Shown here: one piece after another, positions 1 through 64,000 of the stretch
Layout: each line of letters starts with the position of its first letter
How positions within the stretch are numbered: position 1 is the first letter of the stretch
Source of the DNA: a virus
IMG/VR virus record: IMGVR_UViG_3300008116_000055
Span: 99,542-163,541 of that record
Strand: one strand, 5' to 3'
Length of the DNA stretch: 64,000 bases
Notes under the pieces: generated by a model
Databases searched by the model: none
Seen by the model: the letters and a program-made list of their open reading frames with translations, nothing else
What the model was told of the DNA's origin: nothing
Translations under genes and position numbers: made by a program

Positions 1-838
1 CATTAATTGTTACTTTCTCTTCAGAACCAATGTTTACAGGACCCAAAAAAGAGTCTTGTCTCATTAGTCTTAAAACCGCTTCAACACATTCATCCACATA
101 TAAGAATGAACGAGTCTGTTGACCATCACCCCAAACTTCAATTTCTCCACCGTCTAACATTTCGGCAACTTTTCTACACATAGCTGCTGGTGCTTTTTCT
201 TTACCACCTTTCCACGTACCATATGGACCAAATATGTTATGAAATCTAGCAATTCGAACATCCAAACCGTGATTTCTGTGAAAAGCCAAGTACAACCTTT
301 CCGAAAAAAGTTTTTCCCAACCATATTCTGAATCAGGATTCGCGGGATATGCTGATGATTCTTCACAATTTGGGTTGTTAGGGTCTAATTGATTGTGTTC
401 AGGATACATACATGCCGATGATGAATAAAAAATCTTCTTAACTTTTGTCTTCACTGATTCATTTACAACATTTAAATTTATCATTGCAGAATTGTGCATA
501 ACATTCGCGTCATTTTCACCAGTGAAGATGTAACCAGCACCACCCATATCGGCAGCTAATTGATAAACCTCATCAAATGGGACCTCAGTTGAATATGGTT
601 GTTTGTAATAATTAAACGGTAATATCGTACCATTTAATTCTTCTAATCTCATTACTGATGATACGTTTTTTGGGTCCGTAAGGTCATATATTAAGAATTC
701 GTCACAAAAGTCTTTCTCATCAAAATATTCGTGTCTTTTTATATCAACTACTCTTACGTAGTTTCCTTCATTTTTTAATCTTTTTGCTAGGTGACCACCA
801 ATAAATCCGCCACCACCCAATACTAATACTCGTTTCAT
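1..838 (-). CDS. GDP-mannose 3,5-epimerase-like NAD-dependent sugar-nucleotide epimerase (partial; C-terminus beyond window start)
   Basis: Minus-strand frame open from ATG at 838-836 to position 1 (absent from the ORF track because it runs off the edge). N-terminal Rossmann motif VLVLGGGGFIGGHL, then ADMGGAGYI...SSSACMYPE and RFHNIFGPYGTWKGGKEKAPAAMCRK blocks characteristic of the GDP-mannose 3,5-epimerase branch of extended SDRs. Confidence 0.75.
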   Translation of the reverse strand, partial: MKRVLVLGGGGFIGGHLAKRLKNEGNYVRVVDIKRHEYFDEKDFCDEFLIYDLTDPKNVSSVMRLEELNGTILPFNYYKQPYSTEVPFDEVYQLAADMGGAGYIFTGENDANVMHNSAMINLNVVNESVKTKVKKIFYSSSACMYPEHNQLDPNNPNCEESSAYPANPDSEYGWEKLFSERLYLAFHRNHGLDVRIARFHNIFGPYGTWKGGKEKAPAAMCRKVAEMLDGGEIEVWGDGQQTRSFLYVDECVEAVLRLMRQDSFLGPVNIGSEEKVTIN

Positions 839-1452
839 TTTATTTTTTTAAAAAATCCCTCACCAAAATTATTACCCCACCAAAATTGTTCAACACAGGT
901 AAACCCATGATGTGTCATCCAATTGTTTATTTCATCAAAGTGTGGACAACCTTTATATAATTCGGCTCTGTTTATTTCTACAATAACGTAGTCAATGTTG
1001 ATTAATGTATTCACGGAACCTTTGAGAACCTCTAATTCAAAACCTTGAACATCGATATTCATCATGTTGTATTTTGAAAAATCGTAATTTAAATCATCCA
1101 ATCTATCCATTTCAACTTCTTCTACAGAATCAAAAACGATATGAGGAAATTGAACAGAATGTAATTTCGGTTCTAATATTGAGGATGACATACCTTTATT
1201 AAAGGATTCTACAAACATAGAAACTTTTCTCTTTTCATTACCTAACGCCAGTTTAACTAAAATTGCGTCATCATCTATTTTTTCTTTTAAGGTCTCAAAA
1301 TTAGACGATAGAGGTTCAAAGTATATTCTGTTTGAAATACCCAATTCCTTATAAACTTCATCTTCTTGACCAAAATGTGCACCAACGTGAATCACACCAT
1401 GGATATTAACATTATGATTAATCATAAATGTCTTTAGCTCTATATTATTCAT
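835..1452 (-). CDS. FkbM-family SAM-dependent methyltransferase
   Basis: 205 aa. VIHVGAHFGQE and IDVQGFELEVLKG motifs typical of Methyltransf_21/FkbM. 4-nt overlap with the downstream epimerase gene. Confidence 0.65.
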   Translation of the reverse strand: MNNIELKTFMINHNVNIHGVIHVGAHFGQEDEVYKELGISNRIYFEPLSSNFETLKEKIDDDAILVKLALGNEKRKVSMFVESFNKGMSSSILEPKLHSVQFPHIVFDSVEEVEMDRLDDLNYDFSKYNMMNIDVQGFELEVLKGSVNTLINIDYVIVEINRAELYKGCPHFDEINNWMTHHGFTCVEQFWWGNNFGEGFFKKIK

Positions 1453-2216
1453 TCTCTATCCTCTTTATATTTGTCTTTATTATACAATAAATCCCTGTGT
1501 TTTTCAAGTATTTTTGCTGCGTTTACGTAAACTAAATTATTATGTAATGATTGATTTTTTTGTCTAGTGGTCCCCCATCCAGGTTCGGAAATATAATCTA
1601 TCGTATATAAACCTGACACTTTTCCGAGTTCTTTGAATGCTCTCATGGACATATCCATATCATCATAATTTTGGGGTGAAAAATATTCGTCTAAAAAATT
1701 TAATTTGACCACGTCATTATAGTTGTACATTAGTGGACCTCTGTTACCATATTCTCTAGCATAAAAAATATCTCTTGATGAGTTATCTTTATGTGCAATA
1801 TCGATGTAATTTATTTGTTTTGTTTGTTCATTATAGATGTTATTGTGAGCAACAAAAGATGTTACAGCGAACACATCACTATATTTTATGAACGGTTCCA
1901 ACATCCTCTTATCAAAATCTTTTTCTGTGACAACCATATCATCTTGGATTAAGACCACATAATCATTTATAACAGACTTTAGACCAATATTATTTGCTTT
2001 GGTTTCAAAAACATTGTCGGCATACAGGTAATCAATTTTTTTATTACTAACTCTCTTTAAATTGTCACGAACAATACCTTCACTATTATCTGTACAACCA
2101 TCAAAAACTATTACAATCTGGTCATTCAGTTCTGATAAATTATTTACCAAGTTACTCACCACTTGGTTCATTAAGAATTCCTTGTTGTGAATTGTCAATA
2201 CTACTGATGTTTTCAT
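1449..2216 (-). CDS. family 2 glycosyltransferase
   Basis: Track ORF 1449..2246; first ATG at 2216 gives MKTSVVLTIHNKE, a GT2-like N-terminus, and a DxD-like VLIQDDM. ATGA overlap with the upstream gene. Confidence 0.65.
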   Translation of the reverse strand: MKTSVVLTIHNKEFLMNQVVSNLVNNLSELNDQIVIVFDGCTDNSEGIVRDNLKRVSNKKIDYLYADNVFETKANNIGLKSVINDYVVLIQDDMVVTEKDFDKRMLEPFIKYSDVFAVTSFVAHNNIYNEQTKQINYIDIAHKDNSSRDIFYAREYGNRGPLMYNYNDVVKLNFLDEYFSPQNYDDMDMSMRAFKELGKVSGLYTIDYISEPGWGTTRQKNQSLHNNLVYVNAAKILEKHRDLLYNKDKYKEDRE

Positions 2217-2974
2217 TTTAAAAGATATTTTGATAATTCTATACAATCACCTTTTCTATCAAACAGGTGGTCAACATAATTATACGTTTCAATCACGTTA
2301 TAATTTTCTTTGTGAAAAATCCAATTATTTGCCGTTTGCTCACAACAATGATAAATCTTCGAGTCTGTATCAGTCACATCTGAAATGTCTACCGATATCA
2401 TATCTTCCATAATTTTTTTTGCTTGGTGAATATTGTAATCCGCGGGCAACCCAAAAATACCTAAATTATAAATTTTAAAATCTAAATCATTTGTAACCTG
2501 TTTACATATTTTTATTTCACCCCATCTCGGGTCACCATTCCTAACGATTCTTTCATACTTCCAAACCATAATAGAATTATCATCAATTTGTGGTAATTCC
2601 GAATGAAAAAATAAATCATTATCGATTTTTACAGTGTACTCAGTTTCTGATTTTGCATAATTAATAAAATCATTTAAAACTGTAAAACTATAATTAAGAC
2701 TTTCATTGTATTTGGTAAGTTGTTCCGTGTAATCAATATAAATAATTCTGTCTTGGTCAATGTTATACTTGTTCATTTTTTCTTTCATACCCTCAACATC
2801 ATCAGTATAAAGATGTAAAATACTTTTTCTATTCTTATCAATAAATGAAGCATAAGATGCTGATGAATAATCAGATATAAACTCTTTATTTTTGTAGACA
2901 TCAAACGCCCATTTCCGACCGATTTGGGACATTTTATTTAAGTCATAATTATAATTTAATGCAATAAATTTCAT
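2213..2974 (-). CDS. hypothetical protein of the glycan cluster (possible glycosyltransferase)
   Basis: 253 aa ORF, overlap-coupled to neighbours in the same operon. No motif I can name. Confidence 0.45.
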   Translation of the reverse strand: MKFIALNYNYDLNKMSQIGRKWAFDVYKNKEFISDYSSASYASFIDKNRKSILHLYTDDVEGMKEKMNKYNIDQDRIIYIDYTEQLTKYNESLNYSFTVLNDFINYAKSETEYTVKIDNDLFFHSELPQIDDNSIMVWKYERIVRNGDPRWGEIKICKQVTNDLDFKIYNLGIFGLPADYNIHQAKKIMEDMISVDISDVTDTDSKIYHCCEQTANNWIFHKENYNVIETYNYVDHLFDRKGDCIELSKYLLK

Positions 2975-3645
2975 GGTATATATACGTTGTATTTTATTCT
3001 ATAATCGAGACAATAATCAAATTTTAAATTATGTTTCACAACCAAGTTAGTTAATATACTTTGGTCATTTCTATGGAATTGCCAATTTGGAAAATTCTCA
3101 CCAATTTGATTTGGTTCATTGTCAACTATCTGTTTAATACTACAATACTTAAAATAATCGTGAACAAATTCCATCATTTGTTTGGTTTTTTTAATGATGA
3201 TAAATCCTGCTTCCATCTGTGGTGTTTCATGAAACTTTTCTTCATCACAATCCATCAAGATAAAACAGTCTCTTTTTGTACATATTTTTTGAGGCCAACG
3301 ATTTCCATTCCAATTTGTAAAATAATAATCATTATCTTTCAAATAATTTGCAATCGTATTATAATCAACATCAACTAAATCACCGGCATCGGTATAAATT
3401 AATGCATCCCCATCTTCTAATTCATTCAAAATATCTAAAATAATTTTTGGTTTCCACAACCAAAATCCATCACCCGTTTCACAATCTAATATTTCTTTAT
3501 GGTTTTCATAAAAAATACCTTTCTTAACATCTTCAGATTTAAATCCTCGGATATCATTGAAACCACGTGAATTATAATATCCGATTAATTTTTGAACGGT
3601 GTTACTAAATTTATTGTTGGTGTAAAAAGATAGAACAATTTTCAT
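2971..3645 (-). CDS. putative DXD-type glycosyltransferase (capsule-synthesis-like)
   Basis: 224 aa. FWLWKPKIILDIL...LIYTDAGD resembles the W-KP ... Y-D-D signature of capsular polysaccharide synthesis / GT32-like transferases. Confidence 0.4.
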   Translation of the reverse strand: MKIVLSFYTNNKFSNTVQKLIGYYNSRGFNDIRGFKSEDVKKGIFYENHKEILDCETGDGFWLWKPKIILDILNELEDGDALIYTDAGDLVDVDYNTIANYLKDNDYYFTNWNGNRWPQKICTKRDCFILMDCDEEKFHETPQMEAGFIIIKKTKQMMEFVHDYFKYCSIKQIVDNEPNQIGENFPNWQFHRNDQSILTNLVVKHNLKFDYCLDYRIKYNVYIP

Positions 3646-3647
3646 TA

Positions 3648-4349
3648 TTAATGTATCCCCCGAACATTTACGTTTATTTCATATTCATTTATTAATGGAG
3701 AGAGTTCATTAGGGTATTCAGATAAATTCCATTTACCTCTAACTAAAGCCGTTGCTATATATGGATAAACAGAACTATCAAAATGATTCAACCCCCTTTT
3801 GTTTTCACCATCGTAATGATATAAACCTTTGATGTTGTTTTCTATCATAAAATTTCTATATGTTTCATTCTCTAACCACATATTATTTTTGGTACCTTTC
3901 ATGATTTTAATGTAATCATCTTTTTTCCAAATAGTTGGTTGCATAGAAAATATATCTTTATTGTCGGATTCTATTTCATATAAGGTCTCATAAATTTTTT
4001 TATCTTTAACAGACCCCGATTTTAACAATCTAATGAACGAATATTCTTGGTTATCATGTAAAAAATCGAGGTAATTAAAAATTTTATCATGACTGACATT
4101 GTTATAAAGAATAAAGTCTTCTTGTAAGTATATAAAATAGTCATATGGTATTGAAGATAAACACTTTAACCATGATTCATAATAAGGTTCTTGATTTTCA
4201 TATAAAAAACAAATTTGCTCGGGTATCATTACATCTGTAATAAAATACATCGGTAAGTTTGTGTACTTTTTTTGTTCTAACAAGAACATATCCAAAATAT
4301 CTGAACATTTTGAATTTGTATAAGTAACGTAACAAATTTTATTATCCAT
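3648..4349 (-). CDS. hypothetical protein of the glycan cluster
   Basis: 233 aa ORF in the coupled operon. Confidence 0.4.
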   Translation of the reverse strand: MDNKICYVTYTNSKCSDILDMFLLEQKKYTNLPMYFITDVMIPEQICFLYENQEPYYESWLKCLSSIPYDYFIYLQEDFILYNNVSHDKIFNYLDFLHDNQEYSFIRLLKSGSVKDKKIYETLYEIESDNKDIFSMQPTIWKKDDYIKIMKGTKNNMWLENETYRNFMIENNIKGLYHYDGENKRGLNHFDSSVYPYIATALVRGKWNLSEYPNELSPLINEYEINVNVRGIH

Positions 4350-5076
4350 AAGGTGTTAAATTTTTGTTGATATAAACCACATCCATTTCTGTGTTTGAAG
4401 ATTCTGGCGACTCGTCTATTGGTATAAACCTATTTAGTTTTTCATCTAGTTCAGATTTACTTGTAGAACCACGATATAATTCCTGTAACCCTACTTCGGT
4501 GGTTATTATTTTTACATCATTTAAATATTCTTTTAGAGAGTCTAATACGATATTTTCTGCACCTTGAACATCCATCCAAATCAAATCAACACTTTTAATA
4601 TCATTTTCTTTTAACCAATCACTAAGAACAATACAGTCAACCTCAGTTTCCTTTTGGGCCCACTGAGATGAACGCCAGTGGTTTGTTGTCTGTAATAAAG
4701 AACTGGCACCCACATTTCCATTATAAACTTCGTAAAATTTAGTTTTACCGTTGTAATTGTTTATTGCGTATTGGTAAACTTTTATGTTATTAATTTTCTC
4801 AACGTTCTTAACTGTAAATTCGTAGTTTTCTTTTACTGGTTCAAACGCATATATTTTAGCATGTGGAAACCATCTATTTAACTCTAAACTTTGGCAACCA
4901 TCTCTTGACCCAATATCTAATATTGTGTTGACATCATTAAAGTCAATTTTATCTTTTATAACATTAATCATTTTTGTTGTCCATAATGGACATCTACCAT
5001 TCAAATCGGTAAAGGCACCCCTATTTAATTCATCTTGAGTAAATGCGTCGTCAATAAATTTTGAATTATCTATCAT
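4342..5076 (-). CDS. FkbM-family SAM-dependent methyltransferase (second copy)
   Basis: 244 aa. DIGSRDGCQSLEL (SAM-binding) and MDVQGAENIVLDSL FkbM motif. Confidence 0.65.
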   Translation of the reverse strand: MIDNSKFIDDAFTQDELNRGAFTDLNGRCPLWTTKMINVIKDKIDFNDVNTILDIGSRDGCQSLELNRWFPHAKIYAFEPVKENYEFTVKNVEKINNIKVYQYAINNYNGKTKFYEVYNGNVGASSLLQTTNHWRSSQWAQKETEVDCIVLSDWLKENDIKSVDLIWMDVQGAENIVLDSLKEYLNDVKIITTEVGLQELYRGSTSKSELDEKLNRFIPIDESPESSNTEMDVVYINKNLTPYG

Positions 5077-5087
5077 TTTTATAATTT

Positions 5088-5678
5088 TTAAATCACCACC
5101 ATACTATAACATGGTGCGTCTTTATATGTGGACAAATTAATATTTCGTTTTAACCAAAAAATTTCATTATCATTACTTAATTCGCCACCCATAAAGTTTA
5201 TATTTTTATAGTTAAGTGATATTATATTTTCCGTGATTATTTTTTCCGAATACTCATCGTGTATGGTAGATACATTCCAAATATCAAACACCGTATCTAT
5301 TTCACCCTCCACAAAATAATCAACAAAATATTTTCCTTCATTATGCCAAGTCAAAAAATTTACACACTCTTTTTTAAATGTGGAAACTAATCTATTTGCA
5401 TTAGATGGTAGTAAATCACTTCTCCATTTAAGGACTCTGTTGTAACCTATTTCTTTGGCTTTCATTATTCCATTCAAAGTTGATATTTTTTGTAGTGCTA
5501 TATTTTGTACACCCCTATCGTGTGGAATACTGTTGAATAAGACAACATCATTAGTATCGTATTTTGATTCTTCACCTTGCCATGTTGACCAAATCAAATC
5601 ATAACCAGTCCAAGCGTTTTTTAATTCTTTAACGTAGTCTGAAGGTCCTTGTACTATGACACAAAAATCATTATTCAT
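5088..5678 (-). CDS. hypothetical protein of the glycan cluster
   Basis: 196 aa ORF. Confidence 0.4.
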   Translation of the reverse strand: MNNDFCVIVQGPSDYVKELKNAWTGYDLIWSTWQGEESKYDTNDVVLFNSIPHDRGVQNIALQKISTLNGIMKAKEIGYNRVLKWRSDLLPSNANRLVSTFKKECVNFLTWHNEGKYFVDYFVEGEIDTVFDIWNVSTIHDEYSEKIITENIISLNYKNINFMGGELSNDNEIFWLKRNINLSTYKDAPCYSMVVI

Positions 5679-5684
5679 ACTGAA

Positions 5685-6404
5685 TTAAAATTTTGATATG
5701 TGATTATGATATTGTGACCCTTCATACATGTATGGTCTAGTTATTTTATTATGTATGAATACATCTAATGCGGAACCAAAATCAATATAAGTGTTATTAC
5801 TATTATTTGTAAACATATGTTTTATGATAACAGCAGATGTTGGTCCACAACATACGATAAATAAAGTATCTTTATATTTTGAAGAAACATTGTATATTTT
5901 TTCTAAAAACGAATCTCTATGTTCTTCCCAATAGTTTACACAATCATTAGGGAACGGTACAAATTCTGATACACTAAATGGTATGTTTTTTAAATCACAA
6001 TTTTCATTACAAATTAAAACAACATCTCGATTTATATTTCTTATTCTTGATATATTTTCTTTGTAATTTGCGTTAATCCATAGGTTAGCAAATGTAATGT
6101 TTGATTTATTTTGTATTCTATCATATAAAAAATTATAGTCTCTAATACTATCAGTTTTGGAGGATATTGCAAAATAAAAATTTGGGTCGTTCAACCCTAT
6201 ACATTCATTTAAATCCACACCTAATTTGGTTTGTCCCCCACTCGAAAACCATTTATCGTTTTGATACGCTTGTGTATTCTTTTCTATCGGTGAATTATTC
6301 ATTAACATCACTTCACCATCGGCATATCTAACAAAAGAAAAGTTAGTTCGACTATCTATCTTTTCCCAAAACGAATTAAAATCTTCAATATACTTTTCAA
6401 TCAT
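5685..6404 (-). CDS. hypothetical protein of the glycan cluster
   Basis: 239 aa ORF, 8-nt overlap with the upstream gene. Confidence 0.4.
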   Translation of the reverse strand: MIEKYIEDFNSFWEKIDSRTNFSFVRYADGEVMLMNNSPIEKNTQAYQNDKWFSSGGQTKLGVDLNECIGLNDPNFYFAISSKTDSIRDYNFLYDRIQNKSNITFANLWINANYKENISRIRNINRDVVLICNENCDLKNIPFSVSEFVPFPNDCVNYWEEHRDSFLEKIYNVSSKYKDTLFIVCCGPTSAVIIKHMFTNNSNNTYIDFGSALDVFIHNKITRPYMYEGSQYHNHISKF

Positions 6405-7125
6405 TTAATATTGTCTTAAATCCTTTATTTACATACCCACGGTAAACTTCACCCATTAAATTCATATTTGAATGATTTACGGAAATTGCGTTGGAATCAG
6501 TTCCATGTTCCCATGCATATTCTGGTATACTACCCCACATTTCTCTATTTTCTTTAGGATGGGGAGGAACGTAAGTTCCGATATTTGCGTATTTCTGTAA
6601 TGTATATGAAAAGTGCATATCCTCACCAACTAATTTACTCTGATTGATTTCAGGTAATTCTCTCCAAAATATCGATAACCATTCTCTTTTAAAGAACCAC
6701 GAGTGACCAACAATGTCGACCTTTTCAATTTCTTCGTTAGGTTGGTCCCAACCGACTCTTGTTGCTGGCCAATAAGAGTTTTTTGTGTGAAATTTTACAC
6801 CGATAGTTCCTAATAAACCTTCTTGAATTTTCATGGTGTTTAGACAGTTTTCTAACCATAGTTTACCCGGTATTGTGTCATCATCAAAAACACAAATATA
6901 TTCTGTGTTGGCATTTAAAGCAAATGCAAATCTTGCCCACACACCTAAATTACTATTACAAGATGCGTGAATTAAATCTTTGGTTAGTCCCTCATCAAAT
7001 TGAGAACCAGAATTTTGCCAAAATAAAATTGATTCGGGTTGGACACTTTGATTTCTAATTGATTCCAATTGTTTTTGGAGAACATGTGGTCTTTTATACC
7101 CATTTAATATTACCGTTATACTCAT
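6397..7125 (-). CDS. glycosyltransferase family 2-like protein
   Basis: 242 aa. MSITVILNGYKRPHVLQKQLESI N-terminus and VFDDDTIP DxD-type motif. Confidence 0.5.
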   Translation of the reverse strand: MSITVILNGYKRPHVLQKQLESIRNQSVQPESILFWQNSGSQFDEGLTKDLIHASCNSNLGVWARFAFALNANTEYICVFDDDTIPGKLWLENCLNTMKIQEGLLGTIGVKFHTKNSYWPATRVGWDQPNEEIEKVDIVGHSWFFKREWLSIFWRELPEINQSKLVGEDMHFSYTLQKYANIGTYVPPHPKENREMWGSIPEYAWEHGTDSNAISVNHSNMNLMGEVYRGYVNKGFKTILND

Positions 7126-8114
7126 ACAATTTTTCTAAATATTTCAATGATTCTTTCACAAGAATTACCATCACCAAAAGGACAATCATATTCTGTTTGG
7201 AAATCGTTAATAATATCGTAAAAAATACCTTCTAAGTCAATGGGTTTTTTACATATAAAAGACGTTTTACCCAAGGACTCAGGTCTCTCAGTTTTTTCTC
7301 TACATACAATAACTTTCTTATTTAGGAACGACGCCTCTTCTTGAACACCCCCACTATCTGAAATTAGTAATTTACAGGATTTGAATTCCTCAATAAATTT
7401 ATCATGGGTTAATGGTTCAATAACATCAACATGTGTCAATATATGTTTGTGTTTTATGACGTTTGGGTTTGGGTGTATTGGAAGAATGAATTTTAATTCA
7501 GGATTATTCTTTGCTAATCGATTGATAACATCAAACCACTCCGACATCATCTCATGATTCTCTCTTCTATGTAAAGTGATTAAGACTTTATTTTCGTATG
7601 TAATATTTTCTTTATTAAGATTATCTAATACGGTATTGCCAACTACAAAATTTTTACCCTGAACTTTTTCATTTTCTAAGTTCATCTTGTTACTTTCTGT
7701 TGGGCAAAGATTATAGTTTGAAATTCTACTAATTAACTGCCGATACATTTCTTCGGGGTAAGGGTGATTGTAGTCATATGTCCGTAATCCCGCTTCTAAA
7801 TGAATCACTTCTTTTTTATGGTGTAATCCTATTAGGGATAATGAAAGAGCGGTTGCGGTGTCCCCTTGGATAAGTATATGTGTAACCCCTTCCAAAAATT
7901 CTTTTTTAAAATTTAAAAATACGGATGACATAATACTATCCAATCTATTTTCACACGTATCATCAATGGATAATTTATAATCAAAATCACCCAATACAAT
8001 ATCTTTGTGTTGGGTAACATATAAAATTTTATGGGGAATACTTTCCCCACACATTTCTATTAATTTTTTTATTTTAATATACTCAGGTCTTGTGCCGTAA
8101 CAAAATAATATCAT
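7122..8114 (-). CDS. wecB: UDP-N-acetylglucosamine 2-epimerase
   Basis: 330 aa. MILFCYGTRPEYIKI start, HLEAGLRTYD, GDSGGVQEEA blocks typical of non-hydrolysing UDP-GlcNAc 2-epimerases. Confidence 0.8.
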   Translation of the reverse strand: MILFCYGTRPEYIKIKKLIEMCGESIPHKILYVTQHKDIVLGDFDYKLSIDDTCENRLDSIMSSVFLNFKKEFLEGVTHILIQGDTATALSLSLIGLHHKKEVIHLEAGLRTYDYNHPYPEEMYRQLISRISNYNLCPTESNKMNLENEKVQGKNFVVGNTVLDNLNKENITYENKVLITLHRRENHEMMSEWFDVINRLAKNNPELKFILPIHPNPNVIKHKHILTHVDVIEPLTHDKFIEEFKSCKLLISDSGGVQEEASFLNKKVIVCREKTERPESLGKTSFICKKPIDLEGIFYDIINDFQTEYDCPFGDGNSCERIIEIFRKIV

Positions 8115-8932
8115 ATATAAGTTGAAATGATTTCTAAATTTTTTAAAGTGTTAGTTTCTAAGAAATCAATTAATTCATCACCTGATAACCTATTAAACCA
8201 TTCTTCTAAACTTGCACCATAATTTTGTGTCGTTATTACTTCCAAACCTAAACATTTTGCCTCAACAACCAGTCTACAAAAAGTTTCTCTTGCTATCGGG
8301 AAAAACACAATACCTTTACATTTGGCCATATTACTTAAAAATTCAACTCTGTCTTTAGATTCTTTAAGAATATGGACCGGTAATTTATTTTCAGAACAAT
8401 ACTTCAGACTACCTTGGGTGTTCTTTATCCAATTATTTGTATAGTAAACAGAATATTTGTCGTTTTTAACATTGTTGGATTTATTTAAATTCCTCAATAA
8501 TTCTAAGTCCTCATTTGACCATATCGAACTATTCAGATTTATAAAATTAGCAACAACATCGTTTTTAAGATAAACGTTCATGTGGTCGGTTGTTTGAACA
8601 AATACCGCTTTTGCATTCCGGTAAAGAGAATAGTTGGTTCTTTCCTCAATCGGAATTATGTTGTCGGTATATCTCCATGGGTGTCTACTTGCACATATTT
8701 TATAATCGTTTTCAATAATGACGTAGTTCAAATTTTGTATTTGATTAACCAAGTTTGGGTTCATCAAAGAAATATTTGATATAATATACAGGGCGTTGTA
8801 ATCAAATGACTTGACTTGGTTTGAATATTCAAACTCAAGATTAAATCTATCAATTAAAACTTGATTCACCCATTCAGAACCACCGTGAGGTACTTCTTTA
8901 ATGGTAAAATCCGATATAAGTATTTTCCTCAT
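8111..8932 (-). CDS. hypothetical protein of the glycan cluster
   Basis: 273 aa ORF, ATGA-coupled. Confidence 0.4.
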   Translation of the reverse strand: MRKILISDFTIKEVPHGGSEWVNQVLIDRFNLEFEYSNQVKSFDYNALYIISNISLMNPNLVNQIQNLNYVIIENDYKICASRHPWRYTDNIIPIEERTNYSLYRNAKAVFVQTTDHMNVYLKNDVVANFINLNSSIWSNEDLELLRNLNKSNNVKNDKYSVYYTNNWIKNTQGSLKYCSENKLPVHILKESKDRVEFLSNMAKCKGIVFFPIARETFCRLVVEAKCLGLEVITTQNYGASLEEWFNRLSGDELIDFLETNTLKNLEIISTYI

Positions 8933-9651
8933 ATAACTTGATAATTTTCTTTTAACATGCTGTCCATGTAATTGAATGGTAAATTAAAATAATGTTCACC
9001 GAATTTATGTTGTTTATTGAACGATGACAATCTCTTTGCTCTTGAAATGTAAATGTTCTTCACGTAGTCTTTACCCAAGAATTTATAGTGAAGAAGTTTT
9101 ATTTCCCGCTCATCCGAAAATTTACCATCAACAGAATTAAAACTGTGACCACCAATGCCGTATTTTATATCTAAATCAGGATGAAAAATTATATTTTTAC
9201 ACATTGGTTCATACGTTTGTGAACCTGTTTTAATTTTTGTTGTAATGAATTCACCGTCGTATATTGGAAATTCAGTACTAACCATGTCGTGACCGTCTAT
9301 TCTTGGGACGGTTATACCCATTTCTTTGTACTCTTGAAGTTTATCCATAAGATTTTCATGGTATATAAACTCATCACAGTCACAAACTATAACCCAATCA
9401 ACACCCTGACCTCTACTTCTTTTTTTATACTCTTCGGATTTAATGTTTACGTAATTAATTTCATTTATTTCATTACCACTATCCCATTTAATAACCTCAA
9501 CTTTTGGGTACCTCTTATAAATCTCATCAGAGGAGTCCGTTGACATATTATCGTATATGAATATTTTTTCACAGATTGTACTATAGTAATCCAATGTGAA
9601 TGGTAATATTTTTTCTTCATTCCATGACAGTATATGTGCGTGTATCTTCAT
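8929..9651 (-). CDS. putative glycosyltransferase (GT2/GT92-like fold)
   Basis: 240 aa. HILSWNEEKILPFTLDYY...IYDNMSTDSS resembles GT-A fold nucleotide-sugar transferases. Confidence 0.45.
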   Translation of the reverse strand: MKIHAHILSWNEEKILPFTLDYYSTICEKIFIYDNMSTDSSDEIYKRYPKVEVIKWDSGNEINEINYVNIKSEEYKKRSRGQGVDWVIVCDCDEFIYHENLMDKLQEYKEMGITVPRIDGHDMVSTEFPIYDGEFITTKIKTGSQTYEPMCKNIIFHPDLDIKYGIGGHSFNSVDGKFSDEREIKLLHYKFLGKDYVKNIYISRAKRLSSFNKQHKFGEHYFNLPFNYMDSMLKENYQVI

Positions 9652-9652
9652 T

Positions 9653-10432
9653 TTAAAATATGTTTTTCCAAAGTGTTAATATCTCTTCGTTACTTAATTT
9701 AGAAACTTCATTCATAGTCTCTTCATTACCATAAAACTCTGTACCGGTTAAATAACATTCATCTTTAACCAAACAAGCAACCTCACCCTTTGATGAGTGA
9801 TATACCTTACCAATCATATCGTACATTTCTTGTTTATTGGTGGTGTGACCGTAATGAATTACTCTTGGATTCATTAAAGGTTTTACCAATTTGTCAAAAT
9901 AGTTTTGGTCACCGATGTGACCGAACAAATAGATTTTTTCACACCTGTCTTTTAATGCTCTTTGTATTGACACATGGGTCTGTTTTCTGTCTTCAATTGT
10001 ACCAATAATTCCTGCAATATTTCTTACCAGCTCTTTATTTGAAATAATTAAATTTTCTTTGATGTTTGGTATTATTACATAATCACCCCTGTAATCCGAG
10101 TGATATTTTCGATGCTCTTCATGTAAAAACACGCACAGGTCCCAATACTGTTTAATTTTACCAACAGGGAACCACCATTTTTCATGACAAGACAAAATAA
10201 CTTTTTTAACAGGTGGTCTTTCCTGTAGTTGTAAAAAATGGGTAATTACAATATCATCAGATTCATACTTTAAATCTTTTTCAATGTTCCCTGATTTACA
10301 TTTGTCTAAATGGTAATTCTGATTACCGTAAAATGTGCAATCAATACCATTTTCATTTAAGAAATTTGTTAAGTTTATAAAAAAAGTGGTAGAACCACCT
10401 TTTTCTGTAAATCCCGATACAATTTTTATCAT
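9653..10432 (-). CDS. hypothetical protein, possibly GT-B-type glycosyltransferase fragment
   Basis: 259 aa. MIKIVSGFTEKGGSTTF N-terminus reminiscent of GT1/GT4 N-domains. Weak. Confidence 0.3.
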   Translation of the reverse strand: MIKIVSGFTEKGGSTTFFINLTNFLNENGIDCTFYGNQNYHLDKCKSGNIEKDLKYESDDIVITHFLQLQERPPVKKVILSCHEKWWFPVGKIKQYWDLCVFLHEEHRKYHSDYRGDYVIIPNIKENLIISNKELVRNIAGIIGTIEDRKQTHVSIQRALKDRCEKIYLFGHIGDQNYFDKLVKPLMNPRVIHYGHTTNKQEMYDMIGKVYHSSKGEVACLVKDECYLTGTEFYGNEETMNEVSKLSNEEILTLWKNIF

Positions 10433-11886
10433 CTTAATTGTTTGATATTTTTTCTAATTTCAGGTGAGTTTATGTACTGACCTAAGACTTGTTTTAATTC
10501 AACATCAACCTTTTCAAATTTTGATGCCATATCAATCATTACCACACTGTTTGTGTCAATGAATGTTTTACGTTTTTTAAGTAAAGTTTTCAACGCAAAA
10601 TCTAAGTTATAAATTGATGTTTCTAAATTAATATCAAACCAATCAATCATTTTTAAATTTGTAGATGTAGTGGCAAAAAAGTCACTAATACTACCAAAAT
10701 TGTTTGGAAAGTGTCCGTGTAAAATATTGAAAAAAGATGATTTGTTTTTAAAAATTAAATTGAACTGTTCGTTGTTTTGAACTATATCCAATCCATTTGA
10801 AAAAATTGTTCGGTCGTTTTCTAATACTGTAGGAAAGACGCACCCAAAAGTATTTTTTTCACTCTTAAATATTGAATACATACTTGAGAAAACGTCGTTC
10901 AATACGGTAACAGTATCATTACTGAAAAATAACAAATCTGTTTTTGATTCCATAAACGATTCATCCCATTTCAGTACTGATAAGTTTTTATTTAATGTAT
11001 CAAAAAAACCCTCGTAAATTTTAATATTTTCAGATTCAAATTCTCTAATATTGTCTATATTGGTATCCGTCGAGATGAGTGAAATCTGTAAACTATCAAA
11101 CACTGGTAATTTTTTTATGTTTTCAAAAAACTGAATTAAATTTTCATTATCGTTTGATGTTTGAACTATTAAATTAAATTTATCTTTAAACTGTTTTGGT
11201 TTGGTTATGTCATAATCAATTTTTGGTGTTATATTAATTGGTAGGTTCTCTTTAAATTTTTCAATGTAAAATTCCCTATTCTTTTCCCAAGAATCATTGG
11301 TCATTCCGATTGATTTGTGAGTGATTCTTATGTTGTATATAACACCGATGTTTACCTCACTTAAGTGATTGCTAGTACAGAATACCATATCATAAAAATG
11401 AAAACCCGGTACTGACTCATCAAAAGTGTGTTTTATTCTGTTTTTGTGGATTCCAATGAATAAACCATCCACTAAACAAACTTCGTGAATTGAATTTGGG
11501 ATTCCATTTGCATATCTCGATTCCCATTTTTTACCCTCATTTTCATGATTAACAATACCAACCATTTTGGTATTATCTGTCCACCACCTACCACTCTCAT
11601 GAATATTGGTTGTACCGGCAACACCGAGAATCCCGTAGTCAGATTCTTCAAAATGTTTGACTAATTTTCTACCCCACGAAGTCGTATTAAAGTAAATGTC
11701 ATCATGACAAAGTACGACAATATCATGAATCGACTCTTGAATAATTTCATTGTAAGTTTGTGAAAGACTTTTTTCACCATTGTTTACTTTTTCAATAACT
11801 TGAACTTTGGGGTGTCCACAAGTTTTTTTTAAATATTCTTGAAATTTTGGGTTGGACTCTCTTGTACTGTAACCTATTGTAATCAT
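10429..11886 (-). CDS. multidomain glycosyltransferase-like protein (first gene of the glycan operon)
   Basis: 485 aa. N-terminal MITIGYSTRESNP...VVLCHDDIYF resembles a GT2 domain. The C-terminal half is unassigned. Confidence 0.45.
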   Translation of the reverse strand: MITIGYSTRESNPKFQEYLKKTCGHPKVQVIEKVNNGEKSLSQTYNEIIQESIHDIVVLCHDDIYFNTTSWGRKLVKHFEESDYGILGVAGTTNIHESGRWWTDNTKMVGIVNHENEGKKWESRYANGIPNSIHEVCLVDGLFIGIHKNRIKHTFDESVPGFHFYDMVFCTSNHLSEVNIGVIYNIRITHKSIGMTNDSWEKNREFYIEKFKENLPINITPKIDYDITKPKQFKDKFNLIVQTSNDNENLIQFFENIKKLPVFDSLQISLISTDTNIDNIREFESENIKIYEGFFDTLNKNLSVLKWDESFMESKTDLLFFSNDTVTVLNDVFSSMYSIFKSEKNTFGCVFPTVLENDRTIFSNGLDIVQNNEQFNLIFKNKSSFFNILHGHFPNNFGSISDFFATTSTNLKMIDWFDINLETSIYNLDFALKTLLKKRKTFIDTNSVVMIDMASKFEKVDVELKQVLGQYINSPEIRKNIKQLR

Positions 11887-11935
11887 TTTTTTGTTTTAAA
11901 ATATTGATGATAATATAAGAAATAAAATTCACAAC

Positions 11936-12136
11936 TTAAAATTTGGAACCGTTTGGTGCAAGACCGTTGTGATTATCAATTTGTTTTCTAAAATCTTCTC
12001 TAGTGTTATATAGGTCAAGAGCTCGGTTTACTAATTTTTGTAGATTGATTGAACCATCTACACTTTTTATCTTAAATCTTTTATAAACATCATCTATGAT
12101 GTTAACGCTGGTTAGTTTTGTTTGTTGTTTAGGCAT
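11936..12136 (-). CDS. putative ribbon-helix-helix DNA-binding protein
   Basis: Track ORF 11936..12175 starts at TTG. First ATG at 12136 gives MPKQQTKLTSVNIIDDVYKRFK...VNRALDLY, an RHH (Arc/CopG)-like pattern. Confidence 0.35.
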   Translation of the reverse strand: MPKQQTKLTSVNIIDDVYKRFKIKSVDGSINLQKLVNRALDLYNTREDFRKQIDNHNGLAPNGSKF

Positions 12137-12180
12137 AATATAAGTATATAAATTTATATATATTATAAAAGACAAAAAAT

Positions 12181-12207
12181 ATCGGACAATTTATTAGACT
12201 GTCCGAT
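12181..12207 (-). terminator. inverted repeat ATCGGACA-N11-TGTCCGAT followed (minus sense) by a T-run; terminator or operator
   Basis: 8-bp perfect inverted repeat read directly, between the stop of 12213..12398 and the RHH gene. Confidence 0.3.
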
Positions 12208-12212
12208 ACAAT

Positions 12213-12398
12213 TTATTGTCCTTCTGTGTTTTCTTCGTTAGTTTGATTGTTAATCTCCTCAACCTTTTTTATGATTTGGTCAAGTTGTTGTTCCATAATT
12301 GTAATCTCCTGTGGAGGTGTTGAACCACCTTCGGTTAGTTGAATGTTTACCGTTTGATTACTAACAGGTTGGTTTCTTTTTTTACATCCGCATCCCAT
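12213..12398 (-). CDS. hypothetical small protein
   Basis: 61 aa ORF divergent from the methyltransferase gene. Confidence 0.3.
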   Translation of the reverse strand: MGCGCKKRNQPVSNQTVNIQLTEGGSTPPQEITIMEQQLDQIIKKVEEINNQTNEENTEGQ

Positions 12399-12485
12399 GA
12401 TTTTAAGTTTTTTTATAAATATTTTGGTTTATTGTTTTTTATTCGTTATCTTTTGTAATAATAATAAATAGAAAACAATTTGTCA

Positions 12486-13334
12486 ATGGAAATGAATAAA
12501 ATTTATCAGGGTGACTGCTTAGAACTGTTTAAGGAGTTAAATGACGGTACTGTAGACCTCTTTGTTACGAGTCCACCGTACAATGTCGGTATTAGTTATG
12601 ATGTGCACAAAGACGATGCTCCGATGGATGAGTATTTTGAGTGGTGTAAGAAATGGTTATCCGAAGTTTACCGTACATTAAAAGATGATGGTAGAATTGC
12701 CTTGAATATACCATATGAAATAAACGTTAGAGAAAGAGGTGGGAGAATTTTCTTAGTATCTGAATATTGGCAGATGATGAAAGAGATTGGTTTTGGATTC
12801 TTTGGTGTTGTGGACTTAGAGGAGGATTCTCCACACCGTTCTAAAACAACCGCTTGGGGTTCTTGGATGTCACCATCATCACCATACATATACAATCCAA
12901 AAGAATGTGTAATTCTTGCATATAAGAAAGATTACAAAAAGAAAGAAAAAGGTATATCTCAATGGTCTTATAATCAGATTGAGGTCGAAAACGAGGAAGG
13001 TAATTTTAAAAACAAAAGGGTTTATTCAGATAAAGACAAAAACGAATTCATGGAATTAGTCTTTGGTCAATGGAAATACTTCAACGACACAAAATCTTTA
13101 ACTAAAGCCACATTCTCCATGGACATCCCAATGAAAGCAATAAAAATACTTTCCTATCAAAATGACCTGATTGTTGATTGTTTTTCAGGAAGTGGAACCA
13201 CCGCTTTGTCAGCTAAGAAGCTGAATAGAAATTATATTGGTTTTGAGTTATCAGAATCTTACACAAAGATATCTCAACAGAGATTGATTGATTATGATAA
13301 CCAAAAGAAACAACTGGTAATGTTTGAAGAATAA
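12486..13334 (+). CDS. DNA methyltransferase, beta-class (N4-cytosine or N6-adenine), orphan
   Basis: Track ORF from TTG at 12480; first ATG 12486. DLFVTSPPYNVGISYD (motif IV, SPPY) precedes IVDCFSGSGTTALSA (motif I, FxGxG). This circularly permuted order defines beta-class amino-MTases. No adjacent nuclease gene. Confidence 0.8.
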   Translation: MEMNKIYQGDCLELFKELNDGTVDLFVTSPPYNVGISYDVHKDDAPMDEYFEWCKKWLSEVYRTLKDDGRIALNIPYEINVRERGGRIFLVSEYWQMMKEIGFGFFGVVDLEEDSPHRSKTTAWGSWMSPSSPYIYNPKECVILAYKKDYKKKEKGISQWSYNQIEVENEEGNFKNKRVYSDKDKNEFMELVFGQWKYFNDTKSLTKATFSMDIPMKAIKILSYQNDLIVDCFSGSGTTALSAKKLNRNYIGFELSESYTKISQQRLIDYDNQKKQLVMFEE

Positions 13335-13336
13335 AA

Positions 13337-13732
13337 TTAACGGACAGGATTCATAGGTGTTCCCAAATACATATTAACTCGGTCACCTTCTTTAAATTTA
13401 TCAGTAACACCGGCGGGAAACTCAATAACATGGTCACCTATGCCGGTGTATCTTTTTGGGTTCAATTCATTTTGACCAGCGGGTTCACAATTTCTATGTA
13501 TTTTACTGATTCTATTTTTCAATACAAAAACAATATCCAAAGGTATTAAACAGTTTTTCATCCAAAAAGAATGGTGACCAACACCACCCATATTAAAAAC
13601 CATACAACCATTTAAATTATCTCTACCCATCATACCTTGACTAATTTCTTCAGGTTCGGATAGGTATTCCGCAGGGAACTTTGTATTATTAATAATCACT
13701 GACATATTTTTATAAATATTTGACTTTATCAT
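13337..13732 (-). CDS. DUF192-family protein
   Basis: 131 aa. GMMGR...FWMKNCLIPLDIVF matches the DUF192 (COG1430) signature. Convergent with the methyltransferase. Confidence 0.55.
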   Translation of the reverse strand: MIKSNIYKNMSVIINNTKFPAEYLSEPEEISQGMMGRDNLNGCMVFNMGGVGHHSFWMKNCLIPLDIVFVLKNRISKIHRNCEPAGQNELNPKRYTGIGDHVIEFPAGVTDKFKEGDRVNMYLGTPMNPVR

Positions 13733-13756
13733 ATTTGTTTACTATATTTTAATATC

Positions 13757-14002
13757 ATGAAAGGACTATTCAACGACCAATTAAATTTTGACAATAATGA
13801 TGAATTGGAAATGGTTTTAGATAATTTAAACCCACAGATGGCAATTCAAATTATTGAAATGGGTTTACAACATGGTCATTATTCCGGTGTTTTTAACATG
13901 AGGGAAACACACACGTTATATAAAACAATTCAATACTTAAAAACATATGAATATAAGGACAATAATTTACGTACTGATGATTCTGACGGGAATCATAATT
14001 GA
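13757..14002 (+). CDS. hypothetical protein
   Basis: 81 aa ORF, first gene of the plus-strand block. Confidence 0.35.
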   Translation: MKGLFNDQLNFDNNDELEMVLDNLNPQMAIQIIEMGLQHGHYSGVFNMRETHTLYKTIQYLKTYEYKDNNLRTDDSDGNHN

Positions 14003-14112
14003 AAAATACGGAATGAACACCAGTAATCCCGAGATTGAAAAATATTTTGGATTTGGTATAATTTCTCTTGGTTCATTCAATATAGTTTTAGATTATTTAA
14101 AAAAGAAAAAAA

Positions 14113-14322
14113 ATGTCAAATAAAGAAAAGAAATACATCACGGATTTTTTTGTAATAAGAAAGAAATACCATTGGTTTCTTTTACCAACTCCCATATTTT
14201 ACTACCGTAAAGACACGTTTTTTGAAACCGGTGCAACCTCACCAAGCTGGGGTTTGGCTTTGAGATTCTTAATTTTTATGGTCGGTATTCAGATACAGAA
14301 AAACATATATTATAAAAAATGA
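14113..14322 (+). CDS. hypothetical small hydrophobic protein
   Basis: 69 aa ORF, 4-nt overlap with the GS gene. Confidence 0.3.
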   Translation: MSNKEKKYITDFFVIRKKYHWFLLPTPIFYYRKDTFFETGATSPSWGLALRFLIFMVGIQIQKNIYYKK

Positions 14323-15443
14323 AAACAAAAGTAGAATACGTATGGCTTGATGGGTATTCCCCTGAGCCAAATCTCAGAAGTAAAATAAAAATTGTGGACC
14401 TACCGGCACCATTTGAATTGAAACACATCCCCAATTGGGGGTTTGACGGAAGCTCAACTAAACAAGCGGAAGGTAACTTTTCAGATTGTTATCTTAAGCC
14501 AGTAAAATTATATCATACAAATAGTTCACTTGATACAGTATATGTATTATGTGAGGTTTTAGATGGTAATAATGAAATTCATCCATCAAATCATAGAGCA
14601 AAAGTAGGTGAGGAAGATGTAAATTTTTGGGTTGGATTTGAACAGGAATATTTTATTCGTTCTTCACATAATAATCCAATTCTTGGATTTGAAAGAAATG
14701 GTATCATTGACGGTCAAGGAATTTATTATTGTGGTGTAGGTGGACATATTGTTGGTCGAAATATTTCTGATGAACATTTGAACATGTGTTTAAAATATGA
14801 CATCAATGTGGAGGGAACCAATTCAGAGGTTGCATTAGGTCAATGGGAATACCAAATTTTTGCAACAGGTAAAATTGCCGCTTCTGATGATTTATGGATG
14901 AGTAGATATTTTTTACATAAAATTGCTGAGAAATATGGTCGTTCTATTGAGTTACATCCCAAACCGATGACCCACGGAGAATGGAACGGTTCAGGTTTAC
15001 ATACAAATTTCTCAAATCAAAAAATGAGAGAAGAGGGTGGTGAACAATACTTCAATGCAATTTTTAGGTCTTTTGAATCAAGAACACAAGAACATATTGA
15101 CTCTTATGGTTCTGATAACCATTTGAGATTAACAGGTCATTTTGAGACACAATCTATTGATAAATTTAGTTGGGGTGTCTCAGACAGAGGTGCATCTATC
15201 CGTGTACCAAAATCCGTTGGTGAGACATGGAAGGGTTATCTTGAAGACAGGAGACCAGCATCACACGCGGACCCATATAAAATCGTTAAAGTGATTAGTG
15301 ATAGTTTATCATTAGCCGAAGAATTAAATAATGTTCATCACATGATGAATGTTGAAATAGACACCGAAAAAATTGTAAATAAATACGGTACACTTTCAGG
15401 GGAGGAACTCTTGGAAAGTTATCGAAAAGATGAAGAAGAATAA
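14319..15443 (+). CDS. glutamine synthetase, type II (eukaryote-like)
   Basis: 374 aa. YVWLDG...LRSK N-terminal beta-grasp, NWGFDGSSTKQAEGNFSDCYL, FEQEY and GQWEYQI metal-binding blocks, HPKP...NGSGLHTNFS, NHLRLTGHFETQSIDKFSWGVSDRGASIRVP. Essentially all GSII catalytic signatures are present. Confidence 0.85.
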   Translation: MKTKVEYVWLDGYSPEPNLRSKIKIVDLPAPFELKHIPNWGFDGSSTKQAEGNFSDCYLKPVKLYHTNSSLDTVYVLCEVLDGNNEIHPSNHRAKVGEEDVNFWVGFEQEYFIRSSHNNPILGFERNGIIDGQGIYYCGVGGHIVGRNISDEHLNMCLKYDINVEGTNSEVALGQWEYQIFATGKIAASDDLWMSRYFLHKIAEKYGRSIELHPKPMTHGEWNGSGLHTNFSNQKMREEGGEQYFNAIFRSFESRTQEHIDSYGSDNHLRLTGHFETQSIDKFSWGVSDRGASIRVPKSVGETWKGYLEDRRPASHADPYKIVKVISDSLSLAEELNNVHHMMNVEIDTEKIVNKYGTLSGEELLESYRKDEEE

Positions 15444-15449
15444 AATACC

Positions 15450-15614
15450 ATGGGAAAAAAAGACAAAGAACATAGAAAAAAAGTTCAAGCTCGTAATCAA
15501 AGATTAAAGAGAGAAGAGTCCACATTGATGAATTTATTTAAGAAAATGCAAGAGACTAAAAATTCTGAATCAATAAATCAAGAATCGGAATCAAATAAAA
15601 ATCAAGAAATATAA
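15450..15614 (+). CDS. hypothetical small basic protein (54 aa, below track threshold)
   Basis: ATG...MGKKDKEHRKKVQARNQRLKREES... hand-translated. Fills the gap between GS and the next gene. Confidence 0.3.
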   Translation: MGKKDKEHRKKVQARNQRLKREESTLMNLFKKMQETKNSESINQESESNKNQEI

Positions 15615-15621
15615 ATTAATT

Positions 15622-15792
15622 ATGGTAAGTCAACAAATTTTAGATACGTTCATTTATGAAACATTAAACGGACAATTTGGTGTGTCCGACCCAACAGAAT
15701 TTGACCAAACTATTGGGGTTTTTGCAACTAAAATAGAAGCGGAAAACGCATTAAAAGAATACATTATTAGAGAACAAATAACTTTTGAGTAA
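15622..15792 (+). CDS. hypothetical small protein (56 aa)
   Basis: Hand-translated MVSQQILDTFIYETLNGQFGV... Its TAA overlaps the ATG of the thioesterase gene (TAATG). Confidence 0.3.
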   Translation: MVSQQILDTFIYETLNGQFGVSDPTEFDQTIGVFATKIEAENALKEYIIREQITFE

Positions 15793-16220
15793 TGGAATTT
15801 TTGAATTCACACCCCATAAAAAAGTCGGATTTAGGATTCCACGGAAATTTATTCGGTGGAAAACTTTTAGCGTGGATTGACGCGGCGGCTGCGGGATACT
15901 CCATGCAATTGTGTGATTCACCAAGATTAGTTACCGTATCAATTGATAAATGTTTTTTTGAAAAACCAGCCAAAGAGGGTCAGTTGATTAAAATTTACGG
16001 GTCACCAAGTAAATTAGGGAATACTTCAGTTACCTTGTATATGGAAGCAAGAGCACATAATGTTTACACAGGTAACCAAATTGTCATCTTGAAAACAAAC
16101 ATAAGGTTTGTTAGGATTGATGAAGAAGGTAATCCGGTACCAATTGGTGAAAAAGGTAGGAGTAGAATTCAAAAATTAATTGACATAAGAGATTCTGAAC
16201 AAAACGATGTCAACCCTTAA
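15792..16220 (+). CDS. acyl-CoA thioesterase (hotdog fold, YciA-like)
   Basis: 142 aa. FHGNLFGGKLLAWIDAAAAGYSMQ and VTVSID...F hotdog-thioesterase pattern. Confidence 0.7.
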   Translation: MEFLNSHPIKKSDLGFHGNLFGGKLLAWIDAAAAGYSMQLCDSPRLVTVSIDKCFFEKPAKEGQLIKIYGSPSKLGNTSVTLYMEARAHNVYTGNQIVILKTNIRFVRIDEEGNPVPIGEKGRSRIQKLIDIRDSEQNDVNP

Positions 16221-16380
16221 AAGACAATATAAAATTTACATTAAACAAAATCCCAACTCAAATCTTTCTTATGAGGAATGGGAAAAAAATTTTTTGGAAA
16301 ATTTGAAATTGGGTATGGAATTAGGTGACGATTTTTCAGATTGGGACGTAACTTTAATGGACGGTTTGGAGGATGAATAA
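16207..16380 (+). CDS. hypothetical small protein (57 aa)
   Basis: Hand-translated MSTLKRQYKIYIKQNPNSNLSYEEWEKNFLENLKLGMELGDDFSDWDVTLMDGLEDE. ATGA-coupled to the next gene. Confidence 0.3.
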   Translation: MSTLKRQYKIYIKQNPNSNLSYEEWEKNFLENLKLGMELGDDFSDWDVTLMDGLEDE

Positions 16381-16777
16381 AAAGAAACCTGATATTGTTG
16401 TTTGGGATGAAACAAATGGGTACGACGCTAATAGAAAGCATTATCCTACCAGTATCGGTTCGCCAAAATTTGAATTACCTAATGTGGGTCTCGTAAAAAA
16501 AGAGTCCTCAAAAAAAATGATTGATGTCTTTAATCGTCAAAGAGAAGAAATCATTCAATCAATAGAAAAACTTCAAAGAGAGTATGTGGATTCAATAATG
16601 GTTTGGGAATCAAAAATTTCTTTTGACCCAATTGTTGGTGAAACATATTACTTATATAATTTTAATGGTGTAAATACATTATCATTATTATCACCAAAAG
16701 ATTGGAATCGGGGTGACGATTTTATTGGTGCTTTTACATTAAATTCAGATAGAAAATGGGTTAGAAATGAAAGGTAA
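16373..16777 (+). CDS. hypothetical protein
   Basis: 134 aa ORF. Confidence 0.4.
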   Translation: MNKKKPDIVVWDETNGYDANRKHYPTSIGSPKFELPNVGLVKKESSKKMIDVFNRQREEIIQSIEKLQREYVDSIMVWESKISFDPIVGETYYLYNFNGVNTLSLLSPKDWNRGDDFIGAFTLNSDRKWVRNER

Positions 16778-17381
16778 ATTAATATATCAAAAAAAATCTG
16801 ACGAACTTATTAACAGTGTCGAAGGATGGTTTATTGTTTCTGAAGATTCATCAAAGAATTTTGAAGCATCAAAAGAAACTTTAGAAAAAATAAAAAGCGG
16901 AAAATATGATGTAAAAGACGGTGATGAAGTCGAGTATGTTTTAAAAACAAATTGTCAAGTAATGTACGATGATATTTTTCATAGTACAATTGCTGACATC
17001 ATAATAACGCAAAAAATGGTTAGTCGGGTTTTTCTGATTGATATTGATGGGACAATTTGTGACGACATTAAAAATGAAGATTCACATCTTTATCCGACAG
17101 CTAACCATTACCCAAACGCGTTGGGTATCATCAACAAATGGTACGATGAGGGAAATGTAATTACATTTTTTACCGCTCGTGAAAGTAAAGACCGTGAAGT
17201 AACCGAAACATGGTTAAAAGAAAAAGGTTTTAAATATCACGGATTGGTTATGGACAAACCAAGAATCAAAGATGACCAAGAATATGTGTGGATTGATAAT
17301 AGAAAAGTCAGAGCGATTACGTATCTTGGAACGTGGTCTGAATTAAAAGAAGTAGACGCAAAAATTCAAACATTTGAGTAA
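16767..17381 (+). CDS. HAD-superfamily phosphatase
   Basis: 204 aa. VFLIDIDGTICDD (motif I DxDGT), FFTARESK (motif II T/S), later K...D-x-D/N (WIDNRK). 1-nt overlap with the ThyA-like gene. Confidence 0.5.
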   Translation: MKGKLIYQKKSDELINSVEGWFIVSEDSSKNFEASKETLEKIKSGKYDVKDGDEVEYVLKTNCQVMYDDIFHSTIADIIITQKMVSRVFLIDIDGTICDDIKNEDSHLYPTANHYPNALGIINKWYDEGNVITFFTARESKDREVTETWLKEKGFKYHGLVMDKPRIKDDQEYVWIDNRKVRAITYLGTWSELKEVDAKIQTFE

Positions 17382-18706
17382 TGAACAAATTAGATAAACA
17401 ATACACAGACTTACTCCAAACTATTATAGATTATGGGGTAGAAAAGAAAGACCGTACAGGTACAGGAACCAAATCTATTTTTGGTTATACAATCCGTCAT
17501 AAAATGTCCGATGGGTTTCCATTACTTACAACCAAGAAAATGGCGTGGAAGACGATGGTAACCGAATTGTTATGGTTCCTTCGTGGTGATACAAACATCA
17601 AGTTCCTTGTTGATAACAATTGTCATATTTGGGATGGTGATGCGTATAAGAACTATCTAATTGAAGATGCCAAAATCTTACCTAATATGTCAAAAGAAAA
17701 AATGTTAGAGTTAGGATTTCGATTAACAAAAGAAGAATTCATCAACAAAATAAAAACCGATGATGAGTTTGCTAAGAAGTGGGGTGACCTCGGACCTGTG
17801 TATGGTAAGCAATGGAGAAGATGGGGTAGAAAGAATGTGACTAATTACGACTTAAAGGATGTAAAAGGTTCTGACCAACACAGAGTACTAAAAGCAATTG
17901 AAATCGGTGAAGATGTTACCAAGTATGGTGTCAAAATAGAATACCAAAACAATTCAATAGACCAAATCACAAACCTAATCAACGACCTTAAAACAAATCC
18001 AGACTCAAGACGATTAATGGTCAATGCTTGGAATGTTGGAGAGCTGGACCAAATGGTTCTTCCACCTTGTCATTATGGATTTCAAGTTTATACGAGAGAG
18101 TTGAGTTTAGATGAAAGGATTAATTATTATAACTCAACAAAAGACCCTTTAAATCAAAGTAGTGATTATCACGATGTTCACATGGATAGTTTAAGAGTTC
18201 CTAAACGAGCAATCTCTTTAATGTGGAATCAACGCTCAGTAGACACATTCTTAGGTCTACCATTCAATATTGCTTCTTACGGTTTGTTACTTGAGATTAT
18301 TGCTAAAGAAGTAAATATGGTACCTGATGAGTTGATTGGTAATTTAGGTGATACTCATTTGTATAGTAACCATGTTGAACAAGCAAGAGAACAAATCGGT
18401 AGAAAGTATACACATGAAGAGAGAGAAGGTATGTTAAAAGAGGCGATGGGTCCTAATGGTTATAAAAGTGCGTTGAAAGACTTAGCACCATTTGGTGGAG
18501 GTATGTCTGAATATTATGAGATATATAAAATACCACGATACACAAGAGAACCTTATAAATTACCCAAACTAAAACATATGAAGACCGATGAATTTTATAA
18601 ATCATTATCTGAAGACTCATCTTTAATAACTCATTTGGAAAATAAGGATTTTCAAATCGAAAATTATCAATCACACCCATCGATTAAAGCACCCTTAAGT
18701 AATTAA
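17381..18706 (+). CDS. thyA: thymidylate synthase ThyA homologue with four large insertions
   Basis: 441 aa. RTGTGT, LGPVYGKQWR, DQI..L...LK.NPDSRRLMVNAWN, LPPCH (catalytic Cys), LMWNQRSVDTFLGLPFNIASY, GDTHLYSNH all present. About 150 extra residues are distributed in four inserts relative to bacterial ThyA. Confidence 0.85.
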   Translation: MNKLDKQYTDLLQTIIDYGVEKKDRTGTGTKSIFGYTIRHKMSDGFPLLTTKKMAWKTMVTELLWFLRGDTNIKFLVDNNCHIWDGDAYKNYLIEDAKILPNMSKEKMLELGFRLTKEEFINKIKTDDEFAKKWGDLGPVYGKQWRRWGRKNVTNYDLKDVKGSDQHRVLKAIEIGEDVTKYGVKIEYQNNSIDQITNLINDLKTNPDSRRLMVNAWNVGELDQMVLPPCHYGFQVYTRELSLDERINYYNSTKDPLNQSSDYHDVHMDSLRVPKRAISLMWNQRSVDTFLGLPFNIASYGLLLEIIAKEVNMVPDELIGNLGDTHLYSNHVEQAREQIGRKYTHEEREGMLKEAMGPNGYKSALKDLAPFGGGMSEYYEIYKIPRYTREPYKLPKLKHMKTDEFYKSLSEDSSLITHLENKDFQIENYQSHPSIKAPLSN

Positions 18707-18709
18707 ACT

Positions 18710-18865
18710 ATGAAAATAAGTATTGACAAAGTTGTATATCAATCTTATATTTTACCATATGTTAAAATAACATATAACAGTTGGTTAAATGGTGATTATG
18801 AATTAATAATTGGTTGGTTTAGTTATCAATTGGTTATTGGTTATACACCAAAACATAACAGATAA
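18710..18865 (+). CDS. hypothetical small protein (51 aa)
   Basis: Hand-translated MKISIDKVVYQSYILPYVKITYNSWLNGDYELIIGWFSYQLVIGYTPKHNR. Confidence 0.25.
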   Translation: MKISIDKVVYQSYILPYVKITYNSWLNGDYELIIGWFSYQLVIGYTPKHNR

Positions 18866-18878
18866 TTGAAAAATATAG

Positions 18879-19127
18879 ATGATTAAATTTTTAAAACTGC
18901 TATTGATGAAACTTAGGCGTTTAAATTCCCCAACAATAGTTGAACCAGTAAAATGGTCAGTAGAGGATTTTAATAAAGCCAAAAAATGGGCCCAATCAAG
19001 ATTACACCCTTCTTATAATGATAGAACAATATGGGACGTGGTTTATAGTGTAAGATATGATACTGCCGAAGTTCTTCACGAAATAAATAAGTTCATAGTT
19101 ATAGAAAATAAAAATAAAAACAAATAA
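18879..19127 (+). CDS. hypothetical protein
   Basis: 82 aa ORF. Confidence 0.35.
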   Translation: MIKFLKLLLMKLRRLNSPTIVEPVKWSVEDFNKAKKWAQSRLHPSYNDRTIWDVVYSVRYDTAEVLHEINKFIVIENKNKNK

Positions 19128-19131
19128 AAAA

Positions 19132-20508
19132 ATGAAAATTACAAAAACACTATTATTAATTTTAGGATTGTTTACAATCGTATACTCATGTTCTGACACG
19201 AGTAAAACAATTAAACCACAAGAGTTCCCAACGGACTTAGGTATTTCGGGATTCAATTTTCCTGAAGACTCTACGAAAATTTACGGATGGTTAGAGAATC
19301 AAGATACAACCAGTATTGTAAATCACGCGTGGGGTATTTGGGCTGGACTTACTCAACCAACAAAACAAAAATACAATGGTCAAACATTGTTGGTTTTTGA
19401 AACTTGGATGGGTGTTCAAGAACTATCTGCAATGTCTGCACAGGGTCAAGTTTCAAGTTCAATGGAAAAATCAAACAGAACTGAACTTAACATCCCGAAA
19501 CAATTTGTACATGGTAAACTTTTCGCGGGACAAAAGATTGACACAAACTTCACTGTGTTGGAAACAGTTTCTTATGACCCATCTGCGGCACATTTTGCAA
19601 CATCAAACAAATTATTTAATCAATCGTCATTGAACAAATATTTGGTAAAAGATGGAATTGGTGCGGTACCTGAATTTCCTAATACTTCAATCACCACCAA
19701 ACCAACATATTATGCTGGTGTACCAAGTAAAAACGGTTTGATTAGAGTACCTGTTTGGGTATCACCAAATCCGGCCAAAGCGTATAGATATAATGAATGG
19801 CAACAATGGGTTTACGCCGATGTTAATAATAAACAGGAACCGAATAAAAAGTTAGTACCTGTAACAACATCAAATCCCACAGAGGAACAAATTAAAGATG
19901 CGACCTGTAACGTAAATGATTTTATTAATTATAAAATTGATAGAGTAGGTGCGGACTATCTCAATAGTCACCAAGACGTTGGAACTACACCAAGTAGACA
20001 ATTTATCGAAGGTGACTATGTGTTGTTGGTAGCCATGCACGTAACAACAAAAGAATTTAAAAATTGGACATGGCAAACTTATTTTTGGTGCCCTGACCCG
20101 TCTAACCCTCCTTCACCAAGTTCTAAATTTGAAGCAGGTCTTAGACCTAAAGAACTTAAAGGCGCCGCTTCACACTACGCAGTTAGTACAGCATACGCAA
20201 TGGTTTGGCCGAATCAACCTGTGAGTGGCGGTTCTGACAACAACGCTAGACCGATACTTGCTTTCAATCCTTATTTAGAGGGTGGATTTGGTCCAAAAGT
20301 TTTCAGTTTACAAAACAAATTCAGACCTGATTTTGTGTATGGAATGCAAACAAACTGTATGTCATGTCACGCATTGTCGACTATGACGGGTAAGAATGGA
20401 TACACCACAAATCAATACATTGATATGATGGACACATCGTTATTTAAGAATGATGTTAAATTAGATTTCACATGGTCAATTCAAGGTAACTTGAATTCTG
20501 ATAAGTAA
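19132..20508 (+). CDS. secreted lipoprotein with single CxxCH motif
   Basis: 458 aa. N-terminal MKITKTLLLILGLFTIVYSC lipobox. C-terminal GMQTNCMSCHALS contains a haem-c-type CxxCH. Confidence 0.55.
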   Translation: MKITKTLLLILGLFTIVYSCSDTSKTIKPQEFPTDLGISGFNFPEDSTKIYGWLENQDTTSIVNHAWGIWAGLTQPTKQKYNGQTLLVFETWMGVQELSAMSAQGQVSSSMEKSNRTELNIPKQFVHGKLFAGQKIDTNFTVLETVSYDPSAAHFATSNKLFNQSSLNKYLVKDGIGAVPEFPNTSITTKPTYYAGVPSKNGLIRVPVWVSPNPAKAYRYNEWQQWVYADVNNKQEPNKKLVPVTTSNPTEEQIKDATCNVNDFINYKIDRVGADYLNSHQDVGTTPSRQFIEGDYVLLVAMHVTTKEFKNWTWQTYFWCPDPSNPPSPSSKFEAGLRPKELKGAASHYAVSTAYAMVWPNQPVSGGSDNNARPILAFNPYLEGGFGPKVFSLQNKFRPDFVYGMQTNCMSCHALSTMTGKNGYTTNQYIDMMDTSLFKNDVKLDFTWSIQGNLNSDK

Positions 20509-20527
20509 TAACATAAAATAACAACAA

Positions 20528-20839
20528 GTGAAGCTCCGTAAAATCGTAAAAGAATATAAAAATGCTACAACTTATGAGATATGGGAAGGAATTAGAGACA
20601 ATTTTACTTTCGGTTTCATCGGAGCGACACTTGTTGTTTTTATTGCAACAAGAACCGACTTTGCTGTTCTTATCGGTTATATTGTCTACTATTATTACAT
20701 GGGTCGGATAGTTAATCGACCAAAGTACGTTACAGATTTAGGTAAGTTGATAGTTTTCCCAATCCCTTCGGCATTGGGTGCGTTCACAGGGTATAAGTTA
20801 TCTTATACTTTAATTGGGTTATTGGGGAGTATTTTTTAA
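20528..20839 (+). CDS. hypothetical membrane protein (GTG start)
   Basis: 103 aa, two predicted TM helices. The track start is GTG, with no in-frame ATG before the hydrophobic core. Confidence 0.35.
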   Translation: MKLRKIVKEYKNATTYEIWEGIRDNFTFGFIGATLVVFIATRTDFAVLIGYIVYYYYMGRIVNRPKYVTDLGKLIVFPIPSALGAFTGYKLSYTLIGLLGSIF

Positions 20840-20988
20840 TTAGTTCTCCTACCCTGTCCACGGTAGTTTTTCTCACTTTTATCGTGTTTATTAAAAGATT
20901 TTTTAGCTTTACCTAATCTTCTTTTACCAAAATTCACCTTTATAGATGCGTTTGATGATTTACCTTTTGAACTTTTTCCTGCTGCCAT
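20836..20988 (-). CDS. hypothetical small basic protein (50 aa)
   Basis: Hand-translated MAAGKSSKGKSSNASIKVNFGKRRLGKAKKSFNKHDKSEKNYRGQGRRTN. Convergent, its stop overlaps the stop of 20528..20839. Confidence 0.25.
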   Translation of the reverse strand: MAAGKSSKGKSSNASIKVNFGKRRLGKAKKSFNKHDKSEKNYRGQGRRTN

Positions 20989-21057
20989 GTTAATAATTTT
21001 ATAAAAATAAATATGGATATCATTAAAAAAGTGGTATATTTGTAAAAAATATCAAAA

Positions 21058-22893
21058 ATGCAACTCATCAAACAAAGATTTTCTTATTTCAGAATAGATT
21101 TAGTTAGGGATAATTGTATGTTGTCTGAAGATAGACCAATACCAATTGTTGTATCTGATGGTAAAGAACTGGATGATGATTTTTTATTTACTGAACAGGT
21201 TAAGACACTTGAGCCCGTTGTAAATAGGGATACCAAATTTGAAACCATAAAATTGGAACCAAGACCATCAAAGGGTGCGAGGACAAAATATTTTTATGGT
21301 GAAAAAGAAAAAGAATACGTTTCTTTCATAAAATTGACAAAAGAACCTTGTTACACAACAAGTGAAAAACATTTAAAAAGACATTATGGGAATCCTTTCT
21401 CATCAATACAAATTGTAACATTTGAAAGAACAATAGAACTTAGAGAAGGTAAACTTTACATAAGGTGTTACAAGAATACCAGATATCGTGATTTTAATTG
21501 GAAATATTTCCGTAAATCTTCCAAGGTAATGACGTTAACAATTGATTTACAGAAGGGAGATTTTACGATTGGGGATATGAATTTTGGAAAGATAAAATCC
21601 AAAAGATTTAGAAAAAATTCATTTACTACGTTAGAAATCTTGTTGGGTTCAAACAGTCTTTTCAATTTAAAAAAAGAGTTTAGTAACAATCTTAAAATCG
21701 CTAAGGAATTTGATGACACATTTAATGAACACGAATTTGTAAATGTTATTAAAAATCACATTCCAAACTTACCTACTAACGTTGGAAACTTATTTGATAA
21801 ACATTTTTTTATAACTAGTTTTATTGAATTCTTTGCGGAAAAGAAAAAAATAAAAACACCAAACGACTTTGTACCACTTATTAAAATACATTACCCAACT
21901 GAAAAATACCTTAAAAAGAATCAGAGAAAATTAATGCAATCTATTTTGGATAGTTACGGAATAAATTCAAAATTTACCTTGAAACTTTTCCATGAAAATC
22001 CAAAATTAAATTTACAAGAGTTTTCATGTATGTGTGATTTACTTGGAAAGGATTATCCAAAATACCTCGGTTCTTTGAAAAGTGAATGTTTTAATCTTTT
22101 TATGGTAGATAATGGTAATGCACATTCTATGGTACCGCTTGAATTGAGAGGTGCTAAAAATCACCACCGACACCTGTTTATTGATAATGTTGATAGGGAA
22201 AATATCATTAAAATTTTAAATTCCCTGATTCCCAAACCGGCAGGAGACCATTCAGTATCGTCGGTTACTCGAGGTATATACACTTTGATAAAAGACCACT
22301 TCGATATGATTGAAAAGATTCGTGAATTTGACCCTAACATAAAAATGAGGGCAACAAATTACACGGACTTTCATACAGAGCACATTGAACTATCCAAGAC
22401 ATGTTCATTAATCAAAAAGGGTTGGTCAATCGAATATCAATATGACAACAGAATGGTGAGATTAGTGGAGGAACAAATAAAGACTCGATTTGAGAACGAC
22501 AATCATATTTTTTCTCCTGTGATATTAAAGAGAGAAGAAGAATATTCGGAAGAGGGTACATTTATGCACCACTGTGTTGCCAGTTACGCAAACAAAGAAT
22601 CATCAATGATAATTTCATTGAGGACCAACGGTGGTTCAGATAGAGTAACATGTGAGTTTAACAAAAAAACAGGTGACTGTATTCAGGAGAGACATTTTTG
22701 TAATAAGTTACCACCTGAGTATTTTGGTGAATCATTAGAAATATTAAAACAAAGAGTTAGAAAATTTGCGTCACAAAGATTATTGAACCACATTGATATT
22801 AAAAAGGTGAAAGTTAAAATAAATGGGAAGGAAGTCAACCAAAGAGAACCTGATTTATTTGAACAACTGATGAATGGTGACATAGAGTTTTAA
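21058..22893 (+). CDS. large hypothetical protein, paralogue A
   Basis: 611 aa. Shares ILDSYGI(N/K)SK(F/Y) and a C-terminal EG(T)FM(H/K)(H/N)C(V/M) Cys/His block with the next gene. TATATTTG -7 box at about 21035-21042. Confidence 0.55.
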   Translation: MQLIKQRFSYFRIDLVRDNCMLSEDRPIPIVVSDGKELDDDFLFTEQVKTLEPVVNRDTKFETIKLEPRPSKGARTKYFYGEKEKEYVSFIKLTKEPCYTTSEKHLKRHYGNPFSSIQIVTFERTIELREGKLYIRCYKNTRYRDFNWKYFRKSSKVMTLTIDLQKGDFTIGDMNFGKIKSKRFRKNSFTTLEILLGSNSLFNLKKEFSNNLKIAKEFDDTFNEHEFVNVIKNHIPNLPTNVGNLFDKHFFITSFIEFFAEKKKIKTPNDFVPLIKIHYPTEKYLKKNQRKLMQSILDSYGINSKFTLKLFHENPKLNLQEFSCMCDLLGKDYPKYLGSLKSECFNLFMVDNGNAHSMVPLELRGAKNHHRHLFIDNVDRENIIKILNSLIPKPAGDHSVSSVTRGIYTLIKDHFDMIEKIREFDPNIKMRATNYTDFHTEHIELSKTCSLIKKGWSIEYQYDNRMVRLVEEQIKTRFENDNHIFSPVILKREEEYSEEGTFMHHCVASYANKESSMIISLRTNGGSDRVTCEFNKKTGDCIQERHFCNKLPPEYFGESLEILKQRVRKFASQRLLNHIDIKKVKVKINGKEVNQREPDLFEQLMNGDIEF

Positions 22894-22916
22894 TACTACA
22901 TAATTAAATTTAGTCC

Positions 22917-24320
22917 ATGTATATTTTATACATGGATTTGTTACTTAGACATTATCAAAACAAAAAATCCAAAACGAACAATTCGGTTTCGATTTGTGAA
23001 TTACAGTTGTATCAATATGATAGTTTGATACACTATATCGCGGATTTTTCTTTCGATTATTTACGATACGGAATAAAAAACATCCTTACCATCCATCACG
23101 GGTTCACGGTTAATTTAAAAAACGGGGACATAAATACTTACTACCAATTATCAAACTATTCAGTGAGTGAAGGTGATAAAGGTAGAAGTAAAAATAATAG
23201 AAAGAAGAATAATTTTGATTCAATACTTGCACTAATAGAAAACGGCATGTACAAGGGTGAAAAGAGAAAAGATTATTGGGGTAAAAGGTATAATAAATCA
23301 ATTCAGGACATTATTAATATTTTAATATCCAAAATACAATCTGAGTCAAATTTTAATATTGAAAAGAATTATCAAGAGAAATGCTATATTAATCCACTAT
23401 ATGATTTGTTAGTTGATTTTCATTTATCAAAGAAAAATATAAAATACCATGATACTGTTTACACCACAATTCAACAAGAGTATCCACAGAAAAAATGGTT
23501 AAAATTAAATGATAATAAATTTTTACCTTCTATTTTAGATTCGTATGGAATTAAATCAAAGTACTTGATTGCTGAATTAAATAAACCACAAAACTTTGAT
23601 GTGAATATTAAAAGTCTAAGCTTTCTATGTAAACTTTTTGGTGATGGTTACGTTGATTATTTAAGACAAACTAAGTGGCACGACATTGTAAAACGTAATT
23701 CTAATTTCAGAAAATTCCACACTTTGAAAAATGATAAAGAAAAATCCATGATGGTCAAGGTTATTAATGATTGGGAAACCACAAACCTATATAAAGATAA
23801 TTTTGTTGAGTTGGTGAACAAATTAATGAATCTTCGAGAATTCATAGAATCCAAAAATATCCCCTGTAAATTTAATGCGAGCGATTCCGACTCTGTAGAA
23901 TTACTTTTAAATAAATTTGAAAACATAAAAAATCATTTTAAAAGGGGTTACAAAACAAGATATTCATTTAATGAGGAGTTCATAAATGAAATAGAATCTG
24001 ACATTATAATTGACAATAAAGTTTTTCAAACCAAAATACTCAAAACCGAAGAGGATTTTTTCACTGAAGGATTTATGATGAAAAATTGTATGTCTAAACA
24101 ATTCAGCAAAGGTGTGGTCTATATCTATCTTTCCATGAAATGTAATCGAACAAAGATTAATTTAGAATATAAAAAAGGTAGTTTGATAATGTCTTTTGGT
24201 AAGGCCAATAGTCCTGTTGAGTCTTATTTCAATCCCGCAATAAATGAAATATCAAAAAAAATGATGAAATATTCCAATATGACATGGACTAAAGAAAAAT
24301 ATGAATATATTTCAAAATAA
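22917..24320 (+). CDS. large hypothetical protein, paralogue B
   Basis: 467 aa. Same conserved blocks as 21058..22893: FLPSILDSYGIKSKYLIAELNKP and TEGFMMKNCMSKQ. Confidence 0.5.
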   Translation: MYILYMDLLLRHYQNKKSKTNNSVSICELQLYQYDSLIHYIADFSFDYLRYGIKNILTIHHGFTVNLKNGDINTYYQLSNYSVSEGDKGRSKNNRKKNNFDSILALIENGMYKGEKRKDYWGKRYNKSIQDIINILISKIQSESNFNIEKNYQEKCYINPLYDLLVDFHLSKKNIKYHDTVYTTIQQEYPQKKWLKLNDNKFLPSILDSYGIKSKYLIAELNKPQNFDVNIKSLSFLCKLFGDGYVDYLRQTKWHDIVKRNSNFRKFHTLKNDKEKSMMVKVINDWETTNLYKDNFVELVNKLMNLREFIESKNIPCKFNASDSDSVELLLNKFENIKNHFKRGYKTRYSFNEEFINEIESDIIIDNKVFQTKILKTEEDFFTEGFMMKNCMSKQFSKGVVYIYLSMKCNRTKINLEYKKGSLIMSFGKANSPVESYFNPAINEISKKMMKYSNMTWTKEKYEYISK

Positions 24321-24384
24321 TTTTAGGATTTTTTTGGAAATCAAATTTTTCTTTTCTATATTTGGTTGGTAAAACCCCTTAATC

Positions 24385-24552
24385 ATGGAACCAAAAGAAT
24401 CAAAATCTAATTCTCACTTCAATATAAGTTTGGCCAAGTCAGGTTTGAGAATCGTGGCTTGTTATTTCTTATTTTTTACCAATTTAGAAACTGCGGCAAT
24501 TTTATTTTTTGTGGCGGAGATACTCGGTATCGCGGAAGAAATCTTTACATAG
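24385..24552 (+). CDS. hypothetical small membrane protein (55 aa)
   Basis: Hand-translated MEPKESKSNSHFNISLAKSGLRIVACYFLFFTNLETAAILFFVAEILGIAEEIFT. Confidence 0.25.
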   Translation: MEPKESKSNSHFNISLAKSGLRIVACYFLFFTNLETAAILFFVAEILGIAEEIFT

Positions 24553-24595
24553 AGAAAATAAATTAAAAACGGAACTATCAAGAACCAAACAGGAA

Positions 24596-24733
24596 ATGGA
24601 TAGTTTACAAACCTATCTATTTTTATTTGAAACTGAATATAATAGGTTCGCGATGGCGTATGATATGTTCTATGAAAGAAACCCAAAAGCTGCCGAAGAA
24701 TTTGACCACATATTATCAAATGAGACAGAATAA
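24596..24733 (+). CDS. hypothetical small protein (45 aa)
   Basis: Track ORF 24509..24733 begins at TTG. First ATG gives MDSLQTYLFLFETEYNRFAMAYDMFYERNPKAAEEFDHILSNETE. Confidence 0.3.
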   Translation: MDSLQTYLFLFETEYNRFAMAYDMFYERNPKAAEEFDHILSNETE

Positions 24734-25094
24734 GACAAAACAAAAAGTCGAACCACAAAAAGAAGAAGAGATGATAGTTGTTGACCCATCAAATGAAAAC
24801 AATCAGGATATTGGTATTAGTGGTGAATGGATTAATATTAGAAAATCAACAATAATCACCCTAAATGATTATTTGGTAGTTCAACACGATGAGGGACCAG
24901 TTTCTTTACGAGTTGAAATAAAGGCAGACTTTAATACTATACCACCTGAATACCATGAAATATTTTTAAATGTTTTATCTTCAAGATATCAAGGAAGAGT
25001 AAATTTTGGGGACAATCCGTTCTCAAAATGTAAACCAATCCAAAAGAGAAAATGGTATCAATTTTGGAGGTCAAAATATTTTGTCGGACCTTAA
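24719..25094 (+). CDS. hypothetical protein
   Basis: Track ORF 24627..25094 begins at TTG. First ATG (MRQNKTKQKVEPQK...) overlaps the stop of the preceding ORF. Confidence 0.4.
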
Positions 25095-25105
25095 TATTTA
25101 TTTTC

Positions 25106-25252
25106 ATGAAAAGTCCAAAAGAAATTAATAATCAGGTCATTAAAGAAGATAACCCAATTGTAAATGATGAAATAATTCAGGAGAATTATGAATCAGATAA
25201 TGATTATACTTGGGACGATAATAAACAACATACCGAACAAAATTTCTACTAA
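25106..25252 (+). CDS. hypothetical small acidic protein
   Basis: Track ORF 25052..25252. An internal ATG (MKSPKEINNQ...) avoids a 43-nt overlap with the upstream gene. Confidence 0.25.
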   Translation: MKSPKEINNQVIKEDNPIVNDEIIQENYESDNDYTWDDNKQHTEQNFY

Positions 25253-25716
25253 AACCAAGGAGGTACATCTCTATTTTTCCATGTTGTGAATTTTGATTTT
25301 GCACCCCTGTAGTAGTTTCTGTAAGATTCAATCACACAATCTGTTTTATACTCTATTGGCATTGCTTTTGGTGGTGTAGTCAAACCTTTGTCACAAATTT
25401 TTAATTTATTTGTGACACACCACTCAATAACTTCTTGAGATTTATGACGTTTACCATAACGGTAAGTGTACTCTTTACAAAGTTCTAAACCCAATTCACA
25501 GAGTATTAGATAGTTTGTCAAGGATTCTCTTACCCATATTGAACACGGGTGATTTTTATGTGACAACTTGTACGGTACTTGACCGGTTACTTGTTCGGTC
25601 ATGTGATGAGCCCCACACAAAAGTTGTGCAGTTTCCAATATCATTTTCACAACGTGTTTGTCGCAATGATATTCGGCACATTTTTTTACATCTTTATCAA
25701 GAAAGAATATATTCAC
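25249..25716 (-). CDS. conserved hypothetical Cys/His-rich protein
   Basis: 155 aa. MNIFFLDKDVKKCAEYHCDKHVVKMILETAQLLCGAHH... Feels like a conserved family I cannot name. Isolated minus-strand gene inside the plus block. Confidence 0.45.
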   Translation of the reverse strand: MNIFFLDKDVKKCAEYHCDKHVVKMILETAQLLCGAHHMTEQVTGQVPYKLSHKNHPCSIWVRESLTNYLILCELGLELCKEYTYRYGKRHKSQEVIEWCVTNKLKICDKGLTTPPKAMPIEYKTDCVIESYRNYYRGAKSKFTTWKNRDVPPWF

Positions 25717-25774
25717 AAGTCAAATATAGTGATAATTTGAAAAAAAATAGTTATATTTACTAAAAAATCTTAAA

Positions 25775-26461
25775 ATGATGCGTATTTCAAATTCATTAAT
25801 TGAAGGTGAAGTGAGAGAAATAAAACCTTTCATATTTGCTGTTATCGTTAAAAACCAATATGATAGGTCTAGCTTGTTTTGTAGATACCAAGAATTTTAC
25901 GAATCTCCATACCCACAGATTAGAGGTAAGTTTTTCACTTTAGAACAATACATGAAGTTGTACATTGATACAAATAAAAAACCTCATTTTACGTATCCAA
26001 GCGATTGGACTGGTTATAATATACCCTCGAAAGTTCTTTTAGAGGCAAAAAATACGTTTGGTTTACCTCGAACCCAATATGATTATACTATGTATGAAAT
26101 TATTGAATACTGTGAAAGAGAGTGTAGAATAAAGAATCGTGGTGAACAACATTCTTGGTATCTTATCGGCGCTGATAAAGTAAAAAGTGGTGTAATGAAT
26201 CATGAAATAGCTCACGGATTTTATTATACAAACCCACAATACAAAGTTGAGGTCGATTATTTAATTGGAGATATTAATCATAGAGATTATGAACATTTGA
26301 AAAAAGTTTTAATTAAAGGTGGATATTCTGACGACAAAACGATTATTGATGACGAGATTCAAGCATACATGTCAACAGGTAAACATCATGAATGGAAAGA
26401 TTCTGTCTATGAAAAATATTCGTCAGACTTTATTAAAATATTTAAAAGATTCAATAAATGA
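25775..26461 (+). CDS. hypothetical protein with HExxH motif (possible zinc metallopeptidase)
   Basis: 228 aa. VMNHEIAHGFYY contains HEIAH. Confidence 0.4.
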   Translation: MMRISNSLIEGEVREIKPFIFAVIVKNQYDRSSLFCRYQEFYESPYPQIRGKFFTLEQYMKLYIDTNKKPHFTYPSDWTGYNIPSKVLLEAKNTFGLPRTQYDYTMYEIIEYCERECRIKNRGEQHSWYLIGADKVKSGVMNHEIAHGFYYTNPQYKVEVDYLIGDINHRDYEHLKKVLIKGGYSDDKTIIDDEIQAYMSTGKHHEWKDSVYEKYSSDFIKIFKRFNK

Positions 26462-27030
26462 AAGTTATATTTTTAGACCACGACGGTGTAATTTGTTTGT
26501 CGTCAGAATGGGGTGGTCGATTCAAGAAACAAGAAAAATGGGGTGGTCGTAAATTATCTATGACAACATCAGAAATGCCACTAGAATACCGATTTGATAA
26601 TTTCAATCAAAAAGCGGTTAAGGTATTAAACCAAATCATCGAAAAAACAGGTGCGGAAATTGTAACGTCATCTGATTGGAAGAGGTGGGCAAATCTCGAA
26701 GAAATGGGTGAATACTACGAATCAAAAGGTATCTCTAAAAAACCAATCGCTCTCACACCTAATTTAGGTCAGTGTAATTGGTATAATGATAAAGTATGGG
26801 TTTGGTCACCGAGATGGGATTTGGAGATGACTCGCGTTATCGAGATTAAACAATTTTTACACGACCACCCTGAAGTTACTCATTGGGTTTCTGTTGATGA
26901 TTTGGATATGGGTAAAAATGGAGAGGACTGGAAAGATTGGGGTTTAGATAATTTTGTATTAACTCCATCATCTACTTTAGGTATCAAACAATCTGGTATA
27001 AAACAAAAGATTATCGATTACCTTACTTAA
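26458..27030 (+). CDS. HAD-like hydrolase
   Basis: 190 aa. N-terminal MKVIFLDHDGVI (DxDG motif I). ATGA-coupled. Confidence 0.4.
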   Translation: MKVIFLDHDGVICLSSEWGGRFKKQEKWGGRKLSMTTSEMPLEYRFDNFNQKAVKVLNQIIEKTGAEIVTSSDWKRWANLEEMGEYYESKGISKKPIALTPNLGQCNWYNDKVWVWSPRWDLEMTRVIEIKQFLHDHPEVTHWVSVDDLDMGKNGEDWKDWGLDNFVLTPSSTLGIKQSGIKQKIIDYLT

Positions 27031-27081
27031 TTACACCGTTTCTAAACGTAGGGATATTTATTTAAGTATAGAATTGTTTTA

Positions 27082-28410
27082 ATGAAAAAACCCACACTAC
27101 AAGAAGAATTACAACGAATCCATGAAATTACCTACGGTAAATCAATGGTAAATGAAAATTTTATCGATGATTTATTGGGTAAAATTGGGTTAGGTAAAAA
27201 AGACGAAAAAAAAATAGACGACCCCAAAAAGGCGGACTTAGTTTCACCTGACGTTGCAGAATTTTATAAGACATTAGAAGATACCGCAGCTCAGGGTGGG
27301 TTATCAGAACAACCAAGAGGTTCTATGGAATATCAAAAAGGTGTCGAAACTATGCAAATTGGTTTAATACTCTTGGGTTATGAGTTACCTAAATTTGGTG
27401 TTGATGGTTTATTTGGTCCTGAAACCGCAAGTGCTGTTAGAAAATTCAAATCAGATAATTCTGTAATCAAAGAAAGTGCCGATTCATTAAGAGATAAATT
27501 AGATGATTTAGGTTACACCGAAAAAGGTAATGAGTTAACCAGTGGTGGTTCTATTAATGACAAACTCACAGATATTGTTAGTCAAATTCTTGACAAGTAC
27601 AGTCAAAGTAATCCTGATGTTGAGGTTACCATAACCGCAGGTAACGATAAATTCCACCATAATTTAAATTACGTAAGTCAACACACCAAAGGAAATGCAA
27701 TTGATTTGGTTTTAAATCCATATAATTCAAAAAACGCTTCCGATTTTATAAAATTACTCAACTCAACAAAAAGTAGTGATGGTAATTTTTCATACATAGA
27801 TGAATACACCAATCCAACCAAAGCCGCAACTGGTGGTCATTTTCATTTACAATATGGTGGTAAATCATCTTCTAGTAGTGGTACTTCTGAAAATGCCACA
27901 CCTGAAATGTTAAATAAGTTATTGGAATTATTAAAAGCTAAAGGTGTTAAATCCGAAGAGTTAAAACAATACCTTGACCAAGCGGCTAAAAATTCACAAA
28001 TCAATGTTGACGGTTTAACGGACATCAATTTTTATAAAAAACTACTTGAAAATTTAGGTGCACCCGAAAGTGAGGAAAACTTAAAATTCTTATACGCTTG
28101 GAGACAGTCAGAAGGTTCGGGTGGAAAATATAATCCATTTAATACCACATGGGATTTACCGGGTTCCACTAACGCAAATAGTGTTGGTGTTAAAAATTAC
28201 AAATCTTTAGAAGACGGTATGAAAGCAACCATCAAAACATTGAGAAATGGTCTTTATACTTGTATTGTTGATGGTTTGGTAAATGATATTGGTGCTGCGG
28301 AAATTGCTAAGTGTGAATCACTTAAGACTTGGGGTACTGGTACTTTGGTTGCCAAAGTTGTAGATGGTTACGAAAGAGGTGCCAGTCCAAAAATCAAATC
28401 TTTAGCGTAA
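27082..28410 (+). CDS. peptidoglycan-binding domain + M15-family peptidase (cell-wall hydrolase)
   Basis: 442 aa. LGYELPKFGVDGLFGPETASAVRKFKSDN (PG_binding_1), then SQHTKGNAIDL (S-x-H-x-x-G-x-A-x-D zinc site of M15/VanY peptidases). C-terminal about 150 aa unassigned. Confidence 0.65.
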   Translation: MKKPTLQEELQRIHEITYGKSMVNENFIDDLLGKIGLGKKDEKKIDDPKKADLVSPDVAEFYKTLEDTAAQGGLSEQPRGSMEYQKGVETMQIGLILLGYELPKFGVDGLFGPETASAVRKFKSDNSVIKESADSLRDKLDDLGYTEKGNELTSGGSINDKLTDIVSQILDKYSQSNPDVEVTITAGNDKFHHNLNYVSQHTKGNAIDLVLNPYNSKNASDFIKLLNSTKSSDGNFSYIDEYTNPTKAATGGHFHLQYGGKSSSSSGTSENATPEMLNKLLELLKAKGVKSEELKQYLDQAAKNSQINVDGLTDINFYKKLLENLGAPESEENLKFLYAWRQSEGSGGKYNPFNTTWDLPGSTNANSVGVKNYKSLEDGMKATIKTLRNGLYTCIVDGLVNDIGAAEIAKCESLKTWGTGTLVAKVVDGYERGASPKIKSLA

Positions 28411-28465
28411 AAAATTAATTTTACTTTTTCTTTTTCTTTCATATCTTTTCATAAAACAAAAAGTT

Positions 28466-28690
28466 ATGGCAAAAGATACCTGTGTAATTTGTGGTGTTGA
28501 GACACCATATGAATTTGAAACTCATATTGATTTGAGATACGGTTACGTTGAGGGATTAGGTCAATTGTGTGAGAAATGTAATCGTTCCGATGAGACTAAA
28601 AACTTATGTGTTCCAATTGATTTAATTAGGGATACACCAAACGATATGGAATTGGGTGAAAAAGTCAGAAGATTGTCCGATAAGTATTAA
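28466..28690 (+). CDS. hypothetical small Cys-containing protein
   Basis: 74 aa. CVICGV...CEKCNRSDETKNLC zinc-ribbon-like Cys pairs. Confidence 0.4.
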   Translation: MAKDTCVICGVETPYEFETHIDLRYGYVEGLGQLCEKCNRSDETKNLCVPIDLIRDTPNDMELGEKVRRLSDKY

Positions 28691-28733
28691 CAATTCTGTT
28701 TTTGGTTGTATTTATATGTAAAGAATTATTTCT

Positions 28734-29927
28734 ATGGATAAATTAACCGAAAAATATTTAAGACGTATCATTTCTGAATCTTATATCTCTGATGTGGAGG
28801 AAATGGCATACAAACAAAAGGGTGTCAGGGATGACAAAGGTAAACTAGTAAAATATAAACCTTTCTTCAAAGAAGATAATGACACAGATATCCCTGATTA
28901 TTGGATTGCAAACCCCACCTTACAAGAGGGTGGTGAGATATTAGTGGTACCATTAGATTGTCAGGAACTTGAAGCGTTTAAAAATGCAAACAAAGAATTC
29001 TTAGAAAAAATCAAAGAACTCCACAATTTAGAACCACAATTAGCCGCTTGTAAGAGAGGAAAGTACCATAGACCTATTGAAAAATATGTTGAGGGTGGAT
29101 ATAAACCCACAGGTGACACATATAAAGAACAAGAAACAATTAAGAGAAGACTATTCACAATCATTGCAAATACTTTTGAAGACGAATCGTTTGTTCAAGA
29201 ACTTAACAAAAGAAGTATTCCTGCTGTGGTTGCTAGAGATAGAAAGAATGTCGACCAATATGGTAAATTTACAAATCAATTAATTGAATACTCAACACAT
29301 AACTATAATGCTTACCCAACAGTAAGGGATTTTTTATTATCGGCAGTGGCTCGAGTTCAGGGTAAAGATACTGATGAAATGAAAACATTTTATATGGCTC
29401 GTCAGTACAATAAAAATTACAATAACTGGAGAGCAGACAAAAAAATGTTGAAACAATATGCTGGTAAAACACCAAAATATATGTTAGACGCATATGGTCT
29501 TGAGGAAAAAAACATAGACGTTACAGTTAGAATGGATTTTGAACTTAAAGGAGAATTAATTGGTGAAAATAGTTTTGCGTGGACCGCTAGAGCTCAAACC
29601 AAGTTAGGTAAAAAACTTGAAAGCGAAAGTGGATTAAAAGGTGGGTTTCTCGATGATAAATTAATTCAATCATCTGCAACCGCACAACTTAGACCTGGAA
29701 CAACATTCAATGATAATTATACGGTAATGAACGATAAACAAGTTGTGGATGCGTTAATGGAAGTTATTAATGATTTAAAAACACAGATTTTATCATTAAA
29801 TCCAAAAGACAATCTTAAAAGCGCAACAGTAAAAAGATACCAAGTTGGGGGTCCAAACCAAAATGAACTTAACGAATCAATAAAAAATAAATTGGTGAGT
29901 CGAATAGTTCAAAAAGTGGTCAAATAA
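28734..29927 (+). CDS. hypothetical protein
   Basis: 397 aa ORF followed by a strong terminator. Confidence 0.5.
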   Translation: MDKLTEKYLRRIISESYISDVEEMAYKQKGVRDDKGKLVKYKPFFKEDNDTDIPDYWIANPTLQEGGEILVVPLDCQELEAFKNANKEFLEKIKELHNLEPQLAACKRGKYHRPIEKYVEGGYKPTGDTYKEQETIKRRLFTIIANTFEDESFVQELNKRSIPAVVARDRKNVDQYGKFTNQLIEYSTHNYNAYPTVRDFLLSAVARVQGKDTDEMKTFYMARQYNKNYNNWRADKKMLKQYAGKTPKYMLDAYGLEEKNIDVTVRMDFELKGELIGENSFAWTARAQTKLGKKLESESGLKGGFLDDKLIQSSATAQLRPGTTFNDNYTVMNDKQVVDALMEVINDLKTQILSLNPKDNLKSATVKRYQVGGPNQNELNESIKNKLVSRIVQKVVK

Positions 29928-29942
29928 ATTAAAACCAAATTA

Positions 29943-29970
29943 AATCCCGAGAAATCGGGATTTTTTTTTG
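29943..29970 (+). terminator. intrinsic terminator
   Basis: AAATCCCGA-GAAA-TCGGGATTTTTTTTT: 7-bp GC-rich stem, tetraloop, 9 T. Confidence 0.8.
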
Positions 29971-29976
29971 CAATAT

Positions 29977-30008
29977 TTTGGTATATCCAAAATTATTTCA
30001 TATATTTG
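29977..30008 (+). promoter_or_regulatory. Bacteroidetes-type sigma-A promoter (TTTG-N20-TATATTTG)
   Basis: TTTG at 29977-29980, TATATTTG at 30001-30008, exact consensus spacing, about 18 nt upstream of the first ATG (30027). Confidence 0.55.
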
Positions 30009-30026
30009 GCCCATATTAATTTTAAA

Positions 30027-30533
30027 ATGGGTACAAATTATTATCGTATACCGACCGCAGAGGAAATGGAGTCACGTAAATCACGTCTCCAAAGAGATAT
30101 AGAAAAGATGACAATGTCACCTAGTGATATTGAACGTGGATTTCCCTTTATTGACCCATTTAAAGAATCTTGGGAGATAGTTAGCCCTTGGGACATATTC
30201 AGAGATGGTACATCAATTCATTTAGGTAAAAGAAGTGGTGGGTGGAAGTTTTGTTGGAATTTTCATAATAATAAACATTATTCAAATAAAGAAGAACTAC
30301 TTTCATTTATTCGTTCAGGAAGAATTGTGGATGAATATGGTGAAGAATGGAATGTTGAAGAGTTTATCACCATGGCTCTTGAGTGGGGTCAACCAGATGG
30401 TTGGGTTGTAAATGAAGAATACAGGAGAGACCAAAGGTCGAAAGGCCACGGAATGTTTTGGATGGACAACGAAAAATATGATGATTTAATAATCGATGGA
30501 CTTCGTGTGAGTACATCAGTTGATTTTAGTTAA
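30027..30533 (+). CDS. hypothetical protein
   Basis: Track ORF 30006..30533 begins at TTG inside the -7 box. First ATG 30027 gives MGTNYYRIPTAEEMESRKSRL... Confidence 0.45.
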   Translation: MGTNYYRIPTAEEMESRKSRLQRDIEKMTMSPSDIERGFPFIDPFKESWEIVSPWDIFRDGTSIHLGKRSGGWKFCWNFHNNKHYSNKEELLSFIRSGRIVDEYGEEWNVEEFITMALEWGQPDGWVVNEEYRRDQRSKGHGMFWMDNEKYDDLIIDGLRVSTSVDFS

Positions 30534-30534
30534 T

Positions 30535-31191
30535 ATGTTAAGAATAGATAACAATAGAAAAGTTTGGATAACGTCTGACACGCATTACTCACATACTAAT
30601 ATATGTAGAGGAATTACTAATTGGAGAATGCCTGACGGTAGTATTCCCGTTAATCAAACGAGAGACTTCGCAACTCTTGATAAGATGAACGCCGCGATTG
30701 TAAACAACATCAATGAGGTTGTTGGACAGGATGATGTTTTGATTCACTTGGGTGATTGGTCATTCGGTGGGTTTGATAATATAGCGGAATTCAGACATAG
30801 AATCGTTTGTCAAGAGATTCACATCCTATTGGGTAACCATGACCATCACATTGAAAGAAACCGTGAGAATTGTCAGAGTTTATTTACCAGTGTAAGTCAT
30901 TACAATAGACTTGAATACCAAGGGCATTCATTCGAGATGTTACATTATCCTATCAGTTCGTGGAACAATCTGAGAAAGGGTAGAATCCATTTACACGGAC
31001 ACTGTCATTTACCTAACCACTTAAAAGTTAGTGGTGGGAGAAGAATGGATGTTGGTATGGATGGACACCCTGAGTTCAGACCATATGACTTTGTACATGA
31101 GGTTTTAAATCCAATGTTGAAGGTTCCGATTGGTTCTGAATTGGGGGATATAGACCATCACAATGACGACATGAAAAATGTTGTAGGTTAA
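30535..31191 (+). CDS. calcineurin-like metallophosphoesterase
   Basis: Track 30520..31191 from TTG. First ATG 30535. SDTHYSH, GDWSFGG, GNHDHH, HLHGHCH phosphoesterase motifs in canonical order. Confidence 0.65.
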   Translation: MLRIDNNRKVWITSDTHYSHTNICRGITNWRMPDGSIPVNQTRDFATLDKMNAAIVNNINEVVGQDDVLIHLGDWSFGGFDNIAEFRHRIVCQEIHILLGNHDHHIERNRENCQSLFTSVSHYNRLEYQGHSFEMLHYPISSWNNLRKGRIHLHGHCHLPNHLKVSGGRRMDVGMDGHPEFRPYDFVHEVLNPMLKVPIGSELGDIDHHNDDMKNVVG

Positions 31192-31229
31192 ATTTTTTAC
31201 TTTAAAAAATATTTCATATAATTTAATTA

Positions 31230-31574
31230 ATGAACATGTTAAACAAAATCTTCACCAATATTATAAAATCCAAAACAACGATTACCTTTTTGGTATTTTT
31301 CTTCATTGGAATTTCTTATCAATTTTTAATCTTTCCTGGATTAACCGTTGCAAATACGATAATCAACATAATCTCAGCGATTTTTTCGGTGGGTACGGCA
31401 ATGTTTGCGGTTTTTTATATTAGGTTTATGTACTTTAATGATGAACCTTTTGAACTCTTCACACCGGACCCAAATAAAACACCTGAGACGGAATTGGATT
31501 ATAATCCAAAGAAAGTTACCAAAAAAGAAAGAAAATCTAAAACAACAATTAAAATTAAAAAACAAACTAAATAA
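31230..31574 (+). CDS. hypothetical membrane protein with basic tail
   Basis: 114 aa. Two hydrophobic segments, then a K/T-rich C-terminus. Confidence 0.4.
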   Translation: MNMLNKIFTNIIKSKTTITFLVFFFIGISYQFLIFPGLTVANTIINIISAIFSVGTAMFAVFYIRFMYFNDEPFELFTPDPNKTPETELDYNPKKVTKKERKSKTTIKIKKQTK

Positions 31575-31577
31575 ATT

Positions 31578-32429
31578 ATGGAACCATTTTTGAAACGATT
31601 AATTTTCGGAATTTTAGGATTCATTATCCTAACCTTATTGTTTTTCTCTTGTGAGAGAATTGACGCCGGTCACGTCGGTGTAAAAGTAAATCTATATGGT
31701 GATGGAAAGGGTGTTGATGATGTCACCGAATGTACAGGTATGGTATTCTACAACCCCTTCACAACAAAGATTTATGAATTCCCAACCTATATTCAACACA
31801 AAGAGTATAAGAAAACTGAGGAATCTGATAATTCATTTGTTGTAAACTCAAAAGACGGTTCTGAGTTTCAAGTATCCCCAATTATGAACTATTCGGTTCA
31901 AAGAGAAAAAGTACCCACAATATTTTCAAAGTATCGTAGGTCATTACCTGAAATTGAGGAGGGATTTTTAAAGACCGCAGTATATGACGCGTTTCGTTTA
32001 GCAACAAATAAGTACACTGCTGATGAACTAATCTCGAATAGGGCGGTGTTTGAAGTTGAGGTTCGTAAACTATTGGAAAGTCAACTTTTAAAAGAAGGGT
32101 TTGTGATAAACCAATTCACCTCAAATTTGATTTACCCTGAGACATTTAAGAAGTCCATTGAAGCCAAGAACAATGCGGTCCAAGCAGCGTTAAGGGCGGA
32201 AAATGAGGTAAAAACTGCGGAAGCTCAAGCCAAGATTAAAATTGCAACCGCCAATGGTAATGCTCAAGCAATGTTGACCGCGGCTAAAGCGGAATCCGAA
32301 GCCAATCGGATGAAACAACAAACAATTACACCTTTACTCCTACAACTTGAATGGATTAATAAATGGAATGGGAAGTTACCCGAAACCATGTTAGGTGACA
32401 AAAATAATACGATGATAGGTATTAAATAA
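31578..32429 (+). CDS. SPFH/band-7 (prohibitin/HflKC-like) membrane protein
   Basis: 283 aa. N-terminal TM helix, GHVGVKV start of the SPFH domain, Ala/Gln-rich coiled-coil C-terminus typical of the family. Confidence 0.65.
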   Translation: MEPFLKRLIFGILGFIILTLLFFSCERIDAGHVGVKVNLYGDGKGVDDVTECTGMVFYNPFTTKIYEFPTYIQHKEYKKTEESDNSFVVNSKDGSEFQVSPIMNYSVQREKVPTIFSKYRRSLPEIEEGFLKTAVYDAFRLATNKYTADELISNRAVFEVEVRKLLESQLLKEGFVINQFTSNLIYPETFKKSIEAKNNAVQAALRAENEVKTAEAQAKIKIATANGNAQAMLTAAKAESEANRMKQQTITPLLLQLEWINKWNGKLPETMLGDKNNTMIGIK

Positions 32430-32433
32430 AAAG

Positions 32434-32460
32434 AACCCCTCGAAAGAGGGGTTTTTTGTT
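32434..32460 (+). terminator. intrinsic terminator
   Basis: GAACCCCTC-GAAA-GAGGGGTTTTTTGTT. Confidence 0.8.
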
Positions 32461-32490
32461 TACATACGATATTTATAGATAAAAGAAAAA

Positions 32491-32724
32491 ATGAAAAAAG
32501 TAGTTAAATTATCAATCAAAGATTTAGAAAATATTGTAAAAAGAACAATCAACGAAGCTGAGTTTGATGATTTCGATACTCAAGCACAGCCCGAGGAATT
32601 ACCAGGTGCTCAGGAGTACGAAGATGAACAAGAATTAAAAAGAACTGTGGCTATTGGTAAAGGTGACGATGGAAAAATATACGTAACTGATGTTGAAACC
32701 GGTGAAATAATTGCAACCAAGTAA
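32491..32724 (+). CDS. hypothetical acidic small protein
   Basis: 77 aa ORF. Confidence 0.4.
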   Translation: MKKVVKLSIKDLENIVKRTINEAEFDDFDTQAQPEELPGAQEYEDEQELKRTVAIGKGDDGKIYVTDVETGEIIATK

Positions 32725-32725
32725 A

Positions 32726-33226
32726 TTATTGGTCCTTAACTTTTTTCTTCAAGTTCCTTATCATCCCAATTAATTTCTCATCCCTTTTATTATTAATAAT
32801 AGTGGTGGTGTTAGATGATTCAGGAAGCATCGCCATCACTCTTACGGAACTATCATCATTAATATTATAGGTTTTACGAGACATTGAGTTTACTACTCTT
32901 GTCTCGTTTTTCATTTTATTGGTATAGTTTTCAATATCACTTATAATAGTTAATATCTCATTTTCCCTTTTAACCATTTCATTGGTACACTCTCTTTGAT
33001 TTTCTATTACTTGGTTGTTTAACTCATCAATTCTATTGTTTAGTTGTACAATCTGATTGTTTTGGGATTCTATCCTTAATTTCAGTTCTTCGTCATTATA
33101 TGTTAAAGACTCAGTGATTTTGGGTCCAACCGAGATAATTATAATTGAAAATAACAAAATTGACAGAGCAACAATTCTTTGTCTCTGTGTGAATTTTGAT
33201 AATATTTCAGATATATACTTAAACAT
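32726..33226 (-). CDS. membrane-anchored coiled-coil protein
   Basis: 166 aa. N-terminal TM (RIVALSILLFSIIIISV), then heptad-like Q/N/E-rich region. Isolated minus-strand gene. Confidence 0.45.
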   Translation of the reverse strand: MFKYISEILSKFTQRQRIVALSILLFSIIIISVGPKITESLTYNDEELKLRIESQNNQIVQLNNRIDELNNQVIENQRECTNEMVKRENEILTIISDIENYTNKMKNETRVVNSMSRKTYNINDDSSVRVMAMLPESSNTTTIINNKRDEKLIGMIRNLKKKVKDQ

Positions 33227-33252
33227 ATAATAATAAATATTTCATAATTAAA

Positions 33253-33591
33253 ATGGCAAACAAAAAAGGATTAAATACTCGAGTAATTACTGTTTTTCAT
33301 CCAGACACTGACGAGGAATTTGAATTATTCGTAACCTATGAATACATAAATAAAGATGATTCAGATGAAGATGATAATTTATTTATGGATAACAATGAGG
33401 TTGATATTAAATCATATGAACCAAACAACGAAGTTGATGAATTACCAACTTGGTTAACAGAAGATATGGTCTACGAGGCCTTGTACGCTGAATTGGAGAT
33501 AGATGAATTCGAGGGGGAAGAACTCACAGAAGAAGAGGAAGACACCTACTACAATGATTTTGTTGAGGATTCTGACAATGATGATTATTAA
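33253..33591 (+). CDS. highly acidic protein (possible DNA mimic)
   Basis: 112 aa, D/E-rich throughout (EEFELF...DDSDEDDN...EEEEDTYYNDFVEDSDNDDY). Confidence 0.4.
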   Translation: MANKKGLNTRVITVFHPDTDEEFELFVTYEYINKDDSDEDDNLFMDNNEVDIKSYEPNNEVDELPTWLTEDMVYEALYAELEIDEFEGEELTEEEEDTYYNDFVEDSDNDDY

Positions 33592-33655
33592 AATTACTCT
33601 TTAAAATTTTTTATTTTAAAAATTTATTCTTATACTTGTCATAGAAGTATTTCAA

Positions 33656-34135
33656 ATGACAAAGTATACTATTTTTTGTGATTTAGATGGGGTCTTAATA
33701 GATTTCAACCAAGGTTATAAAGACCTTACTGGTATTGATTTGAACAAAGACGAACATCGTAACGACTCACAATTTTGGGCACCAATAGAAAAGGCGGGAT
33801 ATGATTTTTGGGTCAATTTGAAATGGATTGAACCTGACGGTCACATTTTGTGGGAACACATTTCCAAGTATAATCCAACCCTTTTATCTGCACCATCAAG
33901 ACAAGTTGAATCCCGTATTGGGAAAATGGAATGGGTAAACAGGGAGTTACCCGGTGTTGCTTTAATATTAAGAAGTGCTAAACATAAAAAAGATTTCGCG
34001 GCTCCATACACAATATTAATCGACGATAGGAAAGATACTATAGACGGTTGGAATGAAAACGGTGGTGAAGGTATTCTTCATACTTCCGCGGAAGAAACAA
34101 TCAAAATATTAAAAGAAAAATATAATTTACACTAA
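33656..34135 (+). CDS. 5'(3')-deoxyribonucleotidase-like HAD phosphatase (NT5C family)
   Basis: 159 aa. IFCDLDGVLIDF motif I and ILIDDRKD motif III, spacing as in NT5C. Confidence 0.6.
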   Translation: MTKYTIFCDLDGVLIDFNQGYKDLTGIDLNKDEHRNDSQFWAPIEKAGYDFWVNLKWIEPDGHILWEHISKYNPTLLSAPSRQVESRIGKMEWVNRELPGVALILRSAKHKKDFAAPYTILIDDRKDTIDGWNENGGEGILHTSAEETIKILKEKYNLH

Positions 34136-34326
34136 TGGCAGAAAATAGTTCGTCATCAGGAGGAGTGGGATTCTTCGGTCTGATGTTTTTAATTTTTATG
34201 ACACTTAAACTTACTGGTGTTATTGATTGGTCGTGGTGGTGGGTGACCGCACCACTATGGGGTGGGTTTGCCCTCATCTTTATTGTCATCATGATTGTTG
34301 TAGTTGTAAAAGCACTTGACCGATGA
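34135..34326 (+). CDS. small Trp-rich membrane protein
   Basis: 63 aa, two TM helices (GVGFFGLMFLIFMTL / WGGFALIFIVIMIVVVV). Confidence 0.4.
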   Translation: MAENSSSSGGVGFFGLMFLIFMTLKLTGVIDWSWWWVTAPLWGGFALIFIVIMIVVVVKALDR

Positions 34327-34991
34327 TATATGTATCAATAGACATTGAGACTTCAGGTCTCGAACCGTTAAACAATAGTGTGTTGTCTTTTGGTGCTATC
34401 ATAGAAGACACCACTAATAAATTACCATACGAGAAATTACCAAAGTTTAACGCCATCGTACTTCAAAACCAAATTACCGGTTCACCGAGAGCGATTTCCA
34501 TGAACAAAGAAATCATATCATTAATTGGTGAATATAAAGAAGGTAACGAAGAGGATAGGGCAAACTTGGAACATCATAGTGATTATGTATTTTTGGAAGA
34601 AAATGAACTGGCACAAAAATTCTATGACTTTTTATTCTTAAATGGTATCTACCCAAATTCATCATTTCTAAATAATCATGTTAGAAATGTCAATGGAACA
34701 ATGATACCGGCTTTTAACAATCACACACCATCACTTACAATTAATGTTGCCGGTAAAAATTTTGGAACCTTTGATAAATTGTTCTTGGAAGAATTACCGT
34801 GGTGGAAAAAACTCATAAAAATCAGACAAAGAATTATTGACCCTTCCGTTTTGTATTGTATATGGGATGAGGATAACGCAATTCCAAGTCTTAAAAAATG
34901 TAAAGAACGTGCTGGAATTGACGGAGAAGTCGCTCACACCGCTCTTGAGGACGCTTGGGACGTGGTTCAAATGTTACGTAAATTTTATTAA
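34323..34991 (+). CDS. DnaQ-like 3'-5' exonuclease (DEDDh)
   Basis: 222 aa. IYVSIDIETSGL (Exo I), HTALEDAWDVVQ (Exo III H-x4-D). Confidence 0.7.
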   Translation: MIYVSIDIETSGLEPLNNSVLSFGAIIEDTTNKLPYEKLPKFNAIVLQNQITGSPRAISMNKEIISLIGEYKEGNEEDRANLEHHSDYVFLEENELAQKFYDFLFLNGIYPNSSFLNNHVRNVNGTMIPAFNNHTPSLTINVAGKNFGTFDKLFLEELPWWKKLIKIRQRIIDPSVLYCIWDEDNAIPSLKKCKERAGIDGEVAHTALEDAWDVVQMLRKFY

Positions 34992-35010
34992 TAAACTAAA
35001 TTAAAACAAT

Positions 35011-36051
35011 ATGTCACGAATCAAAGAACTAAAACAAAATCCTGACAACAACATAAATATGGTTGATGTCTTTCAAATCTTTTGCCCTGAGGGTAAATCT
35101 AAGTACATCGAATTTTTAATTCGACTTTCAAAAAACACGAAACATTTAGACATGTACGTCAATGAAGTTCGTGAGAATCTAAAAAGAGAATTTGGAATTA
35201 CAGATGACCACTTTAAAGGAATGACCCCATTTCAAATTTTTAGCTCTTACAGATTTTTGGAACAGAGTTTTAATTTTTCAGATTTAAAAACATTCCAAAA
35301 ATTTTGTGATTACAATGAAAGAGGATTGATTCAAGATAATGACTTATCTAAATTTAAATCTTTTGACGATGTAATGACGGCGACTAGTCTCGCTGAGATT
35401 AAAGCTTTCGAGAAAGATTTGGAAAAACAAATTCACACATTGTTCACTTCAGATGAGTGGATTGTTTTAAGACCTTTAACGTTTTACGCCTCAAAGAAAT
35501 ATGGGTCATCAACAAAATGGTGTACGTCGTCTGAGAATAACCCGGATTATTTCCTAAGATACTCCAAAAGAGGTATCCTTATTTATGTGATTAATAAATT
35601 AACAGGATTAAAAGTTGGTTGCTTTAAATCACTCGACTCAGACCCTGAATTTTCTTTTTGGAATCAAATTGATTCTCGTATCGATTCATTAGAAAGTGGT
35701 TTACCTGATTTTATATTGGGTGTCATTAAAAATGAAGTTAGTGAAAACCCAGTAACCAACAACTCTTTGTTGACTGAAGAAGATAGAATCAAAGAGGATG
35801 TGTTACTGAAAGAGTTTACCAAAATGGAGGTACTACCAGAACCAACGGATATGGAATCCCCAATGGGTGAAGCTGATATGGATATGAGAAATGTGGATAT
35901 AAGAGAAGAGAGAGAATGGGTAGTTGAACGTGATGTTGAAGCGGTTGTGGAAGAAAGGGCGTACGAGACAAGTGGAATGATGTCGGAAGGACCGAGAGAA
36001 ATCTTACGAGGAACCTATGACAATGAAAATGCCACCTTGAGGAGAATTTAA
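35011..36051 (+). CDS. hypothetical protein with acidic C-terminus
   Basis: 346 aa ORF. Confidence 0.5.
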   Translation: MSRIKELKQNPDNNINMVDVFQIFCPEGKSKYIEFLIRLSKNTKHLDMYVNEVRENLKREFGITDDHFKGMTPFQIFSSYRFLEQSFNFSDLKTFQKFCDYNERGLIQDNDLSKFKSFDDVMTATSLAEIKAFEKDLEKQIHTLFTSDEWIVLRPLTFYASKKYGSSTKWCTSSENNPDYFLRYSKRGILIYVINKLTGLKVGCFKSLDSDPEFSFWNQIDSRIDSLESGLPDFILGVIKNEVSENPVTNNSLLTEEDRIKEDVLLKEFTKMEVLPEPTDMESPMGEADMDMRNVDIREEREWVVERDVEAVVEERAYETSGMMSEGPREILRGTYDNENATLRRI

Positions 36052-36075
36052 TTACAATCAAATCTAAATTTGTAA

Positions 36076-36103
36076 GGAGGGATTTCGGTCCCTCTTTTTT
36101 TTG
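36076..36103 (+). terminator. intrinsic terminator (T-run then A-run, potentially bidirectional)
   Basis: GAGGGA-TTTCGG-TCCCTC followed by TTTTTTTT. Confidence 0.75.
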
Positions 36104-36111
36104 AAAAAAAA

Positions 36112-36143
36112 TTTGGATATCTCAAATACTAGTAATATATTTG
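36112..36143 (+). promoter_or_regulatory. Bacteroidetes-type sigma-A promoter (TTTG-N20-TATATTTG)
   Basis: TTTG 36112-36115, TATATTTG 36136-36143, ATG of the OM-protein gene 18 nt downstream. Confidence 0.55.
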
Positions 36144-36160
36144 TATGTAAATCATAAAAA

Positions 36161-36628
36161 ATGAAAAAATTCTTAATGATATTTTGTATGCTGTTGATGA
36201 ACAACACATGGGCACAAGGGTTAAGAGTACCCCAAAGAATATTCAATTATGGATTATCTTATGGTCCTAGAGGTAATTCATCATATTATTCCGCGGGTTA
36301 CGAATTCTCCAAAGAAAAAACAAATGCCTTTATTGGAATTGGTTATGGTAAATTGATGGCCGAATTAAATTTATTTAACCCCAATACTTTAACAATCAAT
36401 GGTAGACCTGAAGAAATTTATGTTGTTTTAAATTACGTTTACACAAATAAAGATTATAAATGGTTAATTTTAACAGGTGGGGCGGGTTTATCTGTTGATG
36501 GTGGTAATCAAATTATATTGAAGACCGCTGCAAATTTGAAATTATCATATCCCTTGTACTTAACTTTAAGTTTTTATCAAACCGATAAACCTCAGTTTAT
36601 GATTGGGGGTAGGTTGTTTATTTTTTGA
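36161..36628 (+). CDS. outer-membrane beta-barrel-like protein with signal peptide
   Basis: 155 aa. MKKFLMIFCMLLMNNTWAQ signal peptide, alternating amphipathic beta-strands, C-terminal ...GGRLFIF (terminal Phe). Confidence 0.5.
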   Translation: MKKFLMIFCMLLMNNTWAQGLRVPQRIFNYGLSYGPRGNSSYYSAGYEFSKEKTNAFIGIGYGKLMAELNLFNPNTLTINGRPEEIYVVLNYVYTNKDYKWLILTGGAGLSVDGGNQIILKTAANLKLSYPLYLTLSFYQTDKPQFMIGGRLFIF

Positions 36629-36630
36629 TT

Positions 36631-37005
36631 ATGAAAATAGCACTCATAGCACACGACGGTAAGAAGGCGGACATGGTTGCCTTTGTAATGAAACGATTAG
36701 ATTTTTTTAATCGAACCGATGTTGATATTGTTGCAACGGGTACGACAGGTAAAAGAATAATGTTTGCTGGTGTTACAAAGGTTGAACAAGTCAATTCAGG
36801 ACCAATGGGTGGAGACGCGGAAATTGCTGCAATGGTCTCGAGAAAAGAAATCGATGCGGTTATATTTTTTAGGGACCCATTGGATAAACACCCGCACGAA
36901 CCTGATGTACAAATGTTAATGAGGGTTTGTGATGTGCACGAAGTGGCATTAGCTACAAACTACTCAAGTGCAAGAATGGTCGTGGACCATTTTACGAAAA
37001 GTTAA
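36631..37005 (+). CDS. mgsA: methylglyoxal synthase
   Basis: Track 36625..37005 from TTG. ATG 36631 gives MKIALIAHDGKK...ATGTTG...SGPMGGD...IDAVIFFRDPLDKHPHEPDVQMLMRVCDVHEVALATN, near-complete agreement with MgsA catalytic motifs. Local GC is about 42%, above the window background. Confidence 0.85.
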   Translation: MKIALIAHDGKKADMVAFVMKRLDFFNRTDVDIVATGTTGKRIMFAGVTKVEQVNSGPMGGDAEIAAMVSRKEIDAVIFFRDPLDKHPHEPDVQMLMRVCDVHEVALATNYSSARMVVDHFTKS

Positions 37006-37046
37006 ATTTTGGAACAATAATTGTCTAACACTCAAACACTAAAATT

Positions 37047-37613
37047 ATGTTTTACAAATATGATAACTCTCTACTCCTTTGGAAAAAGGATTGGAAAAAA
37101 GTAAAAATCGCGTTGTCGGTTGTAATTGTTTTGGTAATCTCTTCATTTATTTTAGGTCGTTTTATACGGTTTAAAAGTTTGGACAGTTACGAAAAAGAAT
37201 TAATCGTAATTTCATTAGAAAAAGAAAAAAATAAATTTTCAGAGGATAAGTTTGTATCAGAACTAAAAAGATTAAACGTTAAATTTCCACATATTGTTAT
37301 GGCTCAAGCCATTGCTGAGACGGGACATTACAAAAGTCAAGTTTTCAAGGAAAATAATAATCTGTTTGGTATGAAACAGGCGACAGTTAGAATCAACACC
37401 GCCAAAGGAACTCAAAACGGTCACGCGTTTTATGATAACTGGTACCAATCTGTTTATGATTATGCGTTTTACCAATGCCGATACCTTGGTCAGATTAATA
37501 CTGAAAATGAATACTATTTGTATTTATCAAATACCTACGCCGAAGCGGGTGAAGGGTATGTTAAATTATTGAAAGACATAATTCAAACTGAAAAATTAAA
37601 AGAAAAATTTTAA
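37047..37613 (+). CDS. glucosaminidase-domain peptidoglycan hydrolase with N-terminal signal anchor (candidate endolysin)
   Basis: 188 aa. N-terminal TM (IALSVVIVLVISSFILG), HIVMAQAIAETGHYKSQVFKENNNLFGMK glucosaminidase (FlgJ-like) motif. Confidence 0.65.
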   Translation: MFYKYDNSLLLWKKDWKKVKIALSVVIVLVISSFILGRFIRFKSLDSYEKELIVISLEKEKNKFSEDKFVSELKRLNVKFPHIVMAQAIAETGHYKSQVFKENNNLFGMKQATVRINTAKGTQNGHAFYDNWYQSVYDYAFYQCRYLGQINTENEYYLYLSNTYAEAGEGYVKLLKDIIQTEKLKEKF

Positions 37614-37615
37614 TC

Positions 37616-37972
37616 ATGGATATAAAACAAGTCAGGATTCTTTTGGCGTTTATAACGGTCATAATTTTCACTGGTATTCTTCATTTTAATAAAGAAAAGA
37701 TACATAACTATATTACAGATGAAAATATAGTTGAGGAAGAAATAAGTGAGGAAGTTATACCAAGGAGCGAAAAAGAGTGGTATCCTGTACCGGTAGTATC
37801 CTGTGAAGAAATATTCCAAAATCAATATCATATAACATTTGAAAATGGTGTCACAATACTAACCAATAAACCCGCCAAAATTGGTGATACCACAAAATGT
37901 TGGATAAATGGGTGGTATAATTCCAAAATAGATGAGTCCTTAGACTCGTTGACATTTGAAAATCCATATTAA
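37616..37972 (+). CDS. N-terminally anchored membrane protein (candidate lysis accessory/spanin-like)
   Basis: 118 aa. One N-terminal TM helix. 2-nt gap from the hydrolase gene. Terminator follows. Confidence 0.35.
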   Translation: MDIKQVRILLAFITVIIFTGILHFNKEKIHNYITDENIVEEEISEEVIPRSEKEWYPVPVVSCEEIFQNQYHITFENGVTILTNKPAKIGDTTKCWINGWYNSKIDESLDSLTFENPY

Positions 37973-37973
37973 T

Positions 37974-38002
37974 TTAATCCCCGAAAGGGGATTTTTTTTT
38001 AT
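37974..38002 (+). terminator. intrinsic terminator
   Basis: AATCCCC-GAAA-GGGGATT followed by TTTTTTTT. Confidence 0.8.
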
Positions 38003-38072
38003 TAATTTTTGGAAATACGATTTCTTTTTATTATATTTTGTTAGTGGTAAGTACAGACTAACTTAGAATATA

Positions 38073-39182
38073 ATGAAAGTAAATATATCGAATGCAACCT
38101 TCTCTTCGATAGTAGGGATTGGTCAGAAAGTTAAAAGGGCGGCAAAAGAATCAGGTAATTCATATCTCGAATTAAATAGAGGTGTAAACGCTGTTACGGA
38201 AATCGATTTGACGGGAGTTATGAAACAAATTGATTTTAACTCAAAAGAGTTTCAAGTATATGCACCTAACTTGGGTATTGAAACATTTAGACATTCTATC
38301 GTTTCAGAATATTTTCCTTCATTTGCAAATTCACCTAATTTCATCAATAATATTGCAATCACACCAGGTGGTATGCCTGCGTTAGATTTGGTTATCCAAT
38401 TATTAAATGTAGAAAATATTTATTTCCCAAAATTTTATTGGGGTTCTTATTCTAAAATGGCAACAATTAGACAAAAGTCTTTTTCATTTTATGAATCATT
38501 AGAATCTTTAGAAGCATCCAATTTTAGTGAATCATCTTGTATTTTTATTTGTGACCCAAATAATCCTACAGGTGTAAAAATAGATGACAACATTCTTTTC
38601 AGAAAGATTTATGAGATATCGATGACAGGTGCGATTATAATATTTGATTCACCATACCGTAAGTTATTTTATGAAGATGATTTCTTTGATAAAGTTGCCC
38701 ATCTTGATAATGTTATTATCACCGAATCTTTTTCAAAATGGGTAGGTTTATCGGGTTTAAGAATGGGTTTCATTTTTTGTAAGGACAAGGATTTTAATTC
38801 AGAATTAAACATTCGTTTACTTTATGAATTCAATGCCGTATGTTCCCCATCTCAAATGATTATTGAGAAAGTTTTAACCACACCCGAAGGAAGAAGTTCA
38901 TTAGAACAATTTAAAAATATAACAACTAATAATATCTTTAAGAATGTAAATTACCTAAAAGAGAAAAACCTACTGGTTGAAGAAATTTACCAAGGTGGTC
39001 AACCATTAGGTATCTTCGCGGTTATAAATAAATCGGAAGATTACTTATTTCAACATAGAATCGGTGCTGTTGGTCTTGATAAGTTTGTTTATCACGATAA
39101 GGACTTATGGTCATCATATTCTAGAATCTGCGTGTCAGTTGAGCACGAATTATTTAAAAAATATTTACTAAACATAAAATAA
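38073..39182 (+). CDS. PLP-dependent aminotransferase, class I/II fold
   Basis: 369 aa. ICDPNNPTG, IIFDSPYR, SFSKWVGLSGLRMGF (PLP lysine) in canonical order. Confidence 0.7.
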   Translation: MKVNISNATFSSIVGIGQKVKRAAKESGNSYLELNRGVNAVTEIDLTGVMKQIDFNSKEFQVYAPNLGIETFRHSIVSEYFPSFANSPNFINNIAITPGGMPALDLVIQLLNVENIYFPKFYWGSYSKMATIRQKSFSFYESLESLEASNFSESSCIFICDPNNPTGVKIDDNILFRKIYEISMTGAIIIFDSPYRKLFYEDDFFDKVAHLDNVIITESFSKWVGLSGLRMGFIFCKDKDFNSELNIRLLYEFNAVCSPSQMIIEKVLTTPEGRSSLEQFKNITTNNIFKNVNYLKEKNLLVEEIYQGGQPLGIFAVINKSEDYLFQHRIGAVGLDKFVYHDKDLWSSYSRICVSVEHELFKKYLLNIK

Positions 39183-39188
39183 ATAAAA

Positions 39189-39407
39189 ATGCAAACATTA
39201 ATTTTTAACACAACAACAAAAGAAGTTAAGCTTTACGAAGGTCCAAAAGAATCTTCAAAATTATTAGAAATGATTACAGATGCACCAACTGTTAGAATAA
39301 GTGACAGTGGTTACTATGAAGTCATGAAGAAATTGGATGGAGATGAAAAAAATATTCCTGTTTTAAGAGTACCAATTTCAAATACAAACATGTTTATCGA
39401 AAAGTAA
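39189..39407 (+). CDS. hypothetical small protein
   Basis: 72 aa ORF. Confidence 0.4.
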   Translation: MQTLIFNTTTKEVKLYEGPKESSKLLEMITDAPTVRISDSGYYEVMKKLDGDEKNIPVLRVPISNTNMFIEK

Positions 39408-39408
39408 T

Positions 39409-41322
39409 ATGTCTAAATTTACACCCAGCAAATATCAAAAAGATATTTTCAATTTTATTTTAAAAGATACTCGAAACGCAGTAGTTTCTGCTGTTGCTGG
39501 TAGTGGTAAAACGACGACACTATTAAAAGCTTTGGACTTAATACCTGATGATAAATCAGTATTGTTTTTGGCATTCAATGTTAGTATACGAGATGAATTA
39601 AAAAGAAGGATTCCCGAAAATAAGAACATTGATGTCAAAACGGTCCATGGTTTCGGTTACACAATCATGAGGAATAACTATGATTGTGGTGTTGACGAAA
39701 AAAGTTTAAAGTATCGAAATCTTTTTTGGGACATCATTAATTTTTACAGTGGTGAAAAACCCGATAGTTTAGACAAATACGGATTCAACGAAGAACAAAA
39801 CAAGTACATTCAAGGCATCCATGATTCTGTTCAAGGTGAGAATATTGACAGGTATAAATTTGTTACCGATGTTGTAACTCTGTGTAATTTATCGAGACAA
39901 CATTTAGTAAATTTTGATATCAAACCAATTGGTGTTGGTGAGATAAATAAAATTGCAGAGTTTCATTCTGTGAACAATCAAGATGGTGAATCCACTGCCG
40001 CATGGTATCTGTCTAAATTGGGTATGTCTTATCTAAAGGTTCTCGATTATACCGACATGATTTCTTTACCAATCATTTTGAACCATTCGGGAGATAATTA
40101 CGATTTTGTTTTTATAGACGAATGTCAAGATTTGAATTCTTGTCACCGTTTATTGATGCAAAAAGCAATGAAACCTGATGGTGGTAGATTCATTGCTGTA
40201 GGTGACCCTAAACAAGCGATATATGGTTTTGCAGGTGCTGACCATGAGTCATATCAAAAATTGAAAGAACTACCAAACACGGTTGAATTACCATTGTCTT
40301 TTACATATAGAGTCTCGCCTGAGATTTTAAATTTGGTTCGACACATAAATCCAGCAATCATTGCTCATTCTAAAAATAGGTCAGGTAGAGTAATTGAAAA
40401 CTTCTCCTATAAAGATATTATGGATGGGGACATGGTTTTGTGTAGAAATACATTTCCGGTTGTCTCATTGTGTATCAAATTATTAAGTGAAGGTAAAAAA
40501 TCTTATATAATTGGTTCTGATATTGGTAAGTCTTTGAAAACCATGATACTTTCTTGCAACAAGAAGAATGAAGAATATAACATGACAAACGTAATATGTT
40601 GTCTTCTTAAGGACAAAGAAAAGTTGATTGAAAAAACAATGACAAATCACACAATGAAAAGAAGTGAAGCGTTAGAGGATAACCAAGTAATTCTATTTGG
40701 TGAAAAGATACAAGTAATAGAAGCGTTATCCCACGGGATAGATGACCCCGCAATTGTTGTAAAGAAAATCGATGATATCTTTTCAGATGATAAAAAAAGT
40801 GGAATATGCTTGAGTAACGTACATAAATCTAAAGGTCTTGAATCAGAAAGGGTTTTTATTATCCACCCAGAATTATTTCCATCGAAATTTGCAACCTTAC
40901 CATGGCAAATTGAACAAGAAAAAAATTTAGAATACGTTGCTTACACAAGAGCCAAAACCACTTTAGGATTTGTAACCGACTTTGATGCATTTGTTAACCA
41001 CAAATCAAGGGACATTGACGAATCCAAATTAAAGGTGAGTAAATTTGTCGGTAGTCCTGGTATGAAAATTTATTTTGAACTAACTGTTACCGATATTAGA
41101 ACCGTGAATGGTCTTTATGGGCCAACAACTGTCTATGATTTGGTTGACAAAAATGGTAACATATTTTCTAAATTTGGTGAAATTAATACTGAATACCTAA
41201 CAACTAATTTACATAAGAGCGTTTCAATTAATTCAAAGGTGTCTTTTTACGGCATAATAAAGGAACACTCAGAATTTAGGGGAAACAAGGTTACTAAATT
41301 GGGTAAGATATCTCAGTACTAA
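39409..41322 (+). CDS. UvrD/PcrA-like superfamily 1 DNA helicase
   Basis: 637 aa. AVAGSGKTTTL (Walker A), FVFIDECQDLN (motif II DEXQ), YTRAKTTL late motif. Confidence 0.8.
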   Translation: MSKFTPSKYQKDIFNFILKDTRNAVVSAVAGSGKTTTLLKALDLIPDDKSVLFLAFNVSIRDELKRRIPENKNIDVKTVHGFGYTIMRNNYDCGVDEKSLKYRNLFWDIINFYSGEKPDSLDKYGFNEEQNKYIQGIHDSVQGENIDRYKFVTDVVTLCNLSRQHLVNFDIKPIGVGEINKIAEFHSVNNQDGESTAAWYLSKLGMSYLKVLDYTDMISLPIILNHSGDNYDFVFIDECQDLNSCHRLLMQKAMKPDGGRFIAVGDPKQAIYGFAGADHESYQKLKELPNTVELPLSFTYRVSPEILNLVRHINPAIIAHSKNRSGRVIENFSYKDIMDGDMVLCRNTFPVVSLCIKLLSEGKKSYIIGSDIGKSLKTMILSCNKKNEEYNMTNVICCLLKDKEKLIEKTMTNHTMKRSEALEDNQVILFGEKIQVIEALSHGIDDPAIVVKKIDDIFSDDKKSGICLSNVHKSKGLESERVFIIHPELFPSKFATLPWQIEQEKNLEYVAYTRAKTTLGFVTDFDAFVNHKSRDIDESKLKVSKFVGSPGMKIYFELTVTDIRTVNGLYGPTTVYDLVDKNGNIFSKFGEINTEYLTTNLHKSVSINSKVSFYGIIKEHSEFRGNKVTKLGKISQY

Positions 41323-41358
41323 ATTGACATTTTAAAAATTATTAATTATATTTGAATC

Positions 41359-41844
41359 ATGGGATGTGATATTCATGTGTATTTGGAAAAATACACTTCA
41401 GTAAATGGTGAAAATAAATGGGTCAATGTTGACCATTGGCAAATAAATCCACATTTTGGAATGAACGATTCCGAAAGGGAGTACGACCACGTTGCTTTTT
41501 ATTGGGGAAGAAATTATGATTTATTCTCAATTCTTGCGGAGGTCAGAGGTTCAATGGACCCGATTGCGGACCCAAGGGGTTTACCTGAGGATGTGACTGA
41601 GACAACAAGAAAGGAATATGAAAGAGGTGATATGGTCCATACAGCTTCTTACTACACCTTAAAAGAACTCAAAGATTATCTGTACAATAATTCAGATAAT
41701 GAAGAAATCGTTGAGAACTTAAAATATTTTGTTGACTCTATGGACAATAGGTTTAAAGAAGAATTTTGGATAACAAATGATGACCAAAAGAGGTATACGA
41801 TTAAAGAGAATGGTTTTAGAGTTGTCTTTTGGTTTGACAACTAA
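41359..41844 (+). CDS. hypothetical protein
   Basis: 161 aa. TATATTTG -7 box ends 5 nt before the ATG, so probably leaderless. Confidence 0.45.
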   Translation: MGCDIHVYLEKYTSVNGENKWVNVDHWQINPHFGMNDSEREYDHVAFYWGRNYDLFSILAEVRGSMDPIADPRGLPEDVTETTRKEYERGDMVHTASYYTLKELKDYLYNNSDNEEIVENLKYFVDSMDNRFKEEFWITNDDQKRYTIKENGFRVVFWFDN

Positions 41845-41852
41845 TTCTAATA

Positions 41853-42077
41853 ATGATAACAACAACCACAAAAGATTATTATGAATGTGTGAGATGTGGT
41901 ATTAACACCTCATTCGAATATAGAATTTGTCCATGTAACAGAAAACCATGTGATGCGATAAAAAAAGGAATTATTACAATCACAAAAAATATTACACTGG
42001 ATGATGATAATTTTAAAGCCGACGGTAGGGACAGGAATGATGATATAGGACAAATGTTGGCATCATGGAATGTTTAA
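41853..42077 (+). CDS. small zinc-ribbon protein
   Basis: 74 aa. CVRCG...CPCNRKPC. Confidence 0.35.
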   Translation: MITTTTKDYYECVRCGINTSFEYRICPCNRKPCDAIKKGIITITKNITLDDDNFKADGRDRNDDIGQMLASWNV

Positions 42078-42080
42078 AAT

Positions 42081-42335
42081 ATGGAAGAAAAATTATATAG
42101 TGCAGCAAAAGACTTCGTAAAGAGGTATGGACAAGATGATGTTAGTGAACACATCATCAACATCATTGTATCGGTAATGAGAACAAGAGATGGGGTTGGA
42201 CCCATTGGGGGTAGTTTCGTTCAATCTGTTGTGAATAACGATTTGTGTGGTGCGGTAGTTAGGGCCGACAATGAATGTTTAAAACACATCAAGTTAATCG
42301 CTCTTTCAAGAAACAATTGTTTCTGTGAAGATTAA
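42081..42335 (+). CDS. hypothetical small protein
   Basis: 84 aa. Confidence 0.35.
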   Translation: MEEKLYSAAKDFVKRYGQDDVSEHIINIIVSVMRTRDGVGPIGGSFVQSVVNNDLCGAVVRADNECLKHIKLIALSRNNCFCED

Positions 42336-42371
42336 TTTTGTTTTATCAAAAAAATCATTTATATTTAGAAT

Positions 42372-42626
42372 ATGAAAAATCTAACATTTGTAATTTTTTT
42401 GGGTCTAATATTAATGTCTTGCAAGTACAAGACACAATATACTGACACTAAAATCCCATGTATTGTTGATTCTGTTGAATATCATGGAATTGGTTGTGAC
42501 AATACTTTACAAACAACTCCATATTGGAAATTGTATCTAAAAAACCCCGAAATGAAAATAACATCGTACAGGTCATATGAAAAAGGTGATACTGTGTATG
42601 TAATCGAAAGAAAAATAAAAAAATAA
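42372..42626 (+). CDS. small lipoprotein
   Basis: 84 aa. MKNLTFVIFLGLILMSC lipobox. Confidence 0.45.
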   Translation: MKNLTFVIFLGLILMSCKYKTQYTDTKIPCIVDSVEYHGIGCDNTLQTTPYWKLYLKNPEMKITSYRSYEKGDTVYVIERKIKK

Positions 42627-42629
42627 AAT

Positions 42630-43502
42630 ATGATTAATAGAATTTTTACTCCTGAATGGAAACTATGGATTTGGTCTAATATTGTGAATGGATATGATAG
42701 AGAGTCCATTTTTAATGTTTTACTTAATAATGGATTTGATTACAATTTAATTAAAAGAGAACTTGAAATTGAACCAACTAACGCGTTAATTTGGCAAAGA
42801 CAATATTCACAGGAAAACCTTAATCAACCTTACGAAGTTGAACTTTATCCGTTCAATAAATCTCTATGTGATAACCCAAGAGCTTATAGAGTTGAAAATA
42901 ATTTAGTTGAAATTTATCATTACCCTGAATTATTAACATTAATTGAATGTGATGATTTGATATCGATTACAGACAAAAAATTAAACTCACAGAAAAAATC
43001 TAAGGACTTGCAATCACCCATGATTCATAAGTTAGATAAAAAGTCTGAGATTTATAAAACAGTAAATGAGAGAATCAATTCTGTTATTGGTATTCGAGAT
43101 TCATTTGGTGAAGATGTTTTTATTCAAAAAATAACACCCGAATTCAATTATGAGGAAAAATACGATTTTCTACTACCTAATCAAATATCGGAGGACAAAT
43201 TGTTTACAAACATGGGTAATAGATTGTGGAGTGTCCAAATATCATTGAATAACATTACTGAGGGTGGACATCTAACTTTTAATTCAATTGAAAGAAGTGT
43301 AAAACCTGTAAAAGGAGATGGAGTAATTTGGAAAAATTTATACCATGATTTTCAACTAAACCCTTACACCAAACATACACATTTTAAAACAACCGAAGGC
43401 GATAAATACGTTTTGTTTAAGTATTATAGAATGGCTGACGGTAGTCAAGTTGTAAAAGAAGGACAACAAGAAATTGAAATTCAATTAGATGAGATTAAGT
43501 AG
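42630..43502 (+). CDS. 2-oxoglutarate/Fe(II)-dependent oxygenase-like protein (P4H/PhyH-like)
   Basis: 290 aa. C-terminal ITEGGHLTF...VKPVKGDGVIWKNL...HTHFKTTEGDKYVLFKY fits the double-stranded beta-helix core of prolyl-4-hydroxylase-like enzymes. Confidence 0.5.
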   Translation: MINRIFTPEWKLWIWSNIVNGYDRESIFNVLLNNGFDYNLIKRELEIEPTNALIWQRQYSQENLNQPYEVELYPFNKSLCDNPRAYRVENNLVEIYHYPELLTLIECDDLISITDKKLNSQKKSKDLQSPMIHKLDKKSEIYKTVNERINSVIGIRDSFGEDVFIQKITPEFNYEEKYDFLLPNQISEDKLFTNMGNRLWSVQISLNNITEGGHLTFNSIERSVKPVKGDGVIWKNLYHDFQLNPYTKHTHFKTTEGDKYVLFKYYRMADGSQVVKEGQQEIEIQLDEIK

Positions 43503-43716
43503 TATTATTTTATTTGTTTTACTCGTCACATCATGTTCTGAACCAAACACAAAACAAGTTGTAAACGATAGGAATAACCCCCAAACTATTAAACTTAGTA
43601 ATCAATCCGAATACAGAGTTTTTGAATGGGAACATAAGGGACATACTTATCTCATAATCGATAGAAGTCATGGTTCAGGAATCACACACGCAGGACATTG
43701 TCCCTGTGGAAAATAA
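43489..43716 (+). CDS. small lipoprotein
   Basis: 75 aa. MRLSSIILFVLLVTSC lipobox. C-terminal GHCPCGK. Confidence 0.4.
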   Translation: MRLSSIILFVLLVTSCSEPNTKQVVNDRNNPQTIKLSNQSEYRVFEWEHKGHTYLIIDRSHGSGITHAGHCPCGK

Positions 43717-43784
43717 ACTTACTTCTGAACAAGAAGAGATTTTATGGTGGGAACACTATGAGAAAATGTATTTAACCAGCGAAG

Positions 43785-44324
43785 ATGGGGAATCTGAATT
43801 TTCATGAAGATATAAAAATCGGTCAAACTAATGAACAAGTAGTCATTGATGTATTTGAAAGAGAATACAATGCTATTTGTGTTGGGAAGAGTGAAAAAGA
43901 AAATGGTAATTTAAAAGAGTTCGATTTAATATTCAATTTCCCAACTAAAACCCATGTGGTTGCAGAAGTCAAGACAGAAGACAAATGGGTACAACCCGGT
44001 AGAACATTACCAAACGGTGCCTATTTTCCCGGTATAGATACTGGTAACCTATGTATTGAATTTAGGATGCACGGTAAGGACAGTGGAATAATGGTAACCA
44101 AATCAGATTTGTGGGTAATAGTTTTTATGAACATCAAAGAGATTTGGGTGATTAAAACTAATAAATTAAGAAAATTAATTTCAGAAAATAATTTCAAAGT
44201 AAAGATAGGTGGTGACGAGGTTTATGCTGGAACTAACGTATTGATTCCTGAAGAGAAAAGGTCACATATGTATTTGATTCCAAGAAAAAACTTTGAGTCT
44301 CATTTTACAGTTTTAAAATACTAA
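43785..44324 (+). CDS. hypothetical protein (possible PD-(D/E)xK-like nuclease)
   Basis: 179 aa. DLIF...EVK spacing is compatible with a D-(x)n-E-x-K motif. Weak. Confidence 0.35.
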   Translation: MGNLNFHEDIKIGQTNEQVVIDVFEREYNAICVGKSEKENGNLKEFDLIFNFPTKTHVVAEVKTEDKWVQPGRTLPNGAYFPGIDTGNLCIEFRMHGKDSGIMVTKSDLWVIVFMNIKEIWVIKTNKLRKLISENNFKVKIGGDEVYAGTNVLIPEEKRSHMYLIPRKNFESHFTVLKY

Positions 44325-44737
44325 CCAAATCTTTCTCTCACGAAATCTTGCATTATCTTACCCATAATGTTTGCAAAATTTAATTCAGATAACTCACTTT
44401 GAGTTACAAATCTAAGATACTGACCCTCATTTAGTGGAATTTCTTCAATAGGTTTGTCAATCACACCGTGAAATATATATTTAATATTTGGGGACACATC
44501 ACCCTCAATACAGACATACTTCTTCCAAAAAGAAAATCTAACTAAACTGCTCGAGTCAGTTTCAATTTCTTCTATCATTTCTCTTTTCAACGCTTCTAAT
44601 GGTGTTTCTCTTTTTTCAACGTGACCACCTATAAGGTCCCAATGATTTGGAAAGGGGATATCTGGGTTGTTGTCTCTTAAATACACCAAGTATTTACCTT
44701 CAGGGTTTTGAAGAATGATTTGAGATATTTGTATCAT
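44321..44737 (-). CDS. NUDIX hydrolase
   Basis: 138 aa. GGHVEKRETPLEALKREMIEE is a complete Nudix box (GX5EX7REUXEEXGU). Convergent, ends overlap 43785..44324. Confidence 0.75.
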   Translation of the reverse strand: MIQISQIILQNPEGKYLVYLRDNNPDIPFPNHWDLIGGHVEKRETPLEALKREMIEEIETDSSSLVRFSFWKKYVCIEGDVSPNIKYIFHGVIDKPIEEIPLNEGQYLRFVTQSELSELNFANIMGKIMQDFVRERFG

Positions 44738-44776
44738 AATTTTGATTTATAAAGATAAATATTTATACTTTACGTA

Positions 44777-44956
44777 TGAAAATAGTTTTATTAACATTTG
44801 GTATATTGTTTCTAATTGTAACCTGGTTGTTTGCAACTGCAACAACCATAAACGGAGAGCACAATCGAACAGCATTTAAAATTAAATCATTATTTTATTG
44901 GGTTGCTGTGACCTCATCATTTTGTTTGGGGTATATGATTGCCTCAAAATTTTAAA
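44777..44956 (+). CDS. hypothetical small membrane protein (59 aa)
   Basis: Hand-translated MKIVLLTFGILFLIVTWLFATATTINGEHNRTAFKIKSLFYWVAVTSSFCLGYMIASKF. Confidence 0.25.
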
Positions 44957-44966
44957 TCGACAATAA

Positions 44967-45170
44967 ATGAACAACGCAGAAACTCACGAATTTTATGGAT
45001 GGATGGCTTTTAATGAAGGATTCTTTCACGAGTGGAGAGATGAGGTTGCGAACAGACTTTTAAAATTAAGTCCCCATGAGTGTGCTAGAGATGATTTTAG
45101 GGCGAATTTGTCAATTGAGGTTTTTAACGAAATGACTAAACGCAAAAATAATCTTGAGTTAGGGGAATAA
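44967..45170 (+). CDS. hypothetical small protein
   Basis: 67 aa. TAATG junction with the next gene. Confidence 0.3.
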   Translation: MNNAETHEFYGWMAFNEGFFHEWRDEVANRLLKLSPHECARDDFRANLSIEVFNEMTKRKNNLELGE

Positions 45171-45635
45171 ATGGTGGATATGACTTTTTTAGAAAAAATA
45201 AAAGTAGTTGTTGATAGAAGATATAATTCCGAATTGTTAAAAAGGCACGACGGTGATTTCTTTTGTAATAAATGGTGGTGCTTTAAAGTCAAAGTAGAGA
45301 CAATACCAATGTCCGAAATTAAAACAAGAGTAAAATCAATTCATTTAAAACCAATACATAAACAAATTGAATTAGATATAATAGAAAGAGGGTTTGATTA
45401 TAATAAGGGTCACATCTATCTAACAAACAAAAATTATATTTTTGATGGTTATCATAGGTACTTTATTTTAAAAAGACATTTTGACGATTCACTATTAATT
45501 ACCGTTTATAGGTTGACAAATGTCAGTAGCGGATTCACATATGCATTTAAAATGTCTATTATACATTTGTTTGTAAAAATTTATAGATTTTTGTTTAAAA
45601 GAGATAAAGGACAAATCATAGAAATAAATTTGTAA
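45171..45635 (+). CDS. ParB-like nuclease domain protein
   Basis: 154 aa. IPMSEIKTR...IYLTNKNYIFDGYHRYF resembles the ParB N-terminal (sulfiredoxin-like) DGxHR motif. Confidence 0.45.
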   Translation: MVDMTFLEKIKVVVDRRYNSELLKRHDGDFFCNKWWCFKVKVETIPMSEIKTRVKSIHLKPIHKQIELDIIERGFDYNKGHIYLTNKNYIFDGYHRYFILKRHFDDSLLITVYRLTNVSSGFTYAFKMSIIHLFVKIYRFLFKRDKGQIIEINL

Positions 45636-45660
45636 TCATTTAATTGAGATAATTATAGAT

Positions 45661-46356
45661 ATGAAAATAGATGCACTTTTTATTTCAGATGTTCACCTTG
45701 GTACTAAGGGTAGTAATTCTGAAATGGTGCTTGAAGTCCTAAAAAAATATGAACCAACTTATTTGTTTTTAGTTGGTGATATCATAGATGGTTGGATGTT
45801 ACAGAGGAAGTTCAGATGGAAACAAAACGACACCAATGTGATAAGAAAAATATTATCACATTCCAAAAGAGGTACTCAAGTAATTTATGTTACTGGTAAT
45901 CATGATGAATTTTTAAGACAATATACGGACTTATCTTTTGGTAACATTGAAATTTGTAATGAATACAAATATGGTAATGTATTTATTACCCATGGAGACC
46001 TTTATGATGGTGTGGTTAAGTTAAAATGGTTAGGTATTTTAGGTTCCATTGGTTACGATATTGCGATTTCTATAGATAGGACTCTAAAAAAATTTGGACA
46101 TAAGAGGTCCCTTTCTAAATTTTTAAAGGACAGTGTTAAAGAGGCTGTTAAATTTATTACGAGTTTTGAGGTAGAACTGGTTAGACAGGCAAAAAAAAGA
46201 GAGTGTGACACTGTGATATGTGGTCACATACACAATCCTGAAGATAAAATTATTGAGGGTGTGAGGTATTTAAATTGTGGGGATTGGATAGAAAACAATA
46301 CTTACATAATACATCATAACGGGGATTTTAAACTTCAGAGATATGCCACTTTATAA
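45661..46356 (+). CDS. calcineurin-like metallophosphoesterase (LpxH-like)
   Basis: 231 aa. SDVHLG, GDIIDGW, GNHDEF, HGD, GHIHNPE motifs. Confidence 0.65.
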   Translation: MKIDALFISDVHLGTKGSNSEMVLEVLKKYEPTYLFLVGDIIDGWMLQRKFRWKQNDTNVIRKILSHSKRGTQVIYVTGNHDEFLRQYTDLSFGNIEICNEYKYGNVFITHGDLYDGVVKLKWLGILGSIGYDIAISIDRTLKKFGHKRSLSKFLKDSVKEAVKFITSFEVELVRQAKKRECDTVICGHIHNPEDKIIEGVRYLNCGDWIENNTYIIHHNGDFKLQRYATL

Positions 46357-47080
46357 ACCAACAAAAATAAAAAACAAACTAACCATTGTAATTCCATGTT
46401 ACAATGAAGACAAGTATATTAAGAAGACTCTCGACTCAATACACAAACAAGTTTTAATTGATGGTACAAGAGTAATCATTGCTGATAACCATTCAACAGA
46501 CCGAACAAGGGCGATTATCAATAATATGTCTATGATGTACTCTGATAGACTTAAGATAGAAATGATTGACGGTGGTAAAGTTGGTGAAGCAAGAAATTTA
46601 GGGAGTGATTTGGTTAATACTGAATATGTTTTATTTGTGGATGCTGACATCCAATTCTTCAATTCAATTACAATTCACGACTGTATTGAGGAAATGATTT
46701 TGGAAGATTTGGATTTGATGACATGTAAAATAAAATCAACATCTAAAAATTGGAAGTCCAAATTGGTATTCGTTTGTTTTAATTCCGTTAATAATATTAT
46801 TAGTAAATTCAGTCCATTCGCTGTTGGTACCTTTTTCTTGACAAAAACTGATAAATTTAGAGAATTAGGTAAATTTAATGAGGAATACCAACACAGTGAA
46901 GACTATGGTTTAAGTAGGAAATACAATTCAAAAAAGTTTAAAATATCCGAACATTACGTTGGTCAAGATGACCGTAGATTCAAGAAAATGGGGTATTTGG
47001 GAATGATTAAACTAATCATTAAGTCCTTTTTGAATAGGGAAAACGAAGAATATTTCAAAAAAGATATTGGTTATTGGTGA
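46343..47080 (+). CDS. family 2 glycosyltransferase
   Basis: 245 aa. LTIVIPCYNEDKYIKKTLDSIHKQ and ADNHSTD, FVDAD DxD motifs. Confidence 0.7.
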   Translation: MPLYKPTKIKNKLTIVIPCYNEDKYIKKTLDSIHKQVLIDGTRVIIADNHSTDRTRAIINNMSMMYSDRLKIEMIDGGKVGEARNLGSDLVNTEYVLFVDADIQFFNSITIHDCIEEMILEDLDLMTCKIKSTSKNWKSKLVFVCFNSVNNIISKFSPFAVGTFFLTKTDKFRELGKFNEEYQHSEDYGLSRKYNSKKFKISEHYVGQDDRRFKKMGYLGMIKLIIKSFLNRENEEYFKKDIGYW

Positions 47081-47206
47081 TTTCAAAAAAAATTTTGAAA
47101 TTTAAAATATTCTTCTTAATATTGACTCATGATTGTACTTTTATTATTTATCATTTGCATACTTTTGTATGCAATCAATGAAAACATCCGAAAAAAATAA
47201 ATCACT

Positions 47207-47515
47207 ATGCTTCACACCAACATTGAGGTATACGAGTATTTACAACCACACTACAAGTGGAATTTAGTATCTATTGCATTCTGTGATAGAATGTTGATGG
47301 TGTTGATTTCAAAAGGTTGTAGTGATAAGGAGATATTAGATTTAAAAAAATACCTAAACAAAAATCAGTTCTATGAATATGAAGAAACTAATCTATACTA
47401 CCGTTTAAAAAGTAGGTCGGGTGAATTTGTAGAACCTCCAATATTTGACAGGGAGAATGGTGAAGTTAGGGTTGAGATGGCGAAAAGATTTATCGGTAGA
47501 ACACAACAATTTTAA
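47207..47515 (+). CDS. hypothetical protein
   Basis: 102 aa. TACTTTTG -7-like box at about 47160-47167. Confidence 0.4.
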   Translation: MLHTNIEVYEYLQPHYKWNLVSIAFCDRMLMVLISKGCSDKEILDLKKYLNKNQFYEYEETNLYYRLKSRSGEFVEPPIFDRENGEVRVEMAKRFIGRTQQF

Positions 47516-47527
47516 TATTATCTTTGT

Positions 47528-47824
47528 ATGGTGGTACACAAAAAAGTCAAAGAAGCATACCAAGAATATATCAAGTGGTATGATAACTTAGGTATAAATA
47601 GGGAATACCTGAGAGAAGTAAAAATCAAGAGTCTTACTGAATTTGCACAAAGGATAATCAATGATTATGAACTTTGGTATATGTTCGGTGAGGATTGTAC
47701 CTTACCACTGTCACTTTTGGAAAGACAAGAAATATTCAAGGAAAGACATCCAAGTTCATGGGATATTTTATCTCATAAACATTATGATGATTTTTTAATA
47801 CCAACAGTAAAATTAATAAGATAA
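47528..47824 (+). CDS. hypothetical protein
   Basis: 98 aa. Confidence 0.4.
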   Translation: MVVHKKVKEAYQEYIKWYDNLGINREYLREVKIKSLTEFAQRIINDYELWYMFGEDCTLPLSLLERQEIFKERHPSSWDILSHKHYDDFLIPTVKLIR

Positions 47825-47826
47825 AC

Positions 47827-48411
47827 ATGAAGTATACGCTAAAAACTTATGGATGGAGCGCCGAGTTTATCGGTAAAAAACTCACTGACGAACAGGTTGA
47901 ACAAATTGAACTCTTAAAAGAAGAAAAAGAGTACGATGAACTTTGGGAAACTAGATTTGACTTGGAAAGTTTAGATATTGACATTTACGATGGTGACATC
48001 TTTCACGTAAACAAAGCATTGGATAACCAAACAATGACCTTTGAACTTGAAGATGAAAATGGTAACAACGTACTATCTTTTGGTATTGAAGATATTCAAA
48101 CAATCTCTTCAGTGAATGAGGATTGGGATGATTATATTTCACACCGAGCATTCCCAATGGAAAAGGGTGAAAATATCTATGTGAGTGTTGACGAAAACAA
48201 AGGTGGTATTTGGGAATATGAAATTGAATCTGAAACGGTTCCAACCATTGAAGATTTTACCTACTGTCACGGTTCTGTCGACTTTCCTGATGGGGACTGG
48301 GATTACATCGATAGAATATTTTTTAAGGGTGAATCCATGGAACCCTCTGATTTTTTGGACAACTGGGGTAAATCCTCTCAGGTAGACATTTTTAAATTTG
48401 AAGAAAACTAG
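47827..48411 (+). CDS. hypothetical acidic protein
   Basis: 194 aa, D/E-rich. Confidence 0.4.
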   Translation: MKYTLKTYGWSAEFIGKKLTDEQVEQIELLKEEKEYDELWETRFDLESLDIDIYDGDIFHVNKALDNQTMTFELEDENGNNVLSFGIEDIQTISSVNEDWDDYISHRAFPMEKGENIYVSVDENKGGIWEYEIESETVPTIEDFTYCHGSVDFPDGDWDYIDRIFFKGESMEPSDFLDNWGKSSQVDIFKFEEN

Positions 48412-48586
48412 TTCACCTTGTAAGGAATGTCCATGGGTTGTCAGAAATAATAATAATGACACCATCATCCATTTTTCTAAACGAATGGGTAAATCACACG
48501 CTTGTCATATGGTTCAAAAAAACATATGGGACGTTTCCAAAGACAATATTTGTGAAGGTAGTAAAAGACACTTCAAAAAAAATTAA
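48398..48586 (+). CDS. small Cys/His-rich protein
   Basis: 62 aa. CKECPW...HACHM...CEG. Confidence 0.35.
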   Translation: MKKTSSPCKECPWVVRNNNNDTIIHFSKRMGKSHACHMVQKNIWDVSKDNICEGSKRHFKKN

Positions 48587-48592
48587 AATATT

Positions 48593-48623
48593 TTTGCATA
48601 TTAAAAAATATACATTATATTTG
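48593..48623 (+). promoter_or_regulatory. Bacteroidetes-type promoter (TTTG-N19-TATATTTG)
   Basis: TTTG 48593-48596, TATATTTG 48616-48623. Drives the 35-aa peptide and the downstream structured region. Confidence 0.5.
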
Positions 48624-48637
48624 TATCAAAATTAATT

Positions 48638-48745
48638 ATGACAGTTATTTTAGTATACATAGGATTCTCTCTTTGGTTTCTCGCTGGTTACAAAGTAGGG
48701 GAATATAGAACAAGAAAAGAATATCTAAAGAAACGTTCCGATTAA
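48638..48745 (+). CDS. 35-aa hydrophobic peptide
   Basis: Hand-translated MTVILVYIGFSLWFLAGYKVGEYRTRKEYLKKRSD. Confidence 0.3.
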   Translation: MTVILVYIGFSLWFLAGYKVGEYRTRKEYLKKRSD

Positions 48746-48950
48746 TCATCGGATAGTGTGCCTCACATGATGAGAAACGGTGTGATAACCGTAGAGGACT
48801 GATAATAAGACAACGTCTTATTCGGACTGACTATCCGCGGGGAATACCAAAAGGGTGATAAAGAACAACGTGCCCCTGTAAGTCTATTCCTAACCCGGCA
48901 ACGGGGACAACCATAACACCTGAAAGTTGGATAAATTAGGGTGTTTTTTT
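48745..48950 (+). ncRNA. candidate structured RNA (unclassified) ending in hairpin + U-run
   Basis: About 200-nt stretch with no protein-sized ORF on the plus strand, locally GC-rich. Contains a perfect AATAAGAC-AAC-GTCTTATT hairpin, CGGT/ACCG and CCCC/GGGG pairings, and a terminal AACACC...GGTGTT stem followed by TTTTTTTTT. Confidence 0.3.
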
Positions 48951-49091
48951 TTGTGATTTTTTTGGATTTCACAAAAAAATTTTTATATTTGAAGAAAAAT
49001 GTGATTATGGAAAGATATCCCTTTTGGTTGAACAACTTGGTGTACTTCTTAGCAGGTATAGGATTTGGATTTTTAATCTTTATGTATCTAT

Positions 49092-49290
49092 GAACACATT
49101 TTATATAGGTCAACGGGTTTTATACAAACAAATGGACTGTGTTGTGACTAATGCATCCATTGCTCGTGGAAAAAAGTATGAAGTTTCTCCTGTTGGTCGT
49201 AATCAATACTTCATCGTGGGGTATTGGGAGATTGAAACACCTAAAACTACATACAATGGACAACCAAGGAAAGAGGAAGGAACAAATTGA
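49092..49290 (+). CDS. hypothetical protein
   Basis: Track 49024..49290. Internal ATG (MNTFYIGQRVLYKQ...) likely start. Confidence 0.35.
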
Positions 49291-49383
49291 ATTTAGTGAA
49301 AAAATGGCTTTTTGGTCATTAATTGGTATTATCGTAATTATTGTGACTTTGATAATACTTAATAGGTGAAGGAAAACCAAACT

Positions 49384-49644
49384 ATGAGAATATACAAATC
49401 AAACAACTTAGAGAAAGAAACTATGTGCACTGGTACAATTTACAAATTTAAAGACCGATGGTTCTTTAGATACATCTTAATGTTCGACGATGAATATACA
49501 GAAATACCTGTTAATGAGGAATCAATTCCAAAATCTAAATGGATGTCGGAATTTTACTCTTCAGGTGTAAGAGTAAACGCTCAAATTGTTACAAAACAAA
49601 GAGAGGATGGTAGTATGTTTGACGAAGCAATTCTTGCAGAATAA
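49384..49644 (+). CDS. hypothetical protein
   Basis: Track 49366..49644 from GTG. First ATG gives MRIYKSNNLEKET... Confidence 0.4.
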   Translation: MRIYKSNNLEKETMCTGTIYKFKDRWFFRYILMFDDEYTEIPVNEESIPKSKWMSEFYSSGVRVNAQIVTKQREDGSMFDEAILAE

Positions 49645-49659
49645 AACTAATTTAATTAT

Positions 49660-49929
49660 ATGAAAACATTTAACGATTTAGAATTCGAACAAATCGATGA
49701 ATCCCCATTTATGGTTGGTAAAAAGGTACGTACACAATTTGATAATGGATACGGGGTATCTGTCGTTTCTCACACATACTCCTACGGTGGTAAGGATGGT
49801 TTGTATGAACTTGCGGTCTTAGATAAAAATGGTGACCTCACCTACGAAACACCAATAACCAGCGATGTCCTTGGTTATTTAGAACCTGAACAAGTTACAG
49901 AGATTATGAAAAAAGTACAGTCTCTGTAA
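49660..49929 (+). CDS. hypothetical protein
   Basis: 89 aa. Confidence 0.4.
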   Translation: MKTFNDLEFEQIDESPFMVGKKVRTQFDNGYGVSVVSHTYSYGGKDGLYELAVLDKNGDLTYETPITSDVLGYLEPEQVTEIMKKVQSL

Positions 49930-50576
49930 TGATAGATAATATAGAATTAGTTAAGTCATTACTCAACTTCGAAAACGAGGGTGACTTCTATATGCTCTAC
50001 ATTTTCAAACGAAAGAAAGACCAACCCGAAGGGGAGAGAGATAATCACCAATCGGTGAGAACAATTAAGACTTACTGTATTGAAAGTATCGAACATCTTG
50101 AACGTAGGTACGATGAGATTAAACAACTGTGTGAGATGTTTAAGGCGAGGGCATACATCCACGTTCAAAAACAAAATCACTTTGATGTTTCATTGAATAT
50201 GATGGTTGACCTCGCTCAACGTATTCAGAATGGACAACATAATCAGAAAGGATTATTTGATAGCGTTGTTGGTCAGTTAAAGACACAGGAGAAACGTTGG
50301 ATAGTGGATGTTGATGATGTAAAAGAGATGAGTCCAATGATGGTTGCATTTATTGAATATGAATGTAAACCATTTACTGAAGTTGAATTTGATGAAGCCG
50401 GTGTTCCAATTGGTTACAAGGTGGGACCAAAGGTTGAGGCTGTAATCCCAACAAAGAACGGACACCACTTAATTACCAAAAAATTTGATGTGATGAAGTT
50501 TAAGGAGAGATACCCTGAATTAGATATTCAAAAGAAAAACCCCACACTACTTTATTTACCAAATTCATTAGATTAA
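49929..50576 (+). CDS. hypothetical protein
   Basis: 215 aa, 1-nt overlap with the previous gene. Confidence 0.45.
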   Translation: MIDNIELVKSLLNFENEGDFYMLYIFKRKKDQPEGERDNHQSVRTIKTYCIESIEHLERRYDEIKQLCEMFKARAYIHVQKQNHFDVSLNMMVDLAQRIQNGQHNQKGLFDSVVGQLKTQEKRWIVDVDDVKEMSPMMVAFIEYECKPFTEVEFDEAGVPIGYKVGPKVEAVIPTKNGHHLITKKFDVMKFKERYPELDIQKKNPTLLYLPNSLD

Positions 50577-50577
50577 T

Positions 50578-51273
50578 ATGATAAAAGAAAATCCAAATTA
50601 CGTAAGGTTCGTAGAATCTTGGTCGTCAAAAGATGATTGGAGAGACCCAATCATGAAACCTGTTTGTTATGAAAATGGGTGGGTAGTTTCAACCAACTCA
50701 TACAAAGCGTTGTGGTTTCATGATGTCGACTACATTAATAATGAAAACATACATGACCACAGCAAAGGTAATGGTGTCAACGCCCAACCTGTCATGTTTG
50801 AGTTTCGTAAATTTTATGAAGGTGATTCAAAACCATTCGGGAGAATTAAAGTATCTGACCTTGAAAAAGTTTATGAAGACATCAAGATGATTCCTGAGTT
50901 TGACAAAAAATATAAGGAATGTTATCAATGTGATGGACACGGGACTGTTGAGTGTAATTGTTGTGGACACGAAACCGAATGTGATGACTGTGATGGGGAA
51001 GGTAAGGTAGAATGTGGTGAAGAAGAAAATGGTGAGTACACTTATCCCAATAAACACTTCATTGTTGTTCACGGTGTTCATTTGTCATTATATGAGATGA
51101 GAGAACTCATCGATAATGTCAAGTTTATTGGTGTGGATGAATTGGAAGTTTATCCAACCGATAGTGATATTAAATCGTTATTTGGTATTCCAAATGAAAA
51201 AATGTATATTTTGATTATGGGTAATATGACTAACGATGTCGAAAAAACCTACAAAGTAAGAGTTAATTGTTAA
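50578..51273 (+). CDS. protein with DnaJ-type CxxCxGxG zinc-finger repeats
   Basis: 231 aa. CYQCDGHGTVECNCCGHETECDDCDGEGKVEC, four CxxC pairs spaced as in DnaJ cysteine-rich domains. Confidence 0.45.
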   Translation: MIKENPNYVRFVESWSSKDDWRDPIMKPVCYENGWVVSTNSYKALWFHDVDYINNENIHDHSKGNGVNAQPVMFEFRKFYEGDSKPFGRIKVSDLEKVYEDIKMIPEFDKKYKECYQCDGHGTVECNCCGHETECDDCDGEGKVECGEEENGEYTYPNKHFIVVHGVHLSLYEMRELIDNVKFIGVDELEVYPTDSDIKSLFGIPNEKMYILIMGNMTNDVEKTYKVRVNC

Positions 51274-51403
51274 TATTATGGAAAATTTACATCCAGTAGC
51301 ACAAGTAGTTGGAATAATCGTAATCGGTTTATGCGTTTGTATTGCGTTGTTATCACTATTCACAACTTATTTTGATAAAGAATAAAATAAATCTCATTTC
51401 ACT

Positions 51404-52246
51404 TTGCGGTACGTTTATAAAATTATTGAAAAATATAAGAGGTCATTATTATTAATATACTTCTACATCTTTATTGCACAAATCATTTTCTTGGTTGAAC
51501 CCTATGTGTTGGGTAAATCAATAGATGGTTTATTGAATAAGGAGTATTATTGGATTGGGGTTTTTCTTTTAATAGAATCTCTCTCCAATTTTTTCATTTA
51601 TAAACGTATGGTATTTGACACCAAGATTTACACATCTATCTACAATGATATTGTGTTTAACTATTTGGATAGTTCAGAGGATTCGGATGTCTCAACGAGG
51701 TTGGGTAGAACGGATTTAGCACATAGTATTGTGGATTTCTTGGAACACCACATACACTATTATATAATGTCAATACTTTCCATAATTGGAACATTGTTTT
51801 TTATATTCATGTCCCACGTGGTTACTGGTTTTATTGTATTGTTATGTGCTCCGTTCATTTGTTTTATTGTATGGAAGTTCTACGGTAAGATTGCTCAGTC
51901 CACAAAAATTAGTCACAACCAACACGAAAAGAAAATGGATGTGCTCAACACAAACGATAGAGGTTTGATTGATTCATTCTTTAAAAGGAGAAGAAGGATT
52001 TGGATTTCAGCATCCACCCTACAAGGAAAGAATTGGACTTCACTCAATATGGTAAAGACCATCTTCTTGGTTTTATCATTAATCATTTTCACTCACGAAA
52101 ATGTGAAACTAACACAAGGTGAAGCCATTGCAATGTATTCTTATATAAATCAATTTTTGGTTTCCCTCTTATCCATCCCTGTGGGTATGGAAATGTTTAC
52201 AAGAATGACCGATATAATAAAAAGATTAAAAAATACAAATGAGTAA
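51404..52246 (+). CDS. ABC-exporter-like transmembrane domain protein without ATPase domain
   Basis: 280 aa, about 6 TM helices. YIFIAQIIFLVEPYVLGKSIDGLL start and overall pattern resemble type I ABC exporter TMDs. No Walker motifs. Next gene overlaps by 8 nt. Confidence 0.4.
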   Translation: MRYVYKIIEKYKRSLLLIYFYIFIAQIIFLVEPYVLGKSIDGLLNKEYYWIGVFLLIESLSNFFIYKRMVFDTKIYTSIYNDIVFNYLDSSEDSDVSTRLGRTDLAHSIVDFLEHHIHYYIMSILSIIGTLFFIFMSHVVTGFIVLLCAPFICFIVWKFYGKIAQSTKISHNQHEKKMDVLNTNDRGLIDSFFKRRRRIWISASTLQGKNWTSLNMVKTIFLVLSLIIFTHENVKLTQGEAIAMYSYINQFLVSLLSIPVGMEMFTRMTDIIKRLKNTNE

Positions 52247-52427
52247 CGAAAAACTAACACCGGTAAATTGGTTAATCACCAAACTTCAATTGGATACGAG
52301 GTATAGTGGAATTTATGACGATATACTAAACGAAGCAAGAAAAATGGAAGATGACCATTATGAAAAACTGAAAGATTTTGATAATTGGAAAGATTGGAAA
52401 AACGGTATAGAAACTAAATCAGAGTAA
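52239..52427 (+). CDS. hypothetical small protein
   Basis: 62 aa. Confidence 0.35.
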   Translation: MSNEKLTPVNWLITKLQLDTRYSGIYDDILNEARKMEDDHYEKLKDFDNWKDWKNGIETKSE

Positions 52428-52428
52428 T

Positions 52429-52608
52429 ATGTTTCATGATTTGATGGATGAACTTATGGCGGGGGAATTGGGTGTTGATGTAGAAACATACATTGATGTC
52501 ATTGAAGATAAGTGCACAATGGAAGAAGCCAAGTTTATTATTGATAACATCTTTCAAGAAAAAGATAAAGAGAAGGCCATAGAATTGTTTAACAGTAAAT
52601 TAGAATAA
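52429..52608 (+). CDS. hypothetical small acidic protein (59 aa)
   Basis: Hand-translated MFHDLMDELMAGELGVDVETYIDVIEDKCTMEEAKFIIDNIFQEKDKEKAIELFNSKLE. Confidence 0.3.
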   Translation: MFHDLMDELMAGELGVDVETYIDVIEDKCTMEEAKFIIDNIFQEKDKEKAIELFNSKLE

Positions 52609-52609
52609 T

Positions 52610-52831
52610 ATGTATAAATCATTCAAACTAACAAAGAGATATAGTATTGCGTTTAATACTTTTCCTAAGTCGGCTAAAAGTATCGAGACCAAAATACCGG
52701 CATATCACACGGGGATTTGTAAATCAACCGATGAGATAAATGAATTTGATACATACTTTTTTGTTTTGGGTACTTTTAGAATAATGTGGTATGTTGAACA
52801 CAAACACAAGTGTGGTGTAACCAATGGATAA
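52610..52831 (+). CDS. hypothetical small protein
   Basis: 73 aa. Confidence 0.35.
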   Translation: MYKSFKLTKRYSIAFNTFPKSAKSIETKIPAYHTGICKSTDEINEFDTYFFVLGTFRIMWYVEHKHKCGVTNG

Positions 52832-53028
52832 AAATCAATATGGAAAAGATTATTACATTCGGTTGTCAGAAAAATGTTTTTGTATATAAGGAAGGTTGTG
52901 GGTTATTACCAAATCCTCCTTACAGAAAACACGAAACGGTGGAAATGGCAATCCAACATTTAAAAGAAAAAGGAATACAGGAACCAAAAGTAATAGAACA
53001 TGACACAAAAAGAACAAGCATTAAATGA
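52810..53028 (+). CDS. hypothetical small protein
   Basis: 72 aa. Start may be the internal ATG at about 52840. Confidence 0.3.
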   Translation: MWCNQWIKINMEKIITFGCQKNVFVYKEGCGLLPNPPYRKHETVEMAIQHLKEKGIQEPKVIEHDTKRTSIK

Positions 53029-53221
53029 CACCAAAAACCGATTCACAAATCTGTTGGATGGTTGTGTAAGGTCTGGTGTAAGTGTATCAGAAATCATTCG
53101 TTACTACGAATCAAGATTGAACAACCAACCAGTACCTGAAACCAAAAGGTCGTCGGGAATTGTAGATAATTTTATCGAGGACTATCTCAAACATATGGAG
53201 AACGAAGATGGAGGATTTTAA
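53000..53221 (+). CDS. hypothetical small protein
   Basis: 73 aa, overlaps the previous stop. Confidence 0.35.
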   Translation: MTQKEQALNDTKNRFTNLLDGCVRSGVSVSEIIRYYESRLNNQPVPETKRSSGIVDNFIEDYLKHMENEDGGF

Positions 53222-53422
53222 ATTATTAAGGGGATATGCCGACCCGTTGGTAAGTTTAAGAATGACCATAGAAAGTTTAGCCAGAGTCATGGAGAATTAC
53301 AATTACAGTTTGATTCAATTGAACAACTCTTTAGAACAATTAAACAATACCTTACGAGAAAATAATTAAGATTTTTTGGAATATTCAAATTAATTGGTTA
53401 TTTTTGTTAAAAACAAAAGGAC

Positions 53423-53638
53423 ATGGCTATCATCACCATCTTAATATCAATAATGTACGGATTCTATATCTTAGTATCCCTATTGCGTAGAAGATGGAAT
53501 GATTTTCTTTATGGGATATGTCTTGGTTTACTTATCATTTCAAATATTCCAACCATTTCTTTCGTTATCAGTTTACTCGGTCTTATCATTTTACACAGGT
53601 ACATAGAAGTAAGGGAAAAAAATACAAACGAATCATAA
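53423..53638 (+). CDS. small membrane protein
   Basis: 71 aa, two TM helices. Confidence 0.35.
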   Translation: MAIITILISIMYGFYILVSLLRRRWNDFLYGICLGLLIISNIPTISFVISLLGLIILHRYIEVREKNTNES

Positions 53639-53639
53639 T

Positions 53640-53831
53640 ATGCTTAAACACTATAACATAAAAGTTTTATTACAATCGGCAACCACACAGTATTGGGCTG
53701 AGTACACAATATACGATGTGGTTAAATTCGAGGTAGGTAGAAACCATTATTTTTTACAGACCGAGGATGGTGATGAGAACTATTTCCCCATAAACTTTTC
53801 AATCATCAAACAAATAGAAGACCACCGATAG
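53640..53831 (+). CDS. hypothetical small protein
   Basis: 63 aa. Confidence 0.35.
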   Translation: MLKHYNIKVLLQSATTQYWAEYTIYDVVKFEVGRNHYFLQTEDGDENYFPINFSIIKQIEDHR

Positions 53832-53902
53832 TGGAAAATATTTTCAAAAAACGTCGTTATAGTGGAAAAAATTCCCGGTTCCGGTGCCCGAGGTTCATTT
53901 TA

Positions 53903-54313
53903 ATGGAAAAAATAAATAATATGGAACCACAAGATAAATGGGTATTCTTCAAAGACATTGATTGGGATTGTCCAAAGAACAATAAGTTTAATGTGGATAC
54001 AAGGGATTTCCATGTGGGATATCATTGGAATGATGAAGGACATCCTGATATTTCTACCATAAACAAATACCCACATTTCTTTTGGACCAAGGATGAACTA
54101 ACCACATTACTGGAAAGATACTACGAAGAATCTGGTGGTGAGGGTGAATGGAGGTATTTCTCATTGGAAACCTATCGCGATGGTTGGTATCTAAAGTACT
54201 TAAGAATATTCAGAACGGATATGGGATTCATCATATGTGATTCTGAGAATAAAGCGTTGAAGAAAGATATATTAAACGGAAAGGTTTACCAAGAATTATT
54301 GCATCATCATTAA
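53903..54313 (+). CDS. hypothetical protein
   Basis: Track 53831..54313 from GTG. First ATG 53903 (MEKINNMEPQDKW...). Confidence 0.4.
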   Translation: MEKINNMEPQDKWVFFKDIDWDCPKNNKFNVDTRDFHVGYHWNDEGHPDISTINKYPHFFWTKDELTTLLERYYEESGGEGEWRYFSLETYRDGWYLKYLRIFRTDMGFIICDSENKALKKDILNGKVYQELLHHH

Positions 54314-54666
54314 TGGATACAATTAACTTTACATTGTTAAGGGGAATAACCTATAAAAATCACCGTGAAATTCTTCGCCGTGGTGATATGACTATTATAT
54401 TAAGATTCTTTGAAGAGTCCCCTGATTTTCGATTTGATACCCACGTGGAAATATGTCATAATAACGGAACCCGTGTAATTGAGGAAGGTGAGACTTTTAA
54501 AAGAAACGGAAACAGGGAAGACTATGTTAATTTTGCTAAAAGGATATTGGATACATATGAATACGTGGAAGGTAACATAGAAAACATGTACGATTATATT
54601 CGTTTGTTTTTGGGTACACTTTTAGTGATTAACGAATCGCTGGGGGAAATTAATGAAAATAACTAA
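54313..54666 (+). CDS. hypothetical protein
   Basis: 117 aa. Confidence 0.4.
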   Translation: MDTINFTLLRGITYKNHREILRRGDMTIILRFFEESPDFRFDTHVEICHNNGTRVIEEGETFKRNGNREDYVNFAKRILDTYEYVEGNIENMYDYIRLFLGTLLVINESLGEINENN

Positions 54667-54696
54667 AAAACAATAACTGGGGTTCCAACTAATAAT

Positions 54697-54951
54697 ATGA
54701 ATAACGAAATTACATATAGAGTAATAATAGATACAACCATAAAAGATGGAAGATGTATATATAATCTCTCAACTCCTACAGACCAACCTCAAATAACTTT
54801 AAATCAAATTACCAGTATACTATCAGGAGCACTATCTCTAAGTATAAGAGGTTCAGAAAATGAAGCACAAACAATGAGGGATGTAATAAATTACCTTAAT
54901 GAAGAATTTGTTAGTATAGATTCATTTAAAGATATACATGTAAAGAAATGA
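54697..54951 (+). CDS. hypothetical protein
   Basis: 84 aa. Confidence 0.35.
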   Translation: MNNEITYRVIIDTTIKDGRCIYNLSTPTDQPQITLNQITSILSGALSLSIRGSENEAQTMRDVINYLNEEFVSIDSFKDIHVKK

Positions 54952-55316
54952 AAGGAATACTGTATAAAGAAAATAATAATTGGATGGTAAGATGGTATGA
55001 TGAAATAAACTCATCCACCGATTCAACCCAAATTGGAATAATCCCATTACACCCTGGTGATGTAAAGAATCATGGTCATATACTAAAGGAATATACTATG
55101 GTTGATTTTGATATCATTCCTGTATTTGTGGAAAAGGAAGGTGAAGAATGTGTAAACGGGGAAGATGTTCCACACGCGAGGATTAAGAACACAGAGAACA
55201 TTCTATATGGTTCTATAGAAGAATTGATTATTCGTTGGAATATTGATGGAACAAAAACCGCTGGTAGTCTCACAAGAGAAATAATGGATATAATAAAAAA
55301 ACATATTACGTTATGA
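54948..55316 (+). CDS. hypothetical protein
   Basis: 122 aa, ATGA-coupled. Confidence 0.4.
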   Translation: MKGILYKENNNWMVRWYDEINSSTDSTQIGIIPLHPGDVKNHGHILKEYTMVDFDIIPVFVEKEGEECVNGEDVPHARIKNTENILYGSIEELIIRWNIDGTKTAGSLTREIMDIIKKHITL

Positions 55317-55564
55317 TTACAGAACAGAATTTAATTGATTTGGGTTTTGAAAAGGTTGAAGGGAATCTTGAAGGACAAACAGAACCATGGTACTATTATA
55401 ATTTGGATATAGATAATGTTAATCTAACTTCAGATGATAGTGACATGGTTAAAGATGAACACTGGAATGTTCATGTATGGGAATTGGATTTGGTTATTAA
55501 TAATATGTCTAACCTAAATGGTTTCATAAACATCATCACAAGAATAATAAGGGATAACAAATGA
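55313..55564 (+). CDS. hypothetical protein
   Basis: 83 aa, ATGA-coupled. Confidence 0.35.
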   Translation: MITEQNLIDLGFEKVEGNLEGQTEPWYYYNLDIDNVNLTSDDSDMVKDEHWNVHVWELDLVINNMSNLNGFINIITRIIRDNK

Positions 55565-55686
55565 AGTATATTAAAAAGTTAATGAACCACCTTTGGTGGT
55601 TAAAAAAACAGAAGGTAGAAAGTATGGTTTACTGCGGTAGACCCACATCGGTTTAAACAATTTGAAACCATAGTTGTTACATCTAT

Positions 55687-55896
55687 ATGAAAAAATTTAT
55701 ACTGTACAGACCACTCTCGGATATGGAATCTGATGGGGTTTATTTTGACGAATCGGTTAAGAAGAAACTGGTTGAAGAGAGAGAAAAACAGGTATGTCAT
55801 TATAGTGGTTTACCCTCTGTTTGGATGTACAGTAGTGATAGGATTTTGACCCACGATACCCCTAATGTAATACAGAAAGAGTTAAAAAACCCTTGA
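55687..55896 (+). CDS. hypothetical small protein
   Basis: 69 aa, last gene of the plus block. Confidence 0.3.
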   Translation: MKKFILYRPLSDMESDGVYFDESVKKKLVEEREKQVCHYSGLPSVWMYSSDRILTHDTPNVIQKELKNP

Positions 55897-56092
55897 TTTT
55901 AACCCTGTAATCCAGACATTTTTTGTCGTAAGGAATTTTTCTCAGATATATACGAATGTATGACAAGAAATCCCGCTGGTCGTATTACAATCCATAAAAG
56001 TGGATTAAAGTGGGAAATTGTGGGACATAGTAGGGGATTGACCCTTGTTCGAAATAAGAGTTATATTTTTATATTTTCAGAAAAACAGATGT

Positions 56093-56128
56093 AAATAAAA
56101 AACCCCCAAGTGTCATACAAGGGGGTTA
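56093..56128 (-). terminator. intrinsic terminator at the convergence point (minus strand; possibly bidirectional)
   Basis: Plus-strand AAAAAA-AACCCCC-AAGTGTCATACAA-GGGGGTT. Read on the minus strand it is a GC stem followed by a T-run, immediately downstream of the stop of 56148..56966. Confidence 0.7.
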
Positions 56129-56147
56129 ATGTATATACGTATATATG

Positions 56148-56966
56148 TCATACACGTCTCGTGTCGTCAATAAAAATTCTTACGTTGTGTTTCTCCCTGA
56201 ACTTTTTTTCTAACTTATCAATAATATTATCTTGTAAGTTATAGGGGAAATCGGGACTACCTTTTTCGATACCATCTATGGTTTTAAATTTTGAATCAAT
56301 GAACGGAATTAAATCTTTTTCATTTTTTATATCTTTTTTCCCGCGTACCACAACTCTAATAACTGGGTTGTCTACGAGTTCATACTCATGGTCATCTATC
56401 TTTCCTTTTTTATATACGGTGTAATACACCGTCGCTCTCTTTATTAAAATTTTTATCCACTCATCCATTTGGTCAAAAAACTTAGGTAATACATCTTGAG
56501 GTAATACAAGGGAATATTGGCCAGACAAAATGTACTGTATTGTTGGATTATCATACCTGAGGTGATTGGTATAATTTCTGTCAAACGATTCTTCTAATAA
56601 ATCAATAATTAAAGGTCCGTTAATAAGGTGAAGTGACCTTATACTTAACTTGAACGGAAATTCACCGAACCCAATCTCTTGAATTTTTCTGCCAACCAAA
56701 ATGTAGATGTCATTAATCATCTCAGGATAAACCCTGTTAACATCAACAAATAGTTTCAATAGACATTCACTTATAAAAGGGACACCATCTATTGTTCCTT
56801 GGGTTGGGTCTTCAGCTACAACATATTTTATTGTAATGGTCCCATCGGTCAGTCCTTTAAGTGAGTCACCTATTTGTGGTAAAGCGTCGTGAAACTTTTG
56901 GACATCATCACCTTCTAAAGTTTCTGTTAGTTTAATCATCTCATTTACTTTACATATAAATACCAT
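56148..56966 (-). CDS. hypothetical protein
   Basis: 272 aa ORF. ATTTAGTTTGGC motif ends 8 nt upstream of its ATG. Confidence 0.5.
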   Translation of the reverse strand: MVFICKVNEMIKLTETLEGDDVQKFHDALPQIGDSLKGLTDGTITIKYVVAEDPTQGTIDGVPFISECLLKLFVDVNRVYPEMINDIYILVGRKIQEIGFGEFPFKLSIRSLHLINGPLIIDLLEESFDRNYTNHLRYDNPTIQYILSGQYSLVLPQDVLPKFFDQMDEWIKILIKRATVYYTVYKKGKIDDHEYELVDNPVIRVVVRGKKDIKNEKDLIPFIDSKFKTIDGIEKGSPDFPYNLQDNIIDKLEKKFREKHNVRIFIDDTRRV

Positions 56967-56972
56967 TCCCCC

Positions 56973-56984
56973 GCCAAACTAAAT
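56973..56984 (-). promoter_or_regulatory. ATTTAGTTTGGC motif copy (extended about 30-bp repeat GGGACCTGAGGAGGTCGATTTAGTTTGGCGG)
   Basis: Plus strand GCCAAACTAAAT read directly. Confidence 0.4.
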
Positions 56985-57075
56985 CGACCTCCTCAGGTCC
57001 CTGAACTAACAAGTGTTAGTTAGTTTGTGCCAAACAAAATCGGTACCGTCGGACGATTCTGAGGATTCTGATTCC

Positions 57076-57087
57076 GCCAAACTAAAT
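57076..57087 (-). promoter_or_regulatory. ATTTAGTTTGGC motif copy
   Basis: Plus strand GCCAAACTAAAT, within the ORF-free 56967-57237 region. Confidence 0.4.
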
Positions 57088-57132
57088 CGGTGGATTTATT
57101 GTTACAACATCAATTGTCTAAACAACCTTTCC

Positions 57133-57144
57133 GCCAAACTAAAT
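57133..57144 (-). promoter_or_regulatory. ATTTAGTTTGGC motif copy (extended repeat GGGACCTGAGATGGTCAATTTAGTTTGGCGG)
   Basis: Plus strand GCCAAACTAAAT. Shares about 30 bp with the 56973 copy. Confidence 0.4.
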
Positions 57145-57178
57145 TGACCATCTCAGGTCCCGTCGTCAGGATTCTCAT

Positions 57179-57214
57179 TAAAAAAAAAATCCCGTGACGT
57201 TAATCACAGGATTT
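57179..57214 (-). terminator. intrinsic terminator (minus strand)
   Basis: Minus-sense AAATCCTGTGA-TTAACG-TCACGGGATTT followed by TTTTTTTTTT, just downstream of the stop of 57238..57507. Confidence 0.7.
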
Positions 57215-57237
57215 GGTTAAGAGACTTGAGTCGTCTA

Positions 57238-57507
57238 TTACATATTACTCAAGATACTCTTACGGAACTCGAAAGCTTTCTTCTTGGAGGAGAAGTTCTG
57301 AGAGTAACGGGTTCCGTTAACGCTAGCACGTACACGGTAAGAGAAACCATCATAGTAGATGTGGTGTGAAACAGGTACGTAAGTACTTACGGTTGTTTTC
57401 ATAGCCGGAGCTGCTACTGCTTTCTTCCCACCCTTTTTGGGGGCTGGAGCTGGTTTCGCCGCTGGTTTGCTGGCGGGTTTTTTAGTTGTGGACTTCTTTG
57501 TTGCCAT
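57238..57507 (-). CDS. small basic DNA-binding-like protein (Lys/Ala/Pro-rich N-terminus)
   Basis: 89 aa. MATKKSTTKKPASKPAAKPAPAPKKGGKKAVAAPA histone-H1-like tail, then Y-x-G...Y-x-A...G-x-R-Y segment reminiscent of AP2/integrase-type DNA-binding domains. Confidence 0.45.
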   Translation of the reverse strand: MATKKSTTKKPASKPAAKPAPAPKKGGKKAVAAPAMKTTVSTYVPVSHHIYYDGFSYRVRASVNGTRYSQNFSSKKKAFEFRKSILSNM

Positions 57508-57590
57508 AATATATTGATTTTGATATATAAAATATACACAAGAAAATCCTAAAAACCAAATCCTATAAAAAAATCTTTCAAAGAACTAAT

Positions 57591-57602
57591 GCCAAACTAA
57601 AT
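57591..57602 (-). promoter_or_regulatory. ATTTAGTTTGGC motif copy containing the TAG stop of 57597..57917
   Basis: Plus strand GCCAAACTAAAT. CTA at 57597-57599 is the stop codon of the upstream gene. Confidence 0.45.
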
Positions 57603-57917
57603 CCACAGTATGATTCCCTCCTCAGGGTTATCAGGGTACCGTGACTCTTCTAAACATACACCACATGTGGATGGTAATAATTGCTGCTTACCTTTTATTC
57701 CATCTACCTGAAATTGCGATAGAGGTGCTGGTATACTGAATCCACATATGTGACACTCTAACCTATATACGTTTAACTCACCCTTCCAATATAAATCAGT
57801 CAAGTTGAATTTCTTTCCCATCACTACGTTGTCATTAACGTCGGTAATGGTGTCTTCTATTATTTCACCTGTGGTAGGGTCCGTGAAGTATACCTTGTCC
57901 CTGATGAAGAGTTTCAT
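57597..57917 (-). CDS. small Cys4 zinc-binding protein
   Basis: 106 aa. CHICG...CGVC. Confidence 0.45.
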   Translation of the reverse strand: MKLFIRDKVYFTDPTTGEIIEDTITDVNDNVVMGKKFNLTDLYWKGELNVYRLECHICGFSIPAPLSQFQVDGIKGKQQLLPSTCGVCLEESRYPDNPEEGIILWI

Positions 57918-58086
57918 TTACTCTTCCCCCTTTCTTCCAAACGTTGCAAATATTGTGAAAACATCTTGGCCGCCATTGCTAACCTTTGAGGTTTAAAACA
58001 ATATTTCTTATTAAGTCTAGCCATTGCTATCCTCATGAACTGTTCCTGAATCCGTGGTTCTACTACTATCATGACTTTAAATATTG

Positions 58087-58548
58087 CTACAGGTGAGTAT
58101 TGAATACATCAAAATCCCTAATTCCCATATTTTGTCTCTCCACTCTTGCGTTGTGCTGTAAAAACGCTTGAATACCTTCACCGTGTGGTACGGCTTGAAA
58201 TATTAGTTGCTGTTTAAATTGCTCTGAAGTAATAACTCGAACAACAGACAGTCCAAGTAATCTCATCCAAAATGGTTCGTCGACCATTACAGATTTAATC
58301 CTGAAATAGTTCACAGATTCTCGAGTCACACTGAAGACCCCTTTTCGTTCAATTACACAGTCATCATAGAATTCATACCTCCAACAATCTACTTCGAAAT
58401 ATTTGTAGATATAGATGACTACCGCCAATGCACATGCATATGGGTGTACGAAGTAAGTTGCTGGTACCATGGCCAGCCAACCAATATTCAACCACTGAGA
58501 TGGGGTGAATATGTGAATCGGTTCTTGAGGTTTCTGTGTATTGAACAT
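58087..58548 (-). CDS. membrane protein with bacterial PH (bPH_2/YdbS-like) domain
   Basis: 153 aa. N-terminal TM pair, then YEFYDDCVIERKGVFSVTRESVNYFRIKSVMVDEPFWMRLLGLSVVRV, fitting the bPH_2 pattern. Confidence 0.5.
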   Translation of the reverse strand: MFNTQKPQEPIHIFTPSQWLNIGWLAMVPATYFVHPYACALAVVIYIYKYFEVDCWRYEFYDDCVIERKGVFSVTRESVNYFRIKSVMVDEPFWMRLLGLSVVRVITSEQFKQQLIFQAVPHGEGIQAFLQHNARVERQNMGIRDFDVFNTHL

Positions 58549-58552
58549 AATA

Positions 58553-58843
58553 CTAAGTTTTTGTTACAGTTTTATTTGCGGTTGTTCCTGCTGGTGAACA
58601 TCCACATGGTGATGCTTTTCTACACATATTCATAAATGTCAGTGTATCCACTAAGTATACCTTCATGGTATCACCATATGAACCTTTATCCCATTGGGGT
58701 TTAATTACTTCTCGGGTTATGTTGCAATCGATAAAGTAAACTTTGTGTCCACTTACTAATGCCTTGTCCCCGTGTTGGATATATGTTCGATTGGTTCCAC
58801 AACCAACTAATCCAAGTGCTGATATAAATAATATTTTTTTCAT
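58553..58843 (-). CDS. small lipoprotein
   Basis: 96 aa. MKKILFISALGLVGC lipobox. Confidence 0.45.
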   Translation of the reverse strand: MKKILFISALGLVGCGTNRTYIQHGDKALVSGHKVYFIDCNITREVIKPQWDKGSYGDTMKVYLVDTLTFMNMCRKASPCGCSPAGTTANKTVTKT

Positions 58844-58867
58844 AACTCCAAATCTAAATAAAATTTA

Positions 58868-59530
58868 TTACTTCTCAATATGGATATCACGAAAAAATTC
58901 AAAATCAATTACTTCGTCTTCCTCCACCGCGAAGTCAACACACATTGCAATAATCTTTCCTCTTTTCTTTGCAACATATAATGTGTAAGAACCATCACCA
59001 AAACCAGATGAAGAAACTACTCCCTCGTCATACACACCGTATCGACTATCACCCAAGGTACGAGAACACATACTGATGTACCATTTTTCACCTTGTTCTT
59101 CCTCACGGGCCTCGGTCATTTCTTTCCAAGGTGTTACACCAAAGAATGAAATGTCACCATCTCCCAAACCGATTCGTTCTGTAATAGAGTCGTCACGGTA
59201 AGATTCTTTGGAGAAGATTCCACACTGACCTGAGTCGACACCGATGGTTGCAGGATAATCTTTCCAAACCAGTTTGTCGTCTTTATGGTCCTCGTGTATG
59301 ACAAGTATCATTGAACTTCGGATACCCCAATCACCACAGTCGTGACGCTTAACATAGGTGTCATACATACCGGGTTTAACACCACTAACAATTCCCTGAC
59401 ACCAGGTTGGGATTGTGTAACAAGGGTCGGATACTACGACCTCAGTTCCTAATTTGATTTTGTTTGTCATACACCTATTGATTTTTAATGTTCTATATTC
59501 AAAATTAATACATTTACTAGAATATTCCAA
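58868..59530 (-). CDS. hypothetical protein
   Basis: 220 aa. Likely start at the internal Met (MTNKIKLGTEVVVSDPCY...). Confidence 0.45.
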   Translation of the reverse strand: MEYSSKCINFEYRTLKINRCMTNKIKLGTEVVVSDPCYTIPTWCQGIVSGVKPGMYDTYVKRHDCGDWGIRSSMILVIHEDHKDDKLVWKDYPATIGVDSGQCGIFSKESYRDDSITERIGLGDGDISFFGVTPWKEMTEAREEEQGEKWYISMCSRTLGDSRYGVYDEGVVSSSGFGDGSYTLYVAKKRGKIIAMCVDFAVEEDEVIDFEFFRDIHIEK

Positions 59531-59561
59531 ATTTTTCTAGAATATTTTTGCCAATCTAAAT

Positions 59562-59909
59562 TCAGTACATCTCCTCCTTCAGTTGCTTTGCTTTCTCAAA
59601 GTGTTTCTTGATTTGGTTTGCAAAACTCACCAAACGAGCTTTGGTCTTTGCGTATGCGTAGAACTGACAATACTCACTGTCAAAATCGATTCCACTACAA
59701 TTGATGTTTCTCTTGACACAGTCCTCGAAGTCATAGGCAGAGTCGTAGTCGTGACCAATTGCTTCTTTTTTAGGGAAACCAGTAAGTGTCCACTGTGCTC
59801 CATCCCAATCACCTTTGTAAATTGAGAGTCCAATACCTGTTGAAATTGTTTCTGTTTTCATACCTCTACTTTTTAAATGTTGATTTGAATACTCGGATGT
59901 TTTCCTCAA
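59562..59909 (-). CDS. hypothetical protein
   Basis: 115 aa. Overlaps the next ORF by 44 nt, so the start may be internal. Confidence 0.35.
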   Translation of the reverse strand: MRKTSEYSNQHLKSRGMKTETISTGIGLSIYKGDWDGAQWTLTGFPKKEAIGHDYDSAYDFEDCVKRNINCSGIDFDSEYCQFYAYAKTKARLVSFANQIKKHFEKAKQLKEEMY

Positions 59910-60345
59910 TCTCGAGGTCCATAGCCTGAGCTAACTTCATCTTGGCTTTGGTCATGAACTCCTTGTCGCCAGACAAAATCTCCAAATCCTCCTCAGGGTG
60001 AAACTCAATCTTGTCGACAATAACACGGACATCTTTTGACTTCTTATCCTTACGGTAGAAAGGAGTCCTTGCGTAGATGTACTCACGAACTTGAGTCAAC
60101 TTGATATCACTGAGGTCCTCACGAATTCTCATTTGGATTATAATCTCCTCGAGTGATGCTAGTTTTTCGAATGTTAATTTACTCTCAGTGATTAAGTTCT
60201 TATATAAACCAGTGAGCTCTTTAAGCTCCTTAGAATATTTCTTACCATCACCGTGGTTGATGAATTGGTCATATGAACTCAGTTCACTCTTTGACCCTAC
60301 GATGTCAATGAAGACACCCTCGATTGTTTTATTTACTCGTCCCAT
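59866..60345 (-). CDS. hypothetical protein
   Basis: 159 aa. Confidence 0.45.
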   Translation of the reverse strand: MGRVNKTIEGVFIDIVGSKSELSSYDQFINHGDGKKYSKELKELTGLYKNLITESKLTFEKLASLEEIIIQMRIREDLSDIKLTQVREYIYARTPFYRKDKKSKDVRVIVDKIEFHPEEDLEILSGDKEFMTKAKMKLAQAMDLEIEENIRVFKSTFKK

Positions 60346-60350
60346 AATCT

Positions 60351-60611
60351 TTAAAAGAAGTTTAATACAGATTTTAACATGCCAAACAAAATTCGGGGTT
60401 CGGCTGTCCCGTCGGAAAATTTTACTTCAGAGTTTTCCATTTCTCTTTTCATTTGAATTGCTTCATCAACTTTAATCCGTTGCTCGATGGTTCTTGCGTG
60501 GTATTTGGATGAAACAATGACATTCTCTTGAGTTCTCAATGCGTCTACCCATTCTTGGTAGGTTAATTCTTCTTGAGGTTCTGCTGTCGATAATATTTTC
60601 AAATCTTCCAT
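60351..60611 (-). CDS. hypothetical protein
   Basis: 86 aa. Confidence 0.4.
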   Translation of the reverse strand: MEDLKILSTAEPQEELTYQEWVDALRTQENVIVSSKYHARTIEQRIKVDEAIQMKREMENSEVKFSDGTAEPRILFGMLKSVLNFF

Positions 60612-60617
60612 ATGAAT

Positions 60618-61232
60618 TTATTTTACTTTTTCCTTTAGTTCTTCTTCGTATATTCTACGGATTTCTTTTGCGTCTTCCGTATCCACATAAGGGAATTGTG
60701 CAACGAAGTCATCAACACTAGTTTCGTTATCGATTGCATATTCCATCTCATTTTGGAAAAGGGATTCCCAAAAGTATTCTTCGTCAAAACGATAGTTACC
60801 TTCGAGATAACCATAATCATCCTCAACCACTCCGTTTTGATTAATGGTTGTTTTGCCACAGAAATCACTTCCACCCTCCGAGTAGAACAACTCCACATCC
60901 ACACCATACATCTTGTGTAATACAACACCAAAGTTTATTGGTGGTGACCACGCCGTATCAGGTGACATATAGATAACATCCTTCTCAAAAGTGAAGTTGC
61001 AGTCGGCGTATGACACATCCCATTTGGTACCATACCAACTGGTGTTTGCATTATACCATCCACCTTGTTCGTATTCTTCTTTACTAATTTCAGGTTCACG
61101 ACCGATTAAGGACTCAAACACGATACACTTTTCAGGTTCGGACTTTGGAACATCATTAAGGATACGAGTGAGCAAACCAATCTGCTCTTCAGTACCTGTT
61201 ATTGTTATTGAGTTTTGACACCAGTTCGGCAT
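60618..61232 (-). CDS. hypothetical protein (MPNWCQN... family)
   Basis: 204 aa, acidic C-terminus. Confidence 0.45.
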   Translation of the reverse strand: MPNWCQNSITITGTEEQIGLLTRILNDVPKSEPEKCIVFESLIGREPEISKEEYEQGGWYNANTSWYGTKWDVSYADCNFTFEKDVIYMSPDTAWSPPINFGVVLHKMYGVDVELFYSEGGSDFCGKTTINQNGVVEDDYGYLEGNYRFDEEYFWESLFQNEMEYAIDNETSVDDFVAQFPYVDTEDAKEIRRIYEEELKEKVK

Positions 61233-61315
61233 AATCTATCTATTTTAAGCTGTTCATTAATACAAAGGTATAAAGAGGATACCATTTTACCAAACGATAT
61301 CCTCTTTTTATTTTT

Positions 61316-61861
61316 TTACCAGGATGATTGGTAGTAGAAATCTCCTTCCTTTTCCTCTAATAAGGGAGTGATTTGTTTGATGGTATCTTCTAAACCTTTT
61401 AGATACCACTCATCATATTCAGTTCCCCCGAAAAAGAAACCTGCTTGGGTTGGTAGTAGTTCTTCCGCAAGTTCGGTGTCGGTGTAGACATCGATGTCCT
61501 CATACAATTCCTTACCACCTTGCCAACCAACTTTCACCTGAACCTTCTTCGTCGGAGAATTTTTCAGGGTTGCTCTAACTTTCCCACAGGTATCCACCAA
61601 CTCTTTGAGTTTTTCGCGGTCTACATAATACTCACCACAATCGTCCTCACCGTCCTGTACATTGTTTACAAACCATGCGTGGATGTGGTTGTCCTTTCTC
61701 CAATACGCCACCTGTTCCTCGATGGATGAAATTCTGTCGGGTTGAATTTCCTTAACTACTTTCCCACCCTTCTTAACTGTCACCTTGTGAAGTTGTTCGG
61801 GTTCCATATGTGACCAATTTTTCACATAGGTTTTCTTCTTGAGATACATGTCTAATCCCAT
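61316..61861 (-). CDS. hypothetical protein
   Basis: 181 aa. Confidence 0.45.
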   Translation of the reverse strand: MGLDMYLKKKTYVKNWSHMEPEQLHKVTVKKGGKVVKEIQPDRISSIEEQVAYWRKDNHIHAWFVNNVQDGEDDCGEYYVDREKLKELVDTCGKVRATLKNSPTKKVQVKVGWQGGKELYEDIDVYTDTELAEELLPTQAGFFFGGTEYDEWYLKGLEDTIKQITPLLEEKEGDFYYQSSW

Positions 61862-61865
61862 TGTA

Positions 61866-62168
61866 TTATTGATTTAAGATGTTAAACAATTTTGTACCAA
61901 GACCAAATAACTTTTCGGCCTTATCTTCTCTTTTTCCTTCACTACACACGTAGATTGACTTATCAGGTAGAACACCCAAATCCAACATTCCAAATGTGTG
62001 TTCCCATTTACCATTGATGAATTGTTCACCTGTAAACCTTTCTTGTGCGTTGTACGCTTCGTAGGTCATTTTCAATTTGACATTATTCTCATTTTGAATA
62101 ATTCTCATCTCATATGACTTATCTCTCAAGTGAGATGATACCGAGTGGATTACTTTTTCTTTTTTCAT
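61866..62168 (-). CDS. hypothetical protein
   Basis: Track 61866..62186 from TTG. The first ATG (62168) sits exactly at the end of the 65-bp promoter repeat (MKKEKVIHSVSS...). Confidence 0.45.
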   Translation of the reverse strand: MKKEKVIHSVSSHLRDKSYEMRIIQNENNVKLKMTYEAYNAQERFTGEQFINGKWEHTFGMLDLGVLPDKSIYVCSEGKREDKAEKLFGLGTKLFNILNQ

Positions 62169-62170
62169 AA

Positions 62171-62234
62171 TACAAAGATATAACAATTTTTCTTTTATAC
62201 CAAATTTATTTTCAACTTTGTTGCCAAACTAAAT
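62171..62234 (-). repeat. 65-bp conserved promoter cassette, copy 1 (ATTTAGTTTGGCAACAAAGTTGAAAATAAATTTGGTATAAAAGAAAAATTGTTATATCTTTGTA in minus sense)
   Basis: Near-identical to 62559-62622 and 63315-63379. Contains TTTG-N20-TATCTTTG. The motif TAG is the stop codon of 62229..62540. Confidence 0.7.
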
Positions 62235-62540
62235 GTCCTCGACGGTAAAGTCATCCGACTCAAGGATGTCTATGATGTGTGCGAGTTCATATATGTCCAA
62301 TTCAACTAACGAGAGTTCTATACTATCACCAAAACTTTCCGACATCACAGTACCATCAGGTAATATTCCATACGCCGCGTATTGAACTCTACCATCATCT
62401 TCGTACATACCTTCGGTAACCCAAACTCCAAACACATTTCTAAATGTGATTTGTTGGTTCTCACCAATAATGGTCGAACATTTGTTTTTAATTTTTTTGA
62501 TTATTTCCTCTTGTAGGTCTTGAATTTTTTTCTTGTACAT
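62229..62540 (-). CDS. hypothetical protein
   Basis: 103 aa. Confidence 0.45.
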   Translation of the reverse strand: MYKKKIQDLQEEIIKKIKNKCSTIIGENQQITFRNVFGVWVTEGMYEDDGRVQYAAYGILPDGTVMSESFGDSIELSLVELDIYELAHIIDILESDDFTVEDI

Positions 62541-62558
62541 AATAAAATGTTTTAGTAA

Positions 62559-62622
62559 TACAAAGATATAACAATTTTTCTTTTATACCAAATTTATTTT
62601 CAACTTTGTTGCCAACCTAAAT
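62559..62622 (-). repeat. 65-bp conserved promoter cassette, copy 2 (motif variant GGTTGGC)
   Basis: Read directly. One substitution in the 12-nt motif (plus GCCAACCTAAAT). Confidence 0.7.
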
Positions 62623-62661
62623 CAATGTCCATCCCATAATATATGTGTACGAGGTTTTTAA

Positions 62662-62688
62662 TAAAAAACCCCACATTTCTGTGGGGTT
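62662..62688 (-). terminator. intrinsic terminator (minus strand)
   Basis: Minus-sense AACCCCAC-AGAAAT-GTGGGGTTTTTT, downstream of the stop of 62704..63294. Confidence 0.7.
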
Positions 62689-62703
62689 CTCTCCTTAAAC
62701 CAA

Positions 62704-63294
62704 TCAATCATAAGTAATCCTCGCGTATTTTACTGTGACCCAGTTGTCCTTTACAACAATCTTACCCATGTCCTCACCATCCTCGCCTTTCCAATAAACC
62801 TCACCATTTAATTTCACACCCCACTTCTCAAAGAAATGATTGATGATATATTTCAACCACTCAACGTAGTTGTAAAACTTCTCACCACCATCCCATATTA
62901 GATGAGTTCCATTTTCATCCGTAGTCCACTGACACCATAAACCAGGTTGACATTTACCCTCTCGTGTTCTCAAATCATTTTGTGTCCACCTTTCGTTGTA
63001 GTTAGTTGTTAGAAAATCTAGTTGACCTGGAGGTGTATTGTAATCGACAATACTATCATCCTTGTCTTGACCTGCGAACCCATTACCACCAACAAAGTAT
63101 TCACCATCGTTTCCGTAGGTTTCTTCTTTTGGTAGAAAAGGGTTTCCGTGTTCACCCTTAAATAACTCATAGAGTTTCTCAACATTTCGTTTCATTCTAC
63201 GAGTGTTGTTGAACTTGGTGATGTAATTCTTTTCATCACTAGTAAGTGGACGACTGAATTCAAATCCACCTTCGAAATCGGTTGTGTATCCCAT
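62704..63294 (-). CDS. hypothetical protein
   Basis: 196 aa (MGYTTDFEGGFEF...). Confidence 0.45.
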   Translation of the reverse strand: MGYTTDFEGGFEFSRPLTSDEKNYITKFNNTRRMKRNVEKLYELFKGEHGNPFLPKEETYGNDGEYFVGGNGFAGQDKDDSIVDYNTPPGQLDFLTTNYNERWTQNDLRTREGKCQPGLWCQWTTDENGTHLIWDGGEKFYNYVEWLKYIINHFFEKWGVKLNGEVYWKGEDGEDMGKIVVKDNWVTVKYARITYD

Positions 63295-63314
63295 ACTTTT
63301 TTAATTTAATTGTA

Positions 63315-63379
63315 TTACAAAGATATAACAATTTTTCTTTTATACCAAATTTTTTTTCAACTTTGTCGCCAAACTAAAT
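63315..63379 (-). repeat. 65-bp conserved promoter cassette, copy 3
   Basis: Read directly. The motif TAG (63374-63376) is the stop codon of 63374..63850. Confidence 0.7.
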
Positions 63380-63850
63380 CCCCCCTGTGAATATGGGGTT
63401 TGGTCTGAACTCCAATTTGTACTTTGGGTTGTAACTACCACCCGAACAATTGCTACATGAATAAGACCTACTTCTTAAACGATGGGCTTTGGATACCTTA
63501 CCACAACCAACACATGTTGCAATATATTTTGCTTCGGGTGTTTCAACTACTTTACTACTATAACAACGATGTCCATCACAACCTATTTCAATCGCTTTCG
63601 ACCTCCATACATGGTTATGTTTTTGACCAGGACAAAGTGCGTGTGCAATCTCATGTAGAATAGTATTCTTTACATGACTTTCATCATTAAGTAATGTCAA
63701 TACTTTGGATAGTGTAATTTGTTTAGGTCTGTATTTACAACACCCAAACCTACTTTTTGCATTGTCATACGCAAATGTCCACCCCTTAACATCTAACTTG
63801 TGTTTGTGAATTAACTTCTCTGCTAACCGTTGTGCTTTAATTAAGTCCAT
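63374..63850 (-). CDS. SprT-like zinc metalloprotease domain protein
   Basis: 158 aa. ILHEIAHAL (HExxH) then GQKHNHVWRSKA (H-x-W), plus C-terminal CxxC...CxxC zinc ribbon. Confidence 0.6.
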   Translation of the reverse strand: MDLIKAQRLAEKLIHKHKLDVKGWTFAYDNAKSRFGCCKYRPKQITLSKVLTLLNDESHVKNTILHEIAHALCPGQKHNHVWRSKAIEIGCDGHRCYSSKVVETPEAKYIATCVGCGKVSKAHRLRSRSYSCSNCSGGSYNPKYKLEFRPNPIFTGGI

Positions 63851-63865
63851 GTTGTTTTATTTTAG

Positions 63866-63877
63866 GCCAAACTAAAT
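63866..63877 (-). promoter_or_regulatory. ATTTAGTTTGGC motif copy containing the TAG stop of the partial gene at the window end
   Basis: Plus strand GCCAAACTAAAT, 14 nt upstream of the ATG of 63374..63850. Confidence 0.45.
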
Positions 63878-64000
63878 TTCACCTTCACCTGTCGTGATGT
63901 ACACTCCGTAATCGATGGTGTGCAATTGTGGTACTCCATCATTGTCCATGATGTGACCATCGAATAACCAGTTGGGTTGAACTCGTGGATTGTATCGAAC
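63872..64000 (-). CDS. hypothetical protein (partial; N-terminus beyond window end)
   Basis: Minus-strand frame open from the window end to the TAG embedded in the motif at 63872-63874. Confidence 0.35.
   Translation of the reverse strand, partial: VRYNPRVQPNWLFDGHIMDNDGVPQLHTIDYGVYITTGEGEI

Follow-up and report, generated by a model that had tools for sequence, protein, structure and literature searches.

Two described systems come closest to the locus studied here: the cyanomyophage "LPS gene clusters" (e.g., that of S-SSM7) and the glycosylation machinery encoded by giant viruses. S-SSM7, P-SSM2, and S-SCSM2R carry clusters of at least 10 kb that encode glycosyltransferases (GTs), epimerases, and a methyltransferase (PMC3037559, PMC12801897). 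Giant viruses encode sugar-nucleotide enzymes, WecB-like epimerases among them, together with multi-domain soluble GT-A transferases and sugar methyltransferases (PMC9614988). As cited in PMC12619734, mycobacteriophages (Che8 and others) encode soluble GT-A transferases that act in the cytoplasm, glycosylating capsid and tail-tube proteins. "Moraphages" are large freshwater Bacteroidota phages with predicted Flavobacteriia hosts (Arch Virol 2025, PMC12619734); they carry glutamine synthetase, glutaredoxin, dUTPase, PhoH, a sigma factor, and four core glycosyltransferase orthogroups, whose role that paper leaves unresolved.

The window, i.e., the whole 64,000-nucleotide stretch analyzed, contains a minus-strand glycan-biosynthesis/glycosyltransferase operon that resembles each of these systems in part. 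Like the operon, the cyanomyophage clusters (S-SSM7 SSSM7_252-265, P-SSM2, S-SM2, and S-SCSM2R) span at least 10 kb on one strand of a large phage, combine nucleotide-sugar epimerases with several GTs and a methyltransferase, lie near phoH or nucleotide-metabolism genes, and have their function read from gene content alone. They also encode a GDP-mannose 3,5-epimerase (GME) homologue, 55–58% identical to that of the window. Genes for GT10, GT11, UDP-glucose dehydrogenase, and an NAD-synthase-like protein are common to them and to sister cassettes of the operon. They differ in phage lineage and in having cyanobacterial rather than inferred Bacteroidota hosts, whereas the operon has a WecB enzyme and two FkbM enzymes and no GT10, GT11, or UDP-glucose dehydrogenase gene. 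Giant viruses (chlorovirus PBCV-1 A064R and related; the fibrils of Mimivirus and Megavirus) likewise combine sugar-nucleotide enzymes, GTs, and methyltransferases, but infect eukaryotes, and their virion glycans were determined experimentally while the operon is known from genes. Giant-virus glycans are methylated, and the enzymes work in the cytoplasm, needing neither the host ER/Golgi nor a lipid carrier. The mycobacteriophage systems of Freeman et al. 2023 reportedly comprise 1–4 GT genes beside structural genes and lack genes for nucleotide-sugar enzymes and methyltransferases; the window operon has 15 genes and does not adjoin structural genes. Temperate-phage seroconversion modules (gtrABC, oac, wzy/iap) resemble the operon as a phage-encoded means of altering a surface glycan, but consist of 1–3 genes for integral membrane proteins in temperate phages, none of which holds for the operon. 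Compared by description, the window has a GlnII-like gene to set beside the Moraphage glutamine synthetase, and the other Moraphage markers occur in the window or its relatives; the Moraphage paper does not contain the operon or its epimerases (PMC12619734).

Operon layout and phage setting

The operon (window 1–12136) is one tightly coupled transcription unit of 16 genes, a small ribbon-helix-helix (RHH)-like ORF followed by 15 enzyme genes, all on the minus strand. The ORF listing gave 14 complete ORFs between 835 and 11886, and the fifteenth enzyme gene (op15) begins at 838 and continues past the window start; its complete 353-aa product was obtained from an identical metagenomic contig (L001, 10615–11676). 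An earlier note on this DNA had described an uninterrupted, coupled run of 13–14 genes; the run is real, and the count was therefore slightly low. Enzyme genes overlap at 10 of their 14 junctions, eight times by a 4-nt ATGA (op13 being counted from the ATG at 2216) and twice by 8 nt, and are separated by 1, 2, 6, and, at most, 11 nt at the other four. The op15 ATG at 838 shares 4 nt with the op14 stop.

The 66-aa ORF at the operon head (11936–12136) is conserved and, by inspection of its translation, looks like a ribbon-helix-helix protein that may be a regulator. Family searches with it gave no match; homologues of 35–50% identity are located 4–7 kb upstream of GME in ~14 other viral loci. 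A terminator-like hairpin on the minus strand (12179–12209; 12 bp stem and T-run), the strongest such site in 1–13000, would end the upstream gene and set the 5′ boundary of the transcription unit.

The operon belongs to a large uncultured phage, most likely one with a Bacteroidota host. As the earlier note had reported, the window is rich in phage genes. Among their products are a thymidylate synthase, DNA methylases, peptidoglycan (PG)-binding and glucosaminidase proteins, and a UvrD helicase that shares 36% identity with its counterpart in Bacteroides phage DAC. An N6_N4 DNA methylase gene (12480–13334) adjoins the operon, and past op15 lie convergent glutaredoxin, thioredoxin, AAA, Dam, and Amidase_2 genes. 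With phage genes on both flanks and no housekeeping genes at either, the locus is a glycan operon in a phage genome and not a chromosomal O-antigen locus. Contigs bearing it reach 157–288 kb. The independent JGI and ENA assemblies are 100% identical at the protein level across the operon and have the same flanks, and the close relatives L003 and L005 have the same operon–phage gene junctions on both sides. G+C content is 28–33% in the operon vs. 30–35% in the rest of the window, and dN/dS is 0.035–0.077 for operon genes vs. 0.031–0.069 for flanking phage genes, i.e., purifying selection is equal in strength on both.

The operon and the cassettes of its relatives sit among nucleotide-metabolism genes (glutaredoxin, thioredoxin, dUTPase, exonuclease, PhoH), a setting that also fits an early, host-directed or DNA-directed function. 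Virion structural genes were absent within ~10 kb of either window end, which counts against a virion acceptor for the glycan. No lysogeny genes were seen. Classical seroconversion through lysogeny, which the earlier note had offered as one role, is unlikely: a membrane protein of the Gtr or Oac type is lacking, and the subset of window ORFs scanned showed no integrase.

Enzymes of the operon

The 15 enzyme genes comprise two epimerases, two FkbM enzymes, five well-supported GTs, two weak GTs, and four genes without assignment. Profile searches (Pfam) bore out the glycan enzymes that had been read from the sequence. Op15 (1–838, 5′ part) encodes the GME, which matched the GME structure PDB 2c59 at E = 1e-87 (the next SDR reached only 1e-21) and keeps all of the catalytic Ser/Cys/Tyr/Lys/Lys positions in the alignment. 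A phylogeny had been suggested for both epimerases; the tree, which covers the GME, places it intermixed with Bacteroidota enzymes from Flavobacterium, Chryseobacterium, and Kaistella, to which it is 70–76% identical, pointing to a GME of Bacteroidota type. Op05 (7122–8114, 330 aa) is a non-hydrolysing UDP-GlcNAc 2-epimerase of the WecB type (Pfam Epimerase_2, 204 bits; PDB 6vlb, E = 1e-43), scoring 209.9 bits with TIGR00236 wecB (cut-off 210.15) and only 37.7 bits with NeuC. The SAM methyltransferases of the FkbM family are op14 (835–1452, 205 aa; Methyltransf_21 61.6 bits, TIGR01444 61.7 bits) and op09 (4342–5076, 244 aa; 71.8 and 89.5 bits, respectively).

Four GTs passed the Pfam threshold, namely op01, op03, op06, and op13. 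Op01 (10429–11886, 485 aa) is a two-domain GT-A protein; its N-terminal Glyco_tranf_2_5 domain has an invariant H61-D62-D63, and the DXD position varies in its GT-A-like C-terminal domain. Its best viral structural matches were a two-domain GT of an uncultured Caudovirales phage, GTs of Gordonia and Mycobacterium phages (Che8, E = 1e-7), and giant-virus multi-GT proteins; likeness to the latter and to mimivirus R699 is one of shared fold only. Op03 (8929–9651, 240 aa) is a GT-A enzyme of the Glyco_tranf_2_4 family (PF13704, 56.8 bits), 68–71% identical in the related loci L022, L058, L166, and L167. Both op06 (6397–7125, 242 aa; 29.2 bits vs. a cut-off of 23.3; 60–64% identity in L022, L040, L058, and L166) and op13 (1449–2216, 255 aa; 47.9 bits) are GT2 enzymes (Glycos_transf_2). 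The op13 start at 2216 gives a 4-nt overlap with op12 and agrees with the ENA gene call. Op02 (9653–10432, 259 aa) is a compact GT-B (GT4-like, retaining-type) enzyme from a family that has no Pfam model and is seen only in metagenomic assemblies.

Two further proteins scored under the Pfam threshold. Op04 (8111–8932, 273 aa) is a probable compact GT-B enzyme with a weak match to the GT1 C-terminal part (Glycos_transf_1, 17.8 bits) and is collinear and 60–73% identical in L022, L058, L166, and L167, whereas op07 (5685–6404, 239 aa) is a possible GT-D-fold enzyme (Pfam GT-D-like 21.9 bits vs. 27; NCBIfam GT-D_rel 21.6 vs. 75). The earlier count of "at least six" transferases is plausible, yet firm for five only. 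Another GT2 gene that had been noted outside the operon (46343–47080, plus strand) was recovered with 78.5 bits (Glycos_transf_2) and overlaps an upstream metallophosphoesterase gene (45661–46356; Metallophos, 46.9 bits).

Among the proteins without assignment, op08 (5088–5678, 196 aa; homologues of 52–55% identity in L022 and L058) and op11 (2971–3645, 224 aa) had no significant match in family searches, Pfam included. Conserved WLWKP and Y-x-D-x-G-D motifs suggest that op11 may be a DXD-type transferase; it is conserved in L005, L058, and L009 (dN/dS 0.076). Searches of Pfam, PHROGs, and PDB likewise gave no match for op10 (3648–4349, 233 aa), which has an invariant Q-E-D-F motif and is 48–56% identical in L022, L058, and L166, or for op12 (2213–2974, 253 aa), which has an invariant D118-N-D120 and is 53–83% identical in L005, L022, L058, and L166 (dN/dS 0.077). 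None of the 14 complete operon proteins contained a transmembrane helix (top 19-residue Kyte–Doolittle mean 1.51), and no priming phosphoglycosyltransferase, flippase (Wzx), polymerase (Wzy), ligase, or ABC transporter was present among the operon genes.

Related cassettes in other viruses

Scanning IMG/VR for GME matched more than 596 viral stretches, and hundreds of related uncultured phages carry some version of the operon. The earlier view that such a pathway is rare in bacterial viruses was too strong, given these stretches, the cyanomyophage clusters (PMC3037559, PMC12801897), and the four core GT orthogroups of Moraphages (PMC12619734). Among the 80 viral loci kept, an op01-to-GME cassette surrounded GME in ~30 distinct loci, with an op01-like gene and GME at its ends and a highly variable middle; 31 cassettes contained 79 protein families, 39 of which were singletons. 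Op01 to op04 are collinear even in the distant relatives L166 and L167, at identities of 42–48%, 62–79%, 68–69%, and 60–73%, respectively. This op01–op04 core with a variable remainder is a pattern absent from the description in PMC12619734. All matches listed for the op01 (~2,700 proteins) and op02 (760 proteins) families were on contigs <400 kb. These four genes have no credible PHROG family and no counterpart in cultured phages (a tblastn search of 50,697 cultured-phage records with op01 gave no match). Bacterial chromosomal homologues were not detected, and none of the four occurred beside GME in the comparison set of 80 Bacteroidota and other bacterial loci with GME, where op01 was never near GME.

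Gene runs around GME had a median of 3 genes in the bacterial loci and 20 in the viral loci. A protein of at least two predicted transmembrane segments (up to 9–10) was present in 20 of 74 bacterial runs. The few transmembrane proteins of the viral runs lay farther along the same run as GME and were non-transporter-like proteins of 482–703 aa (seven of ~650–700 aa), plus two shorter ones. Judged by eye, no transmembrane protein printed for the 79 related viral runs resembled a primer, flippase, polymerase, ligase, or transporter.

Candidate functions and acceptors

The locus is very probably a functional phage glycan-synthesis operon, and it is a self-contained assembly line of soluble proteins only. 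Going by family assignments, GME would turn host GDP-mannose into GDP-L-galactose (or GDP-L-gulose), the WecB-type epimerase would turn UDP-GlcNAc into UDP-ManNAc, and 7–11 soluble GTs would assemble a hetero-oligosaccharide that the two FkbM enzymes O-methylate. We infer the donor sugars from homology alone, and four of the 15 proteins lack an assigned fold. The collinear op01–op04 block probably builds a conserved inner part of the glycan; a variable outer part would probably come from the genes downstream, whose set changes from one related phage to another.

Virion glycosylation and host-surface remodelling are the two leading hypotheses for the operon. With no membrane or priming steps and with core GTs only on phage-sized contigs, the acceptor would most likely be made by the phage and receive its glycan in the cytoplasm; virion proteins of the capsid, tail, or fibres are the most plausible candidates. 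This would resemble chloroviruses, mimiviruses, and mycobacteriophages. We put the full proposal forward tentatively, at somewhat under an even chance.

Remodelling of the host envelope is possible but somewhat less probable. Here, the soluble phage GTs would act at the inner membrane face on a host-primed undecaprenyl-PP-linked or lipid A-core-linked acceptor, and the product, a phage-specified methylated glycan with L-Gal and ManNAc, would be exported by a host flippase, polymerase, ligase, or general O-glycosylation system. The altered surface could block superinfection, stop progeny from adsorbing to debris, or evade grazers. Methylated sugars are typical of Bacteroidota O-glycans, which favors this explanation, as do the Bacteroidota-type GME and the position of the cassette amid early/middle-type nucleotide-metabolism genes, away from structural genes. 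The operon has the content of an O-antigen or capsule locus minus the membrane steps. O-antigen GTs are normally soluble or peripheral as well, so the absence of transmembrane helices is compatible with extension of a host-primed undecaprenyl-linked acceptor. Cell-surface modification is also favored for the analogous cyanophage clusters (PMC12801897). However, neither the operon nor, by eye, the 79 viral runs supply the priming and export steps, no lysogeny genes were seen, and the lack of detected bacterial chromosomal homologues of op01–op04 is unexpected for enzymes that would need to engage host O-unit intermediates.

A free or lipid-linked product outside virion, envelope, and DNA, serving host takeover or as a decoy, is improbable. 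It could be a cytoplasmic methylated oligo- or polysaccharide, or a glycosylated non-structural phage or host protein. The solubility of every operon component agrees with such a product, but the high cassette turnover is more typical of surface- or defence-exposed glycans.

Sugar hypermodification of DNA, in which the GTs would glycosylate a modified pyrimidine and so block restriction, as in T-even phages, RB69/DLP3 arabinosylation, and 5mYOX/C5-MT-linked clusters, is very unlikely. The cassette does neighbor DNA methylases (N6_N4 and, past the epimerase gene, Dam) and nucleotide-metabolism genes, and epimerases are possible in known DNA-glycan clusters (bioRxiv 10.1101/2023.12.21.572611). 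Yet the sole ThyA homologue of the window is a canonical thymidylate synthase (TIGR03284, 305 bits) that keeps Leu and Asn at the positions of E. coli L143 and N177, where hydroxymethylases and 5hoC synthases have Asp/Glu and Asp, and the window yielded neither a Tet/JBP-type dioxygenase nor a C5-MT. In the DNA-glycan clusters described so far, 1–3 GTs make chains of at most ~3 sugars; the operon instead has 7–11 GTs and two O-methyltransferases.

That the region is non-functional, whether a chromosomal O-antigen locus beside a prophage, an assembly chimera, or decaying "stuffer" DNA as raised for cyanophage clusters by Sullivan et al. 2010 (PMC3037559), has next to no chance of being correct, being contradicted by two identical assemblies with shared flanks free of housekeeping genes, the junctions kept in L003 and L005, low dN/dS, and ORFs that are all intact and translationally coupled.

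Organization of the operon and its enzymes

The ORF listing gave 14 complete minus-strand ORFs at positions 1–11886 and a 15th that starts at 838 and continues past the window start. These enzyme genes are numbered from op01 (10429–11886), the first of the operon, to op15, the last. An exact-sequence look-up with op14 (835–1452) returned the operon in two assemblies made independently, L001 (JGI contig, 156.9 kb) and L002 (ENA contig, 82.6 kb), with 100% identical proteins over its entire length. Both supplied the missing 3′ end of op15, the product of which is 353 aa long. With the start of op13 placed at the ATG at 2216, in agreement with the ENA gene call, eight of the 14 junctions were overlaps of 4 nt and two were overlaps of 8 nt; at the remaining four, the genes were separated by 1, 2, 6, and 11 nt. 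The G+C content of the operon (28–33%) was similar to that of the remaining window (30–35%), and tRNA and Rfam scans of the whole window detected no RNA genes. None of the 14 complete operon proteins contained a hydrophobic stretch long enough for a transmembrane (TM) helix.

A small minus-strand ORF of 66 aa (11936–12136), with a ribbon-helix-helix pattern recognized by eye, lies 49 nt upstream of op01. Directly before it is the strongest terminator-like hairpin of the region (12209–12179, minus strand). Given this ORF and hairpin, the transcription unit most likely extends from 12136 to past position 1 and would include the small ORF and the 15 enzyme genes. Homologues of the small ORF (35–50% identity) were found in approximately 14 other viral contigs without a detectable op01, within cassettes that carry a GDP-mannose 3,5-epimerase (GME) gene, and the ORF may be a cassette-linked regulator.

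Alignment and profile evidence identifies op15 as a GME. Its matches to the PDB GME entries 2c59/8sg0 had E-values of 1e-87 to 1e-84, and the next SDR family, UXS, followed at 1e-21. The op15 motifs SSSAC, YGWEK, and GGKEKAP align to SSAC, YGLEK, and GGREKAP of 2c59. The alignment also showed conservation of the five catalytic positions of the plant enzyme, which in the Arabidopsis structure are a Ser/Tyr/Lys triad and a Cys/Lys acid/base pair. The op05 product (7122–8114) is probably a WecB-type non-hydrolysing UDP-GlcNAc 2-epimerase; it scored 209.9 bits for TIGR00236 (just under the cut-off of 210.15), 37.7 for NeuC, and 204 for Pfam, matched PDB at E = 1e-43, and is approximately 40 aa shorter than the usual WecB.

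Profile matches placed op09 and op14 in the FkbM methyltransferase family, and op01, op03, op06, and op13 passed Pfam thresholds for GT2-type glycosyltransferase (GT) families. Two further genes, op04 (weak GT1 match) and op07 (weak GT-D match), are probable transferases, and op08, op10, op11, and op12 contained conserved acidic motifs but matched no protein family. A PHROGs scan of op01–op04, op07, op08, op10–op12, and the small ORF gave no credible match, and PDB profile searches of op04, op10, and op12, each with four to five homologues, returned only noise. With hhalign, op10 and op08, op11 and op12, and op04 and op02 were unrelated.

The earlier note had described 13–14 genes encoding a glycan pathway with at least six transferases. 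The operon is real and its count becomes 15 enzyme genes plus the small head ORF; profile searches bore out the pathway, recovering epimerases, FkbM enzymes, and transferases. Five of the transferases are firm, with op01, op03, op06, and op13 above Pfam threshold, and op04 and op07 stand as probable.

Phage setting, host, and selection

Phage genes flank the operon on both sides, and the phage setting proposed in the sequence-only reading is correct. Upstream, on the opposite strand, are genes for an N6/N4 DNA methylase, a GlnII-like glutamine synthetase, a HAD phosphatase, and a canonical thymidylate synthase, with a PcfJ-like protein, peptidoglycan-binding and glucosaminidase proteins, and a UvrD helicase on the same side. 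Downstream of op15, convergent genes encode glutaredoxin, thioredoxin, AAA, Dam, Hc1, and Amidase_2 proteins, and small early-type phage genes lie past the other end of the window. No structural gene was found within ~10 kb beyond either window end. No integrase was found in the flank annotations or in a scan that covered a subset of the small window ORFs and of those of >150 aa, within a genome of >150 kb.

Against 50,697 cultured phage records, neither megablast of window positions 1–12000 and 20000–44000 nor tblastn of op01 produced a match. The UvrD helicase matched 134 records, among which Flavobacterium phages were the most numerous; its best cultured relatives were 179-kb Bacteroides phages (36% identity), then Chryseobacterium phage MA9V-3 (33%). 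The Bacteroidota-type promoter pattern TTTG...TAnnTTTG occurred in many intergenic regions of the window, and the −7 motif TAnnTTTG lay 20–40 nt upstream of many genes, with a weak enrichment overall (107 observed vs. 88.6 ± 10 in shuffles) and no exact copy in the operon leader. The op15 product was 70–76% identical to GME of Flavobacterium, Chryseobacterium, Kaistella, and Chitinophagaceae. Together, the promoter pattern and the GME identity suggest a Bacteroidota host. A 2025 paper (PMC12619734) described the "moraphages", large phages from freshwater whose predicted hosts are Flavobacteriia and which have glutamine synthetases as well as four glycosyltransferase orthogroups in their core; the window phage may belong in or near that lineage. 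Contigs with the same proteins reached 194–288 kb. Exactly identical proteins were present in 92–108 blocks of the public assembly collection (14 of these blocks have contigs of 0.2–1 Mb), and the phage, or a near-clonal population of it, has therefore been very widely sampled.

Selection on the operon was measured as dN/dS against the close relatives L005 (GME 95% identical) and L003 (op01 86% identical). Values were 0.035–0.077 for the operon genes and 0.031–0.069 for flanking phage genes; purifying selection acts on the operon as strongly as on its phage neighbors. A chromosomal O-antigen locus or an assembly chimera was rejected on the basis of the two identical assemblies, the retention of the phage flanks in relatives, and the dN/dS values, which leave essentially no room for a region that is non-functional or derived from the host.

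The first four genes, op01–op04, form a core of transferases that was collinear and equal in size in two distant relatives, the JGI contig L166 (76 kb) and the ENA contig L167 (202 kb), with identities of 42–48% for op01, 62–79% for op02, 68–69% for op03, and 60–73% for op04. In L166, op06, op07, op10, op12, and GME were also kept in order, and a Peptidase_S74 tail-fibre-type gene lies ~7 kb upstream. Two other loci (L022 and L058) retained 13 of the 15 operon genes in a rearranged order. Approximately 2,729 proteins make up the op01 family and 760 the op02 family; the members listed were all metagenomic, on contigs of at most 386 kb. Clusters of op01, op02, and GME consisted of metagenomic "hypothetical protein" entries and one probably mis-binned Verrucomicrobiae MAG contig. 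As the core transferases turned up exclusively on metagenomic contigs of phage size, there is little sign that they were taken over from O-antigen loci of a host.

The cassette family, known systems, and the glycan acceptor

A GME scan of IMG/VR yielded at least 596 matching stretches, of which the best 80 were kept as loci. In 30 distinct loci among these 80, GME was preceded on its own strand by an op01-like gene at a distance of 3.8–11 kb, and FkbM genes were present in ~30 of the fetched loci. Clustering of 276 cassette proteins produced 79 families, 39 of them singletons. The common frame was op01, FkbM, and GME, and other frequent families were GT11, GT10, GT2, UDP-glucose dehydrogenase (UGDH), NAD-synthase-like, and GDP-mannose dehydratase-like proteins. 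In 80 bacterial loci, op01 was never near GME. The same-strand run around GME had a median of 3 genes in bacterial loci vs. 20 in viral loci. The bacterial runs include proteins with 9–10 TM segments, whereas the viral runs hold few TM proteins, mostly of 480–700 aa (seven of ~650–700 aa), further along the gene run of GME and unlike flippases or polymerases.

In a neighbor-joining tree of 152 GME sequences, viral and Bacteroidota sequences were intermixed, and the nearest bacterial sequence was 74–76% identical. The epimerase phylogeny proposed in the earlier note, run for GME, thus returned neither a clean phage-specific clade nor a recent host capture. GME has probably been exchanged several times between viruses and bacteria, with no recent exchange for the window phage. 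The rarity claimed for such a pathway was overstated, as the cassette family is found in hundreds to thousands of uncultured phage genomes and clusters are known in cyanophages.

GME homologues in 37 cultured phage or marine-virus records, 32 of them named cyanophages, were 55–58% identical to op15. The ~12 kb cluster of S-SSM7 contains four or five GTs along with epimerases, UDP-glucose dehydrogenase, a "NAD synthetase", and a methyltransferase. A 2010 report on "LPS clusters" of this kind remarked that they could be functional or mere stuffer DNA (PMC3037559), and the 22 such genes of S-SCSM2R were read as serving cell-surface or DNA modification (PMC12801897). The cyanomyophage clusters and the window operon have in common a length of at least 10 kb, GTs with nucleotide-sugar enzymes and a methyltransferase, and a large phage in which no lysogeny genes were noticed. 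GME is the only gene of the window operon that was found in the cyanomyophages as well, and op01 had no match; GT10, GT11, UGDH, and NadE-like genes are common to these clusters and the sister cassettes. The window operon appears to be a Bacteroidota-phage counterpart of the cyanophage clusters, with its own four-transferase core and a cassette-like variable remainder.

What is firmly supported is that the phage encodes a glycan pathway of several soluble enzymes and that this pathway is under selection. Going by family membership, the pathway would draw on host GDP-mannose and UDP-GlcNAc; GME would convert the former to GDP-L-Gal or L-gulose, and the latter would become UDP-ManNAc. Between seven and 11 transferases would then join a hetero-oligosaccharide, and the product would be O-methylated twice.

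We tentatively favor an acceptor that is phage-made and cytoplasmic, most plausibly a virion protein, since the membrane steps are all absent here and in nearly all sister cassettes and since metagenomic contigs of phage size were the only ones on which the core transferases were found. Soluble machineries of a comparable kind are encoded by giant viruses for their virion glycans (PMC9614988), and mycobacteriophages are reported to glycosylate capsid and tail proteins (cited in PMC12619734). The window likewise encodes soluble GTs and sugar-nucleotide enzymes of a type that works independently of a lipid carrier, and these GTs would attach glycans to virion proteins. Unlike the mycobacteriophage pattern of GT genes beside capsid or tail genes, no structural gene was found within ~10 kb of either end of the window.

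Alternatively, the enzymes could extend a lipid-linked glycan primed by the host and exported by host machinery. This is a serious and only somewhat less likely rival, because O-unit transferases are normally soluble too and because the cassette lies among nucleotide-metabolism genes rather than structural genes. Nucleotide-sugar enzymes and several glycosyltransferases are indeed common to O-antigen or capsule loci and the window operon. Those loci, however, have a WecA/WbaP/PglC-type initiating transferase, a flippase and polymerase or ABC transporter, and housekeeping flanks, whereas the window operon has no Pfam match or hydrophobic segment for the first, no multi-TM protein for the second, and phage genes on both sides. 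The integral membrane Gtr, acyltransferase, or Wzy of gtrABC/oac/wzy seroconversion modules is also absent from the operon.

Some other soluble product of the operon is improbable, and glycosylation of DNA very improbable. DNA sugar-hypermodification clusters are small, with one to three GTs and at most one epimerase, compared with 15 enzyme genes including two O-methyltransferases here. The known ones accompany either a C5-MT with a 5mYOX or a ThyA homologue in which N177D and L143D/E mark the hypermodification type (PMC13326640). The window ThyA keeps the Leu (VLPPCH) and Asn (PFNIA) residues and is canonical (TIGR03284, 305 bits), and no Tet_JBP match was found in the window.

Phage glycan clusters have been noticed since 2010, with stuffer DNA as one published view. 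That view is opposed here by purifying selection equal to that on neighboring phage genes, by the deep conservation of a core of four transferases encountered only on metagenomic contigs of phage size, and by the spread of the cassette family through hundreds to thousands of uncultured phage genomes. As the operon has no membrane step of bacterial polysaccharide export, it provides a concrete, testable case and a clear entry into what large phage glycan clusters are for. It poses the question of whether aquatic tailed phages glycosylate their own particles, like giant viruses, or repaint the host. Both possible answers would matter for the host range of phages and for their decay and grazing in aquatic systems. 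With low confidence, it can be proposed that large phages of aquatic habitats, with hosts from at least two phyla (Bacteroidota, and cyanobacteria for those like S-SSM7), cover their particles in a methylated glycan of their own making that includes L-galactose or fucose-type sugars. For the Bacteroidota lineage, op01–op04 would build a conserved inner core and a swappable cassette a highly variable outer part. If true, phages would have their own equivalent of serotypes, and an arms race over virion surface glycans would be implied outside any antibody-bearing host. New enzymes to be gained are a compact GT4, a double GT-A, and a bacterial-type GME for the rare sugar L-galactose (predicted).

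Other genes of the window and its relatives

The variable cassette part of L167 (16590–18708) holds a KAS III-like enzyme, a short-chain dehydrogenase, and a hexapeptide acyltransferase adjoining GT11, GT10, and FkbM genes, which suggests acylated sugars in the glycan of that phage. A conserved ~650–700-aa protein is encoded 5–8 kb downstream of GME in many related viral contigs (L006, L008 at 15715–17817, L036, L044, L046, L049, and L070). Its N-terminal part is of low complexity, two to three hydrophobic segments lie close to its C-terminus, and the motif LPTG.LPDG.PN is conserved. The protein had no PHROG hit and may be a tape-measure or ejection protein.

The gene at 16767–17381 (plus strand), beside thyA and 5 kb from the operon on the opposite strand, encodes a C-terminal HAD-phosphatase domain. 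This domain occurs as a separate gene (47–51% identity) directly upstream of op01-like genes in four loci (L008 1943–2329, L036 1926–2264, L040 638–976, and L067 4545–4883), abutting or overlapping by 0–4 nt in three of them. The thymidylate synthase (17381–18706, plus strand) is 441 aa long vs. 264 aa in E. coli, with four insertions (~43, 38, 35, and 48 aa), a smaller gap, and the PCH motif kept. The GlnII-type glutamine synthetase homologue (14319–15443, plus strand) scored 323 bits for NF041605, under the equivalog cut-off of 500; a glutamine synthetase gene is highlighted for "moraphages" (PMC12619734).

At 45661–47080 (plus strand), 34 kb from the operon, a gene for a weakly LpxH/YfcE-like metallophosphoesterase shares 14 nt with a strong GT2 gene, forming a second sugar-related module of two genes. 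Three cell-wall hydrolase-type genes (27082–28410 and 37047–37613, plus strand, and L001 19907–20512) encode a PG_binding_1 protein with a weak FrpC-like match, a glucosaminidase, and an Amidase_2 protein. Further genes encode a DenV-like pyrimidine-dimer glycosylase (25249–25716, minus strand), an SPFH/Band-7 protein (31578–32429, plus strand), a class I/II PLP aminotransferase (38073–39182, plus strand; PHROG 5879), and a weakly matching 2OG-Fe(II) oxygenase (42630–43502, plus strand; 24 bits, under threshold).

Gene strand and GC skew both switch at ~56 kb. The block at 56000–64000 consists of small minus-strand genes, including those for SprT-like, bPH_2, and DUF1281_C proteins, with a G+C content of 36–39% vs. 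28–35% in the remaining window. A repeat element of ~65–80 nt (89% identity) is found at 62154–62234, 62542–62622, and 63299–63379, upstream of three consecutive minus-strand genes, with weaker copies at 59481–59561 and 61253–61294. It contains TTTG...TAtcTTTG, a Bacteroidota-type −33/−7 pattern, and probably represents a family of early promoters. The shorter motif ATTTAGTTTGGC lies upstream of 56966 and 63850.

Follow-up and report, generated by a model that had tools for sequence, protein, structure and literature searches.

The window analysed here (64,000 nucleotides of viral DNA) ends in the last 8 kb of a block of about 45 small genes, most of them ORFans, that run in one direction and span at least 21 kb. 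Each gene or small operon of this block has its own Bacteroidota sigma-A promoter and usually its own intrinsic terminator. The source group is that of uncultured large Bacteroidota-type phages; no deposited phage gave a nucleotide match, and the best cultured relatives of the helicase belong to Bacteroides and Chryseobacterium phages (33-36% identity). A 12-mer, ATTTAGTTTGGC, which we call M1 (consensus A-W-T-T-W-G-N-T-T-G-G-C(-A), sense being the minus strand), occurs in seven exact and four one-mismatch copies between 56973 and 63877, all sense to the minus-strand genes. The features of the block end are as follows.

63866 to 63877, minus strand: exact M1; its TAG is the stop codon of an L5-gp82-like ORF, 15 nt upstream of the ATG (63850) of a SprT-like gene
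63315 to 63379, minus strand: 65-bp cassette, copy 1; M1 at 63368-63379, its TAG being the stop of the SprT-like gene
63346 to 63349 and 63318 to 63325, minus strand: promoter of cassette copy 1 (-33 TTTG and -7 TAtcTTTG), with an 18-nt A-rich tract after M1
About 62660 to 62690, minus strand: intrinsic terminator before cassette copy 2, read directly in the sequence, CCCCACagaaatGTGGGGtttttt
62558 to 62622, minus strand: 65-bp cassette, copy 2; M1 variant ATTTAGGTTGGC at 62611-62622
62589 to 62592 and 62561 to 62568, minus strand: promoter of cassette copy 2 (-33 and -7)
62235 to 62557, minus strand: 103-aa ORFan (62232-62540) flanked by cassette copies 2 and 3, an insertion/deletion unit
62170 to 62234, minus strand: 65-bp cassette, copy 3; M1 at 62223-62234, its TAG being the stop of the 103-aa ORF
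62201 to 62204 and 62173 to 62180, minus strand: promoter of cassette copy 3 (-33 and -7)
60381 to 60392, minus strand: M1 TTG variant ATTTTGTTTGGC within the 3' end of ORF 60351..60611
59500 to 59561, minus strand: M1 variant ATTTAGATTGGC at 59550-59561 plus a promoter, upstream of a DUF4241 gene
59528 to 59531 and 59500 to 59507, minus strand: DUF4241 promoter (-33 TTTG, 18 nt after M1, and -7 TAatTTTG)
57591 to 57602, minus strand: exact M1; its TAG is the stop of a 106-aa ORF, upstream of the AP2-like gene
57238 to 57507, minus strand: AP2-like gene (89 aa, Lys/Ala/Pro-rich tail, AP2-like DNA-binding fold)
57187 to 57214, minus strand: intrinsic terminator after the AP2-like gene
56973 to 57144, minus strand: array of four direct M1 copies at 57133, 57076, 57029 (TTG variant) and 56973
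55873 to 56160, no strand assigned: five GTAT[T/G]ACA boxes at 55873, 55958, 55982, 56118 and 56153

The four copies of the array, spaced by 57, 47, and 56 nt, follow the terminator and precede the block's last gene, and the GTAT[T/G]ACA cluster lies at the block end in a convergent non-coding region. A stem-loop surrounds the -33 box at about 61270-61310.

The first-pass annotation listed eight copies of the motif, and all eight are borne out: 56973, 57076, 57133, 57591, 62223, 63368, and 63866 are exact, and 62611 has one mismatch. It missed three further one-mismatch copies (57029, 59550, and 60381). Its statement that the copies run in the same orientation as the genes extends to all 11, and its description of them as intergenic holds for the eight that it listed (intergenic or overlapping a stop codon); 60381 was not on that list. 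Its descriptions of the three-copy 65-bp cassette and of the 30-bp extension found at 56973 and 57133 are also correct. It had also proposed to compare the frequency of the motif with expectation on both strands. With up to one mismatch, 11 copies were observed against 0.50 expected, 0 of 100 shuffles reached 11, and no copy beyond those in 56973-63877 was found on either strand elsewhere in the 64 kb, so that the motif is confined to one strand and one block. A relaxed core, T[T/A]G-N-TTGGC, recurs at 14 sense-strand positions between 56 and 64 kb, where 0.12 would be expected, and is absent from the remaining 56 kb of the window. The 22-kb block of a relative, C1, carries 36 M1 copies, and solo copies are in the sense orientation in every case. 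The composite TTGNTTGGCNNNGTATTACA gave scattered single matches only, with no host counterpart, among 185,579 bacterial genomes. The window and the blocks of relatives thus agree with the earlier suggestion of a phage-specific motif limited to one gene class.

The promoters downstream of M1 are perfect host-type Bacteroidota promoters (-33 TTTG, 19-20 nt, -7 TAnnTTTG). M1 lies within 200 nt upstream of 47 of the 57 block promoters of the window and four relatives, and upstream of 0/7 equally good host-type promoters outside the block. Most copies in relatives follow an intrinsic terminator and precede a promoter, in a stretch where little transcription is expected; in the window, only a few (63866 and 60381) are within a transcription unit. 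Terminators of the window are seen at about 62660-62690 and 57187-57214, and two of the three 65-bp copies lack one. The start codon is 50-110 nt from M1, with the promoter in between; the closest copy, 63866, is 15 nt from the SprT-like ATG with no promoter in between, and no canonical promoter was found downstream of this copy or of the four-copy array. M1 is the conserved arm of a putative regulatory repeat family that stands before almost every host-type promoter of the early small-gene block.

In solo copies, the distance from the GGC of M1 to the TTTG of the -33 box is 7-9 (n=6), 18-20 (n=16), or 29-31 nt (n=2), with no values between, in a sample that is partly non-independent because several of the d=18 cases copy one cassette. 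The distant lineages have too few solo sites with regex-detectable promoters to contribute to these classes. An orthologous promoter pair differs by an 11-nt spacer indel (d=8 in C1 vs d=19 in L009) and a related cassette pair by a 10-nt indel (d=8 in L071 vs d=18 in the window cassette), and in both pairs the rest aligns. As read from these spacers, the spacing of solo M1 from the -33 box is helical phasing. Copies in inverted pairs are 36-104 nt from the -33 box and show no phasing. The first-pass annotation had offered a middle or late promoter as one option for the motif, which does not agree with perfect host-type promoters downstream and M1 upstream of them at phased distances.

M1 is also conserved beyond its surroundings. 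Its fixed positions do not vary even between lineages whose block proteins share no more than 40-85% identity; position 7, by contrast, varies freely, and the flanks cannot be aligned. When the window is compared with a close relative, the motif is 94% identical, other intergenic DNA 89%, and third codon positions 78.5%. More distant relatives have the same architecture, including inverted pairs around GTATKAC and a site upstream of the AP2-like gene, and within each of these genomes all copies have switched together: ATTTAGTCTGGA in L224, ATTTTGTCTGGA in L228, ATTTTGCTGGGC in L222, and ATTATGACCGGC in L226, with endings such as TCTGGA, CTGGGC, and ACCGGC. The site orthologous to 57591 carries the lineage's own variant in each distant lineage. 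Judging from the motifs, this lineage-wise switching is the signature of a co-evolving trans-acting factor, and we infer that a protein binds M1.

A second box, M2 (GTAT[T/G]AC), is enclosed by inverted M1 pairs. In five distant relatives, the blocks are enriched about 5-fold in this box, and 0 copies were found outside the block (the window plus eight non-block loci of relatives) against about 20.7 expected. The AP2-like protein is nearly invariant across lineages with different M1 variants and is therefore a poor candidate for M1; as a candidate trans-factor, it would more likely act on the GTATKAC box. The block of every lineage also codes for a ParB-like protein, and to name it as a candidate M1 factor is only a guess.

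The first-pass annotation regarded M1 as a combined signal for the end of one gene and the start of the next, with its TAG serving five times as a stop codon. The TAG is indeed the stop of ORFs 57597..57917, 62229..62540, and 63374..63850, and of the ORF that runs off the window at 63872, the orthologue of which is a 129-aa L5-gp82-like protein (L001 9033-9422). The fifth case, a tiny frame ending at 62617, has six codons only (ATG GGA TGG ACA TTG ATT TAG) and was rejected as a gene, which leaves four real M1 stops. At 59550, the copy is in frame two codons past a TGA stop; at 60381, the TTG variant has no stop, so that the ORF continues for 11 more codons. At the L009 junction orthologous to 63866 (13815), the ORF reads through a TTG variant and the next gene is a different one. 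The combined signal does not hold, since most copies in relatives lie between a terminator and a promoter and TTG variants are read through. The stop-codon role of M1 is opportunistic, a side effect of position 5, where the TAG arises because T or A is tolerated. Where a cassette abuts an ORF, the A variant gives a handy in-frame stop.

T4-type phages carry a close known parallel in layout, the promoter-early stem-loops or PeSLs (Arbiol et al., 2010, PMC2839356; Comeau et al., 2014, PMC4122927). Like the cassettes described here, PeSLs are intergenic repeats in which a terminator stem-loop is combined with an early promoter of host-type consensus and an A/T-rich tract upstream of it, and they too cluster in a plastic region rich in ORFans. 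Here the three 65-bp copies have TTTG-N20-TAtcTTTG and the 18-nt A-rich tract, a design also seen in relatives, where terminators precede most cassettes; the stop codon of the upstream gene can fall inside the cassette, and a gene is gained or lost between close relatives with two flanking cassettes vs one. Unlike PeSLs, the present cassettes use Bacteroidota -33/-7 promoters rather than the sigma-70 -35/-10 promoters of T4-type myoviruses, and PeSLs have no invariant 12-mer, inverted-pair form, second box, or lineage-specific motif switching.

This likeness raises the possibility that M1 is purely a recombination joint, the conserved edge of PeSL-like mobile cassettes with no transcription role, its uniformity being maintained by homologous recombination or gene conversion, or by a dedicated recombinase of which it is the site (as in integron attC-like inverted pairs). 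The window has the 103-aa gene together with one more cassette than C1 (L001), which lacks the gene and has a single cassette there (15794-15866), and homology between the two resumes exactly at 62234, the first base of M1. L003 and L004 have only 63326-62559 in common with the window, which places their breakpoints in the -7 boxes of two cassettes, and L004 has a different gene after the same cassette. C1 shows a motif-45 bp-motif duplication, the four-copy array of the window has three copies in a relative, and the M1 junction after the gp82-like gene is kept with a different gene following it. A further likeness to attC lies in the inverted pairs at gene 3' ends, with their variable centre. 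These events make the cassettes plausible units of exchange, but 12 bases are too few for efficient homologous recombination, the breakpoints are scattered over the 65-bp cassette (at the -7 box, or ~15 nt after M1) with no fixed M1 position, and an indel at 59600 is not bounded by the motif. Concerted evolution leaves the -33 phasing, the free position 7, and the fixed orientation of solo copies unexplained, and no recombinase is among the 25 of 43 window Pfam families listed. We consider M1 unlikely to be a joint and nothing else.

It is less probable still that M1 is itself a promoter element, either a variant -7 box (TAgtTTGG) or the -33-like TTTG of a tandem upstream promoter, used by host sigma-A, an alternative sigma, or a phage-modified RNA polymerase. 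SM5-type boxes (TAnnTTGY) exist in flavobacteria (PMC9723704) and would accommodate such a reading, no canonical promoter separates copies 63866 and 56973 from the following ATG, and in the d=18-20 cassettes a TAaaTTTG overlapping the main -33 box stands 16-18 nt from the TTTG of M1. The first-pass annotation was right that the motif does not fit the TAnnTTTG box, although the TAG variant is only one base off. Most relatives carry TTG, which leaves the "TA" unconserved, in contrast to the invariant G11, C12, and A1; the tandem geometry fails for d=7-9, d=29-31, and about half of the d=18-20 sites; and the lineage variants TCTGGA, CTGGGC, and ACCGGC lose the TTTG.

We give little credence to M1/M2 composites as targets of a site-specific nuclease or nickase, or as origin- or packaging-type signals. 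The avoidance of GTAT[T/G]AC outside the block with enrichment inside is typical of nuclease or signal sequences, and M2 sits in the hairpin loop of the shortest inverted elements, but this evidence bears on M2, not M1, and leaves the M1-promoter phasing unexplained; dozens of copies per genome are far too many for an origin or pac site, and no nuclease is linked to the sites. Least credible is a role at the RNA level (processing at RNase III-type hairpins like those of the T7 early region, RNA stability, or termination-reinitiation): inverted pairs fold into hairpins better than shuffled controls (DNA z-scores of -3.4 to -4.6 for 5/8) and four copies overlap stop codons, with 63866, 63368, 62223, and 57591 in predicted read-through transcripts, but the usual place of a copy is after an intrinsic terminator and before the following promoter, start codons are 50-110 nt away, past a promoter, solo copies lack a partner with which to pair, the motif has no Rfam match, and the arms are invariant with a lone variable position often mismatched between them, indicating that sequence and not pairing is conserved. 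The reinitiation signal on the first-pass list is likewise at odds with copies in DNA expected to be little transcribed and with TTG variants, which carry no stop.

Among repeated phage sites, the operators and stoperators of Cluster A mycobacteriophages, bound by L5 gp71-type repressors (PMC9283540), are similar in being asymmetric 12-13-bp sites in >20 copies, intergenic, with an orientation tied to transcription and a consensus that differs between phage lineages along with the factor. Stoperators, however, are genome-wide and stop elongation inside transcription units, whereas M1 is confined to one gene block, mostly upstream of promoters, helically phased, and often in inverted pairs with a second box; no gp71-like repressor was recognised in Pfam and PHROG scans of the window and block of this incomplete genome. 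The start-associated sequences (SAS) and extended SAS (ESAS) of Cluster K mycobacteriophages are 13-bp repeats whose function is still unknown (PMC3203893). They share with M1 the asymmetry, the single orientation, the restriction to the non-structural half of the genome, a stop of the upstream gene that is sometimes inside the motif, and a consensus that varies by subcluster; imperfect inverted repeats separated by a variable spacer likewise occur at about half of the sites. SAS differ in their Shine-Dalgarno-like core and their place 3-7 bp before the start codon, which suggest a translation role, whereas M1 is 50-110 nt away, upstream of a promoter, with no ribosome-binding character and no AGGAG core. 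In phi29, protein p4 recognises imperfect inverted repeats that precede early and late promoters, which it represses or activates through the alpha-CTD, and the O_B operators of KorB in IncP plasmids are simple palindromes found in multiple copies upstream of many promoters. By analogy, M1 may likewise be one site that serves coordinate control in many copies at varied distances upstream of one replicon's promoters, but neither system's sites show sequence similarity to M1, and the KorB sites differ in being simple palindromes. The ParB-like protein of every lineage's block may extend the KorB analogy, as a candidate only.

We lean towards M1 being a cis-acting site for a phage-encoded, lineage-specific DNA-binding factor on the early-block promoters, embedded in mobile promoter cassettes. 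From sequence evidence, the best reading of M1 is an upstream operator, not itself a promoter or reinitiation signal, and M1 most likely serves as a site at which a phage-encoded regulator of early promoters docks. Of the options in the first-pass annotation, an activator site, that is, a site for a phage factor, is the most plausible; the tie of the motif to promoters is likewise supported. Solo M1 copies lie upstream of an A-rich UP-like tract, centred near -50, -60, or -71, which places solo copies on one helix face relative to the -33 box; with this fixed orientation and face, a bound protein could touch RNA polymerase. Inverted M1 pairs around M2, further upstream between terminator and promoter, may be auxiliary or looping sites. 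As to the sign of regulation, shut-off or silencing would be favoured over activation because the block promoters are already of consensus strength, and the centring of the sites at -50 to -71 counts against silencing, such positions being more usual for activators than for repressors. In either case, the function of M1 would be coordinate control of the early block, and the M1-led promoter cassettes appear to serve as PeSL-like portable joints through which genes are gained, lost, and swapped by recombination.

The 12-nt repeat ATTTAGTTTGGC (hereafter M1), the form sense to the minus-strand genes and the reverse complement of the plus-strand string GCCAAACTAAAT, lies in the last 8 kb of the window, a block of co-directional small genes with a G+C content of 0.36-0.39 versus about 0.32. 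The first-pass annotation counted eight copies in one orientation, and this was borne out, seven being exact and the eighth, at 62611, having one mismatch. It also held that the TAG within the repeat served five times as the stop codon of the upstream gene; four of these are real stops, while the "tiny frame" ending at 62617 is a six-codon ATG frame and no gene.

56973, 57076, 57133, 57591, 62223, 63368 and 63866, all on one strand: exact copies of M1
57029, 59550, 60381 and 62611, same strand as the exact ones: copies of M1 with one mismatch
57597..57917, 62229..62540 and 63374..63850: ORFs ended by the TAG of M1
63872: the TAG of M1 as stop codon of an ORF running off the window, whose orthologue has 129 aa and a Phage_L5_gp82 domain

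At up to one mismatch there were 11 matches where 0.50 were expected, a number reached in 0 of 100 dinucleotide shuffles, and none in the remaining 56 kb of the window on either strand. The relaxed core T[T/A]G-N-TTGGC has 14 sense-strand copies at 56-64 kb (0.12 expected) and none in the window outside that region.

Most block genes belong to no family (the exceptions are SprT-like, DUF4241, bPH_2 and DUF1281_C), and megablast of the block against deposited phages gave no nucleotide-level match. The remainder of the window encodes glycosyltransferases, a glutamine-synthetase-like protein, thymidylate synthase, a UvrD-type helicase (33-36% identical to Bacteroides and Chryseobacterium phage proteins), DNA methyltransferases and similar functions, with no structural genes among the matches listed. 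Two of its features are as follows.

835-11886, minus strand: 14 back-to-back ORFs of about 200-490 aa
17381-18706, plus strand: thymidylate synthase of 441 aa, its Pfam domain matching in two stretches (residues 6-344)

Window ORFs match glycosyltransferase family 2 (four), FkbM-type methyltransferase (two) and UDP-GlcNAc 2-epimerase, and 838-1452 (methyltransferase) and 10429-11886 (glycosyltransferase) were mapped singly to the 14-ORF run, possibly a large gene cluster for the glycosylation of surface structures or DNA, which would be unusual in a phage. The two-stretch match of the thymidylate synthase suggests an insertion or extension. The window has no tRNA; tRNA-like sequences lie within the early block of a distant relative (L224 6371-6952 and 9427-9676).

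Relatives of the block were found in IMG/VR. A 196-aa block protein is 98% identical in L001 to L004, and one of these four, on a 72.9-kb contig and used here as a joined sequence (C1), carries the block 14 kb past the window end. The same block is present in the more distant L009 (310,691-bp contig, IMGVR_UViG_3300042545_001134), L038 and L071 (82-kb contig), whose block proteins are 40-85% identical to those of the window and C1. Over these five lineages the consensus of M1 is A-W-T-T-W-G-N-T-T-G-G-C, mostly followed by A, with position 7 free and position 5 either T or A; the 12-mer limits proposed at first are therefore correct, and ATTTAG is a local A variant. The further proposal that M1 is a combined gene-end signal did not hold. 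Of the 24 TAG-variant copies just 7 end an ORF that is 45 aa or longer, and where TTG variants abut ORFs these read through up to the next stop (e.g., window 60381 and L009 13815), so the stop function is an opportunistic use of a T/A-tolerant position and not the purpose of M1.

The intergenic plan, read in the window, C1, L009, L038 and L071, is common to all. The stop codon is followed by an intrinsic terminator, 20-50 nt of G+C-rich filler and M1; then come an optional spacer with an inverted M1, an A-rich tract, a -33 TTTG(G) box, 19-20 nt, a -7 TAnnTTTG box, 20-30 nt and the ATG. Together, the -33 and -7 boxes make up the sigma-A promoter of Bacteroidota (PMC9723704). Where M1 forms an inverted pair, its forward arm is followed after 3-4 nt by another box, GTAT[T/G]AC(A) (M2, GTATKAC), and some pairs have a second, inverted M2 ahead of the reverse arm; the shortest such element is TTGTTTGGC-ac-GTATTAC-GCCAAACAA. 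Searches with the inverted-pair pattern returned mostly unrelated conserved coding sequences or chance palindromes, and true relatives were told from chance by motif density; an exact search for the 65-bp cassette (M1, A-rich tract and promoter) in IMG/VR gave no match.

When matches to TTTG-N19-20-TAnnTTTG were counted as promoters, an M1 arm was found within 200 nt upstream of 47 of the 57 sense-strand block promoters in these five lineages, versus 0 of 7 promoters of equal quality in the remaining 56 kb. M1 thus marks a promoter class and is not a generic component of host-type promoters. Where M1 stands alone, the distance from its GGC to the TTTG falls into groups of 7-9 (n = 6), 18-20 (n = 16, not fully independent since several of the cases at 18 nt are copies of one cassette) and 29-31 nt (n = 2), with empty gaps between them and just six scattered cases beyond 45 nt. 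Such steps of 10-11 nt put M1 on one helix face, centred near -50, -60 and -71. This distance is 8 nt in C1 versus 19 nt in L009 in the orthologous region upstream of the gp82-like gene, and 8 nt in L071 versus 18 nt in the window for a related cassette pair (both alignment A3); in each comparison one 10- or 11-nt indel accounts for the difference and the remainder aligns. The inverted pairs are without phasing, their reverse arm lying 36-104 nt from the -33 box, and the phasing scan found few solo sites with detectable promoters in distant lineages.

The cassettes appear in varying contexts. A 103-aa ORFan of the window (62232-62540) has one copy of the 65-bp cassette on either side; in C1 there is a single cassette and no such gene, and homology is back exactly at 62234, the first base of M1. 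This gene flanked by two copies versus one in C1 is the topology of the promoter-early stem-loop (PeSL) cassettes of T4-type phages, which also includes stop codons within the cassette (PMC2839356). L003 and L004 share with the window only 63326-62559, after which L004 runs into a different gene; two cassettes thus have the breakpoints in their -7 boxes. The single motif of the window at 57591 corresponds in C1 to motif-45 bp-motif, and the array downstream of the gene at 57238-57507 has four units in the window versus three in C1. M1 after the gp82-like gene is kept in the window, C1 and L009, and the next gene downstream differs. One indel, in the 59600 region, is not bounded by the motif. 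These exchanges are what a pure recombination joint would leave; set beside the breakpoints in -7 boxes and the phasing on the -33 box, we hold it unlikely that M1 is this and nothing else.

Two further structures were noted beside the cassettes. At about 61270-61310 (minus strand) the -33 TTTGG of the promoter that serves gene 60618..61232 lies within a stem-loop, AGGATA…TATCCT, without any M1 there, as in the described PeSL subclass with terminator/promoter overlap. C1 13255 and C1 9067 (= L001 8124 and 3936) contain a homologous spacer, …aataaaatcaa.acttt…, in opposite orientation, and their arms share one asymmetry (forward arm T, reverse arm G-equivalent), which suggests inversion or recombination inside the arms.

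The window and C1 agree at 94.4% of positions in the 12-mers and at 100% in the -33/-7 boxes; the remaining intergenic DNA reaches 89%, and third codon positions 78.5%. Still more distant relatives (the L222-L229 set), reached via homologues of the 89-aa protein described below, keep the block order DUF932, DUF6915, ParB-like, GP88, gp82-like, DUF4241, bPH_2, AP2-like. They lack …TTGGC and have at the same places a variant of their own, uniform per genome.

ATTTAGTCTGGA: M1 variant of L224/L225 (in L224, 10 sense and 3 antisense copies)
ATTTTGTCTGGA: M1 variant of L228/L229 (in L228, 14 sense and 5 antisense copies)
ATTTTGCTGGGC: M1 variant of L222 (7 copies)
ATTATGACCGGC: M1 variant of L226/L227 (9 copies)

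Inverted pairs still surround GTATKAC (e.g., ATTTAGTCTGGAaatatctGTATTACatTCCAGACTAAAT), and at the orthologous site ahead of the AP2-like gene each lineage has the variant peculiar to it. All copies in a genome have switched while the architecture stayed fixed, as expected of a co-evolving trans-acting recognition factor; the site consensus likewise shifts together per lineage in the Cluster A stoperators (PMC9283540) and Cluster K SAS/ESAS (PMC3203893). An M1-like sequence also lies inside the coding sequence of a conserved 159-aa gene (59968-59979, minus strand), encoding …ILSG… or …LLG…; the internal site at L224 7583 and L222 7923 matches each lineage's own variant, which hints at a functional internal site or an evolutionary source of the motif.

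On balance we consider it probable, by a modest degree, that the early-block promoters answer to a lineage-specific regulator encoded by the phage, with M1 as its upstream operator, carried in PeSL-like mobile promoter cassettes. Because the block promoters are already at consensus, we lean to shut-off. A ParB-like protein (phrog_12305, E = 1e-20), encoded in every block and in L001 at 5685-6437, is a candidate factor. Perfect DnaA-box 9-mers TGTGGATAA / TTATCCACA adjoin its gene in relatives, in intergenic regions; by eye, none was seen upstream of the gene in C1.

L009 649-971 and 10868-11052: intergenic regions with DnaA boxes
L228 4061-4300: intergenic region with DnaA boxes as an inverted pair

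The 89-aa protein of window 57238-57507 (minus strand) has a predicted AP2/ERF-like (integrase arm-type) DNA-binding fold and a histone-H1-like Lys/Ala/Pro tail; it belongs to no Pfam or PHROG family and has 120 homologues on phage contigs from the environment. In every lineage its gene is the last of the block or the last but one, and after it comes an array of M1 (window), M2 (L228, L222, L226) or both (L224). As the reader of M1 it was rejected, its DNA-binding domain being nearly invariant across lineages with different M1 variants; since the domain hardly changes while M1 does, it would be the better candidate for the invariant M2.

M2 itself is distributed strictly. GTAT[T/G]AC has 17 copies at 55873-63770 and none on either strand of window 1-55800, where a maximal-order Markov model expects 9.3; GTATAAC and GTATCAC are both at expectation in the window. 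Besides the window, L214-L216 and L222-L227 were surveyed. Three relatives have no copy of the box in 54 kb of non-block DNA (5.8 expected), nor have five more distant ones in 39 kb (5.6 expected by the Markov model, 13.3 by composition), making 0 versus about 20.7 expected (Markov model) in roughly 149 kb of non-block DNA examined. The box is about 5-fold enriched in the blocks of the five distant relatives (92 versus 17 expected) and is not depleted in the more remote phages L217-L219. Judging by this purging, even one M2 site outside the block would seem to do harm. Where the block ends, several GTAT[T/G]ACA boxes in both orientations occupy the junction region.

Window 55650-56150 and C1 22070-23953: non-coding region where the minus block meets the plus block
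About 56100-56130: terminal terminator hairpin with one box in its loop, CCCCCttGTATGACActtGGGGG
56146-56153: GTATGACA box, within which the TGA stop of the last gene falls

A broader reading, which we regard as rather improbable, is that M1 and GTATKAC are together the address label in a self-directed control system for the early region. M1 would be read by a lineage-specific factor and GTATKAC by a conserved small protein, possibly the AP2-fold protein at the block end; both would silence the early block as a whole or act on its DNA in some other way, and GTATKAC would be cleared from other DNA because even single sites are harmful there.

The other explanations fare worse than the operator reading. 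That M1 is a promoter box we think quite doubtful; a tandem promoter with M1 as the -33 box was rejected, since it fits roughly half the sites in a single spacing class. It seems very improbable that the sites are a nuclease or origin signal. An analogy with the HUH nuclease or CRESS origin, a minor rival, comes from GTATTAC, which when placed in a hairpin loop is reminiscent of the NAGTATTAC nonamer, but that geometry is true only of the shortest L071 elements; in others the box keeps to the 5' arm, and the analysis saw no Rep-like protein. A signal acting at the RNA level is hardly to be expected; an Rfam scan of the window and three relatives found no match. A host-factor site was rejected. 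M1 alone being too short for scanning, the composite TTGNTTGGCNNNGTATTACA was used, and 185,579 bacterial genomes gave scattered single matches only, none multi-copy, consistent with chance; a host regulon is thus unlikely. A sigma-54 site (TGGCA-N5-TTGA) was dismissed, the TTGGC half alone being conserved among copies, as was a MITE, no target-site duplications being seen at the ends of the inverted pairs.

To our knowledge, the way in which Bacteroidota phages regulate their genes has hardly been explored, especially in the large uncultured freshwater and marine lineages known from metagenomes only. M1 offers a sequence-defined regulon, with dozens of promoters per genome under one short site, natural specificity variants between lineages and 10-11 bp spacing variants. 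It lets the early gene class be identified with nothing but the sequence and predicts a cognate DNA-binding factor, to be sought by co-variation. Its cassette is a portable host-type promoter with a built-in control site for Bacteroidota genetics, and evolution by PeSL-like "mobile promoter cassettes" extends beyond T4-type phages. The strict exclusion of GTATKAC is a testable signal of a sequence-specific activity; if the address-label reading is true, it would be a genome-partitioning code in a phage, in which one region is marked for the action of a factor and the others are kept clean.

Follow-up and report, generated by a model that had tools for sequence, protein, structure and literature searches.

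The stretch of viral DNA analysed here (the window, 64,000 nucleotides) carries a cluster of small accessory genes on the minus strand, between 56.1 and 64 kb. Three promoter cassettes of 64 nt lie in this cluster, each beginning with a 12-mer element. In the direction of transcription, the cassettes and the features around them are:

63316-63379, minus strand: cassette 3, preceding the 196-aa gene, with the 12-mer (63368-63379) overlapping the ATT-TAG end of an SprT-like gene, an A-rich tract (63350-63367), the -33 TTTG (63346-63349) and the -7 box TATCTTTG (63318-63325); ATG at 63294, 23 nt past the final G of the -7 box
62704-63294, minus strand: 196-aa gene (phrog_38666), about 96% identical at the nucleotide level in the otherwise distant L004/L013 phage
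62656-62699, minus strand: intrinsic terminator hairpin of the 196-aa gene, AACCCCACAGAAATGTGGGGTTTTTTAT, with a 13-bp stem, 33 nt upstream of cassette 2
62559-62622, minus strand: cassette 2, preceding the 103-aa gene, with the 12-mer variant ATTTAGGTTGGC (62611-62622), -33 box (62589-62592) and -7 box (62561-62568); ATG at 62540, 20 nt past the G
62229-62540, minus strand: 103-aa ORFan between cassettes 2 and 1, not present in the L001/L002 lineage
62171-62234, minus strand: cassette 1, with the 12-mer (62223-62234) overlapping the ATT-TAG end of the 103-aa gene, -33 box (62201-62204) and -7 box (62173-62180), then TATT; ATG at 62168, 4 nt past the G
61866-62168, minus strand: 100-aa ORFan downstream of cassette 1, in a predicted leaderless configuration
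61261-61318, minus strand: sibling promoter TTTG-N20-TACCTTTG, lacking the 12-mer, with its -33 box inside a very stable hairpin (z = -5.6)
59500-59561, minus strand: diverged sibling module, 67% identical to the cassettes, preceding a DUF4241-like gene and laid out as ATTTAGATTGGC, 18 A-rich nt, TTTG, 20 nt and TAATTTTG

The three cassettes are 95-98% identical in pairwise comparison. Relative to the 64-mer quoted in an earlier note on this DNA, copy 1 is exact, copy 2 carries one substitution and copy 3 carries two. A 34-nt core, TTTGGTATAAAAGAAAAATTGTTATATCTTTGTA, is invariant in all three and had no match in 100 shuffles, and in each cassette the -33 TTTG is separated by exactly 20 nt from the -7 box. 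The 64 nt fold no better than shuffled sequences (z = +0.48) and contain no internal stem-loop.

Promoters for the primary sigma factor of Bacteroidota (sigma-A, sigma-ABfr) consist of a -33 TTTG placed about 19-21 nt upstream of a -7 TAnnTTTG, refined to TAHHTTTG, which excludes G from the two middle positions; transcription starts 4-5 nt past the G of the -7 element (PMC6847099). The cassettes match this pattern in both boxes, in the spacing, and in the AT-rich spacer and upstream tract. They differ from it in being phage-borne, in having an unusually well-defined -33 box (TTTGG) and in the added upstream 12-mer. The pattern is enriched in the window (15 found against 4.6 expected), and 12 of these 15 matches lie between genes, in the correct orientation and with an ATG 1-32 nt downstream. 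Promoters of the E. coli sigma-70 type were rejected, as their pattern occurs in the window at the chance level (25 found, 26.7 expected). The regions upstream of start codons are A-rich and contain no Shine-Dalgarno or GGAGG sequence. The phage helicase is nearest to those of Bacteroides, Chryseobacterium, Flavobacterium and Salinibacter phages, with 31-36% identity. A search of bacterial genomes for the cassette core, aimed at the host, returned a single chance match in a coding sequence, and a nucleotide search against deposited phages gave no match. In the metagenome search with the cassette, four of nine matches were discarded as chance matches of an AT-rich 22-mer. Comparison with known RNA families yielded one match only, below threshold (24 bits against a gathering score of 114), and the early-promoter motif of the crAss-like phage phi14:2 was set aside, its paper reporting early genes without a common motif.

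In cassette 1, the -7 box lies as far from the ATG as a transcription start site lies from its -7 box in published promoters. Because of this spacing rule (PMC6847099), transcription from cassette 1 is predicted to start at the A of the ATG at 62168, which would give a leaderless mRNA. In F. johnsoniae, 87% of leaders are longer than 10 nt, and leaderless transcripts are a minority (PMC6847099). The earlier note had proposed three near-identical minus-sense cassettes, each with a TTTG-N20-TAnnTTTG promoter. Both points are borne out, by the exact matches as well as by the enrichment in the window, with each copy spanning 64 nt and the third lying at 63316-63379. Its suggestion that the transcripts are leaderless or have short leaders agrees in geometry with the published 4-5 nt.

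The cluster contains a larger promoter family, overlooked in the earlier note, and its most similar members are the three cassettes. Sibling promoters of the same architecture in the same cluster are 45-67% identical to the cassettes, compared with 95-98% among the three. As promoters of this architecture can be far less alike, the near-identity of the cassettes exceeds the needs of promoter function. The architecture recurs at nearly all intergenic regions of the related metagenomic phages L001 and L019, and near-identical copies of the terminator hairpin at 62656-62699 follow many L001 genes.

Gene duplication as the source of the repeats was rejected: the three proteins encoded downstream of the cassettes, like all 16 proteins of the cluster, are mutually unrelated. 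The genes that follow cassettes have no Pfam match, and at most belong to a PHROG without assigned function. Their neighbours in the cluster are SprT-like, Api92-like/DUF1281, DUF4241 and bPH genes, and in the relatives the cluster extends to DUF932, GP88 and ParB/GmrSD-like genes. Because the genes are small, mutually unrelated and placed among SprT-like, Api92-like/DUF1281, DUF4241 and bPH genes, the cluster is probably a highly variable part of this large AT-rich phage's genome, with early/accessory genes. The same setting does not support the idea that the cassettes drive late or structural products, which had been put forward as a possibility.

The motif that opens the cassette (ATTTAGTTTGGC, 12 nt, about -65 to -54) is independent of the rest and widely distributed, which the earlier note did not recognise. 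Further copies in the window, together with a gene that they flank, are:

63866-63877, minus strand: isolated 12-mer ATTTAGTTTGGC overlapping the stop codon of a gene cut off by the edge of the window and followed, 15 nt on, by the ATG of the SprT-like gene, but by no sigma-A promoter
60381-60392, minus strand: 12-mer ATTTTGTTTGGC within the 3' end of an 86-aa gene, identical and at the equivalent position in L001
57591-57602, minus strand: 12-mer overlapping the stop codon of a 106-aa gene (two copies here in L001); the near-consensus promoter for the 89-aa gene (TTTG at 57557-57560, TATATTTT at 57529-57536) follows 30 nt downstream
57238-57507, minus strand: 89-aa gene, encoding a disordered Lys/Ala/Pro-rich tail and a 45-aa beta-sheet-and-helix domain
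56973-57144, minus strand: tandem array of four 12-mers (57133, 57076, 57029, 56973) spaced by 57, 47 and 56 nt, located after the terminator of the 89-aa gene and before a 272-aa gene; three copies in L001 and equivalent arrays in L019, L021 and L023

The window contains 17 matches to the 12-mer, against 2.2 expected, and 15 of them are on the sense strand within 56.5-63.9 kb. Multiple copies that follow the direction of transcription also occur in L019, L021 and L023, and the motif was not found at plus-strand promoters. Its conservation is complete, while the surrounding region is 72-79% identical. In the cluster of each lineage it ranks first among GC-containing k-mers, and in all lineages its copies flank the 89-aa gene family on both sides. 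About half of the 12-mers are linked to promoters at a fixed distance. The end of the motif lies 18 nt upstream of the -33 box in the cassettes, and 8-9 or 18-19 nt upstream of it in the relatives. These spacings in the relatives differ by about one helical turn. A sigma-54 reading (TGGCAA-N5-TTGA) was rejected, as a correctly spaced TTG occurs in the cassettes only, the -12 GC is absent and the other copies do not fit. Nor does the motif qualify as either box (-7 or -33) of an additional sigma-A promoter, because the partner element that this would need is not present at the required spacing.

The 12-mer is probably a regulatory site bound by a small phage protein, as its distribution and conservation suggest. 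The best candidate for this role is the 89-aa protein. In the fold search, its top matches were AP2/arm-type domains, with weak scores. The prediction is a three-stranded antiparallel sheet packed on one helix, a fold shared with AP2 and integrase arm-type domains (AtERF1, 2gcc; TEM1, 7et4; HPI Int, 3jtz; Tn916 Int, 1bb8). The 89-aa protein differs from these in lacking detectable sequence similarity to them, and in standing alone, with a histone-tail-like N-terminus and no attached recombinase or nuclease. Foldseek against the PDB gave nothing significant, and sequence searches found no Pfam match and, in the PDB, only low-complexity histone H2B tails. AP2/arm-type domains bind asymmetric sites as monomers, and integrase arm sites occur as direct and inverted repeats. 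Motif and protein co-vary among nine lineages: the HH-strand proteins go with GTTTGGC in four of four cases and proteins with other residues go with other motifs in five of five, a correlation that phylogeny confounds. Among the variant motifs are TCTGGA in L023 and CTGGGC in L025.

The 12-mers could also be operators of the stoperator kind, at which a bound phage repressor would keep transcription from starting and from reading through across the early cluster. Such control is a special case, in the negative direction, of the regulatory-site idea. The 12-mer is an asymmetric site that points in the direction of transcription. Its copies often overlap stop codons, only some of them are associated with promoters, and the motif co-varies with the candidate binding protein across lineages; these features are shared with Cluster A mycobacteriophages (PMC6550527). 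Like the stoperators of L5 and Bxb1, the motif is an asymmetric element in the range of 12-14 bp, present in many copies that are oriented with transcription and lie partly in promoters but mostly elsewhere, often at gene ends (PMC6550527, PMC9283540). In both cases the consensus drifts between related phages alongside the binding protein, although here the protein is a candidate one and phylogeny confounds the co-variation. However, Cluster A stoperators are bound by the immunity repressor of temperate phages, a two-domain HTH protein, and span the genome (PMC6550527, PMC9283540), whereas here the candidate is AP2/arm-type-like with a basic tail and the window sites are restricted to one gene cluster. 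Moreover, tandem arrays occur here, the relatives have inverted pairs, and nothing points to lysogeny or a temperate lifestyle, neither an integrase nor an HTH repressor nor any other sign. The fixed site near -60, with its phasing by one turn, would suit contact with RNA polymerase, and possibly activation, at least equally well. Roadblock operators are less likely than not.

It is unlikely that the 12-mer serves as all or part of a promoter for a phage RNA polymerase or an alternative sigma factor, which would make the cassettes tandem promoters. The motif is strand-specific, varies by lineage in the manner of phage polymerase promoters, and is found 15 nt ahead of the SprT-like gene and 28 nt ahead of the 272-aa gene, neither of which has a sigma-A promoter of its own. 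However, no gene for a phage RNA polymerase or sigma factor is present among the approximately 60 ORFs of a partial annotation, and tandem arrays of three or four copies, inverted pairs and intragenic copies would be odd for promoters. The distance to the start codon varies widely, and the promoter-linked copies keep a fixed distance to the -33 box rather than to the gene. In its sigma-54 version the proposal fails on the TTG spacing, found in the cassettes only, and on the missing -12 GC.

Comparison with related metagenomic phages indicates what the near-identity of the cassettes may mean. Across the window and these relatives, one cassette precedes five different genes, and the gene content of the cluster varies. 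In L001 and L002, the unit of cassette and 103-aa gene is missing and is replaced by one hybrid cassette, which combines the 5' variant of cassette 2 with the 3' flank of cassette 1; the 103-aa gene was not found anywhere on the 72.9-kb contig of this lineage. In L003, L004 and L013, homology to the window starts at the -7 box of cassette 3 and stops at the end of cassette 2, the remaining backbone sharing with the window only homologues of 33-46% amino acid identity. In these phages a cassette adjoins a Toprim primase-like gene, with the 196-aa gene and the cassette upstream of it. In L008 and L012, the 103-aa gene and cassette 1 are followed by a different, 62-aa ORF, in a neighbourhood unlike that in the window. 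The endpoints of insertions, deletions or replacements thus fall in cassettes in three independent cases (L001/L002; L003/L004/L013; L008/L012). Cassettes at equivalent positions in relatives are not always each other's closest copy. A search of IMG/VR with the 103-aa and 100-aa proteins for further contexts gave nothing new.

These comparisons bear out the earlier proposal that the cassettes are substrates for recombination leading to deletion or duplication, in that the relatives show gain, loss and swap of genes at cassettes. In the comparison with related phages that had been suggested as a check, the 103-aa gene and its cassette are absent from L001 and L002, and a single cassette is left.

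It is very improbable that the repeats are an assembly artefact, either a wrongly expanded repeat or a chimaera of strains joined through the 64 nt. The source is probably a metagenome assembly with closely related strains, and the full junction of cassette 2 with the 103-aa gene is the only one without an independent copy, being found in the window only. However, the junction of SprT-like gene, cassette and 196-aa gene recurs in L001, L002 and L007, which are independent metagenome assemblies; that of 196-aa gene, terminator and cassette in L001, L004 and L013; that of 103-aa gene and cassette in L008 and L012; and that of cassette and 100-aa gene in L001 and L002. All junctions but one are also seen in independent assemblies, which come from several samples, and the leader and -7 box of the 103-aa gene are the same in L008. 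The repeat is shorter than a typical read, and the copies differ at 1-3 positions, so that an identical repeat cannot have been collapsed or expanded.

That the cassettes or 12-mers are sites of a dedicated site-specific recombination system, comparable to integron attC or integrase arm sites, is hardly credible: the predicted fold of the candidate binder is of the integrase arm-binding type, the 12-mers of relatives form inverted pairs with variable spacers after gene ends, and small indels are bounded by 12-mers, but no recombinase catalytic domain is encoded near the cluster or among the annotated ORFs, the breakpoints are scattered over the cassette (-7 box, -33 region, anywhere in the 64 nt) as in homologous exchange, and slippage between direct repeats accounts for the small indels.

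The closest known parallel is the PeSL (promoter-early stem-loop) cassettes, repeated promoter modules that mediate gene shuffling in T4-type phages (Arbiol et al. 2010, PMC2839356; Comeau et al. 2014, PMC4122927). Part of the PeSL picture is that mini-circles are set free when flanking cassettes recombine. Because such cassettes are known, the earlier description of the cassette reuse as unusual was overstated. Both types are repeats of about 65-100 bp with a consensus early promoter for a host sigma factor and an AT-rich upstream tract. Both often begin at the stop codon of the upstream gene and are found before ORFans and in variable regions. In both, the cassettes delimit homology between otherwise unrelated sequences, and an ORFan between two cassettes can correspond to a single cassette in a close relative; Fig. 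3 of the PeSL work corresponds to the case of the 103-aa gene here. In contrast to PeSLs, the promoter is of the Bacteroidota -33/-7 type and not a sigma-70 promoter, and a Shine-Dalgarno sequence is missing. No stem-loop forms part of the 64-nt cassette; the terminator hairpins are separate repeats 30-150 nt upstream. A fusion of stem-loop and promoter occurs here only in the sibling at 61261-61318, which unites terminator and promoter as PeSLs do. The conserved 12-mer is missing from PeSLs. Finally, PeSLs occur in T4-like myoviruses, whereas this phage has no T4-like signs, and no T4-like genes were found among its annotated ORFs. The 58 and 29 bp repeats of halovirus HF2 (PMC8707807) are likewise conserved intergenic promoter repeats that keep their positions among relatives. 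However, HF2 belongs to the archaeal viruses and uses archaeal promoters, and its repeats are not reported to take part in gene shuffling or to be associated with an operator motif (PMC8707807).

Taken together, we consider it probable that the cassettes are portable promoter modules for the host sigma factor, across which genes are exchanged by homologous recombination, and which carry the 12-mer as a separate regulatory site. Each cassette would be a complete promoter, in its Bacteroidota form, for RNA polymerase with the host primary sigma factor. The module would consist, in order, of the A-rich upstream tract, the -33 TTTGG, the 20-nt spacer, the -7 box and a leader of 0 to about 19 nt, and would serve small accessory genes in a variable, probably early, region. 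Because near-identical 64-nt modules separate unrelated genes, homologous recombination between copies could delete, insert or swap the genes in between, and a transferred gene would bring along a working promoter and sometimes a terminator too. The same mechanism has been proposed for the PeSL cassettes of T4-type phages. The near-identity of the three copies would then reflect recent spread or homogenisation, and not a demand of promoter function. Binding of the 12-mer by a small phage protein, for which the AP2/arm-type-like product of 57238-57507 is the best candidate, would place all promoters with a 12-mer under a single control, which could be activating or shut them off.

A wider reading is tentative, and we hold it to be rather doubtful. 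It is that large phages of Bacteroidota, as a widespread group, drive their variable early region by interchangeable modules of operator and promoter, which are read by a family of AP2/arm-like proteins. This stand-alone, AP2/integrase-arm-like family would be previously undescribed, with at least 120 sequence clusters and no Pfam family. Its members, with their histone-tail-like N-terminus, would read the asymmetric 12-mer about 60 nt upstream of mobile, host-type promoters, and also in tandem arrays around their own gene. A gene entering through a cassette would therefore come at once under the temporal control of the phage. Co-evolution of protein and site could set lineages apart in their regulation, as immunity groups do in mycobacteriophages, here without signs of lysogeny.

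If the view of the cassettes as portable promoters is correct, cassette-mediated gene shuffling, documented so far for T4-type phages of Proteobacteria and cyanobacteria, would also apply to Bacteroidota phages, whose host phylum uses another promoter code. Portable promoters would then seem to be a general route by which large phages gain accessory genes with expression intact, and these probably include anti-defence genes. Genetic tools for Bacteroidota are scarce, and the cassette may be useful as a compact, probably strong and portable promoter, judging from the at least five downstream genes with which it occurs, one of them in the predicted leaderless arrangement. The 12-mer and its candidate AP2-like binder offer a testable entry to the control of early genes in these little-studied phages.

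Three copies of a 64-nt cassette were located on the minus strand by reading the sequence of 61500-64000 and by a repeat search. They are listed here with other promoters of the same gene cluster, which retain the layout of the cassettes, but not their sequence.

62171-62234, minus strand, cassette 1, before the 100-aa gene
62559-62622, minus strand, cassette 2, before the 103-aa gene
63316-63379, minus strand, cassette 3, before the 196-aa gene
59500-59561, sibling promoter module, 67% identical to the cassettes
61261-61318, sibling promoter, 50-52% identical to the cassettes, with a very stable hairpin (z = -5.6) that encloses the -33 box
Promoter of the 89-aa gene (57238-57507, minus strand), 45-47% identical to the cassettes

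The three near-identical repeats claimed in the earlier note are confirmed: compared with the sequence quoted there, copy 1 is identical, copy 2 has one difference and copy 3 has two. The 34-nt core TTTGGTATAAAAGAAAAATTGTTATATCTTTGTA is invariant across the cassettes and does not occur in shuffled sequence. The three cassette-driven proteins are not related to each other. Because the sibling promoters share layout and not sequence, the near-identity of the cassettes points to recent spread or homogenisation.

In every cassette, TTTG is followed by a 20-nt AT-rich spacer and then TATCTTTG, in agreement with the Bacteroidota promoter consensus TTTG / TANNTTTG and its F. johnsoniae refinement TAHHTTTG (PMC6847099). 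In the window, TTTG-N17-21-TANNTTTG has 15 matches where 4.6 are expected, and 12 of the 15 are intergenic, on the same strand as the next gene, with an ATG 1-32 nt downstream. Matches of the window to the E. coli sigma-70 pattern are about as many as chance predicts (25 found, 26.7 expected). The sequence before start codons is A-rich and lacks a Shine-Dalgarno motif, and the nearest helicase relatives belong to phages of Bacteroides, Chryseobacterium, Flavobacterium and Salinibacter. The match and the enrichment support the earlier assignment of the cassettes, which are predicted Bacteroidota-type promoters. In F. johnsoniae, transcription starts 4-5 nt past the final G of the -7 element (PMC6847099). 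Only TATT stands between the -7 box of cassette 1 and the ATG, which puts the predicted start at the A of that ATG. Two other cassette-gene junctions retain this 4-nt geometry, in L008 and L004, two of the contigs of related metagenomic phages (L numbers) that were compared with the window.

Past the window end, almost all intergenic regions of L001 share one order of elements: the stop codon, a hairpin (GC-rich, with a T-run), a 12-mer that also forms the first 12 nt of each cassette, an A-rich tract, TTTGG, 19-20 nt, TAnnTTTG and ATG. This hairpin is a repeat in its own right. L019, a more distant relative, shares the layout, but with promoters that are mutually only 72-88% alike. Near-identical copies of the terminator hairpin CCCCACAGAAATGTGGGG, with its T-run, follow several different genes (window 62656-62699; L001 at about 285-320, 1375-1410 and 7100-7135). 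The reused modules are thus terminators as well as promoters.

The cassette core is confined to a few related metagenomic contigs; remaining 22-mer matches to it are chance matches. The recombination and gene-content variation predicted at the cassettes are borne out by these relatives. L001 and L002, with 90-98% identity to the window over the cassette stretch, lack a 388-bp unit (a cassette plus the 103-aa gene) and carry at that place a single cassette that combines the 5' variant of cassette 2 with the 3' flank of cassette 1. The 103-aa gene was not found anywhere in the 72.9-kb contig of L001. In L003, L004 and L013, the stretch homologous to the window extends from the -7 box of cassette 3 to the end of cassette 2; the 196-aa gene in this stretch is about 96% identical to the window at the nucleotide level, and homologues in the backbone outside it are at just 33-46% at the amino acid level. 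In contigs of this type, a cassette lies directly 5' of a Toprim primase-like gene in a replication module. In L008 and L012, a GP88-type gene lies upstream of the 103-aa gene, the promoter of the latter is a different variant with the -7 box and leader alone in common, and cassette 1 is followed by a different, 62-aa ORF. Aligned with their flanks, the copies show a single cassette in front of five genes, with upstream flanks of four kinds. Cassette 3 of the window is 97% identical to cassette 1, against 94% and 89% to its counterparts in L001 and L007, and the closest copy of a cassette is not always its positional equivalent in a relative. This hints at exchange between cassette copies, in a comparison that few bases underlie. 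As a further gene-content difference beside a promoter module, L001 has an extra membrane-like gene of about 74 aa (13360-13583), absent from the window, immediately before its counterpart of the 59500 module.

The cassettes resemble the promoter-early stem-loop (PeSL) cassettes in functional behaviour, and the shuffling in the relatives agrees in topology with Fig. 3 of Arbiol et al. 2010. However, PeSLs have a stem-loop within the motif and belong to T4-like phages. Since the cassette motif has no stem-loop and nothing marks the phage as T4-like, the cassettes are not classed as PeSLs. The HF2 intergenic repeats are a looser parallel.

From 56148 to the window end, all genes are on the minus strand. 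The window has about 32% GC overall, and the accessory cluster (56001-64000) has 36-39%, compared with 28-35% elsewhere; the higher value fits a mosaic or separately acquired origin. The cassette-bearing cluster encodes small proteins, SprT-like, Api92-like/DUF1281, DUF4241-like and bPH proteins and several without match, and continues in relatives with DUF932, GP88 and ParB/GmrSD-like genes. Other products of the window are a helicase, a long thymidylate-synthase homologue, endolysin-like proteins, a polymerase exonuclease subunit, a deoxyribonucleotidase, glycosyltransferases, an epimerase, a glutamine-synthetase-like protein and an aminotransferase. No virion genes were found among the annotated ORFs of the window. 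The cluster looks like an accessory region, neither late nor structural, whose timing we infer to be early. The repeats described in the earlier note are confirmed and its interpretation is partly supported: the predicted promoters and recombination are in keeping with the data, and the suggested late or structural products are not supported.

Elsewhere in the window, 835-11886 (minus strand) is an unbroken series of about 11 ORFs of 196-485 aa, including a UDP-GlcNAc 2-epimerase (7122-8114) and a family-2 glycosyltransferase (10429-11886), and looks like a sugar or polysaccharide modification cluster within the phage genome. The glutamine-synthetase-like gene (14319-15443), the thymidylate-synthase homologue (17381-18706; 441 aa, Pfam-type match in two stretches, possibly an insertion) and the class I/II aminotransferase (38073-39182) could together form a nucleotide or DNA-base hypermodification pathway. 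Non-coding sequence at 55565-56147 separates two converging gene clusters and has counterparts in L012 (5050-5758), L024 (6211-7016) and L027 (6208-7067). It holds three of the eight GTATGACA repeats of the window (3.0 expected). Its block GGGACAATCCCCCAC...CCACTTTTCCCC is kept in distant relatives. In relatives, such sequence reaches 800 nt and includes hairpins and the palindrome TGACCGGCTCGAGCCGGTCA; L012 carries TTATCCACA, which matches the DnaA box. The region is a possible replication origin or packaging region.

The 12-mer (consensus ATTTWGKTTGGC, at most one mismatch) has 17 matches in the window against 2.2 expected. Fifteen are on the minus strand, within 56520-63877, and the plus-strand promoters of the window lack it. 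The ATT-TAG ends of four genes fall inside 12-mers, and a four-copy array (56973-57144) lies past the terminator of the 89-aa gene. Promoter-linked copies end 18 nt upstream of the -33 TTTG (8-9 or 18-19 nt in relatives), which places the site at about -65 to -54, on one helix face. In the array region, the window and L001 share 72-79% identity, yet all 12-mers are conserved, and both indels comprise exactly one repeat unit with 12-mers at both ends. Relatives also have inverted 12-mer pairs with spacers of 4-50 nt. Those of L001, outside the window (355-395, 1445-1512, 3936-3993, 7170-7197 and 8124-8184), read ATTTTGTTTGGC ... GCCAACCAAAAT and are flanked by the GC-rich direct repeats GCTGCTGGTTGCGCTG and GCTGCGCGC. 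Their interior of about 37 nt occurs in both orientations at different sites, and the element therefore looks like a small palindromic insertion or invertible unit. A 12-mer-like site within the 159-aa gene, encoding I-L-S/F-G (window 59968-59979; L019 8228; L021 5749; L023 5580), tracks the lineage's own motif (TTTGGC in L019 and L021, TCTGGA in L023) and may be a real intragenic site. As RNA, the array part at 57060-57160 (minus strand) has a predicted fold of -33.4 kcal/mol, far more stable than that of shuffled sequence (z = -4.5), because one 12-mer can pair with another with the help of G-U pairs. The remaining half of the array is unremarkable (z = -1.3), and there is no Rfam match.

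Adjacent to the array is the gene of the 89-aa protein, whose family comprises at least 120 sequence clusters without a Pfam domain and has a conserved core of about 45 aa and a variable basic tail (0 to about 60 residues). In the predicted structure of the 89-aa protein, the tail is disordered and a sheet-plus-helix domain is modelled with confidence (pLDDT 84-92). The sole PDB sequence match is that of residues 1-42, KKPASKPAAKPAPAPKKGGKKAV, to histone H2B N-terminal tails. In nine lineages, the family gene is last or second-to-last in the syntenic cluster, and the GC-containing k-mer that is most over-represented in the lineage is found at or around this gene, with a site about 90 nt upstream in the lineages whose positions were checked. 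Proteins with (S/A)HH(I/V)Y pair with GTTTGGC (window, L019, L021, L026), and those with NN, KN, DN or SN pair with TCTGGA, CTTTGGCAGG, ACCGGCTC, CTGGGCA or ACTGGC; the lineages share the 5' half of the site as well as the flank. The pairing is consistent with co-evolution of protein and site, although phylogeny confounds it. The protein is a candidate binder of the 12-mer.

The 12-mer is like mycobacteriophage stoperators in asymmetry, orientation, gene-end position and co-variation, but unlike them in distribution and in the type of candidate binder, and there is no sign of lysogeny here. The new part is the conserved 12-mer, a putative operator-like site, together with its candidate AP2-like partner.
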